In this document: piece after piece, positions 1 through 64,000 of the stretch
Layout: each line of letters begins with the position of its first letter
Numbering within the stretch: position 1 is the stretch's first letter
Made by a program: the position numbers and the translations under genes
The notes under the pieces: generated by a model
What the model saw: the letters and a program-made list of their open reading frames with translations, nothing else
What the model was told of the DNA's origin: nothing
Database searches by the model: none
Origin: Bugula neritina
Lineage: Eukaryota > Animalia > Bryozoa
Assembly (NCBI GenBank): GCA_964035545.1
Contig: OZ037767.1
Location: forward strand, 15,690,998-15,754,997
Length of the DNA stretch: 64,000 nt
Direction of reading: 5' to 3'

Positions 1-156
1 CAGATAGAGCTGGCATCTTTTCACGCTGTTATTGCCTTGAGATTGATCTGAGTTTGATCTCCATAGACCGACCAGCTCAGATCGACTGAGATCGATCTTT
101 GGCATCTTTACATGGATTGATCCATGGAAAGCTGGTGAATGACAGAAGTGAAATAT

Positions 157-566
157 TGTGATAGATTTTAGTGGTGCAATCATTATTGTTATTAATCGAA
201 ACGGTTCACTCTATACTGTTTATTATATTGTAAGTTCGACTACATCAGCATGTAGCTATGGACAGCAGTGGCACCACTAGTAACCACCAATCAGGACAGG
301 CACACTAATTGATAGCAGATGGAGCTAGCTATTCGTAGTTGCAGTGCTCTGAGTAGCTAGCTGGCAGAGCAGCTTGGGACTTCATTTAGAGTGGTTGTGT
401 ATTGAAGCTCACTAATTATGTAATCGTTTTCTATTCATGTTAGCAGTAAATAACCTTCTTGTATTCGTGTAAATAATAAAGTTATCTTAGCGTAAACAAC
501 CTGGTGTAGTGGCTTTGTTTAAGTTGACCCACACATAATAATAGTGAACTGGCAAAATTCACTACA
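157..566 (+). mobile_element. Solo LTR (410 bp) of a Gypsy-type element
   Basis: Starts TGTGATAGATTTT, ends AAAATTCACTACA (TG..CA, imperfect terminal IR). Flanked by ATAT on both sides (153-156, 567-570). Internal CCAATCAG and AATAAAGTTATC resemble the LTR of the element at 29115. Confidence 0.75.
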
Positions 567-936
567 ATATTCCTGAGTACACATTTAATCAAAGAGAGTG
601 TCAATAATAGTTACTGCATGTAGACTTTGCTCCTGGTAAGTTGATTAGAATAATTTACATTACCGTTCTTTTTACTTAAGTGATGGAAAATTTTTATCTA
701 GAGAGCAACCCTGATTGAAAACTGAATTTATCTAAAGTTTGTTACTTCAAGTACTATACAAATATTATTAGTAGGTTGGCATTTCTTATCTTACCTTATG
801 TGTGTTTAATATAAATATAAAACTTGAGATAAACATTCTCATGTGATATAATGTAGTCTGGAGTTATATCACATGACTGGACGATTTCTTCTAGAGTTAG
901 GGTGGGTTACCTGACAGCCCACACATATATAACCTA

Positions 937-3511
937 CACAGTTGGTTTAAGGTCATACTTTTCATTTTCTGGCTCTTTGCCAGGTGCTTTATGTTCTATA
1001 TGAACAATGTTCCACTGATAGCTCGAACAGGTTGAATGTCACAAGAACAAAAAAAATATGAAAAGATAAAAAAACTTATGTTCTCCAATATACTTTTTTA
1101 TTTTTTTCAAAAGCCAATTCATGTTTAAGTTATAGCTTGTTGAAAAACATAGTCCCCCTTCCACATTCTTTTCAATTTATACGCTCCTGACTTGTTATTG
1201 TGTCTCAATATGCCTTGTATTTGAGTGCTTGTTAGTCTCGCTTCACTAACTTTGCCTATACTTCACAAGTGCCAGTGCTGCTGGCTCAAAAGCTAAATGT
1301 TATAAACTGTCAGCTAAAACCCAATCTTGTATTCCTAGGTTGGTTGGCCTAAATAAAACAATAGTCAAATCATGATTTCATGTTTTAAAAATTTACTCTA
1401 TTCTAACCTGCTGCCTAGCTAGTTCTATTTTTGATGTATAATTACAAAATTTGTGATACATTTTTTTGGCAACCATGTAATTTATAAAATGCAGTAATGG
1501 TACTTATAATATTATATTATTATCACTATAATATATTATATAGTATTATGTGTGTTTTTATTATCCTGCATAGTATCTAATTTATTATTGTTGTTGTGCA
1601 AACAAGTGCAATTAACCTAGTTTTCAAAATGTACCTCTAAATTATCAGAATATCAGTTTAGATATTTTCATGCTTTGTAAGGTAAACCTAAAAAAAGAGG
1701 CTGTATTCCCAAAGTAAAGGGTGTTGAACTATGAACTATATTAGATTAGCCACTCTGCTACCAAGTGCATCAGTATAATATTATATGAATAGCTCTGATG
1801 CTTTGTCTCCGGTGGCTGGCTGCGATATGATAACTTGGCCAACTTCCAAGAGTTTAAAATTGGCGCAATTATTCAAGAGGTTACATACTGCACAGAGCTA
1901 GCAGTGATAGTAACCTTGCTATTGGCAGTACTTATTACAACTGCCAGCATATAAGCTGCATTGTAGAATGCCGTTGGGGCAGGCTAGTAAAACCAAATTC
2001 TGCTCTCTAATATACCTTAGACAAAATGCAGCAACATAATTTTTAGTTTCAAATTACATTTGCCACCCTTACATGAGCTGTGGGCTTCATAAAGATTCAT
2101 ATGATTAGAGATTTATGCTATAGGCCCTATCTGTGCTAGTGTATGATGAAAATAACACACCATTGTCAAAGTTAACTTCAAGTATGTTGTTTTCCAGAAA
2201 CTCAGTAATGTCCATTTATCTCTCGCATACAAATACTTATGTAATACCATACAGTTTAAGTTTTATTTTAGAGCACATCTGCAAACTCTACAATAAGAGC
2301 TTGCTTTACCAGTCTATTTCAGACCTGTTTTTGTAGCTAGTAATACGCAAGCTACTTATTTTTAAACTTTTGGGTTATTTGTTCAAAACCATTAGCTTTG
2401 CTAGTAACCCGATACTATTGCAACAGTTGACTGCTATCAACATGAATTGACAGCCTAATAATTATAACCCTTTTGCGCGCGAAATATTTATGTAATGATA
2501 GTTACTCATATAGTGCGCATGTTATTATCGATGACTGCGTGGTCTAGAGGTTAGAGGCGTCGGCGAGGAGTTAGTTGGTTATGGTTCAACCCTGTTTTGT
2601 TGCAATTTTTTTTGTCAACTTATGCAAATCCTACGCATGTATAATAAATATGGCTATAATTGTAAAGTTTTTTTTAACTTTTGTTCAACAGTAAGACAAC
2701 ATACATGCATAATAATTAAATACTGAACACTAGACTAAACCCTAAATTGATCTTATAGAATACAATGTACTTAAAATAATCATATGTGAATTAGAGAAAC
2801 TGAAAGTGCACCTGCTGCTCTATAGACAGACCTTTACTGACAAGACTGCAAAGTGAAGTGATTTAGCTGAAATTAACTCTGCCAAACAAACAAAGAATTA
2901 TGTTGTGCTGAGGCATTTTCAATATATTATTGTAACATAGTGAGATGATTCAGCTAAGTGCTAATGTAAAACAGGGAACATTATATTGGCAGAAATCCAA
3001 TAGACTGCCAATTTGTGCGAGAGGGTACTATATGTTATTGTGATAGCGCAGAGCGGCAAACGTACTAGGAATGTTATAATTAGTCACAGGAGCGTAGCTA
3101 GAACCACCATATGAAGAATTTAGAAAATTGCAGTGAAACTTGCAAAATGGTGTATGTTTTTACCAAATTGTGAAGAGCATAAACAGAATTTCAAAAAACA
3201 AAGAAAGTATATTAGAGAAAACATATCAAGGAATGTCAAGTTTAACTTTTATACTTTATAAAATGAATCCCCTGTGCTACAGCAGTGGAACATGGAGGGT
3301 GTAAAATTTTACTTATTATGCAACAACTTTCTCAAAAAATTTTTTATTGAAAAATTAAAAAAGTATATGAAAGAGGAATGCAAGAGCTATCTTTTCATGT
3401 AAAATTTGTTAATGTGAGACAAAAACTGTTCGAGCTATCCCCTGGAAACCGTTTATATATAACATAAAGCAGTGCCTGAATCTGGAAAGTAATGACCTTA
3501 AACCAACTGTG
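937..3511 (+). mobile_element. Non-autonomous DNA transposon, ~2.57 kb, CACAG termini (CMC/EnSpm-like), copy E1
   Basis: 20-bp TIRs CACAGTTGGTTTAAGGTCAT / ATGACCTTAAACCAACTGTG; near-identical to the full copy at 38604-41169; no transposase ORF. Confidence 0.9.
2533..2600 (+). mobile_element. tRNA-derived (SINE-head-like) segment inside the DNA transposon; also at ~40190-40255
   Basis: A-box-like TGGTCTAGAGG and B-box-like GGTTCAACCC at tRNA spacing. Confidence 0.55.
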
Positions 3512-5674
3512 AATCTAATATAGTTCATAGTTCAACACCCTTTACTTTGGGGATACAGCCTCTTTTTTTAGGTTTACCTAACAAAGCATGAAAATATCTA
3601 AATTGATATTCTGATAATTTAGAGGTACATTTTGAAAACTAGGTTAGTTGCACTTGTTTGCACAACAACAATAATAAAATATATATTATGCAGTATAATA
3701 AAAACACACTTAATACTACATAATATATTATATTGATAATAATATAATATTATAAATACTATTACTGCATTTTATATCTCGGATGGTTTCCAAAAAAATG
3801 TATCACAAATTCTGTAATTATACATAAAAAAAACTAGCTAGGCAGCAGGTTAGAATTGAGTAAATTTTTAAAACATGAAATCATGATTTGAATATTGTTT
3901 TATTTAGATTTTAGGCCAACCAACCTAGGAATACTAGATCGGGTTTTAGCTGACAGTTTATAACATTTAGCTTTTGAGCCAGCAGCACCAGCACTTGTGA
4001 AGTATAGGCAGAGTTAGTGAAGCGAGACTAACGAGCACTCAAATACAAGGCATAATGAGATATACAATAACAAGTCAGGATCGTATAAATTACAAAGAAT
4101 GTGGAAGGGGGACTATGTTTTTCAACAAGCTATAACTTAAACATGAATTGGCTTTTGAAAAAAATAAAAAAGTATATTGGAGAACATAAGTTTCTTTACC
4201 TTTTCATATTTTTTTTGTTCTTGTGACATTCAACCTGTTCGAGCTATCAGTGGAACATTGTTCATATAGAACATAAAGCACCTGGCAAAGAGCCAGAAAC
4301 TGAAAAGCATGACCTTAAAGTAACTGTGTTAGCCACTCTGCTACCAAGTGCATCAGTATAATATTATACGAATAGCTTTGATGCTTTGTCTCCGGTGGCT
4401 GGCTGCAATATGATAACTTGGCCAACTTCCAAGAGTTTAAAATTGGCGCAATTATTCAAGAGGTTACATACTGCACAGAGCTAGCAGTGATAGTAACCTT
4501 GCTATTGACAGTACTTATTACAACTGCCAGCATATAAGCTGCATTGTAGAATGCCATTGGGGTAGGCTAGTAAAACCAAATTCTGCTCTCTAATATACCT
4601 TAGACACAATGCAGCAACATAATTTTTAGTTTCAAATTACATTGCCACCCTTACATGAGCTGTTGGCTTCATAAAGATTCATATGATTAGAGATTTATGC
4701 TATAGGGCATAGGCCCTACCTGTGCTAGTGTATGATGAAAATAACACACCGTTGTCAAAGTTAACTTCAAGTATGTTTGTCAACTTATGCAAATCCTACG
4801 CATGTATAATAAATATGGCTATAATTGTAAGTTTTTTTTAACTTTTGTTCAACAGTCAGACAACATACACGCATAATAATTAGATACTGAACACTGGGCT
4901 ATACCTTAAATTGATCTTGTAGAATACAATATACTTAAAATAATCATATGTGAATTAGAGAAACTGAAAGTACACCTGCTGCACTATAGACAGACCTTTA
5001 CTGACAAGACTGCAAAGTGAAGTGATTTAGCTGAAATTAACTCTGCCAAACAAACAAGGAATTATGTTGTGCTGAGGCATTTTCAATAGGTTGTAACATA
5101 GTGAGATGCTTCAGCTAAGTGCTAATGTAAAACAGGGAACATTATATTGGCAGAAATCCAATAGATTGCCAATTTGTGCGAGAGGGTACTATATGTTATT
5201 GTGATAGCGCGCAGAGTGGCAAACGTACTAGGAATGTTATAATTAGTCACAGGAGCGTAGCTAGAACCACCATATGAAGAATTTAGAAAATTGCAGTGAA
5301 ACTTGTAAAATGGTGTATGTTTTTACCAAATTGTGAAGAGCATAAACAGAATTTCAAAAAACAAAGAAAGTATATTAGAGAAAACATATCAAGGAACGTC
5401 AAGTTTAACTTTTAGACTTTATAAATTGAATCCCCTGTGCTACAGCAGTGGAACATGGAGGGTGTAAAATTTTACTTATCATGCAACAACTTTCTCAGAA
5501 ATTTTTTTATTGGAAAATCAAAAAAGTCTATGAAAGAGGAATGCAAGAGCTATCTTTTCATGTAAAATTTATTAGTGTGAGACAAAAACTGTTCGAGCTA
5601 TCCCCTGGAAACCGTTTATATATAACGTAAAGCAGTGCCTGAATCTGGAAAGTAATGACCTTAAACTAACTGTG
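3512..5674. mobile_element. Rearranged second copy (E2) of the same transposon: inverted left arm 3512-4328 plus right arm 4329-5674 with an internal deletion
   Basis: 3512-4328 is the reverse complement of 937-1747, ending in TIR ...CCTTAAAGTAACTGTG. 4329-5674 matches 1746-3511 minus ~2190-2612, ending ...CCTTAAACTAACTGTG. TT is duplicated at the internal breakpoint. Confidence 0.9.
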
Positions 5675-8420
5675 AAAGTTCAGAGCTTCTCAGCTCTATG
5701 TAGTGCTTTAATCAGCTATATACCACCTGAAAAAATAAAGCTGTTTGTATTTTGTAATTTAAGAATACAATATTCCACTATAAAATGAATAAAGTTTGTT
5801 ACTAACTTACTGTTGTAGCATTTACGAAGTGAACTTACTGAAAAAGCTTATAACAATGCCCACATACAACAAAATTTTTCATTTATAGATTTTTCCTCAT
5901 TATTCCCATGTTGAAAACTTTGTTCTTACAGTTCAAAGTGTCTGCAACTTAAGAGATATACTTATAATATTTACTTTGCAATTATTAAGTAACATGAAGT
6001 GTGTTATAGCAGCAAGATCGTCGGATATAGAAAACTGGTAAAGTGTATAACAAATAAATACGGAATACGAGGATAATTCATGCTATTTGTGTCATAAAAA
6101 GTATGAAAAATCTATATTCATGTTAATAGTGACAGTAAATATTTGAATGCCTGATAATGTTCAACTTTGTCAAATATTTCATGCTAATAGATGATAAAAA
6201 GTTGGTATCATAATTTCATTGTGATTCTCCAGCTGTTATGATAAACATGTTGTGTAACTGAGAGTGGGCGAATAATTTCAATGCATCTTGTCATAATAGA
6301 TATACCAAGTAATGAGAAACAACTAGAAACTTGATATCTTTATGTATTATTTGTTTCAACAATAATCTAAAATAATGTAAATATTTAATATTTATATTAT
6401 TTTATATGTCAATGTTATAACACGATTATAATAGTAATTATATATTGATAATCATAATAATATGTTTTGCTTATAAACACCACCTATAGCAAAAATATAG
6501 AAACTCCATTTTAAAGCAGCATATCCATACAATGTAGCACAATTTATCCCGATTCATTCTAAATTATAAACAGATCTTATTCAACAGAAACTAGTATACG
6601 AGTTGTTGAAATGTTACATAAAGTAACATATTGTTAAAAACATCAAAATATATCATTCATTATTATACATGTCGACTAAAATTAATTCATGAAAATATCT
6701 ATAAAAAATTATTTTGCTACAAAAACTTGTTTAAAATACTACCTGAAGTGAAATTAAAACTAATTATACAATTTATAATATTGTGCGACTTAAAGCTTGC
6801 AGTATATATTGGATGTAGGATGTTTGCGATTTGTAATCAATTAGATTTCTCCGTTTACTTTGCGATTCATTAACAATACGATCTATTTTTCCAAACAAGC
6901 TGCATCCTTATGTTTGAAAATAGATTCATAAAATAAACATATAGTCTAGGCCTTTTAGAATAAGGCTGGAGTAGTTTTGTATTTTGCATAGGCAAACCAA
7001 GTTGTGTATCTTACATATGTGCAAACTAATTAAAGTATTTTGCATTCTAAAATAAATCTTTACCCTAGAAATAAAGGTTATTACAAACTCAAAGCCAATC
7101 TACTGCATGGTTAAAGGTTGAATTGGCTAGACATAGTAATAATGAAATATTGCCAGCTAAGGCTTAGTAAGATATGCTTTGCTTCAAGTAGCTTCGTAAG
7201 ATTTGAAATATGAAAAACATGTTCGTTAACTTAAAAATTTTTAAAAGGTCAATTTCAATAGGCTATAGTTTATTATATCTGTTTTTTATATCTAAACTAA
7301 AAAGTTATGTTTTAAATCACAATGTGAATATTTTATATTTTTATATTTTGCTTTAATTTTATCTATTCAAAACTTTTTATTCTAAATATTATTTTTTTAA
7401 ATAGTTTTGTCTGTTATTTCAAACTTTTTTTTACAAAACATTGACTAATTTAGTTGTATAATTTAAGCGCTTCTGCAACTCTGGCTGTGTTGGCATCTGG
7501 TGGACACTCTCAACCAGCTGATTGTTTGTTACAAGGACTCTAGGAACAGAGCGTTACCCATAGCATTTTCAACTCATTTGATGACCGTAGAGCTTTGTAT
7601 TGGCTACTGCACTATACAAGGTAAATCTTTTTGTAACTGTTTTCAGAAATAACTACAGTATACCAAAATATTGTGTAAGAACCTATTATACCTGATAATG
7701 ATGTTGATTCTTTGAAAGCGTTTATTTTTAATTTTCATCGATTTCAGTATTCTTCCATTTTAACACGACAAAGGCATATATAAGCTTGAATCTGCCAATT
7801 GTAGCTGAACTATAAAGAATTTGTGTTTTGTGATTTAGCGTGTTGTTATATTTATGAAGATCGATTAGTAATTTACTAATTTCAGGGCAGCCATATGCAG
7901 GAGTACAATCTACTGACCAGTGTTACTGTGGTGTTGAATACAACAAACATGGTGAAGTAGGGGAAACTGAGTGTCGTAGAGCATGCAGAGGGACCAGTAG
8001 TCAAATGTGTGGTGGAACATGGAGGAACAGTATCTACAAGACTTTCCCAGGTATAATGTGATTGGTTTATAAACAGTTGTCCTTCAAATCAATTGTGATT
8101 GTTTCCATGTATAATAAACTATGATATACAGATTATTCAGCTATATATAATATATAAATCAATTATTTCTCTAAATGTATTAAAACCTGCGAAGCTAAAT
8201 CTCTAGTTCACAGAAACACCATCACTGTCAGCTTTGAGTGCAGCAACAATTGCATACCTGTTGTTGTGGATGGACAACAGCTGTTTGTAAACAACAGAAA
8301 ACTGAAGAAATTTAGAGCGAGTAGCGGCCATGTTGGATTAGTAGATGTTGTGGTGGCTGATCTGGACACTGACCTTGACCTCATATCCGCCACATCAACT
8401 GAGAATAATTTCATTGTCGA
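5675..8420 (+). repeat. Segmental duplication, paralogous to 38226-38603 + 41170-42920 + ~45200-45440
   Basis: Collinear high similarity from AAAGTTCAGAGCTT through intergenic DNA, WSC exons and part of the large exon. Confidence 0.9.
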
Positions 8421-8682
8421 CAGCATAACTTCTCAAACTTTTTACCACATGAGTCATCCAAAGCATAAAAGATTCTCAGCGTTATCTGATCGCATGTGTA
8501 GCAGTAAATCTGTTAAGGTTTTCAAACAGCTCTCAATAGAATCATGTGCCTACGCTTGCAGTGTGCAATATGAAGATTGTGCAGCATTTTCAATAACCTC
8601 TAAAGCTGAATGTTATATTCATAATGAGGTTTTAGTTGTGTTCAAAAATTATTCAAGTTCTACTTGCTATGTGCCCGTTTAG
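7467..8682 (+). pseudogene. WSC / PAN-apple secreted-protein paralogue A (internally deleted)
   Basis: Exon 7467-7620 (LLQLWLCWHLV..CYKDSRNRALP..MTVELCIGYCTIQG) and exon 7886-8050 (QPYAGVQSTDQCYCG..CRRACRGTSSQMCGGTWRNSIY) form a WSC domain with phase-1 GT-AG joins. The 5' part and acceptor of the last exon are deleted at ~8180. The C-terminus (SIESCAYAC..CAAFS..CYIHNE) is PAN/apple-like. No ATG at the expected start. Confidence 0.8.
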
Positions 8683-9500
8683 AATTTATCTATAGATTTG
8701 AACCTAATTTTTACAGTAATATATTGAAATGTTCTTTTTAATATCTTCAAACAAAAGTTTCATTTTGTTCTTTTGTAATATCTTTTTATATACATTTGAG
8801 CTAACTGCGCATAACTCTAAATATTCAGCTATATAATATATAAATCTGATTTTGTATTCCAGTTATATTGGTAATCAACACTTGTCATACAACATTCAAA
8901 TTCAATAAATAGTATTATGTAATGCATCTGGCATGGAATATAAATATTATTCTGAATTTTGAGCTTTTTGTAAACTATCTGAATATTTTCTACTGATCTT
9001 TTTTATTAAAAAATAGAAATAGATTTGTTTGAGTAACAATGACGCATCTTTGGTTTAACAATGCACGTATATATCATACTATATATAGTCCCTTATGATC
9101 TTATTCAAGTAGGGTGCAGATTTAATTGTTGGCGAATAACTCATGTGAGAGATTCTTTTATTTATGTTTAATATAATGTAACAGCTAATACTATTCTACA
9201 AAATACAAAACTACACCCCTAAGACTAGCAAATAAACAGCTCTATAATATCTTCAGACATCCTTCACTAAATTAATAAAATCTACACACTTTACTATAGA
9301 GAGCCTTTAATCATTTTTTGTTTGTTTTTGATGTTTACTAAGCAAGGATTTAAAACAAAAAATAAAGGAAGTTTTACTTAAAACCGCTGGCTTAAAAAAA
9401 TTAAGTTTGGAAAAATATAGCAGCAAACAAAACAGCAAAATAAACAGAACAAGAGTAAACAACAATGAGACACTAAACATAACTTCCATATAAGATATAT

Positions 9501-9807
9501 TGTGGTGGCTCGTGGAGCTACCAGCAGCACGGTACGCAGGGTCACATAATTGACTCGGAACAATGACAGCCAATTAGCGGCTTTAATAGTTAGTAGCAGT
9601 AGTAGTTTTCCCGCTGTTAGTCAGTCGAAGTTAGAGTGCTGAATAATCTAGATGTGTGAAATTATTAGATGTGTTTTTATAGTTTTTGTAATGTGTTATT
9701 GTGTTTAAAATATATACTCGTTCACTCGACTTATCCTGGTGAAGTTCTCTAGCAAGTAATTAGACTCTCTGAATTGCATATCAACCCTAATTCTGAAAAT
9801 CATAACA
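9501..9807 (+). repeat. 5' LTR of element 1
   Basis: TGTGG...TAACA; direct repeat of 18172-18478. Confidence 0.97.
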
Positions 9808-9808
9808 G

Positions 9809-9826
9809 TGGTGGCAGCGGTGGGAT
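9809..9826 (+). promoter_or_regulatory. Primer binding site, tRNA-Leu
   Basis: TGGTGGCAGCGGTGGGAT is complementary to the 3' end of eukaryotic tRNA-Leu (..ATCCCACCGCTGCCA-CCA); 1 nt after the LTR. Confidence 0.9.
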
Positions 9827-9840
9827 AGTGCACATCCAAG

Positions 9841-10794
9841 ATGGAGACTGAAAACGCTGGAATGCAACCACCTGCAGTAGAAGGTGAGCGTAGAGACAAT
9901 GCTGTAGGGACAATGCCTGTCAACCATGTAGTAGAAGAGCGAAGGGTTCCGCGGGAACTAACTGAAGACCGCTACCGGTTAAAGGCGCTCACCTTCATGG
10001 GTGAAGAAGAGGTGGAGCAATTCATCCAAGAGTTTAGCGACGTAATGGACGTCGCCCAGTGCCCCCCTAGGGTGGCCCTGCTGAAGCTTAGAATGGCATT
10101 GATGGACAAAGCCAAGCCTTATGGACTGGGAGTAGACATCGATAATATCTTTGCTTCTCTGCCGGCCCGCTTCGGCCTCTCTGCTACAGATGCCCGGGCC
10201 CGACTACAAAGGCTGCGGCGTGATCCCCGCACCCCGCTACGGGAACATGCCGCCGCGGTCATGAAGCTGGCACAGATCACGTACAGCGACTTGCCCCCAG
10301 CCAACTGCGAGAGGTATACCCTTGACGCTTTCATAGCATCTGTCGACGATCTGGGTCTCAACCACCAGTTTCTAGCTAGGGGAGTCACCACCGTTGAGGA
10401 TGCTCTGACAGAGGGGGAAGCTTACCTCCTAGCCAATCAGATGCATAAAAGTCGCGGGAACTCCCGTCAAGTGGAGGTAGACCGCGCGGACACGGCAGCG
10501 GGACGAGAGGAGGAAACCTCCGCGACGGCTGCCGTGGCTCAGTTAGCGACGGCATCGAAAGTCACTCAACTGACTGACATGCTGGCCAAACTGATAGCAA
10601 CACTGACACCCCAAGCCCCAGTAGGTACCGCCGCTGAGCCCGTACGGCCACCGGCGCCGCCACCGTGGGAAACGGTCAGTTTTTGCTGGGAATGCGGGAA
10701 TCAAGGACATTTCCGCAGGTACTGTCCCTTCCTAACTCCGGGGTTAAACTACCGCGGCCCGCAGATGTTCCCACCTTTTGCGGGCCGACGATGA
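9841..10794 (+). CDS. gag: Gag, 317 aa, with CCHC zinc knuckle
   Basis: Intact ORF directly after the PBS; CWECGNQGHFRRYC knuckle near the C-terminus. Confidence 0.92.
   Translation: METENAGMQPPAVEGERRDNAVGTMPVNHVVEERRVPRELTEDRYRLKALTFMGEEEVEQFIQEFSDVMDVAQCPPRVALLKLRMALMDKAKPYGLGVDIDNIFASLPARFGLSATDARARLQRLRRDPRTPLREHAAAVMKLAQITYSDLPPANCERYTLDAFIASVDDLGLNHQFLARGVTTVEDALTEGEAYLLANQMHKSRGNSRQVEVDRADTAAGREEETSATAAVAQLATASKVTQLTDMLAKLIATLTPQAPVGTAAEPVRPPAPPPWETVSFCWECGNQGHFRRYCPFLTPGLNYRGPQMFPPFAGRR
10743..10787 (+). promoter_or_regulatory. -1 ribosomal frameshift signal (G TTA AAC plus stem-loop)
   Basis: pol is in the -1 frame. Heptamer 10743-10749, 5-nt spacer, then stem CGGCCCGCA(10755-63)/TGCGGGCCG(10779-87). 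Heptamer conserved in element 2. Confidence 0.75.
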
Positions 10795-11888
10795 AACCTC
10801 CAGGGAAAAAGAAACGCAGGTCGCCCAGACGGGTGCCGGGTGCTGGTGACCCAAGATGGCAACAGCCGCGACGGATCAGCAAGGGGCTCCGCCCCGCCGC
10901 TACCTTTTCCATGCCCCTCCACAATCGATTCGACGGGCTACCAGCCCAAGAATCTATATGGGAGCCAGCAAAGGTAGCCGGAAATCTAGCCTCGGCACCT
11001 CCGAGGCCCACTTACCAACATCCCAAGAGGCCTCCCTCGCCATCCAAGGCGAGGGAGGTACTCCCTGCAAGAGTAAGGCCTGAAGAGAGAGTTCAGGTGC
11101 AGCCCCATGGGAACAGCTATTTCTTGCCCGGTAAATTGGAAGGCAAAGCTGTTACTTTTCTCATTGATTCGGGCTGTACCACGAACCTCCTAAGCCGCCA
11201 ACTCTTCGACACCCTCAGTACTAGGGTCAGGGGCGAGATGGAACCATACGAGGGGGAGTATGGCACCCTAGCTGACGGGTCATGCCTTCCCTTCTATGGT
11301 ATAATTGAGTTGACGGGACGAGTCCGTGATCAAACGATCCAAGAGACGTTTATCGTCAGTCAGCTCAAGGAGGACGCCATCCTCGGGATGCCATTCCTAA
11401 AACGGCACGGATGTCACATCGACTTTAGTAAATCTGCGATGGTGATGTCCGGGCGAGAACTCGCCTGCGTCGACAAGTTCGGCCGCCCTTTAGTAGGAGG
11501 TGTGCAGGTGGTACGTAACTGTACCATACCAGGCCGCTCCCAAGCTACCATTCACTGTAGGGTGAACAGTAGCCGGATCTTTGGACTCGGGGTAGTCGTG
11601 GGCACGCACGAAAGGGTCCAACTTGCCAGCAGTCTGAACCAACTGACTGAGCAAGGGGAGATTTTAGTGCAGTGTGTCAACCCCTTTACCGAGTCTGTCA
11701 AGCTTCCGGCTGGGTCTATGCTGGGCCGGTTTCACTTCGTTCAGGAGGAGGACGTGGGCCCGTCGCTGGGTGATGCGACGGAGGCACCCCCTCAACACCC
11801 TACTCAAAGGCGAGGAACAGTCCCAACACATATCCGAGAGTTATATGAAACAGCCTGTGGTGGCTGCGCGAGTAACAAGGAACGCCAA

Positions 11889-12645
11889 CACAGGATAGTT
11901 AAGGGCATCTTCACGAAGAATATTATAAATTTCTCTCAAAATGTAGTTTAAGTTCTTGAATAATATGGCTTTGTGGGTGTCATGCGTGTTGCCTACTTGC
12001 AATTGTTTAGCCTAAGATCAAACTACAACCAATAAGCAGCAACCTTCATTAGGACTGCGTAATCTATCAACATTCCATTATGGGTGCTACATGAACAAAG
12101 TACAAAGCAAGCTATTCATTATAGCCTGCCAGCTAGTAAGCCTGTAATTAGTATGTACGCGCCAATATCTTCTCACCCCTACGTGCTCATTGAAGCGTGG
12201 AGTACTGCGCGCAGCTAATTTTCTATGAAAAAATATAGCATTTTCAGTGTATAAATCACTAATTTATGGGCAATCTAGAAGAGTTATCGGCAAAAGAAAA
12301 AAAACTTGCACTGGAGAAATATCTCAGGATTTCAGCAGTGCAATTTTTATTCAGATATCATGTTTTCCTGCTGAGATATTTTTTTGGTACTGAAAAGTCA
12401 GCTTTTCAGGCAAAATTGGCCAAAATTGGGCAGTTTTCTGTTTATAACTTTGCAACAAAAATGAAAATTGAAATTTCCAAAAAACTTACACTGGGGAAAA
12501 AGAAGATCTAAAACATAGTTTTTAAATTTTGACTCTAGCACAATTAGGTGAGATTTTATTTTACTGGTACTGAATTCTTATATGATTACAATGCAAACCT
12601 CAGCAAGGCAGTTGCAGCTAAAAGGTTGCCCTTAACTATCCTGTG
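11889..12645 (+). mobile_element. 757-bp MITE (CACAG termini, 2-bp TSD) nested in pol
   Basis: 19-bp TIR CACAGGATAGTTAAGGGCA; TSD AA; removal restores the pol frame (..ERQ|AMAK..). Confidence 0.95.
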
Positions 12646-15550
12646 AAGCTATGGCAAAGTTACTACGCGCTTACGGTGATGTGTTCAGCAGCGGAGATCA
12701 TGACGTGGGACTGACTGGAGTTGTCAGACACGAAATACCGCTGACTGCAGGGACGGCCCCTGTCCGGCAGCCCACACGCAGGCTGGGGCCGGAAAAAGAG
12801 AAGGAGGTTAGCCGACAAGTACGGGATTTTCTGGACCGCGGCCTCATAGAGCCCGCCCATAGTGCGTGGAGCTCGCCGGTCTCACTGGTCCAGAAAAAAG
12901 ACGGCAGTTGGCGGTTCTGTGTGGATTACCGCAAACTCAATAGCGTAACCATACAGAACGCCTGCCCTCTACCTCGTATTGACGAGTCACTGGATGCCCT
13001 AGCCGGCAGCAAGTACTTCAGTACGTTAGACTTGCTAAGTGGCTACTGGCAAGTTCCTCTGAGTCCCGACGCCCAGGAGAAAGCGGCGTTTATCACACGG
13101 GACGGCTTGTGAAAGTGGAAGGTGTTGCCTTTCGGGCTAACCTCCGCCCCAGCCACCTTCCAGAGGCTGATGGAGCAAGTCCTCAGCGGACTCCATTGGA
13201 AGACGCTGCTGATCTACCTCGATGATGTCATCGTTATCTCCCCAGACTTCGAGACGCATGTCAGTCGTCTGCGGGAGGTCTTTGAGAGAATCCGAGGTGC
13301 CGGTCTTAAGCTCAAACCTTCCAAGTGCGCTCTGTTGCAGCCGGAGGTCAAGTACCTGGGGCACATTGTCGGTCGAAACGGCGTGGCAACGGATCCCGAA
13401 AAGGTACGGGCGATAGAAGACTGGGTCACCCCCCAAGACTTGACCGGACTTCGGGCTTTCTTGGGGCTGGTAGCGTATTACATACATACCAGACTTTGCG
13501 GGCATAGCACAGTCGTTAAACCGGCTCACCGCAAAAGGGGTGACGTGGCAGTGGACCCCGGTCGAACAAAGAGCGTTCGACCGCCTCAAGGGTTGCCTAC
13601 TAACGGCACCCATCTTGGCCTACCGAGACCCCGCTCTGGAGTACATCCTCGACACTGACGCCAGTGACCAGAATATTGGCGCTGTGCTGTCTCAAGTGCA
13701 GGAAGGTCGAGAAGTAGTAGTAGCCTACTACAGCAAGTCTCTCTCACCCACTGAACGAAATTACTGCACTACCCGCAAGGAACTGCTGGCAGTAATCAAG
13801 TAAGTGAAGCACTTCAGACCATACCTATACGGCAGGAAGTTCCTGGCTGCATACGGATCATGCCTCGCTGATCTGGTTGTGCAAGAGAGCAGAGCCCTCC
13901 AGTCAGGTCGCCCGGTGGCTCGAAATCCTAGCTGAGTTCTCGTACCGGATCGAACATCGACCGGGCAAGAGACACAGCAATGCGGATGGTTTGAGCCGCC
14001 GACCTGATAGAGGTTGCAAACAGTGTCTCAACATCAAGAGGAGGGACGGAGGTCCCCCGCGATGCGAGTTGGAGACATTGGCTCACCACGGAGCACCATT
14101 TGACTGGGACCAGGGTCAACTCAGGCAGGAGGTTGACGAGTCCCCGGAGGTTGTACAAAATCTCCGCGCCAATCCTGTACTGGCCGATAATGTCCAGGAG
14201 CTGAAGAAGCTCCAAGAAGAGTTGCCTGGGGTAGTGGCAGACATATATCGGGCCAAAAAGGACGGGCGACGACCCAGCGAGGAACGTATACGGCAGGGAT
14301 GCGCCGAGTTCTGGCTACTTTGCCAGCGTTGGGACTCGCTGAGGTTCGGGCAGGATGGTCTATTGACCAATTCTCTAGCTGCCAACGGCAGACACCCGGA
14401 AAGGAAGAGGGTGGTCTGCCCCAGTGTCATACGCCGCGAGTTAATTTGGGACACTCACAAACAGGCCCACGCAAGAGTCAAGAGAGTGATCTCCAAATTG
14501 CAACTCCGGTGGTATTGGCCCAAAATGGGGCGGGATGTCCGGCTCAGAGTAAAACAGCGCAAAATCTGCCAGGCCAGCAAGCATGGCCGTCTCCCTGGTG
14601 AAGCGGGACGGCGGAGGCTATATGCTGGCAGGCCTTGGCAAGTGGTAGCTGTTGACTTGGTCGGACCCATGCCCCTGACCCCCAGAGGCAATAGTTGGAT
14701 CTTAGTACTGACCGACCACTTTACTAGGTGGGCAGACGCTCTGGCTATCCCAGTTGCGTCAGCCCCAACCGTGGCCAGGGCGCTAGACCAACATGTATTC
14801 TGTTATTTCGGGCTTCCCGAACAGATACACTCTGATCAAGGCGCGCAGTTTCAGTCCCAACTGATGAGCGACCTTTGCTGCCTCTGGAGAGTAAATCAGA
14901 GCAGGACCACCCCTTACCACCCCCAAAGTAACGGGGGGGGGGGTGGAGCGCAATAACCGAATGCTAGGTGATGCACTCCGGAGTCTCCTCCTCGGATGCA
15001 GTCAAGAGGAATAGGACACGGTATTGCCGCAAGTCATGCGTGCATACCGTAGCACCCCACACACCAGTACTGGTGAGATCCCAAACCTCTTGATGCTCGG
15101 GAGAGAGACCCGGGTTCCTGACCAGCTCACCTACTATGTTCCAGAGCTAGACAACTCGATTCACGAGTATGCCAGTGAACTAGTGGAACGGATGAAGGTC
15201 GCACACGATATACTGCGCAAACAGCAGTGGAAGGTGCGACACAAAGAGTCCGAGGAACCACTCTTCTACCAGACGGGAGATAAGGTGTGGATGGTCAATT
15301 ACCATAGGCGTCGCGGACAGGCGGCTAAGCTACAGCCTAAGTTTGTGAGACCCTACGTGATCGTCGAGGCGATGCCCAACCATACGTACAATATTGAGCG
15401 CTCAGGACAGGTGTCTATTCAGAATGAGTCTTGCTTGAAGCCGTATTGGGCTAGCCCTGACGCAGTGGGAGAAGCCCCCCCCCCCCCGTTGTTGGAGCCC
15501 AGAAGGCAGACAACAATGCGTGGGCGGCGGCGGCAGGGACGTGAATATGA

Positions 15551-16306
15551 CACAGGATAGTTAAGGGCAACCTTTTAGCTGCAACTGCCTTGCTGAGGTT
15601 TGCATTGTAATCATATAAGAATTCAGTACCAGTAAAATAAAATCTCACCTAATTGTGCTAGAGTCAAAATTTAAAAACTATGTTGTAGATCTTCTTTTTC
15701 CCCAGTGTAAGTTTTTTGGAAATTTCAATTTTCATTTTTGTTGCAAAGTTATAGACAGAAAACTGCCCAATTTTGGCCAATTTTGCCTGAAAAGCTGACT
15801 TTTCAGTACCAGTAAAATATCTCAGCAGCAAAACATGATATCTGAATAAAAATTGCACTGCTGGAATCCTGAGATATTTCTCCAGTGCAACTATTTTTCT
15901 TTTTCCAATAACTCTTCTAGGTTGCCCATAAATTGGTGATTTATACACTGAAAATGCTATATTTTTTCATAGAAAATTAGCAGCGCGCAGTGCTTCACGC
16001 TTCAATGAGCACGTAGGAATGAGAAGATATTGGCGCGTACATGCTAATTACAGGCTTACTAGCTGGCAGGCTATAATGAATAGCTTGCTTTGTACTTTGT
16101 TTATGTAGAGCCTATAATGGAATGTTGATAGATTTTGCAGCCCTAATAAAGGTTGCTGCTTATTGGTTGTAGTTTGATCTTAGGCTAAACATTTGCAAGT
16201 AGGCAACACGCATGCCACCCACAAAGCCATATTATTCAAGAACCTAAACTACATTTTGAGAGAAATTTATGATATTCTTAGTGAGGATGCCCTTAACTAT
16301 CCTGTG
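15551..16306 (-). mobile_element. Second copy of the same MITE (756 bp), opposite orientation
   Basis: Reverse complement of 11889-12645; TSD GA; removal restores ..REY|EVVIPR.. Confidence 0.95.
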
Positions 16307-16861
16307 GAAGTGGTCATACCGCGGGAGGAAGATTTGGTGAGAGATGAGCGACCGCTTTTACCAACAGAAGCGCGTCTGCCACCGCCAAATCTGATTCCAT
16401 CACTTCCAGAAACCGAGCCGGTTCCGAAAGTGCAAACCCCCACGGAGGGAGGGGCTCCATCCGGAGAACAAGAAGAAGTGACCACTAACAGTGCAGTAGA
16501 GACGCCACCAGAGGCCCCTACTAACACACCGACGAGTGCGTCACCTCCCCTGGAGCGGGGACAATGTACGAGGCAACCCCCCGCATACTTGAAGGACTTT
16601 GTATGTGACTGCATTGAAAGCGGCGCCTATGAAAGTCTAGGGGAAAACCGTACGGGAAAAGTATCGAGCAAATGTGGGAGTTGTCAACACCACGGAAATA
16701 TCAACTTTTGTCTCGGCGGAAGTAGAAACAAAATTCATCCGCCGGGTGCACAAAGTCTTAATCACGCACCCCAACCACGTTGCTCGATCTTTTCATACGC
16801 TGATGCAGTCAAGAGTAGACGTGTTCCTAATCAGTAGTCCAAACCATTTCACAAATTCAGT

Positions 16862-17995
16862 ATGTCTTACGACAACAGATCGTGGGGTGAGTTAACTATA
16901 TCTTGATATGGAAACTAGATTGCATCGCTCAGCTCCGACTCACTGAGTCAAACGAGCTGGAGATAGGCTAGTGAACTACCGTGGTAAGAACTCAGTTTGA
17001 CTTAGAGATTTTACAATCTCATTGCATACGTGTTCTATCTGACTATTCACTACCATAAATCTCTACGAGGTAACTGAACGAGAAGTTGCCAGGCTGTTCA
17101 AGCTGACAACACTGCAGTATATTATACTAATGCTGTTGAAACTCTTTCAGGTTACACTCGACTCGTTACAACCAGGGTACGGGATAGAGCACTTCCCGCT
17201 CCGCATCCTGAGGAGTATACCAATGGTGACCGGCGGTGGGTGTCGCCGGAAACAGAGGGGCAGCTAGAAACAGCATGGGGATCCAAAGGAAGGACGCGGT
17301 GCCAGATTTGTGACGAGGAGTGCGCCTCTCACCGCTCCTTGAAGCTGCATGTCAATGCCCACCTCTTACTCACATTCTGCCCCTGTGGATATAATGATGT
17401 CTACCTCTACCCCGTCACCAGACACCGAGCGACGGGCTGTTTCTTCGGAGAGAATTACGTAGTGGATGCCAAACTCTATCCAGAATTCATAACTCTGTTG
17501 TTGGCCGTCTTGACCTCAGGTTTCCAGCGCGTACTAGACTATGCCAGGCAACAATCTCCATTGGTATCCGACCGCCCTCAGATTGTGTACACCCCCGAAG
17601 AGTTTGCCTATCCCGAAGAAGGAGAGGTCTCTCCTACCCCGACGAAAAGACGGACCCGGTCTCTAAGTCCCCCTCTTCGTCGCAGACGGACACCGTCCCC
17701 AGACCCCGCTCGCCTGGCTACTGTGGAGGAACGCCTCTTCCGACTGCAGGCTGAATTTACCCAGCTAGCACCGGATCTGCTTAATACCACGACGGGATTC
17801 TTTCAGTTAAAAGGCTCGGTTGGCCGGATCAAAAGCAAGTTACGTACATGCCAGGCCAAACATCGGCGTGCCCAACACTGCCTCTGGTTCTGCTGCCGGA
17901 ATGATCCACAAGCCTCGTCTTCTTGGGGATCCAAGACTATCATGCAAATGCTTGACTGCTCGACAGCTCGATTCCTTGTCCAATATTACAACTAA
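16862..17995 (+). CDS. Spliced accessory ORF of element 1: join(16862..16886,17151..17995); C2H2 + CxC-H-C zinc fingers, Arg/Ser/Pro tract, coiled coil
   Basis: ATG TCT..TGG G|GTGAGT donor, TACTAAT branch point, TCTTTCAG| acceptor; phases match and the frame is open into the 251-aa ORF. CQIC-x12-HVNAH, then CPC-x12-H-x4-C. Same architecture in element 2. Confidence 0.8.
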
Positions 17996-18171
17996 CCGGT
18001 ATTCCTTCTCTATAGCTGGCCAATTGTATGTAACCTGCTGTTATAATGACTCTGTCTGTTATTGTGTATCTTTATATATGTTATGTCTTTTCTTTTGGTC
18101 TACTGACGTACGTGGTTAATGATGAAATATTTTTCTCTATTAGAAAGAGGGCTTTCTGCTGGTGGGGGCGG

Positions 18172-18478
18172 TGTGGTGGCTCGTGGAGCTACCAGCAGCA
18201 CGGTACGCAGGGTCACATAATTGACCCGGAACAATGACAGCCAATTAGCGGCTTTAATAGTTAGTAGCAGTAGTAGTTTTCCCGCTGTTAGTCAGTCGAA
18301 GTTAGAGTGCTGAATAATCTAGATGTGTGAAATTATTAGATGTGTTTTTATAGTTTTTGTAATGTGTTATTGTGTTTAAAACATATACTCGTTCACTCGA
18401 CTTATCCTGGTGAAGTTCTCTAGCAAGTAATTAGACTCTCTGGATTGCATATCAACCCTAATTCTGAAAATCATAACA
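18172..18478 (+). repeat. 3' LTR of element 1
   Basis: Preceded by the PPT, followed by the ATAT TSD (18479-82). Confidence 0.97.
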
Positions 18479-18497
18479 ATATGCAACAGTTTCGTAT

Positions 18498-19736
18498 TTA
18501 AATGCCATTTCTAGCGTGTCTAGAGCCTCCTTCTGAGAAACCACGACTCTTTTTAGAGTTTCTGGTAAGAGGATGATGGGCCTGGGCTCCTTCCCCCATA
18601 GTCAGCGTGCTGCCAGCGCCAACAAAGTTCACAGAAGTACTGGGAGAATGAAATGAGATCAATCTTATTTATTAAAAATAGAATTGCATAATCAAAGTCA
18701 GTCAGGTCAGGCAAATGGTTAAAATAATACAAATTCTTTGATTGCAGATTTTGATTTATACTGGAGAATTAAAAAATTAATTGCTATGCAGTGTAATTTT
18801 CTTTCAAAATCTAATATGTTGAACAATCTTTGATAATATAAATGCGTTTATATGCTAATTGACTTTTAAAAACTTTGTACCTTATACTATTTTTTACAGT
18901 ATACTAAAAATTATATGTCAAAAGTATTTAAAAATTTAAAAATCCTGTCAACAGCTCCTATTTGTCATCCCTTGTAACTGTCAATTTATTATTCTCAGTT
19001 AAAATCCCAGTAAATATGTACTAAATGAGATTATCATAGCTCTCGGTAACATTTTTCATGAATTGCTTGAAGTAAATCTGGAACAGATTTTCTTAATGAG
19101 AAAGTCTATTCTCACCAACAGATAATGTATAATAGCATATTATTATAGTAACAATTATTTTAGCAGTTGAACTTTCATGATAATCAAATTAATTTTATGC
19201 GCAAATCCTAAACTGCTAAAAAGTTTTACAAAACTATATAGCATTAAATAATCAAATTAGATTAAATAATAAAAATAAATTAAATACTTATTCAAGTAAT
19301 TATACTTGTCAAATATATTTCTCTTGGTTTAGAAGCAAAGCAAATCTTTTTCAAGATAATCGAGGAATTGTGTTACCTTAGAGCACATTGGATGTTTGCA
19401 AAAGTATGGCCCCAAACTGATCCTGCACACGTAACAGATAGATTCCTCCAAGTAAGGGTCTAGTTGTACCTACACACCACTCAAGTAAAAGCACAATTTA
19501 GTTTTATAATTGCACTACAAGTTTGCAGAAATTCAAATATATAATATAATAATTTGAACCAAAAAATGCAAATAAATATATTATATCAATTTACATAAAA
19601 ACATGACTTTAAAAACTATAATAGTTGCAGAGCATAAATACCTTCTTAGTAAACTTTGGAGTGTCTATTTCCACAAAAGCAGCGCCAAGTGCATTCCTGT
19701 AGCTGTCATGGCAGCTGAAAGTCACACGATCAGAAC
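18498..19736 (-). pseudogene. CPEB1: Orphan 3' fragment of CPEB1/orb (end of RRM2 + ZZ zinc domain), exons 19736-19642, 19469-19377, 18639-18498
   Basis: Spliced translation [32 protein letters not shown] / VQLDPYLEESICYVCRISLGPYFCKHPMCSK / YFCELCWRWQH..(+1 G at 18593-97)..HHPLTRNSK matches the CPEB1/Orb C-terminus. Canonical GT-AG sites; upstream exons not found in the window. Confidence 0.88.
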
Positions 19737-21036
19737 CTACAACAGATACAACCATGTTCTGCTACTAAATTATTTACACTATGTAATATATCAATGTATC
19801 CTTAGAGTGTTGACTGCAGTATATAGATAGTAGAGATAGCATATATATCAATGTAGTTATAGGAAAACAACAAAATTGTATATATAGTACACAATTGTGT
19901 ATTATTATAGTAGAGTTATGTAAAGGTGATAATAATAAAATAGAGGAATTGTAAATGAGTTCACAGAAATACCTTTTTCCTTTATATATTATTTTTATGC
20001 GTATGGAAGTTTTCATTTTTTATTGGAAGCAAGTATTTTATAATTATATAATGAGTTACAATTGTGATGATTGTTAGAGAAATGTCATTTAGCTCATAGT
20101 AAATTTTTTGCAAGATATTTTGAATGGAGCCAACATATTATAAGCCACCGCAAAACTATGTTTTAAAAAATCTACTCTTACATATACTTGTTTGTTTGCA
20201 TTTGCAAAACTAAATTACTGATTAACATTCCATCATATATTATATAATAGTCTGAAACATAAATATCACAATGTTACAAATAACATAGGGCTGTAAATAT
20301 TCTAACTCTTCCATTAATTATTGCTTTTTATTTAGCGCCAAGACAATAGCTGACTTCAATCGGACTTTTATAACGCTTAATCCTAATTTCATGTAGGATA
20401 ACATTTATGGTACGAAAGTTCATATAGAAGTTGAAAGTTTATATTACTCCAAATATTATATTATGAACAGCTTATGTAAGCATGTTATAATTTTGTATAG
20501 CATGATTGTCTACAACCACTGCTTGGTAGTTGGTACAACATCAGATGCGTCATGCCGTATTATTTAAAGAATGCAACAGGCTGAGTAATATGAGTTGTGT
20601 TGTCCTATCAATAATTATAATGATTTCTAATAGTATTCCCCATACACTTCGACTTGGTAACGCAATTGTTTGTTGACAGGTCGATTTAAAATGAGTAATG
20701 GGAGTGAATGGAATTTCCCATCTATTTCCTCGTGCATTCCCTGTACTACGGAACTGCATATTGTACAGGCTAGTTATAGTTAGAGTTGATAGATAAGCGC
20801 TACACAAGCAGGCACGCCATATTGAGAGGATTCTACTTAGTAATTTACAGAAAGTTAACGACTACTGTTATACACGTCTGAAAGTTCAGAGCTCAAAATG
20901 AAAAAATAATTTATAAAATAGTATTATATACAGTCTGAGGATAGACATTGTGTATTGCGGAGTTTTCTAGTCTAGCATATTAGTCTATTTCAAGAGCTGC
21001 TAAAGATGGAGAGTTCTTACTAAAAGGTCAGTTGAA

Positions 21037-24000
21037 ATGAATCAGAATGAAGTGCTAAAGTTCAGTCAAATACTCACTAGTATTAGAGATAGAGATGATG
21101 AGGGGAATATTCTGACTGAGCTGAAGAAGTGCCTTTCTTTCATATCATTAGAAGAGAGATATAGACTATTGTGTGAGGAATATAGAACAATACACTGGGC
21201 AGCTGAGAAAGGGTATACTGACACCATCAAATGTCTACTAGATGATGTATCAGTAGAACAGAAGGTAGAGCTACTCATGATACAGAACGGTGGAGATGAG
21301 ACAGCTATACACTGTTCAGCAAAGAGAGGACATACTGACATCATCAAATATCTACTAGATGGTGTATCAGCAGAACAGAAGGTAGAGCTACTCATGATAC
21401 AGAACAGTGAGGATGAGACAGCTATACACAGTGCAGCATGCAAAAGACATACTGACATCATCAAATGTCTACTAGATGGTGTATCAGTAGAACAGAAGGT
21501 AGAGCTACTCATGATACCTAATGGTAATGGGTGGACAGTTATAGAAATTGTAATAGGCAATGGGCATACTGACACCACCAAATGTCTACTAGATGGTATA
21601 TCAGTAGAACAGAAAGTAGAGTTACTCAAGGCAACTGAGTGTTATGCTATACACTCTGCAGCATACAGAGGACATACTGACATCATCAAATGTCTACTAG
21701 ATGGTGTATCAGTAGAACAGAAAGTAGAGCTACTCAAGATACAAGACGTGGGGGATGATAAGACAGCTATACACATTGCAGCATGCGGAGGACATACTGA
21801 CATCATCAAATGTCTACTAGATGGTGTATCAGTAGAACAGAAAGTAGAGCTACTCAAGATACAGAATGATGATAAGACAGCTATACACATTGCAGCATGC
21901 GGAGGACATACTGACATCATCAAATGTCTACTAGATGGTGTATCAGTAGAACAGAAGGTAGAGCTACTCATGATACCTAATGGTGATGGGTGTACAGTCA
22001 TAGAAATTGTAACAGATAATGGGCATACTGACACCATCAAATGTCTACTAGATGGTATATCAGTAGAACAGAAGGTAGAGTTACTCAAGGCAACTGAGTC
22101 TTATGCTATACACTTTGCAGCATACAGAGGACATACTGACATCATCAAATGTCTACTAGATGGTGTATCAGTAGAACAGAAGGTAGACCTACTCAAGATA
22201 CAAAACTGGGATGATAAGACAGCTATACACATTGCAGCATGCGGAGGACATACTGACATCATCAAATGTCTACTAGATGGTGTATCAGTAGAACAGAAGG
22301 TGGAGCTACTCATGATACTTAATGGTGATGGGTGGACAGTTATAGAAATTGTAATAGGCAATGGGCATACTGACACCACCAAATGTCTACTAGATGGTAT
22401 ATCAGTAGAACAGAAAGTAGAGTTACTCAAGGCAACTGAGTGTTGTGCTATACACTCTGCAGCATACGGAGGACATACTGACTTCATCAAATATCTACTA
22501 GATGGTGTATCAGTAGAACAGAAGGTTGACCTACTCAAGATACAAGACTTGTGGGATGATAAGACAGCTATACACAATGCAGCATGCGAAGGACATACTG
22601 ACATCATCAAATGTCTACTAGATGGTATATCAGTAGAACAGAAGGTAGAGCTACTCAAGATACAAAGCTCGGATGATAAGACAGCTATACACATTGCAGC
22701 AAAGAGAGGTCATACTGACACCATCAAATATCTACTAGATGGTGTATCAGTAGAACAGAAGGTAGAGCTGCTCAAGATACAGAATAGAGATGGTAATACA
22801 GTGATACAGGAAGCAGCTAAGACTAACCAAACACAGATTCTCACTCTTTTGATGAGTCAGCTGACAACAGAGCAGCAGCTAAAACTTTTTAATTTATCAA
22901 ACCATGAAGAACGAACATCTTTAGATGTTGGTGTAAATAATGAAATATTTGGACTCCAGAGAATTGCCTCTATAACGGAACAAAGAGATGATGCAACAAA
23001 CCAAGTTCCAGGTAAAATGACCAATTTCTAAACAGACTATTTTAATTAAGGTCAACTAATCTTAAAACAACATAACTGTGATATGTTAGCAGTACGAAGG
23101 AATATCATGCAATAATGAAAAGTAAATTCTAAAGTTTCAAAAGTCATGTTTATATTCTCCATCTATGATTCAGAGAACCTACTGTTTAGCCTCGGGTGAC
23201 AATTAGCGAATGAATGCCCTGGAAACCTTTAAAATACTACATAAATGTTTTCAATGACCAAAAAGCATAATTAAATAAAGACAGAAATTTGTTCATTATG
23301 CTTTGTCACAGGTAACAATAGATTGATCATTTTTTGAACTAAACACACAGGTCAATAAAAGAGTGCAATTTAATTATTTTTAAAACAAATACAGATGCGT
23401 TTTTGAAATTTAGCATTGCCAACTTTGGAATTTTGTAAATGATGAAAAATGCAAAAAAAGTGAAATTAGTATTTCATAATAAATAGGGGTGACTGGGGGG
23501 GGGGGGAGGGGACACAACGGGCTTCTTTTTAAGTTTTTTGCTCATTAGTCTGTCTTTTAAGTTACTAGTTCAATAATCTCTAGTCCAAATGCTACACCAG
23601 TTGTCTATTATAGGTATCAGTTGGTTGTTTTTATCTCTTTCACAACTTTTAGAATAATGAAATTTTCATGAGGAGAGAAATGGCCCATGGTGCCCCAATT
23701 CTAGTCATTATTGCAATACCTTTTTATTAAAAAAAATCACGATTCTAAGTCAATATTATGTTCTCTCACAATTTGACTGGTTTTTTTGTGCCCCTATATG
23801 ACCTTTGTGCACCCATTACCCCATACTAAAAAGTTGCTAATTTGACAAATTTTAAAAAATAAATTATATTATAATTATTCACCCCACAAACTGAAACATT
23901 TAATTGTATGTAACATTTTGCTGTAATTAATCCTTGTACTCATATTATTTAAGTGCCTATAACAATCATCTATAAATTTAAAAGCCCAACATAGCCCGTT

Positions 24001-27000
24001 CACATATTTTATATTATACACGTTTAACATTTTTTTAAACGCAGATTTCTGGAAAGAGCAGACACATCACCATCCTTTGCACAGTGGTGAGTTTCCACAT
24101 TCATCACCAGGTTTGCCACATCAACCAACATCTACACAGCACTGGCTGCAACCAACACACCTAAGACAACCATCTTATCTACAAACGGCGCCACAGTTGA
24201 TCCATCTTCAGCCACCTTGGTTTCAACTCCCTTCACAACACATGCATGCTGAGCCACTGAACAATACTGATGGTTCTTTTTCTATGCCGTACCTACCCAC
24301 ACCATCAAAACCACAGTGGTGTCCTAAATCAGAGAATTTCACAACCAGCTTACCATCTCAGCCTCTTCAATTGAATGCCCCATCTTTCAACCATTCAAAG
24401 GACTGGTCTCTATTCAACCCTCCATCTTTTAACATGCCATCTACAAACCCTTCTCATTTGAATGGTGACAGCAACATCCACAGAGAAGCAGACACTCAGT
24501 TCAAACAGCCACCACATTCAATCTCCAACTTTTCTAACAATGCTCCACCAGAAGTACAAATGCAGAAAAAAAGTTTTAGAAGCAGGGAAATAGAAAATGA
24601 ACACAAATCCGATTTGAAATTGAAAAGTAACACAAATTCTCCTGTTATTGACGTTGCACAAGAAAGCAATTCGTTTATTCAAGTTTTTGACTTGAAAAAG
24701 CAAACAAACAAAGTTTCACACAACAAAAGACCTGCAGAAACAGCTATGACAGTTTTACCCCCAAATAAATATCAAAGGACTGCATGTAAGTTATATAAGT
24801 TGGTAGTCTGCTAGTCTTTGCTGATTCTTGCAGCTTACTATAAAAATTTATTTGTCCTAAATGTTGAAAATTATAAAATAGTTAGTGAGTTGTTAAACAA
24901 ATGATAATTGACTGCCATATTTTAAGGTTTTTTACTAAATAAATTATTTTTATGAATCAATGTCCTCAACATTTATTATAGCTAAAATATTATTTGTATT
25001 ATCTTTACAGTTGAAGCACCAACTCAGTCGACTACTCTCTCACATGATTTAACGTCAGATACGGGATCATCACAACTGAGTCACTTAAACACTGTGGCAC
25101 CACACCAAGCTTTTTCAGGTCTTGAAGCGCCGCATGAACATGTGTCAGCAGAAAACACAATGGAGAACATGGCGCAGTCAACTGAGGTTCCTTCTTTGAT
25201 AGATGCCGCGGTTGCAGCACCACATCAAGATATACCTGCTTATACTGTAGCGGTACACCAAGCAGTTTCACTTCCTACTAGATCAGATGGGCCATTCAAG
25301 AGTAAGTTAATTGCGTATTTGCCTCGAAGCCTACATATTTGTTACATTGATGATGTGTAATTACACTAAGATTAAAGTTGGCTTTGTGATCATGTGACGG
25401 GTTTTTCATGCAGGTAAAGTGAAAAACTGTAAAGTAACTGTAAAAGTTCAGGGAGAGAACACAGTCTACTCATTTGAAGATCACATGACTATTGGAGATC
25501 TCAGGCGTTGCATAAAGGAAGACTGTGAAACTGGTGTATTGTGTCGTGTAGTTGATGAAGGTAATGTGCATATGTGTGATGGTATAGTAAAAAGATGAAA
25601 ATAAATAGCTTCATATTAAAAGAAATATAGTTAGATTTTAGACTTTTGAATTAAAAATATTTTATTATAATCTTCTAATAAACTAGCCTAGAAACTTAAT
25701 TAAAAATTGAAATACTGTAAAATAGTTTTGCTCCCACTGAGATTCAACCCGAGAACTCCAGCTTGCAAGCAGGCGTGCAACCACTATACACCACAGAGGG
25801 CCCTGAGTAAACTAGAGCGCTACTTCCCACTTTGTTCTCAAAAACTCCACTGGCCCTTCTTCTACACCTTCAGTCTTCAATTGCTCCTTTGGCTTTTTAA
25901 CTCCCTCGGAGTGCTACTATACTACAAAAAAGGCCGAAATCGCTTATAAAACTTTTGCCCTCAGTGGGATTCAAACCTGAGACATCCAATTTACAAGCAG
26001 ACTGTTACCATTACATCACAGGGGACTACTGGGTAAACCCAACACTGCAAATACTGCATAGTATCCGTGCTCAATATTTTAATATATATGGCTAAATCTC
26101 AATATCACCATATTATTCTGCTGTTGCATTACTCATTATTGTTTCATAACGTGTAAAAGTAAATAAATGAAGATCTTCAGTAGGTAATCCTTTGTTTGAA
26201 AGCTTTATATCATTTTAGATAAATCAAGATGCTCTGACTCTCTCAGACTTGGATTAGTAGATGTGCCATTCTCAATATTTGTTGAGAACCAAGAAACACT
26301 GGTTACAGGTTTGTTGATATAAATTATAAATTACAGTAATCATGAATAAAAATGTAACATTCTATTCACATTTTATTTTAACATGTGTTTATAAAGTTTC
26401 CTATATACCTCAAGGCTACCCATTACGATAGCATGCATGACTTTTGTGTATTTTGTAGAACGAGTCAGTGACAAGCAGGCTGGCCAAGATTTGTCAGCTC
26501 CTAATGCTGCAACAAGTTTTCAATATGGTATGACAACTCTTACTATATATAATGAGATAAGACAACCCTTACTATATATATATAATGAGCAAAGACAACT
26601 CTTACTATATATAATAAGATAGGACAACTCTTACTATATATAATAAGATAAGACAACTCTTACTATATATAATGAGATAAGACAACCCTTACTATATATA
26701 ATGAGATAAGACAAATCTTACTATATATAATAAGATAAGATAACTCTTACTATATATAATGAGATAAGACAACTCTTACTATATATAATGAGATGAGACA
26801 ACTCTTACTATATATAATGAAATAAGACAACTCTTACTATATATAATGAGATAAGACAACTCTTACTATATATAAGATGAAGAGGCAATTGTAGAGTTTG
26901 ATATATATGAACAGCTGTTATATTACACTCAGTAATATCTCCTATAGCTGAGATATAATACTAATACTTATATCTTCTCATAGCTTAATATGTAAATATT

Positions 27001-27899
27001 TTACCCTGTGTTCCTTGCAGTACAAACACCTGAACAGGCTATACAGTTGATGGAATACGTACATAACCAACTGGCTAGTAAAAGAGCCAAAACTATTAAT
27101 GATGCTCTTAAACCAACAGGGAAATGTCGTAAAACTATTGACAGATTCAGATACATCTACTACCTGAGTGTACTAGATAAAGATAAACTAGATGAGGTAG
27201 ACTTTTAACTTACATATCTTAGTGAGATAATAATAAAAGCAACATTCGTACTTTTGTTTATAGGCATTGATTTTTGTGATTTCTAGAAAGAGTATAAACC
27301 TAACATCTAAAGTTGTGCTGTTATAATGCCACAAAAATCTTCTATAAACAAAAAGTATTGTATTGAAAACTATGCAACTATCAGCATTAGGTTGACACCA
27401 CCTCACGGTGTTTATTTTGAACAGGCTCATATTTTGTGTCATGTTAAAAAGTTGAGTTGTATTAAGATATAAACATCTTCTTGTAATTGAAGTTTATAGC
27501 GTTATACATTTTTATATATAACATAGTATACAAAGTATAGAAACATGCAGAAATAATTTAATTTTTTTTGCCGAGTTTTTAAAAACTATAGCATAGAAAG
27601 CGTTTTTGCCAGTTGCTTAATAATTATGTTTCATTGAAGCCACAAAACAAGTGATAGTATTACAATCTTATATTATTTTTTCTATTATGATATATAAACA
27701 TTGGTACTATAATGCATTTTTATTTAAACTTCCCCCATAATATAAATTTCAGATAATTGGACAATGGATGGACAATGCAAAGAAAGGAGGCTTGTCTGCG
27801 CTTGGCGATTTATGTGAAGCAGTCACTGATGGGTCAAAAGTGAAAGAAGCAGCAAATGATGGAAAGCTTACCATTTTTGGAATGAAGAAAAACAAGTGA
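21037..27899 (+). CDS. Ankyrin-repeat protein; exons 21037-23011, 24045-24785, 25011-25301, 25414-25560, 26219-26308, 26459-26527, 27021-27196, 27753-27899
   Basis: ~15 ankyrin repeats (TAIHxAAxxGHTDIIKCLL) in exon 1. All downstream exons join in frame at GT-AG sites (six phase-1 introns, last phase 0) to TGA at 27897-99. Confidence 0.85.
25730..25803 (-). mobile_element. Degenerate tRNA-like sequence (SINE head or tRNA pseudogene)
   Basis: Minus strand CCCTCTG TGGTGTATAGTGG..GGGTTGAATCTCAGTGGG: A box, B box, partial acceptor stem. Confidence 0.55.
25957..26027 (-). mobile_element. Second degenerate tRNA-like sequence, related to 25730-25803
   Basis: Minus strand CCCCTGTGATGTAATGG..GGTTTGAATCCCACTGAGGGC. 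Confidence 0.55.
26532..26876 (+). repeat. Intronic minisatellite, ~29-bp unit, ~12 copies
   Basis: Unit GACAACTCTTACTATATATAATGAGATAA, starting just after the exon-6 donor. Confidence 0.95.
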
Positions 27900-29494
27900 A
27901 TAATTCTTCAACATGTCTTTACCTCACCTACGTTGACATTCTAACTGGTTGTATATGCTGCATGTACTATTAGCTTTAAGACGTTATGATCAAGTAAACT
28001 ATAACTGGTAATAGATTCTATTCATGCAGCCATGTACTATCATGATATAGCAAGGAAATATTATACTTTGTAATAGTTTTGTGCTGTATTTTGATAAACT
28101 TTTTTAGACTTTATTATTGTTTAGTTTTTACCTGATTTGGTTGATTATATATTATATTACTTTATATTATATATTATTAGTTTTTATTGTTTTATAAAAG
28201 TTGATACAGCATATCATTATTATATACAGTGTTTGTTTTTGCCATACAATTATCAAAGAAAGCATTTTGAATTACATAACGAATAGAAATATTATTATGT
28301 GTAACAATTAGGCTGTTATATGTTATAGAGCTTGATTGATTTATGAATATATTACATGCATTAGTTTTATTCTAAAATAGTTTTTACAGCCCACAATAAC
28401 AATATTTCTTACTATATAGCCTATATATCAATTATTATATTATACTATAATTCTGTTACTGCTTCACTACATTACTTCATCATATTTTTAAATTTTGCCT
28501 TATACATATTATTTGTTATCTTGCATGCATGGGTTTCAGTGATAAATTTACTACTTAGCATCTAAATATATATTATATAGAATGCGTTAAAGCTATACAA
28601 ATATCAAATAAAGCTGAGTGTAAAAAAGTTCACTATTTTGGTGCCTTAACGTTTTTCACTTAGTAATAATACAGTCAGAGATACCAATCACAGTTTATGC
28701 TGTCACATGTTACTAGAAGGACTTATGATTATCCTTTATAACATATTGGATGCTTCTTTGATGTTTTAAACTGACGAAATAATATAAAAAGTTAGTCAAG
28801 AAAATTGAATGTTATCTTAGCGAATATTTGATTGGCTGATTTAGTAAAACACAGGCATGGCTGTTGTTTATATTAAAAACGTAGTCATTGACTTTTTATT
28901 GGCTGATCAGACAAATAATATGTATTTGCAGTCAATAAGTGAAATTATCACTGGGATATTATGAACATCTAGAGTTTTCTACTTCTGCCCATTTCATATA
29001 ATATAGGTTTCTGTTGTGTTCTTTCAATTACCTTAATTGATTATGGTGTCCTTTTTTGATTAAAATGGTATATCTACTTATATTTTGAGATAAAATACAT
29101 TGTAGAATCGATATTGTAATGGGATTACGTAGCATAATAATGGGGTCGTCCCCTCCTGTGTGGAATACTTATAACTATGTTCTACTATCCAATCAGAGGG
29201 ACCGGAAGGCAAGGTTCCGGTCAAGTGACTGTGCGCGGGTTAGCTAGCAGAAACCATGTGTTGTTGAGAGCAGGGGCTCGTGGTAGTAACATGTGTTTAT
29301 AATTGATTGATGTATTGTGGTATTTTGATGTAATGTTATAATTATTATTATCGAGTTAAATAAAGGTTATCGTACGCAAGCTCTACTAGTGATTGCTAGT
29401 TAAATTGAAACTAAATACGCAGGCAATCCACGCTTGATAATTGTGCTAAAACTCACAACAGTGTTGGCAGCGGTGGGATTTCGCGTATATCAAG

Positions 29495-30300
29495 ATGACA
29501 GATAGAGGCACAGAGCTACCCATTTGGAGGAATGAAGGTGAGGAAGATAACGTTGCTATACCTATAGAACCAGAAGTGAGGGTGCATAGGGAATGTTATG
29601 AGGAGAAGTACCGGCTGAGGGTGCCCACCTTCTCAGGTGAGGAGCCGGTGGAGCAATTCGTTCAAGAATTCCAAGATGTAATGGAGGTTGCACAGTGGCC
29701 ACCCAGAATAGCATTGCTCAAGCTCAGGATGGCACTGTCAGACAAGGCCAAGCCATACGGAGTGGGACCAGACATTGACGGAATCTTTGCTTCCCTGCGG
29801 GCCCGTTTTGGTATCTCCGCTGTAGATGCCCGGGCCCGTCTCCCGTCTCCGCAAGCAAACCGTGAGAGGTACACTTATGATGCCTTCGTGCAATCCATCA
29901 ACGACTTGGGACTCCATCACCAACTCCTGGCGAGGGGAGTCACCACGGTCGAAGGTGCGCTTGCAGAAGGGGAGGCTTACCTTCTGGCCAGTCAGCTGCT
30001 CCTACCGCTTCTACCGCGGATAACCCAGCGGTGGCCATGGTGACGCAGATGACGGTGGCATCGAAGGTCGCACAAATGACCGACATGCTAGCCGAACTGG
30101 TTTGCGCCTTGGCCCCTCTCAGCCAGCTAGACACCACCCGTGAGCTTGACGGGCCACCGGTGCAGTCGCCTAGTAGAGGACACCCCTCCTGCTAGGAGTG
30201 CGGAAAACCAGGACACTTCCAGAAACACTGTCCCCAACTTCAACCAGGGTTAAACTACGACAGCCCGCGGATGCTCCCACATCCGGCAAGCCGCCGATAA
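29495..30300 (+). pseudogene. gag: Degenerate gag of element 2
   Basis: QFVQEFQDVMEVAQWPPRIALLKLRMAL aligns to element-1 Gag; internal deletion, frameshift near 29990, TAG in the zinc knuckle. Confidence 0.88.
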
Positions 30301-32546
30301 AATCCCAAGGGAGGACACAGTGGCGTCCGCCACGCCGGACACCCGTCTGGGACCTCGCGGAATGGCCACCAGGACGGCAAGCAGGCTGTACAAGCCGCTT
30401 GCCGACTGTGTTCTCAATGCCACCCCGCAACAGGTTCGACAAACGACGGATCGCAGAGTCTGCGAGGGAAAGGGCTCAAACGCCGCAAGGCGTGGCGCCA
30501 CCCCCTCTACAGCTGGTCTCCAGTCGTCGTCAAGAACCTAACCCCTCCGCCAGGGCGAGGGGGATGAGGTCACCCAAGATACCACTACACCCCCACGAGA
30601 GCAGCCTGTTTTTACCAAGACAGATAGCTGGCAAGCCTGCCAAATTCCTGTTAGACGCGGGCTGCACCACCAACCTCCTGGGTCGTTGATTCTTCGACAC
30701 AATCAGTGCTCAGATCCGAAGCAGGTTGGGACCGTATGAAGGCGATCATGGCACCCTGGCAGACGGGTCGGGCATCCCCTTCTACGGTATCATTGAACTC
30801 CCTGGGAGCGTCTGTGACCAGACCATCCAGGAGAGGTTCAGAGTCGGACAACTCCAGGAGGACGCCATCCTTGAGATGCCATTCTTACAACGACACGGGT
30901 GTCGCATCGATTTTGGCAAATCTGCGATGTTTATGGGCGGCCGGGACCCGCCTGTGTCGATAAGTTTGGCCATCCCCTAACAGGAGGAGAGCCGATAGTA
31001 CGTACCTGTACTATGCCCGGGCACTCCCGGGACACCGTCCACCGCCAGGTAGACGGTGGCCGTACCTCCAGGCCGGGAGCTGTAGAGAGCGCGCACCCGA
31101 ACGTCCCACCTGTCCGCAGCTCTAACCAGCTGACACGGAGAGGAAAGACCTCGGTGCCATGCCTCCACTCCCCCTCGGAGACAGTGAGTCTACCACCCAC
31201 CTCTCCACCAAGCTGTACTACTTCTGTTCAAGAAGATAACAGCCGGGCATCGCGAGAAACCACGACTTGAAGTCCTCTAAAGTGCCCGTCTCCAGAGCGA
31301 AGGACTGCCTCACCCCACGCCCCACACAGCCAGGGGACTCGTGGGAGAGAATCAGACGGTTGTGCAGATAATGAGAAGCGTCAAGAGACGGCCACGTTAC
31401 TACACAAAACCGAGGCTACACCTCACCTTGGGGACCCTGACATGCCCCCAGAGGCGGCACAGGACCCCCATGCCGAACCCGTCTCAGCCGCTGGCATCAA
31501 GTAGCCACGACACCTCCAGGAACATATTCCGGGGGTGGTAGCCAACGTCTATCGAATCAAACTGGAAAGGCGACGACCCAGTGACAAACAGCGGAAGCAG
31601 GGCTGCCCCGAGTGACAGCTGTACTGCCGACGTTGGAACGCACTGCGGATCGGGCCGGATGGTCTATTAACCATATCTTTGGCCGCTAACAACAAACAAC
31701 CAGACTAACCAGGAGAAGACCCTCTGTCATGCTGCCATCCGCCGGGAGTTGATAGAAGAGGTATACCAACAGGCTCAAGGGGGAGCCCAACAGGTGCTCA
31801 CCGAACTACAACTCTGGTGGTATTGGCCTAACATGGAGCGTGAAGTACGACGCAGAGTTGGGCAGTGCAGAGTCTGCTGGGCCAGTAAGCATGGCCTCCC
31901 TCCTGACAAGGTGGGGCGGCGAAGGCAAAGTGCAGAAAGACCCGGGCAAACAGAGACTGCTGACCTGGTCGATAAACCGCCCAGGATGCAACCCAAAGCA
32001 GTGGAGAGGCAGGAAAAGCCACACCCGTTCAGGAAAGTGCGCTCACCGCCTTCAGCGTGCAAGCTGCCGCCACCACTTCCTAAGTCAGGAACCGACCTGG
32101 AAGTGCAAAACCTTCTCACGGGAGGGGCTCCGTACGGAAATGCTGGGGAAGCTCCATTTGTCACAAACTGGCTGGAAGCACCACCCGTGAGACGTGACCG
32201 TCCACGGGTGAGTAAACCGCCCTGGCTGAGGACGACACTTCCCCAGGCTCCGTATGGAGATGCTAGGAAAGCTCCATTTGTCACAAACTGGCTGGAAGCA
32301 CCACCCGTGAGACGTGACCGTCCACGGGTGAGTAAACCGCTTTGGTTGGTGATGACACCTCGGAAACGGTGTTCTAGACCAATCTCCGCGTATCTCAAGG
32401 ACTTACCACGTGCCGTTCAGGGCGCGGTCAAACGTCCTACGAGGCGCCGTACGGGAAGAGAGCAAGGCGTGGGAGTTGTGAACACCACGAGAATATCAAC
32501 TTTTGCTTTGGCAGAATCTCAAACGAGATTCATACGCCGGAAGTAA
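30249..32546 (+). pseudogene. pol: Degenerate pol remnants of element 2 (protease, integrase N- and C-terminal parts)
   Basis: FLLDAGCTTNLL protease motif; LQLWWYWPNM..CRVC integrase Zn region; AYLKD tail; many stops and frameshifts. Confidence 0.85.
32126..32350 (+). repeat. 120-bp-period tandem duplication inside element 2
   Basis: GGCTCCGTA..GAGTAAACCGC occurs at ~32126 and ~32246 (peptide APFVTNWLEAPPVRRDRPRVSKP twice). Confidence 0.9.
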
Positions 32547-32652
32547 TAAGTCCTAGCCACGTTTCACAACCACGCTGCTCGCTCTTTCATCACATTGATA
32601 CAGCTTTGAGTAGACGTACGTAGAAATCATAAACATACCACTCTCATTCACA

Positions 32653-33679
32653 ATGGCTTGCCAAGAATCGAGAGGTAAGTTAATTATGTTTTTGGTACGA
32701 AGGCTAAACTGTATTAATCAGCTTAACTGTAACAGAATAAGCTGGAGACTTGGTAATAATTTTTAGTGGTGGGAATTCACATTGACTCTAAGACTGAGCA
32801 GTCTGTTACAGCAGTGGGTGTTTTCGATCAACTATTCATTAACTGAGCCTCACGAGTGTCTAATTGAGTTAAGTACCCACCAGGCTGTATAGGCCGGTTG
32901 TACTCAGTGTACCCTCTTACACTGTTATACTCTTGCAGATCACACTCGATTGACCAACTCTGGGTCACAAGACCAACACCCCCTCTCCTCCTTGGATAAC
33001 GGACCGGAAATGGACAACGGATTGCCCGCGATACTGCGTCGAAGACACAGATGGGTGCCGCGACGGACGGAGCGGCAAATTTAAGAAGCCTGGGGACCGA
33101 GTAGGTCACAACGCACTTGCCATGTATGTTACGAAGAGCTTCCCTCACACCAAGGACTACGGCTGCATGTGATTGCACACTTCCTACTACGCTTCTGTCC
33201 GTGTGGATTCCACGACGTATACCCATACCCCGTCGTGGCACATATGATGGACTGTTTCACAGGCGAAGGCTATGTAGTGGACGTGGACAATTACGACCAG
33301 TATCTAGAAGCCATTAGACCAGTGATTAAGAAGGCTTTGACCTGAGCCGCATTATCCTTCGGGTTTTATACACTGCTAACAGCCGCCCGCCAGAAATCCC
33401 CTATGGTAAAAACGGTCGCTGCGATCATACCTCGGCCAGACAACACCCCCATGGAAGCATCAGACTCTTTAGAAGAAGTGACGCCAACTCCAACCAGGCC
33501 TAACCGACTAGCAACTGTTGAGGAAAGACTCCTACGACTGCAGGATGAATTCACCCAATTCACCCGGCTTATTCAGCACTTCAATGAGCCTTAGTGAACT
33601 AAAGGGCTCAGTGGGACGCCTTAAGCGTAGATTACATGCACGGCAAGAACGCCACCGGATCCAGTCCCTGCAAAACTAG
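32653..33679 (+). pseudogene. Spliced zinc-finger accessory ORF of element 2: join(32653..32674,32939..33679), two stops and a late frameshift
   Basis: ATG GCT..AGA G|GTAAGT ... TCTTGCAG|AT CAC ACT CGA; CHVC-x12-HVIAH, CPC-x12-H-x3-C, RLATVEERLLRLQ, LKGSVGRLK. Confidence 0.8.
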
Positions 33680-34588
33680 GAGCTGGAAGTTGACAATTCC
33701 ACCCCGCATATCCCCGGGGTACTACATTGTGATCGTGTAAATGCTTGATCTGCAAACGACCAATCTGTGTAACGATCCAGATCTCTCTCTCTCTGTAGCT
33801 GGCCAGCTGTGTGCTGGCCGTCTCCTTTATCTTATTTATATATATGTCGTACGTTTGATATTTCTTTTCTTTTTCTTTGTGGATTTTCCTTACTTATGTC
33901 ATTTTTGCATTATTATACTCTTTTATTTTATCAGAAAGTGGGGCTTTCTGCTGGTGGGGGCGGTGTAATGGGATTACGTAGCATAACAATGGGGTTGTCC
34001 CCATCTGTGTGGAATACTTATAACTATGTTTTACTATCCAATCAGAGGGACCGGAAGGCAAGGTTCCGGTCAAGTGACTGTGCGCGGGTTAGCTAGCAGA
34101 AACCATGTGTTGTTGAGAGCAGGGGCTCGTAGTAGTAACATGTGTTCATAATTGATTGATGTATTGTGGTATTTTGATGTGATGTTATAATTATGTTTAT
34201 CGAGTTAAATAAAGATATCGTACGCAAGCTCTACTAGTAATTGCTAGTTAAATTGAAACTAAATACGCAGGCAATCCACGCTTGATAATTGCGCTAAAAC
34301 TCACAACAATATTAATGTTTATTAAATTCACAACAGCTTATATAGCATAAATGTCAGCGTAACTAAAATATTGTATGAAACATAGATATTATACTGTAAA
34401 CATAAATATAATTGTAAATTTTACCTGCATCAGAAAGAAATTACGTTCTTTGTCAGAAAACTCAATCAATAAGTTATTATTCTTTGTCAGAAAACTCATT
34501 CAATAAATTATTATTTGTGTGATAACTTACTAAATTAAAATTGGGGTATAGTATCGTTGGTAAAAGAACCAACAGGTTGTTTAAACAT

Positions 34589-37429
34589 TTAAAATATATA
34601 ATTTAAAGATGTGTAACAGTAGAAACCTGGAGTAGTAATGAAACTAGTATTGCTGACCTCATTATGAATATAACAGAAGTTGTCTACACTATTAAATGAA
34701 AAGTAAACACAAAGGTCGCCATATTTAAACCAGACATAAGCACAAGATTCAGCTCCATTCACCTGTAACTTTTGTATAATAGACTGACTACACTGACTCT
34801 CACTAACTCTCTGATATTGAGAATATTTCTTTGTGAAATAAAATGTTTTCAGGCTTTGACTGTAGAGTATGAGAGAATCACGTGCTACAGTATACTGACT
34901 CAGTTTAGACTCTGCTTCCAGAGGAAGATTTAAAACTTGTATAGGTGGTATTAGTAGTATCTGACTAGTCTGATTGTAAATTAAATACCGAACTTCACCA
35001 TTGAATAATATTGTTGGTAAATCATTTAACACTCTGAGAACTTCTGAACTGATATTTGACTCACAAGTATAACTATAAATCTCAATTGATGTGCCAAAAT
35101 TATCCTCAATATGCAATTCTACTTTTGCTAAATCACTTTTGCCCTCCACACTGCTAAATCCTTGTGATTTCATCACTGGAAAATCAAAATAATTCAACAT
35201 GTCAGTTACATACCCAGGGTGTCCACTGTACTCATATGCCACAGTGTGAGTTGGATAGATACTAACAATAACAGAGTATACTTCAGTCAGTACACATTTA
35301 ACAACCAGTCTAATAGTCTCAGAGTCATGGTACAGAGAAAGATGTTTTGGGGTGTTCAGCATGATTGCTCGAGGTTCACTAAAGTGTCGAACTTTATCAG
35401 CTAACAAAGGGGATATATACTTGTGGAAGTCCACAATTGCCAATTTTGTAGGTTTGAAAATTAGAGAACAAAGATTTCTGTTGAAATTCAAAGAATTTAA
35501 TGCAATGGTCACCTTCATCAGCCACCAAAATGACAGACTTGTTAAACAGGAAGTGATGTATATTCAGATCAGTGAAGTGAGCATAAACAATATGACTGAT
35601 GGAAGCAAATGAAAGTAAGTTTTGCGTATGCAAACAACCTTGCAGCTGCACACCAGCTACTACTGTACAGTCTCCATAAGTTGTTTTGATGTAGCTGCCA
35701 TTATTTTAGTATAATCAGTTGGATGTTCAATAAAGGACATGATGTCATCAGTTAGTCCTCCAACTTCAATTTTGCCGACATAGCGAATGGGTCTTGGTAC
35801 ACTTTGGCTAGATTCATTCTTTTCTACAGTATATATTTAAACAAAATTCAGCTGTTTGATACATTGTTGAAGTGACTTTGAATCTAAGCATATTTTACGA
35901 TAAAAATCTTATTAAAATACAGGTGTACCTTTTCCAGATATTTTATAGACACTGTTTCTCCAGCCTCCACCACATATCTGACTAGTATTTCCTTTGCAAG
36001 GGTCTTTGCAGCTCGTTTCTTCACCGATTCCATACTTGTCGTACTCACTTCCACAGAAACAAGTGTCATCCGTCTGCAAACCAGCGTAGGGGTGACCTTG
36101 AAATACCAGCAGGGTTGATTAATATTCATGTCAATATTTTATTTGAATAAAAATTATGGTTTAATGAGCATATATATGTACTAGAAAATATATAAGTAGC
36201 AATTTTGCCATTATAACATAGTTACTTTTTCCTAAAATTATAGCAAATATATTATCGCTATATAGTGATAAAGAGCTGTGATTTCTAGTTAATGTGAATA
36301 AAACTTTGATTAATAAAATATTATTTGAGTATTCTTCAATTAATCCTAATATTCATAAATTTTTTTAGGACTATTCAAATAATTGCGTAATTAAATTTTC
36401 TTCTGATAATCCTAATATCATAGCATTTATATAAATAACAAAATGTTTATACTTGCTATTAATTAGGTAAACTTAAGCAAGCAGTTTCTGAACATGTATA
36501 ATATTTACACTTACTGAACAAATATTACAAGCAGCTAATTGCTTGTATACCTAATGTTTCTTTATTGATTTATTTACATTTGTTGAATCAGTTTACAACT
36601 AAGGCGATTATTAATATTAGTTGACTTTATGCTGGCTAACATATTAATTTGATATAATCAATTCACTTTAAATAATTTACTTTAATATGATACTCATAAC
36701 CAATGAAACAACTAGTTAGCCATGTATTTCAAAGTTATGTAGATATTTAATATATATTGCAACATGCAAATTTTCTTAAATATATTATGTGCACACATGC
36801 TAATATATACCAACTCACACAAGTTTATAGTCACCATACCTATGAGAAGATCCCTGATAGAAAGGGTTTTTGTTAAAGCGGGCTTCAGACTTATTCATAT
36901 GAGGCATAGGAGCAATTATGACTGGATGCTCTTCCTAACATCACCACTGGCTTATAATGGGGCTCAAACCCATTACTTTGTGCTTACTTGTAGGCAAACA
37001 CTCTGACCCCTATACCACTATGCTAGATACCGACTGCATGGCACAATTTAAATACTTGTAGCTCAGGTAAAATGTCTAAACTTTAAAGCAAGCACAATTA
37101 TTTTAAGTATAAGTATGTAGCAATCTTATTTCAGGATAATTGCAATTCCTTTGAAGTTTCAGGATATTGTGAGTTACTCCTGAAATGATTGCTAATTTAT
37201 TAGCTCTGCTTTATAGGTTATAATTTCACTATATTGTACAAAGTCAACTTCGTAAATGAATAGAATACTTACCTCTGTATATGCAGTAGCCAATACAAAG
37301 GTCGACTGTCATGTCATTGGAATCATACCTCAACGGTAGAGCTCTGGTTTGGGTGTCCTTGTAACAACCCATGTACACTGAACCATAAACTATAGGAACC
37401 AGTGCTATACACATCAGATATTGATGCAT
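34589..37429 (-). pseudogene. WSC / NHL-like / PAN-apple paralogue B; exons 37429-37273, 36096-35929, 35823-34589; frameshifted
   Basis: Signal peptide + GCYKDTQTRALP..MTVDLCIGYC | HPYAGLQTDDTCFCG..CKGNTSQICGGGWRNSVY. The last exon has an ~16-bp deletion near 35670 and a second frameshift near 35400; ends in AESCAY..CVYFSF..CYIHNE. Confidence 0.82.
36822..37035 (-). mobile_element. tRNA-derived SINE (~200 bp) in intron 1 of WSC paralogue B
   Basis: Reverse complement matches 59145-59348: tRNA-like head, GGAAGAGCATCCAGTCATAA core, tail ..CCCTTT..CAGGG..CTATAAACTTG. Confidence 0.75.
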
Positions 37430-38007
37430 CTTCTAGACAGCTGCTATAGTAATAAAAACAGTTTGTTTTTGTGTTATCCTAGCTAGACGCTTCTCAGTTA
37501 GACGCTACTAATTTATTTTGGTACAATATATATTTTATGTGCAATTTATTTTAATGTTATTGAAATATATATGTATAATTATTCTATATCTATATATTGT
37601 ACTATAAATATTCTTACAAGTATCAACACAAAGATAAAAATGTCTGTTTAACTTACTCTCTATAAGTATCAATAGTGAAAATAATATACTGATTTGGTTA
37701 TTACTCAATTTTTAATAAATAAGAAGTTTTTAATTCACAAATAACTGTGCTGCATTTTCTTGTGGGTCAAATAAATTTGATTGAAATAATACATATTATG
37801 TTCTTTAAAACAATGTCACCTAAAAATCATAATAAAACCATCTGTTATAAATATTATTTATAGATCAGTAATTACACAACCTACAAATATTTATAATAAA
37901 TTTCCAAATAAGCTTCAAATAAACAATATCTTTGATTTTTATTTTATTGAATTGTTGATACACAAATATAATATAGCAATCTACAGTCTGTAATAAATAC
38001 AGACTCT

Positions 38008-38027
38008 GTATATATATAGTAGTTTAT

Positions 38028-38119
<92 letters not shown>
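38008..38119. repeat. (TA)n(TG)n compound microsatellite
   Basis: Directly visible. Confidence 0.97.
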
Positions 38120-38120
<1 letters not shown>

Positions 38121-38603
38121 ATTTCAGAGTCTTTTTAAGAGTTATATGCACACATAGAATAAAGTACAGTCATTTACTAATATACACCCACAAACCATTT
38201 CTGATAATGAAATACTAATTTCACTAAAGTTCAGAGCTTCCCAGCTCTATGTAGTCCTTTAATCAGCTATATACCACATGAAAAATAAAACTGTTCGTAT
38301 TTTGTAATTTAACAAAACAATATTCCACTATAAAATGAATAAAGTTTGTTACTAACTTACTGTTGTAGCATTTACGAAGTGAACTTATTGAAAAAGCTTA
38401 TAACAATGCCCACATACAACAAAAATTTTCATTTATAGATTTTTCCTTATTATTCCCATGTTGAAAATTTTGTTCTTACAGTTTAAAGTGCCGGCAACTT
38501 AAGAGATGTACTTATAATATTTACTTTGCAATTATTAAGTAACATGAAGTGTGTTATATAGCAGCAAGATCGTCGGATATAGAAAATTGGTAAAGTATAT
38601 GTA

Positions 38604-41169
38604 CACAGTTGGTTTAAGGTCATACTTTTCATTTTCTGGCTCTTTGCCAGGTGCTTTATGTTCTATATGAACAATGTTCCACTGATAGCTCGAACAGGTT
38701 GAATGTCACAAGAACAAAAAAAATATGAAAAGATAAAGAAACTTATGTTCTCCAATATACTTTTTTATTTTTTTCAAAAGCCAATTCATGTTTAAGTTAT
38801 AGCTTGTTGAAAAACATAGTCCCCCTTCCACATTCTTTTCAATTTATACGCTCCTGACTTGTTATTGTGTCTCAATATGCCTTGTATTTGAGTGCTTGTT
38901 AGTCTCGCTTCACTAACTTTGCCTATACTTCACAAGTGCCAGTGCTGCTCGCTCAAAAGCTAAATGCTATAAACTGATCAGCTAAAACCCAATCTTGTAT
39001 TCCTAGGTTGGTTGGCCTAAACAAAACGATAGTCAAATCATGATTTCATGTTTTAAAAATTTACTCTATTCTAACCTGCTGCCTAGCTAGTTCTATTTTT
39101 GATGTATAATTACAAAATTTGTGATACATTTTTTTGGCAACCATGTGATTTATAAAATGCAGTAATGGTACTTATAATATTATATTATTATCATTATAAT
39201 ATATTATATAGTATTATGTGTGTTTTTATTATACTGCATAATATCTATTTTATTATTGTTGTTGTGCAAACAAGTGCAATTAACCTAGTTTTCAAAATGT
39301 ACCTCTAAATTATCAGAATGTCAGTTTAGATATTTTCATGCTTTGTAAGGTAAACCTAAAAAAAGAGGCTGTATTCCCAAAGTAAAGGGTGTTGAACTAT
39401 GAACTATATTAGATTAGCCACTCTGCTACCAAGTGCATCAGTATAATATTATATGAATAGCTCTGATGCTTTGTCTCCGGTGACTGGCTGCGATATGATA
39501 ACTTGGCCAACTTCCAAGAGTTTAAAATTGGCGCAATTATTCAAGAGGTTACATACTGCACAAAGCTAGCAGTGATAGTAACCTTGCTATTGGCAGTACT
39601 TATTACAACTGCCAGCATATAAGCTGCATTGTAGAATGCCGTTGGGGTAGGCTAGTAAAACCAAATTCTGCTCTCTAATATACCTTAGACACAATGCAGC
39701 AACATAATTGTTCATTTCAAATTACATTGACACCCTTACATGAGCTGTGGGCTTCATAAAGATTCATATGATTAGAGATTTATGCTATAGGCTAGCTATT
39801 ATGAAAATAACACACCATTGTCAAAGTTAACTTCAAGTATGTTGTTTTCCAGAAACTCAGTAATGTCCATTTATCTCTCGCATACAAATACTTATGTAAT
39901 AGCATACAGTTTAAGTTTTATTTTAGAGCACATCTGCAAACTCTACAATAAGAGCTTGCTTTACCAGTCTATTTCAGACCTGTTTTTGTAGCTAGTAATA
40001 CGCAAGCTACTTATTTTTAAACTTTTGGGTTATTTGTTCAAAACCATTAGCTTTGCTAGTAACCCGAGACTATTGCAACAGTTGACTGCTATCAACATGA
40101 ATTGACAGCTTAATAATTATAACCCATTTGCGCGCCGAAATATTTATGTAATGATAGTCACTCATATAGTGCGCATCTTATTAACGATGATTGCGTGGTC
40201 CAGAGGTTAGTGGCGTCAGCGACGAGTTGGTTGGTCATGGTTCAACCCTGTTTTGTTGCATTTTTTTTTTGTCAACTTATGCAAATCCTACGCATGTATA
40301 ATAAATATGGCTATAATTGTAAAGTTTTTTTTTAACTTTTGTTCAACAGTAAGACAACATACATGCATAATAATTAGATACTGAACACTGGACTAAACCT
40401 TAAATTGATCTTATAGAATACAATGTACTTAAAATAATCATGTGAATTAGAGAAACTGAAAGTACACCTGCTGTGCTATAGACAGACCTTTACTGACAAG
40501 ACTGCAAAGTGAAGTGATTTAGCTGAAATTAACTCTGCCAAACAAACAAAGAATTATGTTGTGCTGAGGCATTTTCAATATATTATTGTAACATAGTGAG
40601 ATGATTCAGCTAAGTGCTAATGTAAAACAGGGAACATTATATTGGCAGAAATCCAATAGATTGCCAATTTGTGCGAGAGTGTACTATATGTTATTGTGAT
40701 AGCGCGCAGAGCGGCAAACGTACAAGGAATGCTATAATTAGTCACAGGAGCGTAGCTAGAACCACCATATGAAGAATTTAGAAAATTGCAGTGAAACTTG
40801 CAAAATGGTGTATGTTTTTACCAAATTGTGAAGAGCATAAACAGAATTTCAAAAAACAAAGAAAGTATATTAGAGAAAACATATCAAGGAATGTCAAGTT
40901 TAACTTTTAGACTTTATAAAATGAATCCCCTGTGCTACAGCAGTGGAACATGGAGGGTGTAAAATTTTACTTATTATGCAACAACTTTCTCAGAAAATTT
41001 TTTGTTGAAAAATTAAAAAAGTATATGAAAGAGGAATGCAAGAGCTATCTTTTCATGTAAAATTTGTTAATGTGAGACAAAAACTGTTCGAGCTATCCCC
41101 TGGAAACCGTTTATATATAACATAAAGCAGTGCCTGAATCTGGAAAGTAATGACCTTAAACCAACTGTG
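38604..41169 (+). mobile_element. Complete non-autonomous CACAG DNA transposon, copy E3 (2566 bp)
   Basis: Perfect 20-bp TIRs, TA TSD; empty site in the paralogous segment near 6045. Confidence 0.95.
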
Positions 41170-42610
41170 TATTATTTATAATAAATAAATACAGAATACA
41201 AAGATAATTCATGCTATTATAGTGTCATAAAAAGTATGAAAAATCTATATTCATGCTAATAGTGACAGTAAACATTTGAATGTCTGATAATTTTTAACTT
41301 TGTCAAATATTTCATGCTATTATAGATGATGAAATGTTGGTATCTTGTTTCATTAAGATTCTCTTGATGTTATAATAAAGTTGTTGTGTAACTGAGAGTG
41401 GGCGAATAATTTCAATGCATCTTGTCATAATAGATACACCAATTATTGAAAAACAACTATAAAAGTAATATCTTTACGTATAATCTTTGTTTCAACATTA
41501 ACCTAAAAAGATGTAAATAGTCAATATTTATATTATTTTATTTTATTTATATTATTTTATATATGTCAATGTTAGAACACCAATATAATAATAATTATAT
41601 TGATAATCATAATAATATGTTTTGCTTATAAGCACCACCTATATAGCAAAAATATAAAATTGCCATCTTAAAGCAGCATACCCATACAATGTAGCACAAT
41701 TTATCCCGATTCATTCTAAATTATAGACAGATCTAATAAACAAATACTAGTATATGCGAGTTGTTGATATGTTACATAAAGTAACATATTATTAAAAACA
41801 TCAAAATATATCATTCATTATAACACATGTTGACGAAAATTAATTTAAGAAAATGTCTATAAAAAATTATTTCGCTACAAAAAGTTGTTTAAACTATTAT
41901 CTAAAGTAAAGTTTAAAACTAATTATACAATTTATAATTGTGCGGCCTAAAGTGTGCAGTATATATTAGGTGTGGGATGTTTGCAATTTGTAATCAATTA
42001 TATTTACTTTGCGATTCATTAATAATATGATTTATTTTTCCAAACAAGCTGTATCCTTATATTTGAAAATAGATTCATAAAATAAATATATAGTCTAAGC
42101 CTTTTAGGATAAGGTTAGACTAGATTTGCAATTTCACAGGCAAACCAAGTTGTGTATCTTACATATGTGCAAACTAATTAAAGTATTTTGCATTCCAAAA
42201 TAAATCTCTACCCTAGAAATAAAAGTTATTACAAACTCAAAGCCAATTTACTGCATAGTTAAAGGCTGAACTGGCTAGACATAGTAATAATGAAATATTG
42301 CCAGCTAAGGCTTGGTAAGATATGCTTTGCTTCGGTTAGCTTCGTAAGATCTAAAATACGAAAAACATGTTCAATAACTTTAAAAATTTTCAAAGGTCAA
42401 TTTCAATATAGTTTATTATATCTGTTTTTATATCTAAACTAAAAAGTTATGTTTTGACTTACATTGTGAATATTTTATATTTTTATATTTTGCTTTAATT
42501 TTATCTATTCAAAACTTTTTATTATAGATTTTATTTTTTTTTAAATACTTGCGTCTGTTAGTTCAAACTTTTTTTTACAAAACATTGACTAATTTAGTTG
42601 TATAATTTAA

Positions 42611-45440
42611 GTGCTGCTGCAACTCTGGCTGTGTTGGCATCTGGTGTACACTCTCAACCAGCTGTTTAGTTGTTACAAGGACTGTGTTGAATACAACAAA
42701 CATGGTGAAGCAGAGGAAACTGAGTGTCGTAGAGCATGCAGAGGGAACAGTAGTCAAATGTGTGGTGGAACATGGAGGAACAGTATCTACAAGACTTTCC
42801 CAGGTAATGTGATTGGTTTATAAACAGTTGTCCTTCAAATTAATTGTTATTGTTTCTATGTATAATAAACTATGATATACTGATTATTCATCTATATATA
42901 ATATATAAATCAATTATTCTTATAGATATTATATTGTAAGTGATAGGACCAATGTTAGGGAGCCAGTTTAATAGAACCAGTACTATGGGACCAGCTTGTT
43001 ATAAGACCAGTATTGTAGTTCCAACACTGTAGGACCAGTTTATTATGTTATATAGGACCATGCAGTAATGTAGGGCTATAAGTAATATAGGACCAGCTTA
43101 CTATAGGCCTATTGTAGGTAATATAGGATCAGTATATTATAGGACCAGTATTATGGGACCAGCTTATTTTAAGAAGACCGGTATTATATAGGACTAGTAA
43201 TAAAGGAGGGGTTTAATAGGACCGGCTTTATAAGAACAGTAATATAGGACGGCTGTTATATAAAGCCAGTAATATAAGACTGGTGTTATATAAAACCAGT
43301 ATCAATGGACAAGCATATATAATGTATTCTAAAGGCAGTTATAATATATTTGTTCCTGCCATGCAAGTTAAATTCACAAACTGTGTAACTATAAAATTTT
43401 ACAGTTTAGATCATAGACTTGTAATCAGAGCATGTTACTATAATATTATAGAAGAAATTTGCTATTTCACTTCCTTTGAAAACGACCTGAACTAACAAAG
43501 CTGACAGCATAAAAGTGATAATTGGGAAAGCGTTGACAATATAAATATAAACCTATTGGAATGTCATCTATAGTCGCTCAAGTCATAACTAAATAATGAT
43601 GTTTACAAAGAGTTATTAATCCTTTTGATTGTTATTTTGAACTCGGCCGATTAAGTTTTTTTACGAGTGACTTTCATAATGCAATGCAACTTGAAGAAAT
43701 TTTAACTCTGCAACATTGAATTTCTGACTAGAAATTGTTAAAGTATAAAAAAAACTTAACTCATACAATACCTACCGCAGTCCATATAAGGTACCGCAAT
43801 TTAAATTAAATATTCTATATTGCAAAAGTGCTATCAAGGAAATGTTTATTGTTACAGTTTTTTAAAAATCAAATAAACTCATTTTCTCACGTTCGAAAGT
43901 TGCCATTTTGCTAAGAATGTAGTTATTGCATTATATAAGCGCTTTGTAGATATGATAAATATTGTTCGTTTACATTAGAGGCCAAAATGTTGGACTTGCA
44001 TGAAATCAAACAAGTTTTAAAATAATAAAACAAATTTGAACATACCATAGTACAATATTTAACACATAATTATAATTTAATTATTGAATTTGATCTTTGT
44101 CAAACAAGCCCTAAGCTAATTCATGTAGCGCTAATCAATATTCAAGTCATATATAATGTCTGTTTAAAGTATTATAAAAGTATTCAAAAAGATGAAGTTT
44201 CAACAAACTAACAAAACTTTTGGAGAATTACAGCAATACTGGATAAAATTCTTCAATTTGGTTTTTACATGAACAGTTTCATAAATTGCTAAATTGTTGA
44301 ATGGATGTTTTACTATATTATTATATATGAGTTAAACAGCAATTTTCTGTTATAAATGCCGTATTGGTAATATGTTAGTCATAATTGCCCTTGTGCCCTG
44401 ATTATAAAAAGCAAATATTTAGTCCGTTTAAAAAACCTTTCCATCAGTAGTTCTTACAGATATATAAAATCTACCTGAGTTTTATACAATGTGTACCTAT
44501 TTGTAGGTCAAAGGTTAATAATTGATTCAGCAGACGGTCCAATCAACACTCCTTACCAGGCCACTAGTCACACTGAGGTCAAGAAAATGACTAACCATTA
44601 CATCATATCCTTTATTGAACATCCAACTGATTCTACTAAAATAATAACAGCTACATCAAAACAGCTTGTAGAGATCAATCACCATGGAAACTGTACAGTA
44701 GTAGCTGGTGTGCAGCTACAAGGTTGTGCTTATTTGCAAAATTCCTACACATTCACCTTAATTAGTCATATTATATTTGCCAACCTGTCAAAATTCAACC
44801 TTTTACAATCTCACAAGAAACAGTTTATTTGTGTAGCCGACCAATCAGAGCACTGTATAAAAGCAGTAAATCTTGATGACCTACTAAATGTAAACTATGC
44901 TATGATTGGTCAATGCGGTGAAGCAGGTACTCTCATTGCATTTCAAACATACTCTCGCATCTCTGATATTAGACTTGATTCACCAACTCACATGGCAATT
45001 TTATACTTTGCAGACGTCACACTGCTAATCATAAATTGTGTGAAAAACAATAATGTCTACTCCGTAATTTTAAACATCTATCCCTCATATTGTGTTATAC
45101 ATGGGTACTACGGTGTTCAGTTTGGTTTTATAACTGGCTTTGCCAACAACTTTCATTATCCAACAGCTCATTCATTTGGAGTTGTTTCACTTACGGGTGA
45201 AATTAAAACATGTGAAGCTAAATCTCTAGTTCACAAAAACACCAACACTGTCAGCTTTGAGTGGAGCAACAATTGCATACCTAAATTGTTGTGGATAGAC
45301 AACAGCTGTTTGTAAACAAAGGAAAACTGAAAAGATTCAAAGTGAGTGGCAGCAATGTTGGACTAGTAGATGTTGTGGTGACTGGTCTGAACACTGACCT
45401 TGACCTCATATCCGCCACATCATCTGAGAGTAATTCAGTA
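42611..45440 (+). pseudogene. WSC-family paralogue C: WSC core deleted, frameshift ~45282, 3'-truncated
   Basis: Exon 1 and exon 2 are fused by deletion (..CYKD|CVEYNKHG..), donor at 42804. The large exon from ~44508 has NHL-like ICVADQSEHCIK..IGQCGEAG..LDSPTHMAI. Homology to paralogue A stops at ~45440, before the PAN-like domain. Confidence 0.8.
42942..43300 (+). repeat. Degenerate minisatellite with a TAGGACCAG core, ~14-22-bp spacing
   Basis: Recurrent (T)ATAGGACCAGT motif. Confidence 0.85.
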
Positions 45441-47717
45441 TATATTTTCCTAGAATGTTGTTTAGCAGCATAAAAAAACTGCCTATGCACAACATACTTT
45501 GCATCTGTTTAGTATCTCGTAATTAGACATAAAAAAGTCAAAGCCAATTATAAGGCAAAAGACCATAATACTGTACTATCATTGGATAGTTCTTCATCAA
45601 TAAACAGGTAGTCGCCAGTGGTGGATATGAACCCCTCCTAGATGTTTCTCGTACTTCTTCCTCAAAAAACATTTTCATTAAGCCAAAGAGAAATAATAAT
45701 ACACTTTTTTAGTTGACACTTTTTAATTTCTGACTGATATTTCACCTTATTTCCAATTATAATTAACTTTTAAACGGCACTTTTCTTTGTAGTAATTCCT
45801 ACCCTTTAGACTGTGTACTTTGAAATGAGTCTGTTTTACTCGTTACATAAAGTATAGTTGCACTGGCTACAGGTTGACACAAAAGCAAGCCTATCTTGAT
45901 AAAATCATGCGCAAATGTAGAAACTACCGAGGAGTTTGTTCCTCATAATTAGAAATTGACAAATTATTTTTTAATCCGTTTAAAAGCATCTGGTTAGGGA
46001 AGCATATGCCGTGTTCAATTTGTTATTCTAGCATTAACAATAACAGAATGCAATAATTATAAGTTTATGAAAGTAATTTGTTTTCTTTCTAATTACAAAT
46101 ATAATACTTTAGTATATATTATTGTAAATTTATAAGGCTTGCATTAGGAATAACGCAGCTAAAACATCATTTTCCTTAAAGTCTTAAAAATATATAAGTA
46201 TAACATAATACACTATGCCAATAAACTTATTAAAGTACCAAGCAAGTTTAGCTAGTTTAAGAAAAATTACACTAGGTAAATTACCATTATTTATAGAATG
46301 CTTGCTGATATTAGCTTTTGATGTAATTAAAGTAAATTATTATTTATCTTTCTAGCTAAGGATTTCTTGCGGTAAGTTTTGCTTTTATGCATGGAGAAAT
46401 GTCGTAACAAACGAGTTAAATTTTTATAGCACATAAAAATGTAATCTATAAGTCGAAGATATTTAAACTTAGCCATTAACTCATTTTAATTATAAATGTC
46501 TTGCAATGTAGCCTAAATCTAATACAATACAAAATATATACCAGTATATATAATATATTTTTACCATATGCTGTTAATTACAGTATTTGTAAAACAAATT
46601 TTATGCTCATTAATTAAATGCAACAAATAAAATTATAAAATACTAATAATGTTGAATAAATAAATTCAATAATTCCTTTTCTATTTAAATGGCTGCATAA
46701 TTTCTTGCAAGGTTGTATAAAGGAGTTGTGGCCTACAACTTATTATGTGTTCAATTGCCACATATGTCTTAGGAAGAAGAAAACTCCCCAAAAATTCTTA
46801 GTTTGAAAATTCTAGTATAATTAAAATCACTTAATATATGTCTTTGAAATGCATTTTGCCACTCTGCAAAATTGCAGGAACAAATATTGCATGAAGTAAT
46901 AAATGATTTATGAAGTAATTAACAAACCAATGTAAAAACTGTTGTTGTATATAGAACACAACATATTGATTTTCTTCAATTTCCACATCAAATCTATATA
47001 TTCATTTATATCTAACCAATGCTAATAAACTAAACATGCATGCATACAAATATTTGCATCATATGCAAGTAATATTAGCTAATTAGCAACTATAGCATTT
47101 TTTTCATTATCTTTATTGCTTGCATATGTCTGAGTATTATTAAAATAAGGTTTTTATTTGCAACTTTGCACCACAAATTACATAAAATCTAAAAACTTGA
47201 GTTGTGACATAGGGCTACCTATACACAAATAGACCTTCATAAAACTCTCCAATTACTATTTATTGGCATCAGCATATAAAAAGTAAGATCATTAGGAATA
47301 ATTATCATGAGGTATGATCTATGATTTGCATTATCCATATATAGTTTAATATCAATATGATATATTATTATTGCTGATAGTCTATGTTATAGTTAAATTT
47401 ATACTTATCTTTACAGTTACCTATAGTAGCACTTATTAGTTATTTGTGGTAGCCAAACTAATGTTTAATATTAATAAATTAAACTGAGTATCATAAAAGT
47501 GTTACTAAAAATTTTAATTATAATCGTAATGGTGATCATATTACTTTATTATAATTATTATATTTTATCATTAATGCTAAACTGAGTTAATGTATATACT
47601 TTGAGTTTTACTATTACTCATTATATTTACACTTATAGTAAAACTAAATATGTAAAAGTTATACTTATACTATTATTATTCGTATTTCATTAGACTTACA
47701 TCTAAGATCGCAGTCCT

Positions 47718-47862
47718 ATTACTACTACCACTGATACTAGTACTACAACTAGTACTAGTACTGCTACTAGTACTAGTACTACTACTACTACTACTAATAG
47801 TACTGTTACTACTACTACTACTACTAGTACTACTACTAGGTCTACTACTGTACTAGTACAAC
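47718..47862. repeat. (TAC)n/(TAG)n trinucleotide microsatellite
   Basis: Directly visible. Confidence 0.92.
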
Positions 47863-50800
47863 TAAAAACTTTGAAAAAAACTGCAAGAAAGGTATGACTT
47901 ACTCTTTTTCTTAGTCTTACTGTGACTCTCAGTCGTAATGTAAAATAAAATTGTGAACTGTAAAGTTAAACCCAAGGCTGAAATTTATTTAATTAAATTT
48001 AGACAATCTGAATCATTGGCTCAATCCTTGAGTTTGACTATTACTATTATTATTAGTGTTACGATTGTGATTATCATTGGCATTATGCCATTATCATTAT
48101 GATTGTAATTGTGGTAATTCTAACATTAATTATAATCATAAATTAAAAGGTAATGATTAATGATAATTGTTTTCATTTTGTAATCATAATGATAATCATG
48201 ATGATGTAAATTTTGATGTAAAACCAAAATACTAAAACTAAAAGTAAAAGTTATAAAATTAAATGATAAAATATTATAATGATAATTGTTATATTTATTA
48301 TATTATTATTGAATATATTATTTCATTAGAGAATAGGTTGCAGCTTAGCATGATTAAAATTCAGTAAAAATTAGTTTACCAACAGCAAACATGCATGCAT
48401 CTTGTCAACATTCAATTCGTAGTGCCATAGCGAAGCCAGATTACTGGTAGTACGACTACTAGAACTACTACTACTAGTGATGGATTACAGATCCTTGGCG
48501 ATTTTAGCTGTGAGTGACCTTCACCTCACATTCTCGTCATGTGCGCGGCATTAGACTAAGTAGAGGGTATAAAGCACTGAGCTGGAAAAGAAATAATATA
48601 TTTTAATTATAGGTAATACTAATAGTAATATAATTTATGGTGATATAATTATATAGGTAATATTATTGAGTTCATTGGTATGGAGTATAGACCTATCACT
48701 GATAGTATCAGTTTCAACTACCACTTACGTACTACTTCAACTTATCACTTACCTTCAACTCAAACTGCTTGGAATCATTTGTCTTTGATCATATTCATAT
48801 TGATATTGGCATTGTCAATGTCATTGTGATTGTAATAACTATTAATATTTTTAGTTCAACATCAATGCCGAACATATTGTAATAACTAATAAGATAATCA
48901 TAAGGTTGATATATTTTGCTAATACTAATACTAATAGTAATAGTTATAGTAATTCAGTGTCACTCTCACTCTGGTGGAGTGAGACTCAGACTTAGAGTTA
49001 GAGACAGAGTGAGTCCGAGTAAGTCTGAGTGTTGGTAATAGTAATAGTCATATAAATTTAAATTATATTTACTTATTTCTAGCAATTACAATGGCAATAG
49101 TTATAGTAACTTTCACTTACTCTTAAATCATTGAACCTGAACTAAAAGTAAAATTAAGCATTATGATTATGATTATCATTATGATTATACCTATGATTTT
49201 ATTATGTTTAAATTAAAAATTAATATCATGATAATATCATAGTGATAGACATATTATTGATGAATGATGATATAAAAGTAATTTGATAAATTATACATTG
49301 ATTTTGAATTAAGGTGATACTGATACTAGACCGGTACTGAAAGTGATAGTAATACTAATAATAATAGTAATAGTCATATAAATTTAAGTTATATTTACTC
49401 ATTACCGGCAATCACAATGGCAATAGTAACTTAAACTGTAACAGTACTGGTATGGGTATGTTTGAAATTGTCACTATCAATATTGCTATGAATCAAAATA
49501 TAATGCTATGATACCAATAATTTAAAATAGTATTACAAAGCTTCAGTAGCAACTTTTACTTGTACCAGTTTGGAATTTTGAATTATACATATTCTTAATT
49601 AAAGTCTTCAAGTTTATTGTCAAAATGAACTTGAAATTAAAAACTTAGTAGTAAAAATTAAACTAAGACTGACTGTAAGTGACTAAGATTAAAAATAAGT
49701 AATTTTAAATATCGATTTAGTATTTTTCTTACTCTTTGTCTTAAAATTGACTTTTATTTTGCACCTACTCCTGGTCAATGATTCTTTTTTCTATTTATAT
49801 TACTATTGCTATTAGTATAATTGACTTATATTTAATAATAGATATGATTATATCTTTATAAATGTGATATTTGATTTTATGAATAGTAATTCGAAAACTC
49901 TTTGGTATTATTTATTTTTGATCATTGTAGTTATTATCATTATATTTGTATAATAATTATGATTATCAAATTCAATATCGATATTTGTATTATGGTATGG
50001 ATATCTGCCTCCATCCCATGTTCTGTTTTGCAGTGCCTTTTTACATTCACGTCTAGGTTCACATTGCGATGGTCATACTGATAGCACTTGGGGACAGTGA
50101 TGAGCATAATGATTATCACTAATATTAAGATTACCGTTATTAGGATTTAGAATAATTTAATAAACAAGCAACTTAAAACAAATGTTTTTACTAATATACA
50201 TATTAATTACTAATATAAATATACTACTATGAATATTATAATTATTATACTTTACAATTCAAAGTAAGATAATCATAATACGAACTGGTAAAACTAAATA
50301 TAAAGTAAATGTAATAATACTAATAGTAGTTATCTATTCCCCTTTGGTTTCACATACTAATAATTGGAAACCTCTGTCCTAATATTATTTCTATTAATAT
50401 TGCTCAAAGTTTGATCCCTATTTAATTTTATAGTTCACTCACCAGCTACATAATTTTATTAAAATACATGTGGTATTGGTTATAGTACTAGTGAAACTTG
50501 AAGTTGAATAGCATGCTTATTACTCACTGCTCTTTGCTTACATTATTAGGGTTACTCTTTAGTCTTAGAGATACCCTAACATAAACTTGAAAGCTGGAGG
50601 TAGTACTAGTCTAGTGCTGTGTTAATCCTACACTGTTGACTTATCAACACTGTGACTATAATTATGACTCCTAAGTCAAAGTCATTTTCATATAGTAGTA
50701 ATCACTATGACAGACTGAAAGTCAGGAAGACTAAATATAATGGTAAAGTGTGTAAGAATAAATCATACTTAATCAATTACTTTTAGTTTTGTTACCAGTG

Positions 50801-52407
50801 TTGGGTCAACTTTCAGAATAAAGAATAAATATAATTATAAAGATAAATGGATAAAAATTCCAATCATGGTTTAATGTGCCTATTTTAAGCTGTTAATTTA
50901 ATTACTATAATATAAGTGCTCAAAATACAACTTTTGATTTTCATAATTATGTTTTAATTTAATACAGATACCATAGTATTATATACAGTAGAATCAGTTG
51001 TATCTTATTTAATAATGAAGTAACTTATTGGAGCTTTCACAGTTATTAATTATTCACTTGTTAGTCTTTGAACTAGGACAATGTTTGAAACTTGAAGTAG
51101 AATGAAGTTTGATTTCAGTTACCGCAATGGTATCTGCAGTCACAATAGGAATACGCATATAACTATGTTTATATTTGTGAAAAATATATAGTCAAAACTA
51201 GATAAGGTAATAGTAATTATAATTGGTTCCACTTTTAATATATTCCTATAAACTGGAAAATAGACAGAAGCATTTAATCATGAAAGTAAACCTAGTGGAA
51301 GTAAATCAATTCACTAAGTATAGTAAAATATTTACTATTCAGTAAGTTTATTTACTTTAGTTAATTGTACTTGATTATTTCTGTCGGTTTTTCAGTTGAT
51401 TTTTCTACCTTTTGCTATAGCATATCAAACTACCACAAAGTCATGCTTCCGTATTACAATTATAAACATAGTGTTACTGTGTAATGTTATAGTAATGTAA
51501 TAGTAATATTTGAATCATTGTAAGTATTTCTGTTGTTGTACTGATTGATAAATATTTTTTAGCTTGCATGGATATTTGCAACGATCAAGATATCATTTGA
51601 ACCGGGACTGGAATAAAAATGGCAAATCGAGAAGCTAGCTACAATTATTCTGCAGAAAGACACTTGGTAAGCAAAAATAAGCTGCAGCATTAAGCAGTAA
51701 GCAATATGACGATGAACTTTGCTTGATTTTGATTGACCTTAAAATATCTGGTCACCTTTCACCAACGTGGTCCTGCGCGGGTGGCGGGTGACCTTAAAAT
51801 GTCTATTGCACGTAAAATAAATTTTGTGACAGTCAAAAGTATGCTGATCTTTTTCGTATTTCAGTGCATCGGTGTCTTAGCTTAAGAGCTGAACCCAACA
51901 ATTATGATCTAAAGCTGTTTTTACTAGAAAGTGATTTTACTGTCTTTCTGATTATTCTTGGTTTTTCAGCTTGATGAATTGAATAAATGGATTTAATTTC
52001 GGGTATTAGGTAATGGATGAACGAAATTTTTCTTAAATTTGTACTGAGCAATTTTTGCTATTGCTATGATGTTTAGTGATAAAATTGCACCCTTAATAAC
52101 CCTGAAAACTTTCATTACTTGCATTTGTTTATGTTCATTTTTAGGAAATTAAAATGAAGACACAACTGACCGATGCTATCTCACTGTGCCTGCATGCAGT
52201 TTATCTAAAAAGGTACTCCTATTAGCTGGCTCTTGCCCAATACCTGGTTGTCTCTGTAACTATTTTTTGCTCGCAGATGAGTTTTTTGAACTTGACATTT
52301 TATTGATTTTGAAAGTTATAGTGAGCTTTGAACTTGCTAGCATTGTTTTTAAAGACTTGCTGCAGTTTTTATCAACATTTTTTAAGTCAATGGTGTTAGT
52401 TTGGAAG

Positions 52408-52757
52408 CTCTCTCACTCCTCTCTCTGTCTCTTTCTCCCACACCTTCCACTCAACCTCTCTCTCTTTCTCTCCCTCTCTCACACCCTCCCTCTCTCCCAC
52501 CCTCCCTCTCTCCCATCCTCCCTCTCTCCCACCCTCTGTCTCTCCCACCTTCTCCCTCTCTCTCCCACTCTCCCACCTTCTCCCTCTCTCTCCCACTCTC
52601 CGTCTCTCCCACCTTCTCTCTCTCCTAACCTTTCTCTCTTCCCTTTTTCCACTATCTCTCTGACTCTCTCCCTTTCTCTCTTCTACCTCATCTCTCTTCC
52701 ATCCTCTCTCCTAACCTTTCTCTCCCACCCCCCCTCTCCCACTCTCTTTCTCTCTCT
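52408..52757. repeat. CT-rich polypyrimidine low-complexity tract
   Basis: ~350 bp of almost exclusively C/T. Confidence 0.95.
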
Positions 52758-55700
52758 AGTTTGCATGGCTTTACCCAGTTTTGGTTTATTTTTTTATTTT
52801 GTTTCAGAGTATCCAAAAGGAAAGCTAGAATTTATTTAATATATATTATACCAACTTGAGCTTTACATATAATATCAAATAAATGCTGTGTTTTGTTAAA
52901 ACAATGTTTGCAACTTTGTAGTATATTTAAATTCATAATTTATTTGTAGAGTCACACAACAAGACACTACTCTGACACACTCACAAGTTGCTACTGATCC
53001 AGCAGTATAGATGATTGTTTTCTCCACTGGCTATGCTGTCACGCTTTACTGTTGTGGTGTTTGAAACAAACCAATTGTTTGCCTACGCAGATTAGGGTGA
53101 GAAAAAAAGTGAGAAATGAAAGCTGTTTTTAATACCAACTACACTTAGTTTTTATTGAATGAAAAACAAAGTGAAATCATTAGTTATCAGTTAAATGACT
53201 AAATCACTGTTTATAAAGATGAAACATAAATAATCTTATAATATGCTAATGAAATTTGGCTTTCAAATAGCTTTTTTCTGTATATTTGTTGAGGAAGTTT
53301 ATCTTCAACAAAACTTCGTAGCTGTTGAATATGTGGAGAGTATTTTATATTGCATAAATTTATAGAGTAAAAGGTTCTCATCAAACTTTTACAACTTAGC
53401 TCATCGACGGTTTAAAAGTGTGAGTCACCCTTCACACTAGAGTTTTATAAAGTTTTAATGAATGTGCAGTATTTTATAAAATATTGTGTGTCTCCGTAAA
53501 TTTAGCTATTTCTACCTTTTCAGTGAGATTGGAGTAAACACACCTCAAAATTCACATCTGGTATCACATTGATTTATCGCAAGTCAAAGTACACCTACTA
53601 ACTCTTCCTTCCTTAATACCTGCTTGCTTTTTGCACTTCTACTCATTTCATATACCTAACATTTCTCTTGCAGATGAATTACATCTTTTAAGTTGTAAAA
53701 GCCTTAAATAGCATGAAATTAATGAGGTTTAAACCGTGGCCACACTAACTATTGATGCGTTTTTTGATGGGTTAAATTACACGAAAATATTGTCTCTTTC
53801 TTTTTAGTTTCACCTAAAGTATTACATACTATTGATGGAGGCTTTGCTGAAGTTTTTGGGTGATGATTTGTCAATAATTTTCCAGAGAAGATGATGCCAC
53901 CGTGGCTGGCATCATTATGCAGTTTCCAAAATTCTTTCGGCTTTGCTCTAGTGAAAATGTTGGAAAACAATCAACAAAAAGGTTTGTACCATAAACGAAG
54001 TTATTGTGTGCGTGTTGCCAAAGCATAAAGTGTGCTGGACATTTTTAGGTTTCTGTTGAGATGCGTTTTTTTTTTCTGCATGAAAAAAGTTCCAGTTTCA
54101 GTCAATATCACTAGGGAGTGCCCACCTATATTTTAAATCATATTGATGCATAAGTTCTTTTTGTAATATTAAAAGTATAACTTGCTTAATTGCTATTCAA
54201 TGCCCTTTGAAGTTTCCAACTGTAATTAACTAGTTGATTTGGCAGCATAGTATCGATGATTGATGAAGGCAGCCGATATAATTATAAGCATAAATATCTA
54301 TATCTACATGAAGATGTCATTCCCAATGATTGTTATTCTGAAATCAGCTGATTAAGTTATCACAAACTAAACATTTTGACCAGCGGGTTGCAATGCAACT
54401 CGGTGAAATTTCAGACCTAGATAAATTGAATTTCTTACTGAAAATCGTGAAGGTATTAAAGTTTAAAGTGAAAGTTTAAAGGGTCATCTCTCTGCGAATT
54501 CTAATAGCATGGTGCCAATTAGACTTGAAAAAATTTCAAGGCACTATAAAGCACTTAGCCCATTCTTACAAGTAGTTTCAAAGTGCACTGGAATTTCAGT
54601 TTACTTGTCATTGTATAGAATCCTGATCTACACTATATAGCATTCACTATTGCCTGCTTCTTCTAAGCATCTATAATGTATTAACTACAGTTTGCTTTGA
54701 GAAGTGAATTTCTACTTGGTGTTTTTTCCTTATCGTTCTGTTGTTTGCCAGTAGTCTTAATCTAATGGATTTTCCCTTTTCAAAAGTGGTTGTGACAATC
54801 AAAACACATCATGCAGCCTGCAACTACACAATCAGTCAGTAATTTCTTCCATTAAAGTAGCTCTTCTTGTTACTCTTGCTCACCTAAAAGCCTGGGCCTA
54901 ATTCAAATTGCAAGTTTTTAGAGTTGTTAATTTTTCATGCAATCTTTCATTTTTTTTTGTTAGCCACAAAATTAGTATTCACTAGACCTAATCTTTCATC
55001 TGCATGTATGCCTATTGCTTGTTCATTAAAGAAAAACCTCTGCTGAATATTGAACTAATGATGAAAATGAATTCCCTAAACTAAAAGTAGCAGTGTGATT
55101 TTGGTATTAAAATTAGTTGTTAGCATAGAGTCAAGTTATTGGCAGGAATTTTCAAATTGAAATGAATGAATTTCATTGTAAGTCAGCAAGATTTAGTCTA
55201 AGTAAACATAGCATTACATCGTGTTTTATTTAGCATTTGCAGAAGGCAACATATATATTTTAAGGATTATTGTAAACTTAAATGTAATTTTAAGTACTTT
55301 CCATGTTTGTTATTGTAGATGGTCTTGTTCTTTGGGATGGATGTGACAACTCCTTGTGTCAAGCTTAACTGATTGACTACTGAATTCAATTCAACCTAGA
55401 AAAGTCTGAATTTCAGACTTAATTTCAAGCTAGAATATTCACATTTTTAGGTCTGCGTTTGAAAACATTGTTGTGTTACTTTACTTTTTTTATTTTTTGA
55501 AATAAATATCTTTTTAGCTTGTGCCTATTCTTGATTAGAATAGTATGATAATATTTAACTTTTCTTCAATTTTAATAGATGAAAATGTTGATCAGTTGGA
55601 GTATTCAGTCTAGCTGAATTTTACTTGCTTCTGCAAGAACAATCTTTTGGAGTTGTCTGCCCTCTCTTTAGGTAATTTTTTGACCTATGGTTAACGCAAT

Positions 55701-55860
55701 AATTATAACTTTTTAAAGATGCTTGTGAACCTAACAATATAGCATAACTATCAAACCACATTATTTATTCAATATCTGCATAAAATTTAGCCGATAATCT
55801 GCCACCCAATGAGCTTGAAAAGATATTAGAATTCTAGCTCAGTGCTGCCATCAATGTAGA

Positions 55861-55950
55861 TATTTATAATGATATAAAGCCAAAACTCATTATTTATAAT
55901 GATATAAAGCCAAAACTCATTATTTATAATGATATAAAGCCAAAACTCAT
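55861..55950. repeat. Perfect 30-bp x3 tandem repeat
   Basis: TATTTATAATGATATAAAGCCAAAACTCAT three times. Confidence 0.97.
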
Positions 55951-56475
55951 TATTGCGTGAAATTATCTAACCATTCCTGACAAAGAATCGAGATAATAAC
56001 TCCAAAGTTGGTCAGTTGAAACCACAGCAATAATACTTTAATCCTTATAATTGTCAGGTTTAATTTTATACCAAGCCCCAATAAGTACATATCACTATGA
56101 CAACACAGCCTAAGCACCTCCAATGCAAGAAATTTAGTATTGTGGTGCTGCAAATCCTCCAGTTACAAATGAGTAGCGCTTTCATGATTATTGGTTTACC
56201 ATAATGTTTATTTAGTTTTAAGGACTAGCATAAATGCTATTATATGTGGGAGGTATTTGAAAAGCTTCCAACTCCATCTTCAACTACGGGCTATTATAAT
56301 TATGCCGATAAACGAGATACTACACTCAGACTGCCCTGTTATAGTACTATGATTGGCTACTGCAAAATTTTTGCCGATAGACAACATTTATTTATGATGC
56401 AATGTATCTCGTATTGGTACATAAGTGTTATGTCTGAGGACGAGATACTGTGAAATTATGCCCTGTCTGTTTTAG

Positions 56476-59400
56476 GTACCTTCTAGTCAAATCGGTAGAC
56501 CTGCTATTGTTTCTCGTGCTATTTCTATTTGTTCTCGCTCCCCTGACAGTTAAATTATTTCCGGGAATGGGCAAGCACTTCATATATCTCAATGGCTGTG
56601 AGTGTTTCTAAAAACAAATTACCAAAACCTTTATAAAAGTTTCAATAATTATATATCAACCAGTGAATATTTACCAATGAAATATTTTTAATATTTAAAT
56701 TATACCACACACATAGCTATCTGTTTTTTAGTTTAAAGTTGGCTGAGTGATTTGTTTCCAATTGTCTGTCTGTGTACTATATTAATTTTTTTATTCTTTT
56801 TAGTGTCGTTACCCTCATACTTCCAGGATTTGTCTAACCCTGCTTTCTTTGGGATGAATAGCACTAAGAATTTCTACCTCAGCACCGATAAGAATGTGGT
56901 TGATGGTGCTTGGTAAGTATGACATGGTTATGAGTTACAATAACAACTTCTATCCGAAGCTTTGAAACTATTATTTTGTCTTGTTTTATTACCGGTGTTC
57001 ATGTTGATAATAAATTTTGCCATCTTTTTTGTCTCAAAAAACAAGCTGAAAAAGTACCAATTTTAATGTAATTAAGTTTTTGCTTCAATTGATGTTTACC
57101 AAGACTCTAAGCGTAATATGTGAAGCCACATTAAAGAACAATTTCAACATGAATGGATGTTATCACAGCTGGTGTAGCAACTATTAGACAGTCGGAGTTA
57201 AATTTCAGACAGTTTTTAGTTATTATGGATGTTGAGTTTTACTGAATATATATGCACATTGTTATGCGCAATGCTTCCTTTATAATGACATTAACTCTTG
57301 TTACTAACATGCGCCGCTGCAGTGTCAATGTTACTAACTGCCGTTATCACTACTGTACCATTGTAATATCAGGCACACTCTACCCAAGCAGCTGGAAGGC
57401 GAAGGATACAAACACGAAGAATATGAATCATTATTAGCGGGAACTGAGCACTCTATTTTCTTATATTGCCATGGTAACGCTTTCACCAGGTGAATAGCTG
57501 CTTTCTATCCTATTTCAGTCTAAATACTAGGAATATATGAGCTAACATTACTGCTTACAATAGTTCAGCTCACTGTTTTACTATTTTTGCATTAATATAC
57601 TTTCATCATATATCACAAGTGTTATTAGGTCACTTGGCCCGTAGGATTTCAAACATGTTTGCGCAGGCATATGAGTGCGATGTTATCCAGTGCATAAATA
57701 GTCACAAGATCTTTGCACATCTGTTTTATATTAATATGATATTTGAAACTTAAAGGCCCTTCTATAAGGGATCATTTCCAGTGACGCCTCATGACTCATC
57801 AATATGTATCCATTTCCTGTTTCCTGTAGATCTACGAGTCACCGAGTTGCTTTGTATAAGCTTCTGGCCTCCTTGGGCTTCCATGTTATTTCATTTGATT
57901 ATAGAGGTAAGTTTGTACTCGTAATATAGAGTGTGGATATACTTACTCTTACGTATACTCGTAATATATAACATGTATATACTTACTCTTACTTACACTC
58001 ATAATATATAATGTATATATACTTACTCTTATTTACACTCATAATATATAATATATATATATACTTACACTTACTTATACTCATTATATATAACATGTAT
58101 ATACTTACACTCATAATATAAAATGTGTATATACTTACACTCGTAATATATAATGTGTATATACTTATGCTCATAATGTAGAGTTGGTATAAATGTGTTA
58201 CAATAAGTTATGAGTTAAAATAATATTATGACTTGGCTAGATTAGATTGTACAGGGGAGCCATGAAGTAAACTAAACTTACATAACCGAGTATTAAAGTC
58301 TTCCACTACCACAATGCACCATTAGGAAGCTATAGGCTGGCTTTTTTCAACCATTACAATGCGTTGTACTCTGTAATAATATATTATGTGTTATTTAAAG
58401 ACAAAAGTGTCTAAAAACACCATTTAGCATTCAAAAGACTACGTTTTTCTCATAAAACTAATTTTTTTTCTGATGTGCTTATAATAATTTGGAGTAAATC
58501 TAGTTTCAAACAAGATGACAGAAGACATTAAGGAAGTTTAGAAATTTAAAGTATTTTAGCACAGTTGTGAATGAAGCCTTTAAACTGATTGCTTTACTTG
58601 TTTATTTGGAGTTGTCTTATTTTATCCCTGCTTGTGAATTAGGTAGCCTGTAAATTCTAGTCTATAATCATTTTATGTGCAGGTTATGGGGACTCATCTG
58701 GCACCCCCACATCTGAAGATGGTTTAGTAACAGATGCAGTTACTTTATATTTATGGCTGAGAGAGAAAGCTGGGTCAGATGTTCCAATATATGTGTGGGG
58801 TCACTCACTGGGCTCAGGGTTGGTACACTGCTTAAAGGAGTTGTCATTTCATTTGCTCTAGTTGAAGAAACTACGTATTTTTAAACCTATACACCCTCAT
58901 CACCAGTTAGCTTATAGAATATTTCTACTGTTAATAAAATTGAGAACTTCTGTTGGAATTGAATACTTACCTCAAGTTTATAGTCCCCATCCCTGTGAGA
59001 ACCCCTGAGGGAAAGGTTTTTTTGTTGATAAATTGGGTTAAGGACTTATTCGCAACCGTATCTAGGCTAGTGGGCAGGTATTAAATCATAATGTACTATT
59101 AACATTAACTGCACTATCATATATCTTGTTGAGGTAATTATTTGGGGAGCAGCTGTGGTCTAGGGGGTTAGAGCGTTTGCCTAATCAACGCAAAGTCATG
59201 GATTCGGAACCCTACAAAGGCCATTGGTGATGTTATGAAGAGCATCCAGTCATAATTTCTCCTGTGCCCCATTTGAATAAATTCTTAGCCTGATTTAACA
59301 AAAAACCCTTTCATCAGGGTTTCTCACAGGGACAGTGACAATGAGCTTGCGTGAGATTTTTTGTCTATAAATACACTTTGTGTCTTCTATAAACACACTG

Positions 59401-60660
59401 GTTTTCTCTAGGGTGGGCACTAAAGCTGTGAGATATCTCAACGAGAAGAAGGAGTATCTAGCTGGACTCATTCTAGAAGCTCCTTTCAACAGCATCTACG
59501 ATGTGGCTCGGAGTAATCCTCTCCTGAAGGTGGTGTCTCGACTCTGGTGGTACGAGGGCGCTCTACAGACTACTATGGAGCTGAACAACATCTACTTCAA
59601 AACAGATGAAAAGTGAGTAGCTGTTTGGTCCAAGTGTAGAATGACTATGTCAAGGTTGACTCTGTGTGACAGTTCACTTACGGCTGTGTTTCTGGTCATG
59701 ATTCAGTGTTGAAAGACAGCTCAGCCGCTGCTTTTACGTATGTACAAGTTTTGGGGAACTGAAATAAGTATTCAAATTTATCTAGGGAATATTGGAATCA
59801 TTGAAATTTTATGATGCTATCAACTGTAAAATGCACTTTAACTGCTGGATTGTTTAGAGCTAAGGCTATTACTAAGAACTATTACTAAGTCGCGCCTCCA
59901 TTTTAGCATATGCCACGTTGACACTCCTGTGCTGATTCTACACGCAGAAGACGATGAAATAGTTCCTGTAGAGTTGGCTTACAAGGTACTGTCAGTCTAC
60001 AGTAACACTACAGCCCTTTTAGGGGGAATAACTCTTTATAGAAAATAATTTAATGCTTGCAGCTACTCATTAATTGTGATACCAGATACATGTATATTCT
60101 GAAACATTGACAATAAATGTTTTTAATTGTTTTATTGCACTATTACGAGATCAAATCCCACTAGTTGGTACACTAAAAGTGTATATCTTGCTGAACTGTA
60201 AATATTTAAACTAACTTTTTTTTTCAATCATTCAAAAAAAGTACCTAATTTGCAATGAAATGTAAACTGATATACAAGATTTTTACACTATGGAAAACAT
60301 ACTTGGTGCCCGGCATTAAATGGTATATTACTGTAGACTATCTACCTGACCCTTGAAACATTCTTCACGTTCTATTTGGTATGTTAACAGTTGTACGAAT
60401 CTAGTAAGAGGAGACCTCCCACCTTCCCCTCAGTCACTTTGCACGTGTTCCCTTATGAAAGAGGTCTGTTACACAAGTATATTTACACAGCTGAAGAACT
60501 TCCTTCTCTTATACGGTAAGTGTCACTGTTCTAGGAAGTTGGTTTTTGTGTTTGCGGCAAACATTGTTGTTTACTAGCAAGTGTAGGGGAAGTTAGATTT
60601 TATTCATTCATTTGTAATGTTTCTTTTAGAACTTTCATGGATGATTCTAGAAGAAATTGA
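56476..60660 (+). CDS. ABHD12: Lysophosphatidylserine lipase ABHD12; exons 56476-56597, 56804-56912, 57373-57489, 57830-57906, 58683-58818, 59412-59612, 59907-59985, 60391-60515, 60630-60660 (start exon not located)
   Basis: N-terminal [36 protein letters not shown] nucleophile, ILEAPF, ILHAEDD, HKYIY; all junctions GT-AG and in frame. Confidence 0.93.
57915..58180. repeat. Intronic minisatellite (TATACTTACACTCATAATATA-like, ~30-40-bp units)
   Basis: Visible degenerate tandem array after the exon ending at 57906. Confidence 0.88.
58973..59055 (-). mobile_element. 5'-truncated SINE tail, same family as 59145-59348
   Basis: Matches 36822-36900 (CAAGTTTATAGTC..CCCT.TGAGAA..AAAGG.TTTTTGTT..GACTTATTC). 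Confidence 0.7.
59145..59348 (+). mobile_element. tRNA-derived SINE, full length
   Basis: A box TGGTCTAGGGG, B-box-like GATTCGGAACC; core and tail shared with 36822-37035. Confidence 0.75.
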
Positions 60661-60887
60661 CAGAACAAACAGACAAAACAGTTATAATCCTAATATCCCA
60701 CGAAATGAACTATTACATAGCTATAATATACAAATAGACATTTAATATACGTTTTTACATGCTTTGATATAAAAATAATTTATTTATATTTGTGTATTTA
60801 AAAGTTACTTTTTATAAATGTGAAATCATTGAACAATCGTATATAGTTTTACTCAATAAATTATATATATGCACATTTTCATTTTCA

Positions 60888-61765
60888 TTATTTGGATAAA
60901 TTAGATAAATGTTGGATCACTTTCTCTATAATAGTGTCCACTTCAGCCATAGCCCCATAGCCTACTTCTCCACAGGCTAGTTTCTTTGAACAGGTGGGTA
61001 TCTCTATGTGGCCCCAACTAATGAGGGTATTTATCTGTGGCTGAGTTATTGGATGCTGTAGCATGAGAGTGTTCATAGCTGGCGCAAATAGTAGAGGTTT
61101 CTTAGGATCCCAGGCTCTCACCACACAAGTCTGTAAGACAACTCCAATAAGTTTTGACACTATCATATCACACCACCTACTTAATAATTTAATAAAGAAC
61201 ATATTTTTACAGTTATTTACCAGTAAATTGTCGCACAATCCGTTGGATATCTTTGCTAGGGAATTTGCACTCAAAGGAGCTATAACAAAGATGTCTGCCC
61301 ATTTTCTAAGCTCTATGTGTAGTACATCATCTCCCATTTTCGTCCATGTCTAAAACAGAAACCATTTGCAAGCTCTTCAACTATTTTTCTATTTAAATAT
61401 TTTATATAATATGTAGTTCTGGTGTATATGAAGTGTGGGTGTATATGTGATACAGGGTGAATGAGTTTGTAGTGTGGTTGTATATGTAGTGTAGGTGAAT
61501 AGACAGCGCAGGTGTAATATATATTATAGTTTGAGCATAAAAACTGTAAAGGCAGCTGTTTTCTACTCACTTTATATTCATCAGCATCTGTGTAGTACTG
61601 CAGCACGTCAGTAAAATCTTCAACTTGTGTGAAATGTTGAGCGTGCTCAGTTAGAATCACCTTGATAATGGCATCAGGGACTCTGCTTTGCAAAGCAGCT
61701 AAAAGAGGTTTGAGTTTGACTGTAGCTACACTTCCGCAACAACCTATCAGTATTTTAGGAGCCAT
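60888..61765 (-). CDS. PPCDC: Phosphopantothenoylcysteine decarboxylase, 188 aa; exons 61765-61571, 61349-61221, 61130-60888
   Basis: ILIGCCGSVAT, VLHIELRKWAD, APLSANSLAK, CVVRAWD, PAMNT, KKLACGEVGYGAM; phase-0 GT-AG introns. Confidence 0.96.
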
Positions 61766-62628
61766 TCAACTAAAGCTAGCCTGGTTCTAAAAAATTAAAT
61801 AAATTTAGCAAAATATTTTTTCAAAATATGTAGTTTAATTTTGCTGCATTACTGAAACATCAACCATGAATAATGTGATGCTTATATATATTATGTTTCG
61901 ATATCCAAATAAATGTGATGTAGTAAAAATAGTATGTGCATCAGTCATAGCAAGATAAACTAGAAAAGTTAGCTAATCCCATTCACTAGTACCCATTGTT
62001 TGCAACTAATTCCGCATAAGTTAGAAGTAATATGTAATAATAAGCAAACTTGAGTGGTATGCTTATAAAAGCAATTTTATCAAATATGAATGCTTTTATT
62101 CTGATGATGATCAAGATAGTTTAAATTTCTATCAAAGATTATAAATAGAATTTAAATTTAAACAGTAAAGAACAAATAGAGTAAATTAAAGAGACTATTC
62201 TAAACAGCTTCAAAATCAATAATTACTCACAGTCAATCAATTTATTCAAATAATAATGTAATTATAAGTTCAGCTTTACTAAAAACTATACCGACTTAGT
62301 AAGAGTTCAGCTGTAAAACTATGTCTACTAAAACATACAACATTAAATCTAGCCTAAGTAGCTTCATTTTTTTTAATTCAGCTGTCAATAAAAGTTACTC
62401 AAGAAACTTGGATAAATTAAAATTGATAAAAGTAAAATTAAAACAACGGTACCCAATTTCATTATTATTACTGATTATGTCTTCCGACACCACTGCATTA
62501 TGATTAAGTGCTGAAGTAAAAATTTCACTTTTAGGCTTTTATGTTGGGTTTTTCTCGTCTTCAGTTATAAACTTGGTCGCAATAAGTATAACAATATTAT
62601 GAATAACTAAACTGAAATAACTACTTAC

Positions 62629-62720
62629 TTTCAGCATAGAGTAAGCGGAAACATTAAAAAAGAAGGTATAAGTGGCTACGGTTAGCGATTATGCGCTGTA
62701 AACTGTTTTTTCATTGGCTG
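62629..62720 (-). promoter_or_regulatory. Probable PPCDC 5' non-coding exon / promoter
   Basis: Minus-strand GTAAGT donor at 62628-62623; acceptor near 61787 just upstream of the ATG; CGGAA and CCAAT motifs nearby. Confidence 0.4.
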
Positions 62721-64000
62721 TATTAACGGTAGTAATAAACAATTGTATAAGAAAATAACCCTGTCCAAGCCATTAAATCGAATCTTTAGAAAATAATGAA
62801 CAGCAATAATTAATAATAACCGATTAAATAAGGTACCTTTCCATTTTTTTACATTGATCAACTAATAAACTGTAAGTTTTAAGCTGATCCACAATGTTTC
62901 CACCAGCCATGCTTGATACTCAATATTCATTAAGACTTATAAACTTCTTTTCACTTCGCATATAATTAAAAGGTTAGACAATATTATATTACATTTCCAT
63001 AGTAAAAAAGTATATAAGTGCATGCCAGAAATTCTTTTTTTGTGATTAATAAAACAAAAACTAAAAAAGTCATATCAAAATTTTAGAGACTGGTATGCTG
63101 TTAAATCCTGTGACATATCTCTTTTGAAACATTACTACATTTGTAGAAAGCATTACTATGGTGCTATACAGCAATATTTATGTACATAATTCAACAGTCA
63201 AACTTTCTATTTTCTCCTCTAACATGTCTAGCTGTTTATTTTTCATTAAAGACCTTTTAACTCTGCATGCACTTAAAAATGATTTAACCTTCATATATTA
63301 TGTTTTACTGTGTATGACGTAGTTTTGTTGATAGAAAATTAGCTGCACATTAATTGTAAGACATGATCTGTTTTGTTCCACAAAAAAGAAACAAAATAGC
63401 TTGCATTACAACTATGTGATTTTTTTATTGCCATTATATATTATAATTTGCAGTTCATCAAAAATAGCTTTTAATTGAGAAAAAGCATAAAGCCTGGTGT
63501 GTCAGCCATTTTACACAATATTCTTATTGACTATTTATAGCTATAAGCTGTTGGTCATCTGGCTTTCATGTAGCTTTAGCCTAACTTTTAGGCTTTTGTG
63601 TTAACTTTTAAGTTCAAGTAATTTTTAGAGATTAGACAAATCCAAGAAGTACATAATAAAATTTTGTGCAGCATTTATGCAAACAGTTATAAGCTAAAGA
63701 TGTACAGTGATTTCAAAACATTCTAACATGATTTCTTATACAGTATGTCATAGCATTCATTTCAACCATTGCAAAAAATTATAAATAAACTTTAATTAGA
63801 ATAATTTCTATTATGATAAGTAATCCTAAGTTTTTGAATATAAAATGTTTTCAATGTTGGAGATGTCCAACATTAAAAACGATTTAAATTCAAAAATGAA
63901 AACATTTGTATAATTTACATATGAATGACAAAATGCTGCAGCCATGGCAATATAAATTTAATAAATGCAAATTTGTATTATTTTTATATAATAATAATGG

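Follow-up and report, generated by a model that had tools for sequence, protein, structure and literature searches.

Positions 937-5674 of a 64-kb stretch of Bugula neritina DNA (the window hereafter, meaning the whole stretch analysed) hold two copies of one transposon family, and part of the second copy is turned around. What event could have joined them in this way? An earlier interpretation of the letters alone (the sequence-only reading) had proposed that a transposase paired the right end of one copy with the left end of its neighbour and inserted the pair into the latter.

The composite and its transposon family

Self-BLAST and alignments gave the order [A B][inverted A'][B'] over 937-5674, the layout that the sequence-only reading had described. 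The first copy, E1 (937-3511, plus strand), is an intact non-coding TIR element of 2575 bp with CACAG...CTGTG termini; its terminal repeats are imperfect and ~130 bp long, and it contains no ORF of at least 100 aa. The second copy, E2, is in two parts: A' (3512-4328, minus strand, 817 bp) is its inverted left portion, with the E2 left tip at 4328, and B' (4329-5674, plus strand, 1346 bp) is its right portion, finishing in the E2 right tip. By alignment, B' is missing ~0.42 kb internally (~2188-2611 of E1). A third copy, E3 (38604-41169, plus strand, 2566 bp), is intact, carries a TA/TA duplication and sits within a paralogous block; it served as the reference. Comparison of the composite with 38604-41169, run as self-BLAST, matched E1 to E3 over the full length (935-3514 to 38602-41172, 97.3%). 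Within the composite, 936-1747 matched 4329-3512 in inverted orientation (93.7%), and 1746-2188 and 2603-3513 matched 4329-4777 and 4768-5676. A 20-nt terminal motif occurs six times in the 64 kb, at 937, 3511, 4328, 5674, 38604 and 41169; none of 100 shuffles gave six matches. The composite coordinates were thereby confirmed at the level of the assembly. The window has 35.8% GC and also carries a split flavoprotein-domain gene, an ankyrin-repeat gene and a Gypsy-like LTR element. A search of 1-9000 against Rfam returned no match.

All three intact CACAG-ended elements in the window are bordered by 2-bp direct duplications (TA/TA, AA/AA and GA/GA). The TA/TA duplication is that of E3; the other two belong to a second, CACAGG-ended family of 757-bp elements at 11889-12645 (AA/AA) and 15551-16306 (GA/GA). 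Termini of the form 5'-CA(C)...(G)TG-3' and a 2-5 bp target duplication (TSD) are given as criteria of the CMCT clade (PMC12730594), and CACAG...CTGTG with a 2-bp TSD agrees with this CMC/CMCT (EnSpm-like) pattern. Judged by termini and TSD length, the family is likely a non-autonomous DNA transposon of the CMC/EnSpm type. The longest stop-free frame of E3 is 70 aa, a scan of the three longest among 37 frames gave no Pfam match, and no transposase of the E1/E2/E3 family was found.

A search for matching sequencing runs listed 21 (best share 0.36), with no RNA run among those listed; contigs of 4 of the 21 were aligned to 3460-8400 and 3467-3556. The family is abundant, with 1092-4533 contigs per run aligned on 3460-8400 in the four runs. 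All four runs contain contigs in which the A-B join is uninterrupted, with 2 shared letters; in all four, contigs also run past 3512 into B sequence, and the right terminus stops at 3511 with varied flanks. From these contigs and the 2-bp TSDs in the window it follows that ordinary copies have a single TT at the A-B join and that a duplication of it in the composite is of family length. Metagenomes scanned for the junction 25-mer yielded no match; three loci with the terminal motif matched over only 20-36 bases and were set aside as chance.

E1 and E2 differ as separate copies do. E1 diverges from E3 by 1.36% in the A half and 2.34% in the B half, while A' stands 4.95% from both E1 and E3, and B' 3.1-3.6% from them; in the B half the distance of E2 (3.1-3.6%) is little above that between E1 and E3 (2.3%). 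Both E2 tips carry A at position 8 (CACAGTTAC, CACAGTTAG) and E1 and E3 carry G, so that the variant earlier said to be common to both E2 ends is indeed there. Of the 11 variant positions listed inside E2, 10 show the letter of E1 and E3 in the runs (A' 5/6, B' 5/5; 170 more positions stand outside the list), which suggests that the changes in both halves are mostly private to E2. E2 is thus likely an older copy with changes of its own in both halves. E2-only substitutions in A' number 34; the first is at tip position 8, the last lies 40 bp short of the breakpoint, and no gap between them exceeds 106 bp. A rough binomial estimate that ignores clustering of changes favours the pairs A/B and A'/B' over the swapped pairs ~4,900-fold. 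E2-only changes are denser in A' (34/808) than in B' (31/1325) (Fisher p=0.019, post hoc); this could be due to chance or to conversion of B' by the adjacent B.

Junctions, target duplication and flanks

Junction 3511/3512 reads CTGTG followed by AATCTAATA, and junction 4328/4329 reads CTGTG followed by TTAGCCAC. The uninterrupted site in E1 and E3 is TATATTAGA-TT-AGCCAC. Because this site has one TT, the TT on both sides is seen as a duplication in inverted arrangement. The single TT of E1 (1746-1747, plus strand; from alignment and run contigs) is the counterpart of the target struck in E2, 817 bp inside that copy. One copy of the duplication adjoins the E1 right tip at 3512-3513 (minus strand, AA on the plus strand) and the other, placed by alignment, adjoins the E2 left tip at 4329-4330 (plus strand). 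Both inner junctions coincide exactly with an element tip and overlap by 2 bp at the target. Two independent, uniformly placed junctions would overlap by exactly 2 bp with a probability of ~1/2570. A 2-bp duplication taken alone carries little information. The sequence-only reading was therefore correct both in setting the E1 right TIR (3511) and the E2 left TIR (4328) against the two sides of the 1746-47 site and in its inverted TT duplication, as the comparison of AATCTAATA and TTAGCCAC with the single TT of E1 and E3 makes plain. The new junctions end at the termini of two different elements, one new TSD of family length is split across the two breakpoints, the participating copies are non-chimeric and the outer TSDs are unmatched, all of which are features of an alternative transposition product.

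The outer flanks are TA on the left and AA on the right, the mismatch noted earlier. The TA at 935-936 (plus strand) is likely the surviving half of the original 2-bp target duplication of E1; beyond the right ends of the family, the consensus of the flanks begins with TA in three of the four runs (agreement about 0.5). Positions 1-936 have no homologue in the rest of the window (no non-self match had an E-value better than 0.17), and the original inner flanks of both joined tips are absent. The right flank, which starts with AA (5675-8410, plus strand), is a degraded paralogue of 38226-45435 with 88-96% identity and has no counterpart of 42919-45201. The match begins exactly at the first base of the flank (5675 = 38226), so the sequence upstream in the paralogue is missing here as claimed. 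Its loss in the composite event is weakly supported, since the duplicated block, at 88-96%, looks older than the E1/E3 split (~2%); the block may simply start at the right end of E2. The block duplication itself (C1/C2) was also considered as a product of the composite event and rejected, its 4-12% divergence exceeding the ~2% between E1 and E3.

The right junction of E3 appears as a joint in one of the four runs (X1). This run has the letters of the other paralogue at 23 of the 27 alignable listed sites (29 rows, 2 of them with no aligned position), and coverage of the right flank by the remaining three is scant; for these reasons the four runs may lack the haplotype of the composite. Among the listed contig pieces of the four runs on 3467-3556, none bridges 3511/3512, and 367 further pieces stand outside that list.

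Events that could yield the composite

The tip-exact junctions, the inverted 2-bp duplication of family length and the non-chimeric inverted arm together support a single alternative transposition that joined the E1 right end and the E2 left end into E2, and on the sequence we consider this very probable. A reversed-ends geometry with both ends on one chromatid is a narrower proposition that we regard as somewhat favoured. Under it, E1 and E2 would have lain in direct orientation on the same chromatid, and a transposase supplied in trans by an autonomous partner would have paired the E1 right end with the E2 left end. Cuts at these two outward-facing ends would free the DNA between E1 and E2, which would then be lost, and the joined ends would insert locally, inside E2, oriented so as to produce an inversion and not a deletion. 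In the composite the inverted segment is the 817 bp of E2 from left tip to target. With reversed Ac/Ds ends in rice the inter-transposon segment is lost and inversions retain both TSD copies, some of them a few kb in size and located within the construct (PMC3470690); for reversed-ends transposition to be efficient in maize, the elements are reported to need to lie close together and be correctly oriented (PMC3744419). Of the mechanism proposed in the sequence-only reading, the single event, its two ends and its landing in E2 hold; that the copies were neighbours on the same chromatid and that a spacer was lost we infer. The composite likely has no function of its own.

The two ends could instead have met by hybrid element insertion, coming from sister chromatids, homologues or another chromosome, in which case the junction would reflect a deletion, duplication or translocation and not loss of a spacer circle. 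Ends from homologues give the same inversion plus deletion, so the product itself does not separate this origin from one chromatid; copies at separate sites on homologues can yield inversion with deletion or inversion with duplication (PMC2775673, Fig. S1 legend B, C). With no homologue of the left flank in the window, E1 and E2 could at first have lain at any distance from each other. A short duplication would be expected to leave a second copy of the left flank, and none is present in the 58 kb downstream, while the neighbour geometry is a route known to be efficient in maize (PMC3744419). We give hybrid element insertion perhaps a minority chance. A related route would draw both ends from replicated copies of one element on sister chromatids, and it too gives the observed piece order by sequence logic (PMC2775673, Fig. 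S1 legend A). This route predicts A equal to A', B equal to B' and matching outer TSDs, against which stand 4.95% and 3.1% divergence, with E1 still ~2% from E3, and TA versus AA outer flanks. As a likely older copy with private changes, E2 disfavours both this one-element event, which we hold to be extremely improbable, and a fold-back artefact of assembly. Fold-back of a read is further contradicted by the 5% difference between A' and A and by three indels private to A'. The family is abundant and the junctions are seen in the assembly alone, as a mis-join among high-copy family members would allow; such a mis-join would track homology, however, and two tip-exact, non-homologous junctions overlapping by the TSD length are not expected from it. 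An artefact of either kind is very unlikely in our estimate.

A stepwise history would have E1 insert in reversed orientation into E2, duplicating TT, followed by inversion of the segment between the two left ends, through recombination between the inverted A arms or through transposase, and by an adjacent deletion that replaced the left flank. By sequence logic this yields the same piece order and TT arrangement, and recombination of the kind invoked has precedents: homologous recombination between inverted Ds copies made up 11% of rearrangements in rice (PMC3239180), and ectopic recombination accounts for natural Galileo inversions (PMC2775673). Because nested insertion and a later crossover would leave the pieces in the same order, we tested the A' arm for chimerism, a criterion that has been applied to Galileo inversions (PMC2775673). 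The stepwise history predicts chimeric arms, but the E2-only substitutions confine any crossover to the first 7 bp or the last 40 bp, and a crossover in the last 40 bp would demand that each parent was a mosaic reciprocal to the other (swapped pairing, p=0.0016 and 0.0009). On this history the left side should show AA and sequence resembling the paralogue, where TA and unrelated sequence are seen, and three events are required. The marks of inversion by ectopic recombination, namely chimeric copies, exchanged pre-existing TSDs and intact flanks, were not observed at this locus. We therefore judge this stepwise history improbable.

Known systems and a possible hairpin

In Tn10, a composite transposon of bacteria (IS4 family, 9-bp TSD), the inner IS10 ends attack nearby DNA, so that the middle is deleted and an adjacent segment inverted. 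Among eukaryotic systems the composite invites comparison with the reversed Ac/Ds ends of maize and rice: ends of two elements are joined to one local target, and an inversion has both TSD copies at its breakpoints (PMC3744419, PMC3470690). In the Ac/Ds events the inter-transposon segment is lost; here we infer such a loss. The Bugula composite differs from them in its 2-bp rather than 8-bp TSD, in belonging to a CACAG-ended non-autonomous family and not to hAT, in having its target inside a participating copy, and in being a natural fossil where theirs are isolated events (PMC3744419, PMC3470690). Three natural hAT cases, all of them duplications, have been described in maize B73 (PMC3744419), and alternative transposition has been proposed for Arabidopsis VANDAL21 (PMC12312487). 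The composite works like hybrid element insertion of the Drosophila P element, which belongs to another superfamily and whose ends come from different chromatids or homologues (PMC2775673, PMC3744419). Like Galileo and BuT5, it is a natural animal inversion bounded by DNA-transposon copies; unlike their chimeric copies, exchanged TSDs and lack of deletion, it has non-chimeric arms, a new TSD and lost flanks (PMC2775673, PMC3698922). A literature search by titles and abstract openings, with most subscription journals outside it, returned no natural alternative transposition of a CMC/EnSpm-type element in an animal. The composite looks like a real and unusually clean new natural instance of a known mechanism.

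A and A' form an inverted repeat with arms of ~0.81 kb and a loop of 1.76 kb. The arms are ~95% identical and share 276 perfect 21-mers, the longest perfect run being 100 nt. In Mu killer, alternative transposition has left transposon sequence duplicated in inverted form. A duplication of this kind is likewise the structural feature of Ac killer, and it is present here. Inverted duplications that arose in maize through alternative transposition are a source of siRNA and silence Ac (10.1101/2020.01.07.897926). The composite resembles the Ac killer composite insertions in this duplication (10.1101/2020.01.07.897926; PMC13635294), and differs from them in having ~95% identical arms around a 1.76-kb loop. 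The 0.8-kb repeat could act as a silencing hairpin. That the reversed-ends event built a repeat which, once transcribed through, gave Ac-killer-like small RNAs silencing the family is a long shot; if true, it would mean transposon self-silencing via alternative transposition outside plants, in an animal family of likely CMC/EnSpm type. The composite event is small (817 bp inverted) and lies beside a degraded gene paralogue. An effect on the host is unlikely, given that the gene copy next to it is missing 2.3 kb that its paralogue has.

Alternative transposition is known mostly from induced events (Ac/Ds in maize and rice, P in Drosophila), and natural animal inversions at transposons, where tested, have been attributed to ectopic recombination (PMC2775673). 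A clean natural product of a likely CMC/EnSpm-type family would extend the list of transposases that pair the ends of different copies, and two tips joined to one split TSD offer a simple signature for a genome-wide count.

The E3 insertion site and the three-copy gene

E3, an intact copy of the E family (38604-41169), lies within the second paralogous block (38226-45435), at a position ~375 bp away from the point where the right end of E2, the older copy in the composite, joins the first block (5675-8410) (6046 versus 38603/41170). Compared with the empty site of E3, the corresponding position in the first block is ~11 bp shorter. This shortfall could be an excision footprint, with E2 and E3 derived from one older insertion and E2 having hopped locally; it could also be an indel within AT-rich sequence.

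Three related gene copies were located in and beyond the blocks (7931-8682, 34589-35757 and 42684-45435). The copy adjoining the composite, 7931-8682, lacks 2.3 kb, and the first block carries a 392-bp insertion at ~7540-7930. Pfam search of the three copies returned no match; Atlas, at a score of 0.92 and with recognition below threshold, weakly points to NHL-repeat-like features.

Mobile elements and other genes in the window

The first Gypsy-like LTR element is bounded by LTRs that are 99% identical (9501-9807 and 18172-18478). Two copies of a second, 757-bp CACAGG...CCTGTG family are both inserted in this single element; they are 95.6% alike and inverted relative to each other, and are flanked by AA/AA (11889-12645) and GA/GA (15551-16306) duplications. 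The second Gypsy-like element (29115-34308), whose direct repeats at 29115 and 33964 are 346 bp long and 96% identical, is more degraded and shows 67-75% similarity to the first.

Ankyrin repeats of 117 bp are arrayed in tandem at 21004-23031 in a 675-amino-acid stop-free frame, and 29-bp units form another tandem array at 26519-26924. A dispersed repeat is present in two copies, 77% identical (36814-37018 and 58973-59355), the latter of which bears 50-bp inverted arms (58973-59349) and looks like a small MITE. On the minus strand, an intron-split gene at 60888-61765 encodes a flavoprotein domain (PF02441) and resembles phosphopantothenoylcysteine decarboxylase.

E-family ends and the internal TT site in sequencing runs

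One contig from a single run, X3, shows the right end of the 757-bp family as an insertion close to the E-family right end (3472). In all four runs, some E-family copies contain a join between the left (A) and right (B) parts that is ~16 bp short and ends at the same TT site (3530 and 4329); the internal TT site is therefore variable in other E-family copies too.

Follow-up and report, generated by a model that had tools for sequence, protein, structure and literature searches.

Both LTR retrotransposons in the window, which is the whole 64,000-nt stretch of Bugula neritina DNA that was analysed, carry an extra gene after pol, here called ORF3, that is conserved, is not an env gene and probably encodes a nucleic-acid-binding protein. 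Its main route of expression is env-type subgenomic splicing, in which all of gag-pol is the intron. The accessory gene of the original prediction is therefore real, while most of the structure proposed for it, a separate intron-containing gene departing from the usual 5'-donor splicing, is wrong, as the junction seen uses a donor in gag instead. The role that we favour, tentatively and just short of calling it probable, is that ORF3 is a nuclear regulator of the element's own unspliced RNA, analogous to lentiviral Rev or to CERV of the C. elegans element Cer1.

Two Ty3/Gypsy elements in the window

The window is AT-rich animal DNA, and the two LTR elements inside it are richer in GC than their surroundings. 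Element 1 extends from LTR to LTR over positions 9501-18478 (+), with its 5' LTR at 9501..9807 (+) and its 3' LTR at 18172..18478 (+), 304 of 307 columns being identical between them, and has TG..CA ends and an ATAT target-site duplication. Element 2 extends from LTR to LTR over 29115-34308 (+), with LTRs at 29115..29460 (+) and 33964..34308 (+) that are identical in 332 of 346 columns, and also has an ATAT target-site duplication. The primer-binding site of element 1, which we take to be tRNA-Leu-like, lies at 9809..9826 (+), and a near-identical motif is found just 3' of the 5' LTR of element 2. The polypurine-tract region at 18150..18171 (+) of element 1 has an identical sequence in element 2. 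With TG..CA LTRs, target-site duplication, primer-binding site and polypurine tract, both elements are Ty3/Gypsy (Metaviridae) LTR retrotransposons by structure, and element 1 also has the gag CCHC knuckle and the pol order PR-RT-RH-IN of that group. Its gag (9841..10794, +) carries the CCHC knuckle at the C-terminus of its translation, and its pol (10638..16837, +), which ends in an SH3/GPY-F-type tail, gave Gypsy-type Pfam matches to RT_RNaseH, Integrase_H2C2 and SH3_Tf2-1 and is interrupted by stops, frameshifts and two DNA-element insertions. RT is missing from element 2. Locus scans detected no relatives in metagenome contigs, viral contigs or prokaryote genomes, and eight loci of 51-66% GC returned by a scan with the polypurine-tract pattern, none with an ORF3 match, were taken as chance.

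The insertions in element 1 pol are inverted copies (11889-12645 and 15551-16306; 724 of 757 columns identical) of a 757-nt DNA element that is non-coding, has CACAGGATAGTT as terminal inverted repeats, is flanked by what look like 2-bp target duplications and is presumably CACTA/CMC-like; a stretch matching it occurs in protein P0161. Between the two retrotransposons, an uninterrupted ankyrin-repeat frame of 675 codons (21004-23031, +) built of 108-117-nt units is probably a host exon. An AT-rich interspersed repeat family at 935-6008 and 38281-42421, with direct and inverted copies of 94-100% identity, is probably a young non-autonomous DNA element. The window also holds a 29-nt tandem array (26519-26924), a TAC/TAG microsatellite (47694-47855) and a CT-rich low-complexity tract (52446-52764).

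Splicing of ORF3 from a donor in gag

A donor of the form AAG|GTGAG, in phase 1, is located 43 nt downstream of the gag ATG in both elements despite their differing gag starts, and reads AAG|GTGAGC at 9884 in element 1, in a position matching that of AAG|GTGAGG at 29538 in element 2. The exon that it closes, comprising gag codons 1-14 and one base, occupies 29495..29537 (+) in element 2; by homology, the ORF3 mRNA of element 1 would start with the corresponding exon at 9841..9883 (+). The second exon is at 17151..17995 (+) in element 1, encoding the C2H2 finger, the second Cys/His motif, helices, linker, coiled coil and basic tail, and at 32939..33660 (+) in element 2, where it is broken by stops and one frameshift.

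Contigs of four sequencing runs were compared with element 2, of which X4 (study P4) and X9 (study P5) are likely RNA by a label that the tool guessed. One contig in X4 and one in X9 have, in front of 32937, a loose end whose sequence agrees with the start of element 2 gag as far as the donor (26 of 30 letters of the gag exon, counted by eye, the final two exon letters being the same AG as that of the acceptor). Another X9 contig connects 29497 with 32934 through 35 intervening letters, exactly the length of the gag exon. These junction contigs represent sibling copies and not the two elements of the window. The same arrangement is found in a natural protein, P0031, in which 14 leading residues resemble the element 2 gag start (GTELPI.RNE) and are followed by DHTRL of the ORF3 exon; it alone has a gag-like leader among the 123 proteins screened. 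Runs X1 and X2 gave no gag-ORF3 joint among the matches listed, and no likely-RNA run was listed for the stretch of element 1. The acceptor itself appears to be shared: among 139 close relatives, 29 extend to the beginning of the exon, and 28 of these show S or L followed by D/G, which would suit a YAG acceptor, as judged on protein rather than on codons; the 29th is P0031.

The arrangement seen thus links a 5' donor with a post-pol acceptor, and ORF3 shares it, together with the place after pol, with the env ORF3s of errantiviruses and other Gypsy elements in the available parts of PMC5408684 and PMC3383448. Gypsy ORF3s in general are typically expressed from spliced messages, as far as the accessible text of PMC5408684 describes them. 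As this splicing is conventional, the finding is not as unusual as the original prediction had it. The original prediction had an intron specially retained in packaged RNA; the 264 nt concerned are the 3' end of the gag-pol intron and are kept in genomic RNA anyway, so that with gag-donor splicing no 'retained intron' paradox arises.

The motifs on which the earlier gene structure was built are nevertheless present. In element 1, an ATG at 16862 opens a candidate mini-exon of 25 nt (16862..16886, +; ATG..G|GTGAGT), followed by GTGAGT at 16887 and a CAG acceptor ending at 17150; in element 2, the ATG is at 32653, the exon is 22 nt long, GTAAGT stands at 32675 and the CAG ends at 32938. Both spacers measure 264 nt and are in phase 1, and Y/H-T-R-L follows the acceptor in both elements. 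The TACTAAT branch point holds for element 1 but not for element 2, which has CTAAT 78 nt upstream. The proposal also depended on the 264 nt being non-coding, and stops were found there in all three frames of both elements; a coding spacer was rejected for this reason, and the open read-through of P0030 implies another spacer length and frame.

Use of the mini-exon donor as the observed junction was not upheld, because the junction contigs of the two likely-RNA runs and P0031 all show the gag donor. Among the joints and loose ends listed for element 2 in the four runs, none was of the 32674^32939 type, and no 16886^17151 joint was among those listed for element 1, where the compared stretch did not include the gag start. 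One X4 contig passes the mini-exon donor unspliced (32497-32871). In X9, the bin 32632-32782 has no cover, and the summed contig depth of the ORF3 exon is far above that of gag-pol; contig depth cannot rank parts of an element, and hence neither observation is evidence. It is doubtful, but by no means negligible, that the mini-exon is used at all, as a second route to a minor or stage-specific isoform through an internal promoter at ~16.7-16.85 kb or through re-initiation after the pol stop. Its ATG and G|GTRAGT align in both elements with exon lengths one codon apart, both ATGs have a purine at -3 (the two compared positions lie 49 nt apart), and the chance of such motifs is about 2% per spacer: when each spacer was base-shuffled 20,000 times, an in-phase ATG with G|GTRAG appeared in 1.8% and 2.2% of cases, two figures that are not independent because the two elements are homologous. 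This route is opposed by the gag donor in every listed acceptor junction, by the unspliced X4 contig and by the lack of any mini-exon-like peptide start among the relatives that reach the exon start. In addition, structure prediction places both the ATG and the donor of the mini-exon in base pairs in the two elements, with an unpaired probability of <=0.15 at eight of nine donor positions. The mini-exon donor may instead be a silent or a decoy donor. Decoy donors occur in retroviral splicing control.

A tandem duplication of ~120 nt in the pol tail of element 2 (32100-32350) has one donor-like G|GTGAGT site in each copy, at 32208 and 32328. A short purine-rich pol-tail segment at 16428-16468 (about 32100-32140 in element 2) is common to contigs of all four runs compared with element 1 and is possibly another cis element, e.g. 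a central PPT.

The ORF3 protein and its relatives

The ORF3 protein has ~260 residues encoded by two exons, 14 of the residues coming from gag, and consists of a C2H2 finger, a second Cys/His motif, helices, a linker, a coiled coil and a basic tail. Finger 1 is a classical C2H2 finger, with the spacing C-x2-C-x12-H-x3-H, a beta-beta-alpha fold and a basic recognition helix, and its profile matches C2H2 fingers in PDB (best E 5.8e-7). AlphaFold models were modest (mean pLDDT 65 and 63); they contained a small finger region of alpha/beta type, helices, a linker that is disordered and, at the C-terminus, a helix of 55-65 residues with pLDDT of about 70-90. The second motif (C-x-C-G..H..C), which is less secure as a finger, reached about 52-76 in one model and <50 in another. 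A Foldseek comparison with PDB and BFVD returned nothing at E<=0.001, the top PDB matches being C2H2 proteins. Judged by its basic patches the protein would be nuclear, and it may self-associate through the long C-terminal helix, for which a two-copy complex prediction scored 0.03.

The Cys/His pattern of the original prediction was confirmed among relatives. In an alignment of 123 proteins, the finger-1 ligands are kept in 65 of 75 (C50), 64 of 75 (C53), 65 of 79 (H66) and 74 of 82 (H70) covering sequences, and those of the second motif in 74 of 82 (C76), 72 of 82 (C78), 81 of 86 (H91) and 85 of 93 (C96), so that the eight residues are kept in about 82-94% of covering sequences. Within 60 sequences that are mostly 17-47% identical to the first, C63, H76, H80, C86 and C88 are invariant; in the second motif both Cys are invariant and the His nearly so, and the last Cys falls below 90% in distant relatives. 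The RS-like stretch KRRTRSLSPP..RRRRTPSP did not generalise, as it occurs in 2 of 73 family members, those of the subfamily of element 1; the basic motif that is shared is of the LKRRLR type, at the C-terminus of 47 of the 73.

Between the two elements, codon positions 1, 2 and 3 of ORF3 are identical at 0.59, 0.68 and 0.43 over 108 codons, and at 0.85, 0.90 and 0.50 over the 20 codons of the coiled coil, with 11 of 23 four-fold sites identical, a codon-position pattern that indicates coding (purifying) selection. The ORF3 of element 1 is open and deviates from its relatives by lacking a short stretch that they possess and by a C-terminus ~40 residues longer. That of element 2 is not intact, with stops and a frameshift.

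Close relatives comprise 54 proteins at 42-87% identity, and 146 were found by profile; one relative is labelled 'hypothetical protein [Bugula neritina]'. No Pfam family scored above the cut-off for the close relatives. A whole-library search gave 130 clusters (50% identity) at E<=0.001, 63 of them at 1e-10, and the double Cys/His pattern is present in 74 of 123 new library clusters. This defines an unannotated zinc-finger domain of 130 clusters, with no Pfam family, whose members include bryozoan genes annotated as host genes. Many distant relatives have long, low-complexity N-termini resembling those of transcription factors. In some, pol-like sequence precedes the matched ORF3 part, namely an integrase tail in P0270 (pairwise E 4e-5), a PR-RT linker in P0237 (E 8e-6) and pol-like sequence in P0163 and P0169. 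These cases were picked after the fact from 121 proteins screened, with DNA context seen for few, and suggest that ORF3 occupies the same post-pol slot in other Gypsy families. When ten distant proteins were looked up, two were annotated Watersipora subatra genes, one was hypothetical and seven were nameless. The ORF3 finger domain is present in the annotated W. subatra genes P0156/P0265 and P0205 and in the unnamed P0199, and is doubled in P0156 and P0199; domestication of an ORF3-like finger domain as bryozoan host genes is possible.

That ORF3 is a decayed env gene, or a host exon captured and evolving neutrally, is very improbable and already largely refuted. The position in the env slot, the env-type splicing and the host-annotated Watersipora relatives would agree with such an origin, but the transmembrane anchor and fusion-protein fold of an env-type ORF3 were not found. 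A 19-residue hydrophobic window of at least 1.6 occurs in only 7 of 73 members (0.88 in P0031), for which reason ORF3 is not considered env; the codon-position pattern is that of purifying selection, and the five Cys/His residues named above are invariant across 60 divergent sequences. ORF3 therefore differs from env ORF3s in having no shared transmembrane segment and no fusion-protein fold.

Non-env ORF3s are already known (PMC5408684 and PMC10309623, each in its available part), so ORF3 is of a known kind, and what is absent from the literature searched is its combination of domains. Bdelloid LTR elements carry ORF3s that are a GDSL esterase or a DEDDy exonuclease (PMC5408684, available sections), and sORF2 of the MDG1 group is a small membrane fusogen (PMC11952523, available sections). 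They resemble ORF3 in being extra non-env ORFs of animal Gypsy-type elements and differ from it in being enzymes or small membrane fusogens, to the extent that these two sources are accessible. The word 'zinc' has 0 occurrences in PMC5408684, and no C2H2/coiled-coil ORF3 in Gypsy was described in the literature searched, which lay outside most subscription journals, Repbase Reports and GyDB.

Candidate RNA element and possible role of ORF3

The region upstream of the acceptor, 16660..17150 (+) in element 1, which contains the end of the pol frame, the mini-exon motifs and the 264 nt, and 32450..32938 (+) in element 2, which contains the candidate mini-exon 32653-32674 and the acceptor, is a candidate cis-acting RNA element. 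Its 264-nt part is 63% identical between the elements, against a null of 50.3% on average (sd 2.7, maximum 58.0 of 200) that was set at four-fold-site identity; at the four-fold sites of gag, pol and ORF3, identity is 47% (106 of 226). The segment 16670-16830 is 70% identical, and over the final 67 pol-frame codons positions 1, 2 and 3 are equally conserved (0.63, 0.63 and 0.61), which points to constraint at the nucleotide level. The 490-nt region folds with z of -3.6 and -4.0 in the two elements, in a similar layout, and 10 of 79 predicted pairs are changed on both sides, a comparison of two sequences only; a repeat with 20 shuffles gave z of -4.9 and -2.2, the latter for element 2. Control windows of 490 nt in gag-pol reached z<=-3.0 in 7 of 13 cases, so that the spacer is no folding outlier. 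Intron windows averaged z of -1.93 (n=49) and -1.66 (n=32) against -0.15 (n=13) and -0.37 (n=14) for exon windows, and gag-pol is structured throughout. Conservation is likewise not unique to the spacer, since the 3' UTR is 58.6% identical between the elements. No Rfam match at E<=1 was obtained over 9500-34400.

The favoured role as a regulator of unspliced RNA is based on two features, a gene layout that matches that of CERV and a conserved, foldable region that adjoins the acceptor and is present only in unspliced RNA. CERV of Cer1, a Ty3/Gypsy element, lies in the post-pol slot, receives the gag N-terminus by splicing and is required for unspliced RNA to be exported, according to the accessible part of PMC10309623. 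ORF3 has the same slot and likewise gains a gag N-terminus by splicing. CERV is otherwise a different protein, with 517 residues, five exons, H, M and G domains, a C4-type loop and, in the part of PMC10309623 available, no homologues outside nematodes; ORF3 is unlike it in its size, its two exons, its 14 gag residues, its classical C2H2 finger and its C-terminal coiled coil. The likeness is one of gene layout, as no CERV-like match for ORF3 was found in Pfam, PDB or BFVD. Under the proposed mechanism, mRNA spliced from the donor 43 nt into gag to the post-pol acceptor would yield the zinc-finger/coiled-coil protein, which would act in the nucleus, self-associate and bind the element's own nucleic acid. 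Its target would be unspliced element RNA, the choice of RNA over DNA being inferred, and RNA so bound would escape splicing or nuclear retention. The spacer upstream of the acceptor would be the response element.

Several findings weigh against this role: the classical finger and the transcription-factor-like N-termini of many distant relatives, the lack of CERV or Rev homology in the three databases named above, the unexceptional folding of the spacer, the conserved 3' UTR and the empty Rfam search. The RNA labels are also guesses, and the junctions come from sibling copies, none of them of the subfamily of element 1. Classical C2H2 fingers bind DNA more often. With the same gene and the same splicing, ORF3 could instead be a Tas-like, DNA-binding transactivator or autorepressor of the LTR that dimerises by its coiled coil, an account that we hold to be less probable though worth serious consideration. 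The classical finger with its basic recognition helix and the CCAAT box in both LTRs would suit it, and foamy-virus Tas supplies a precedent (PMC13220597, in the portion available). Only 50% of the LTR sequence agrees between the two elements (shuffle mean 46%), against 52% protein identity in the finger region; any DNA site common to both could thus only be a short one, and the conserved spacer is left unexplained. Tas and lentiviral Rev are, from what is accessible of PMC13220597 and PMC10309623, 3'-encoded regulators of their own expression, as is proposed for ORF3. Both are functional analogues only, with no sequence or fold match to ORF3.

It is unlikely that ORF3 serves as an anti-silencing factor, or as a particle-assembly or RNA-chaperone helper, and not as a switch of RNA fate. 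Zinc fingers, coiled coil and basic tail could fit an adaptor of chromatin or RNP, and enzymes with a presumed helper function in the replication cycle are encoded by other Gypsy ORF3s (PMC5408684, in its available part), but searches of Pfam, PDB and BFVD revealed neither an enzyme domain nor any resemblance to known suppressors of silencing. A broader version of the RNA-regulator reading, which we regard as rather improbable, holds that a widespread zinc-finger/coiled-coil family makes a lineage of invertebrate Gypsy elements 'complex', its ORF3 binding a structured element of ~500 nt that closes the gag-pol intron on its 3' side and hides a decoy donor, and thereby switching from spliced to genomic RNA; retroviruses apart, such a circuit would be the second of Rev type to have evolved independently, and copies of the gene would have been domesticated as bryozoan host genes.

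How unspliced RNA of LTR retrotransposons escapes nuclear retention has been worked out in few cases, of which CERV is the closest in the literature searched; the ORF3 family is a second, unrelated candidate for it. Because a junction is documented by sequences, the protein is small and has two domains, and a candidate RNA target lies beside the acceptor, the regulator role is testable with reporters.

In both elements, the reading frame of pol continues without a stop beyond the motif at the end of integrase (16619-16837 and 32417-32630) and encodes a Cys/His-rich tail, in which third codon positions are conserved like the first and second.
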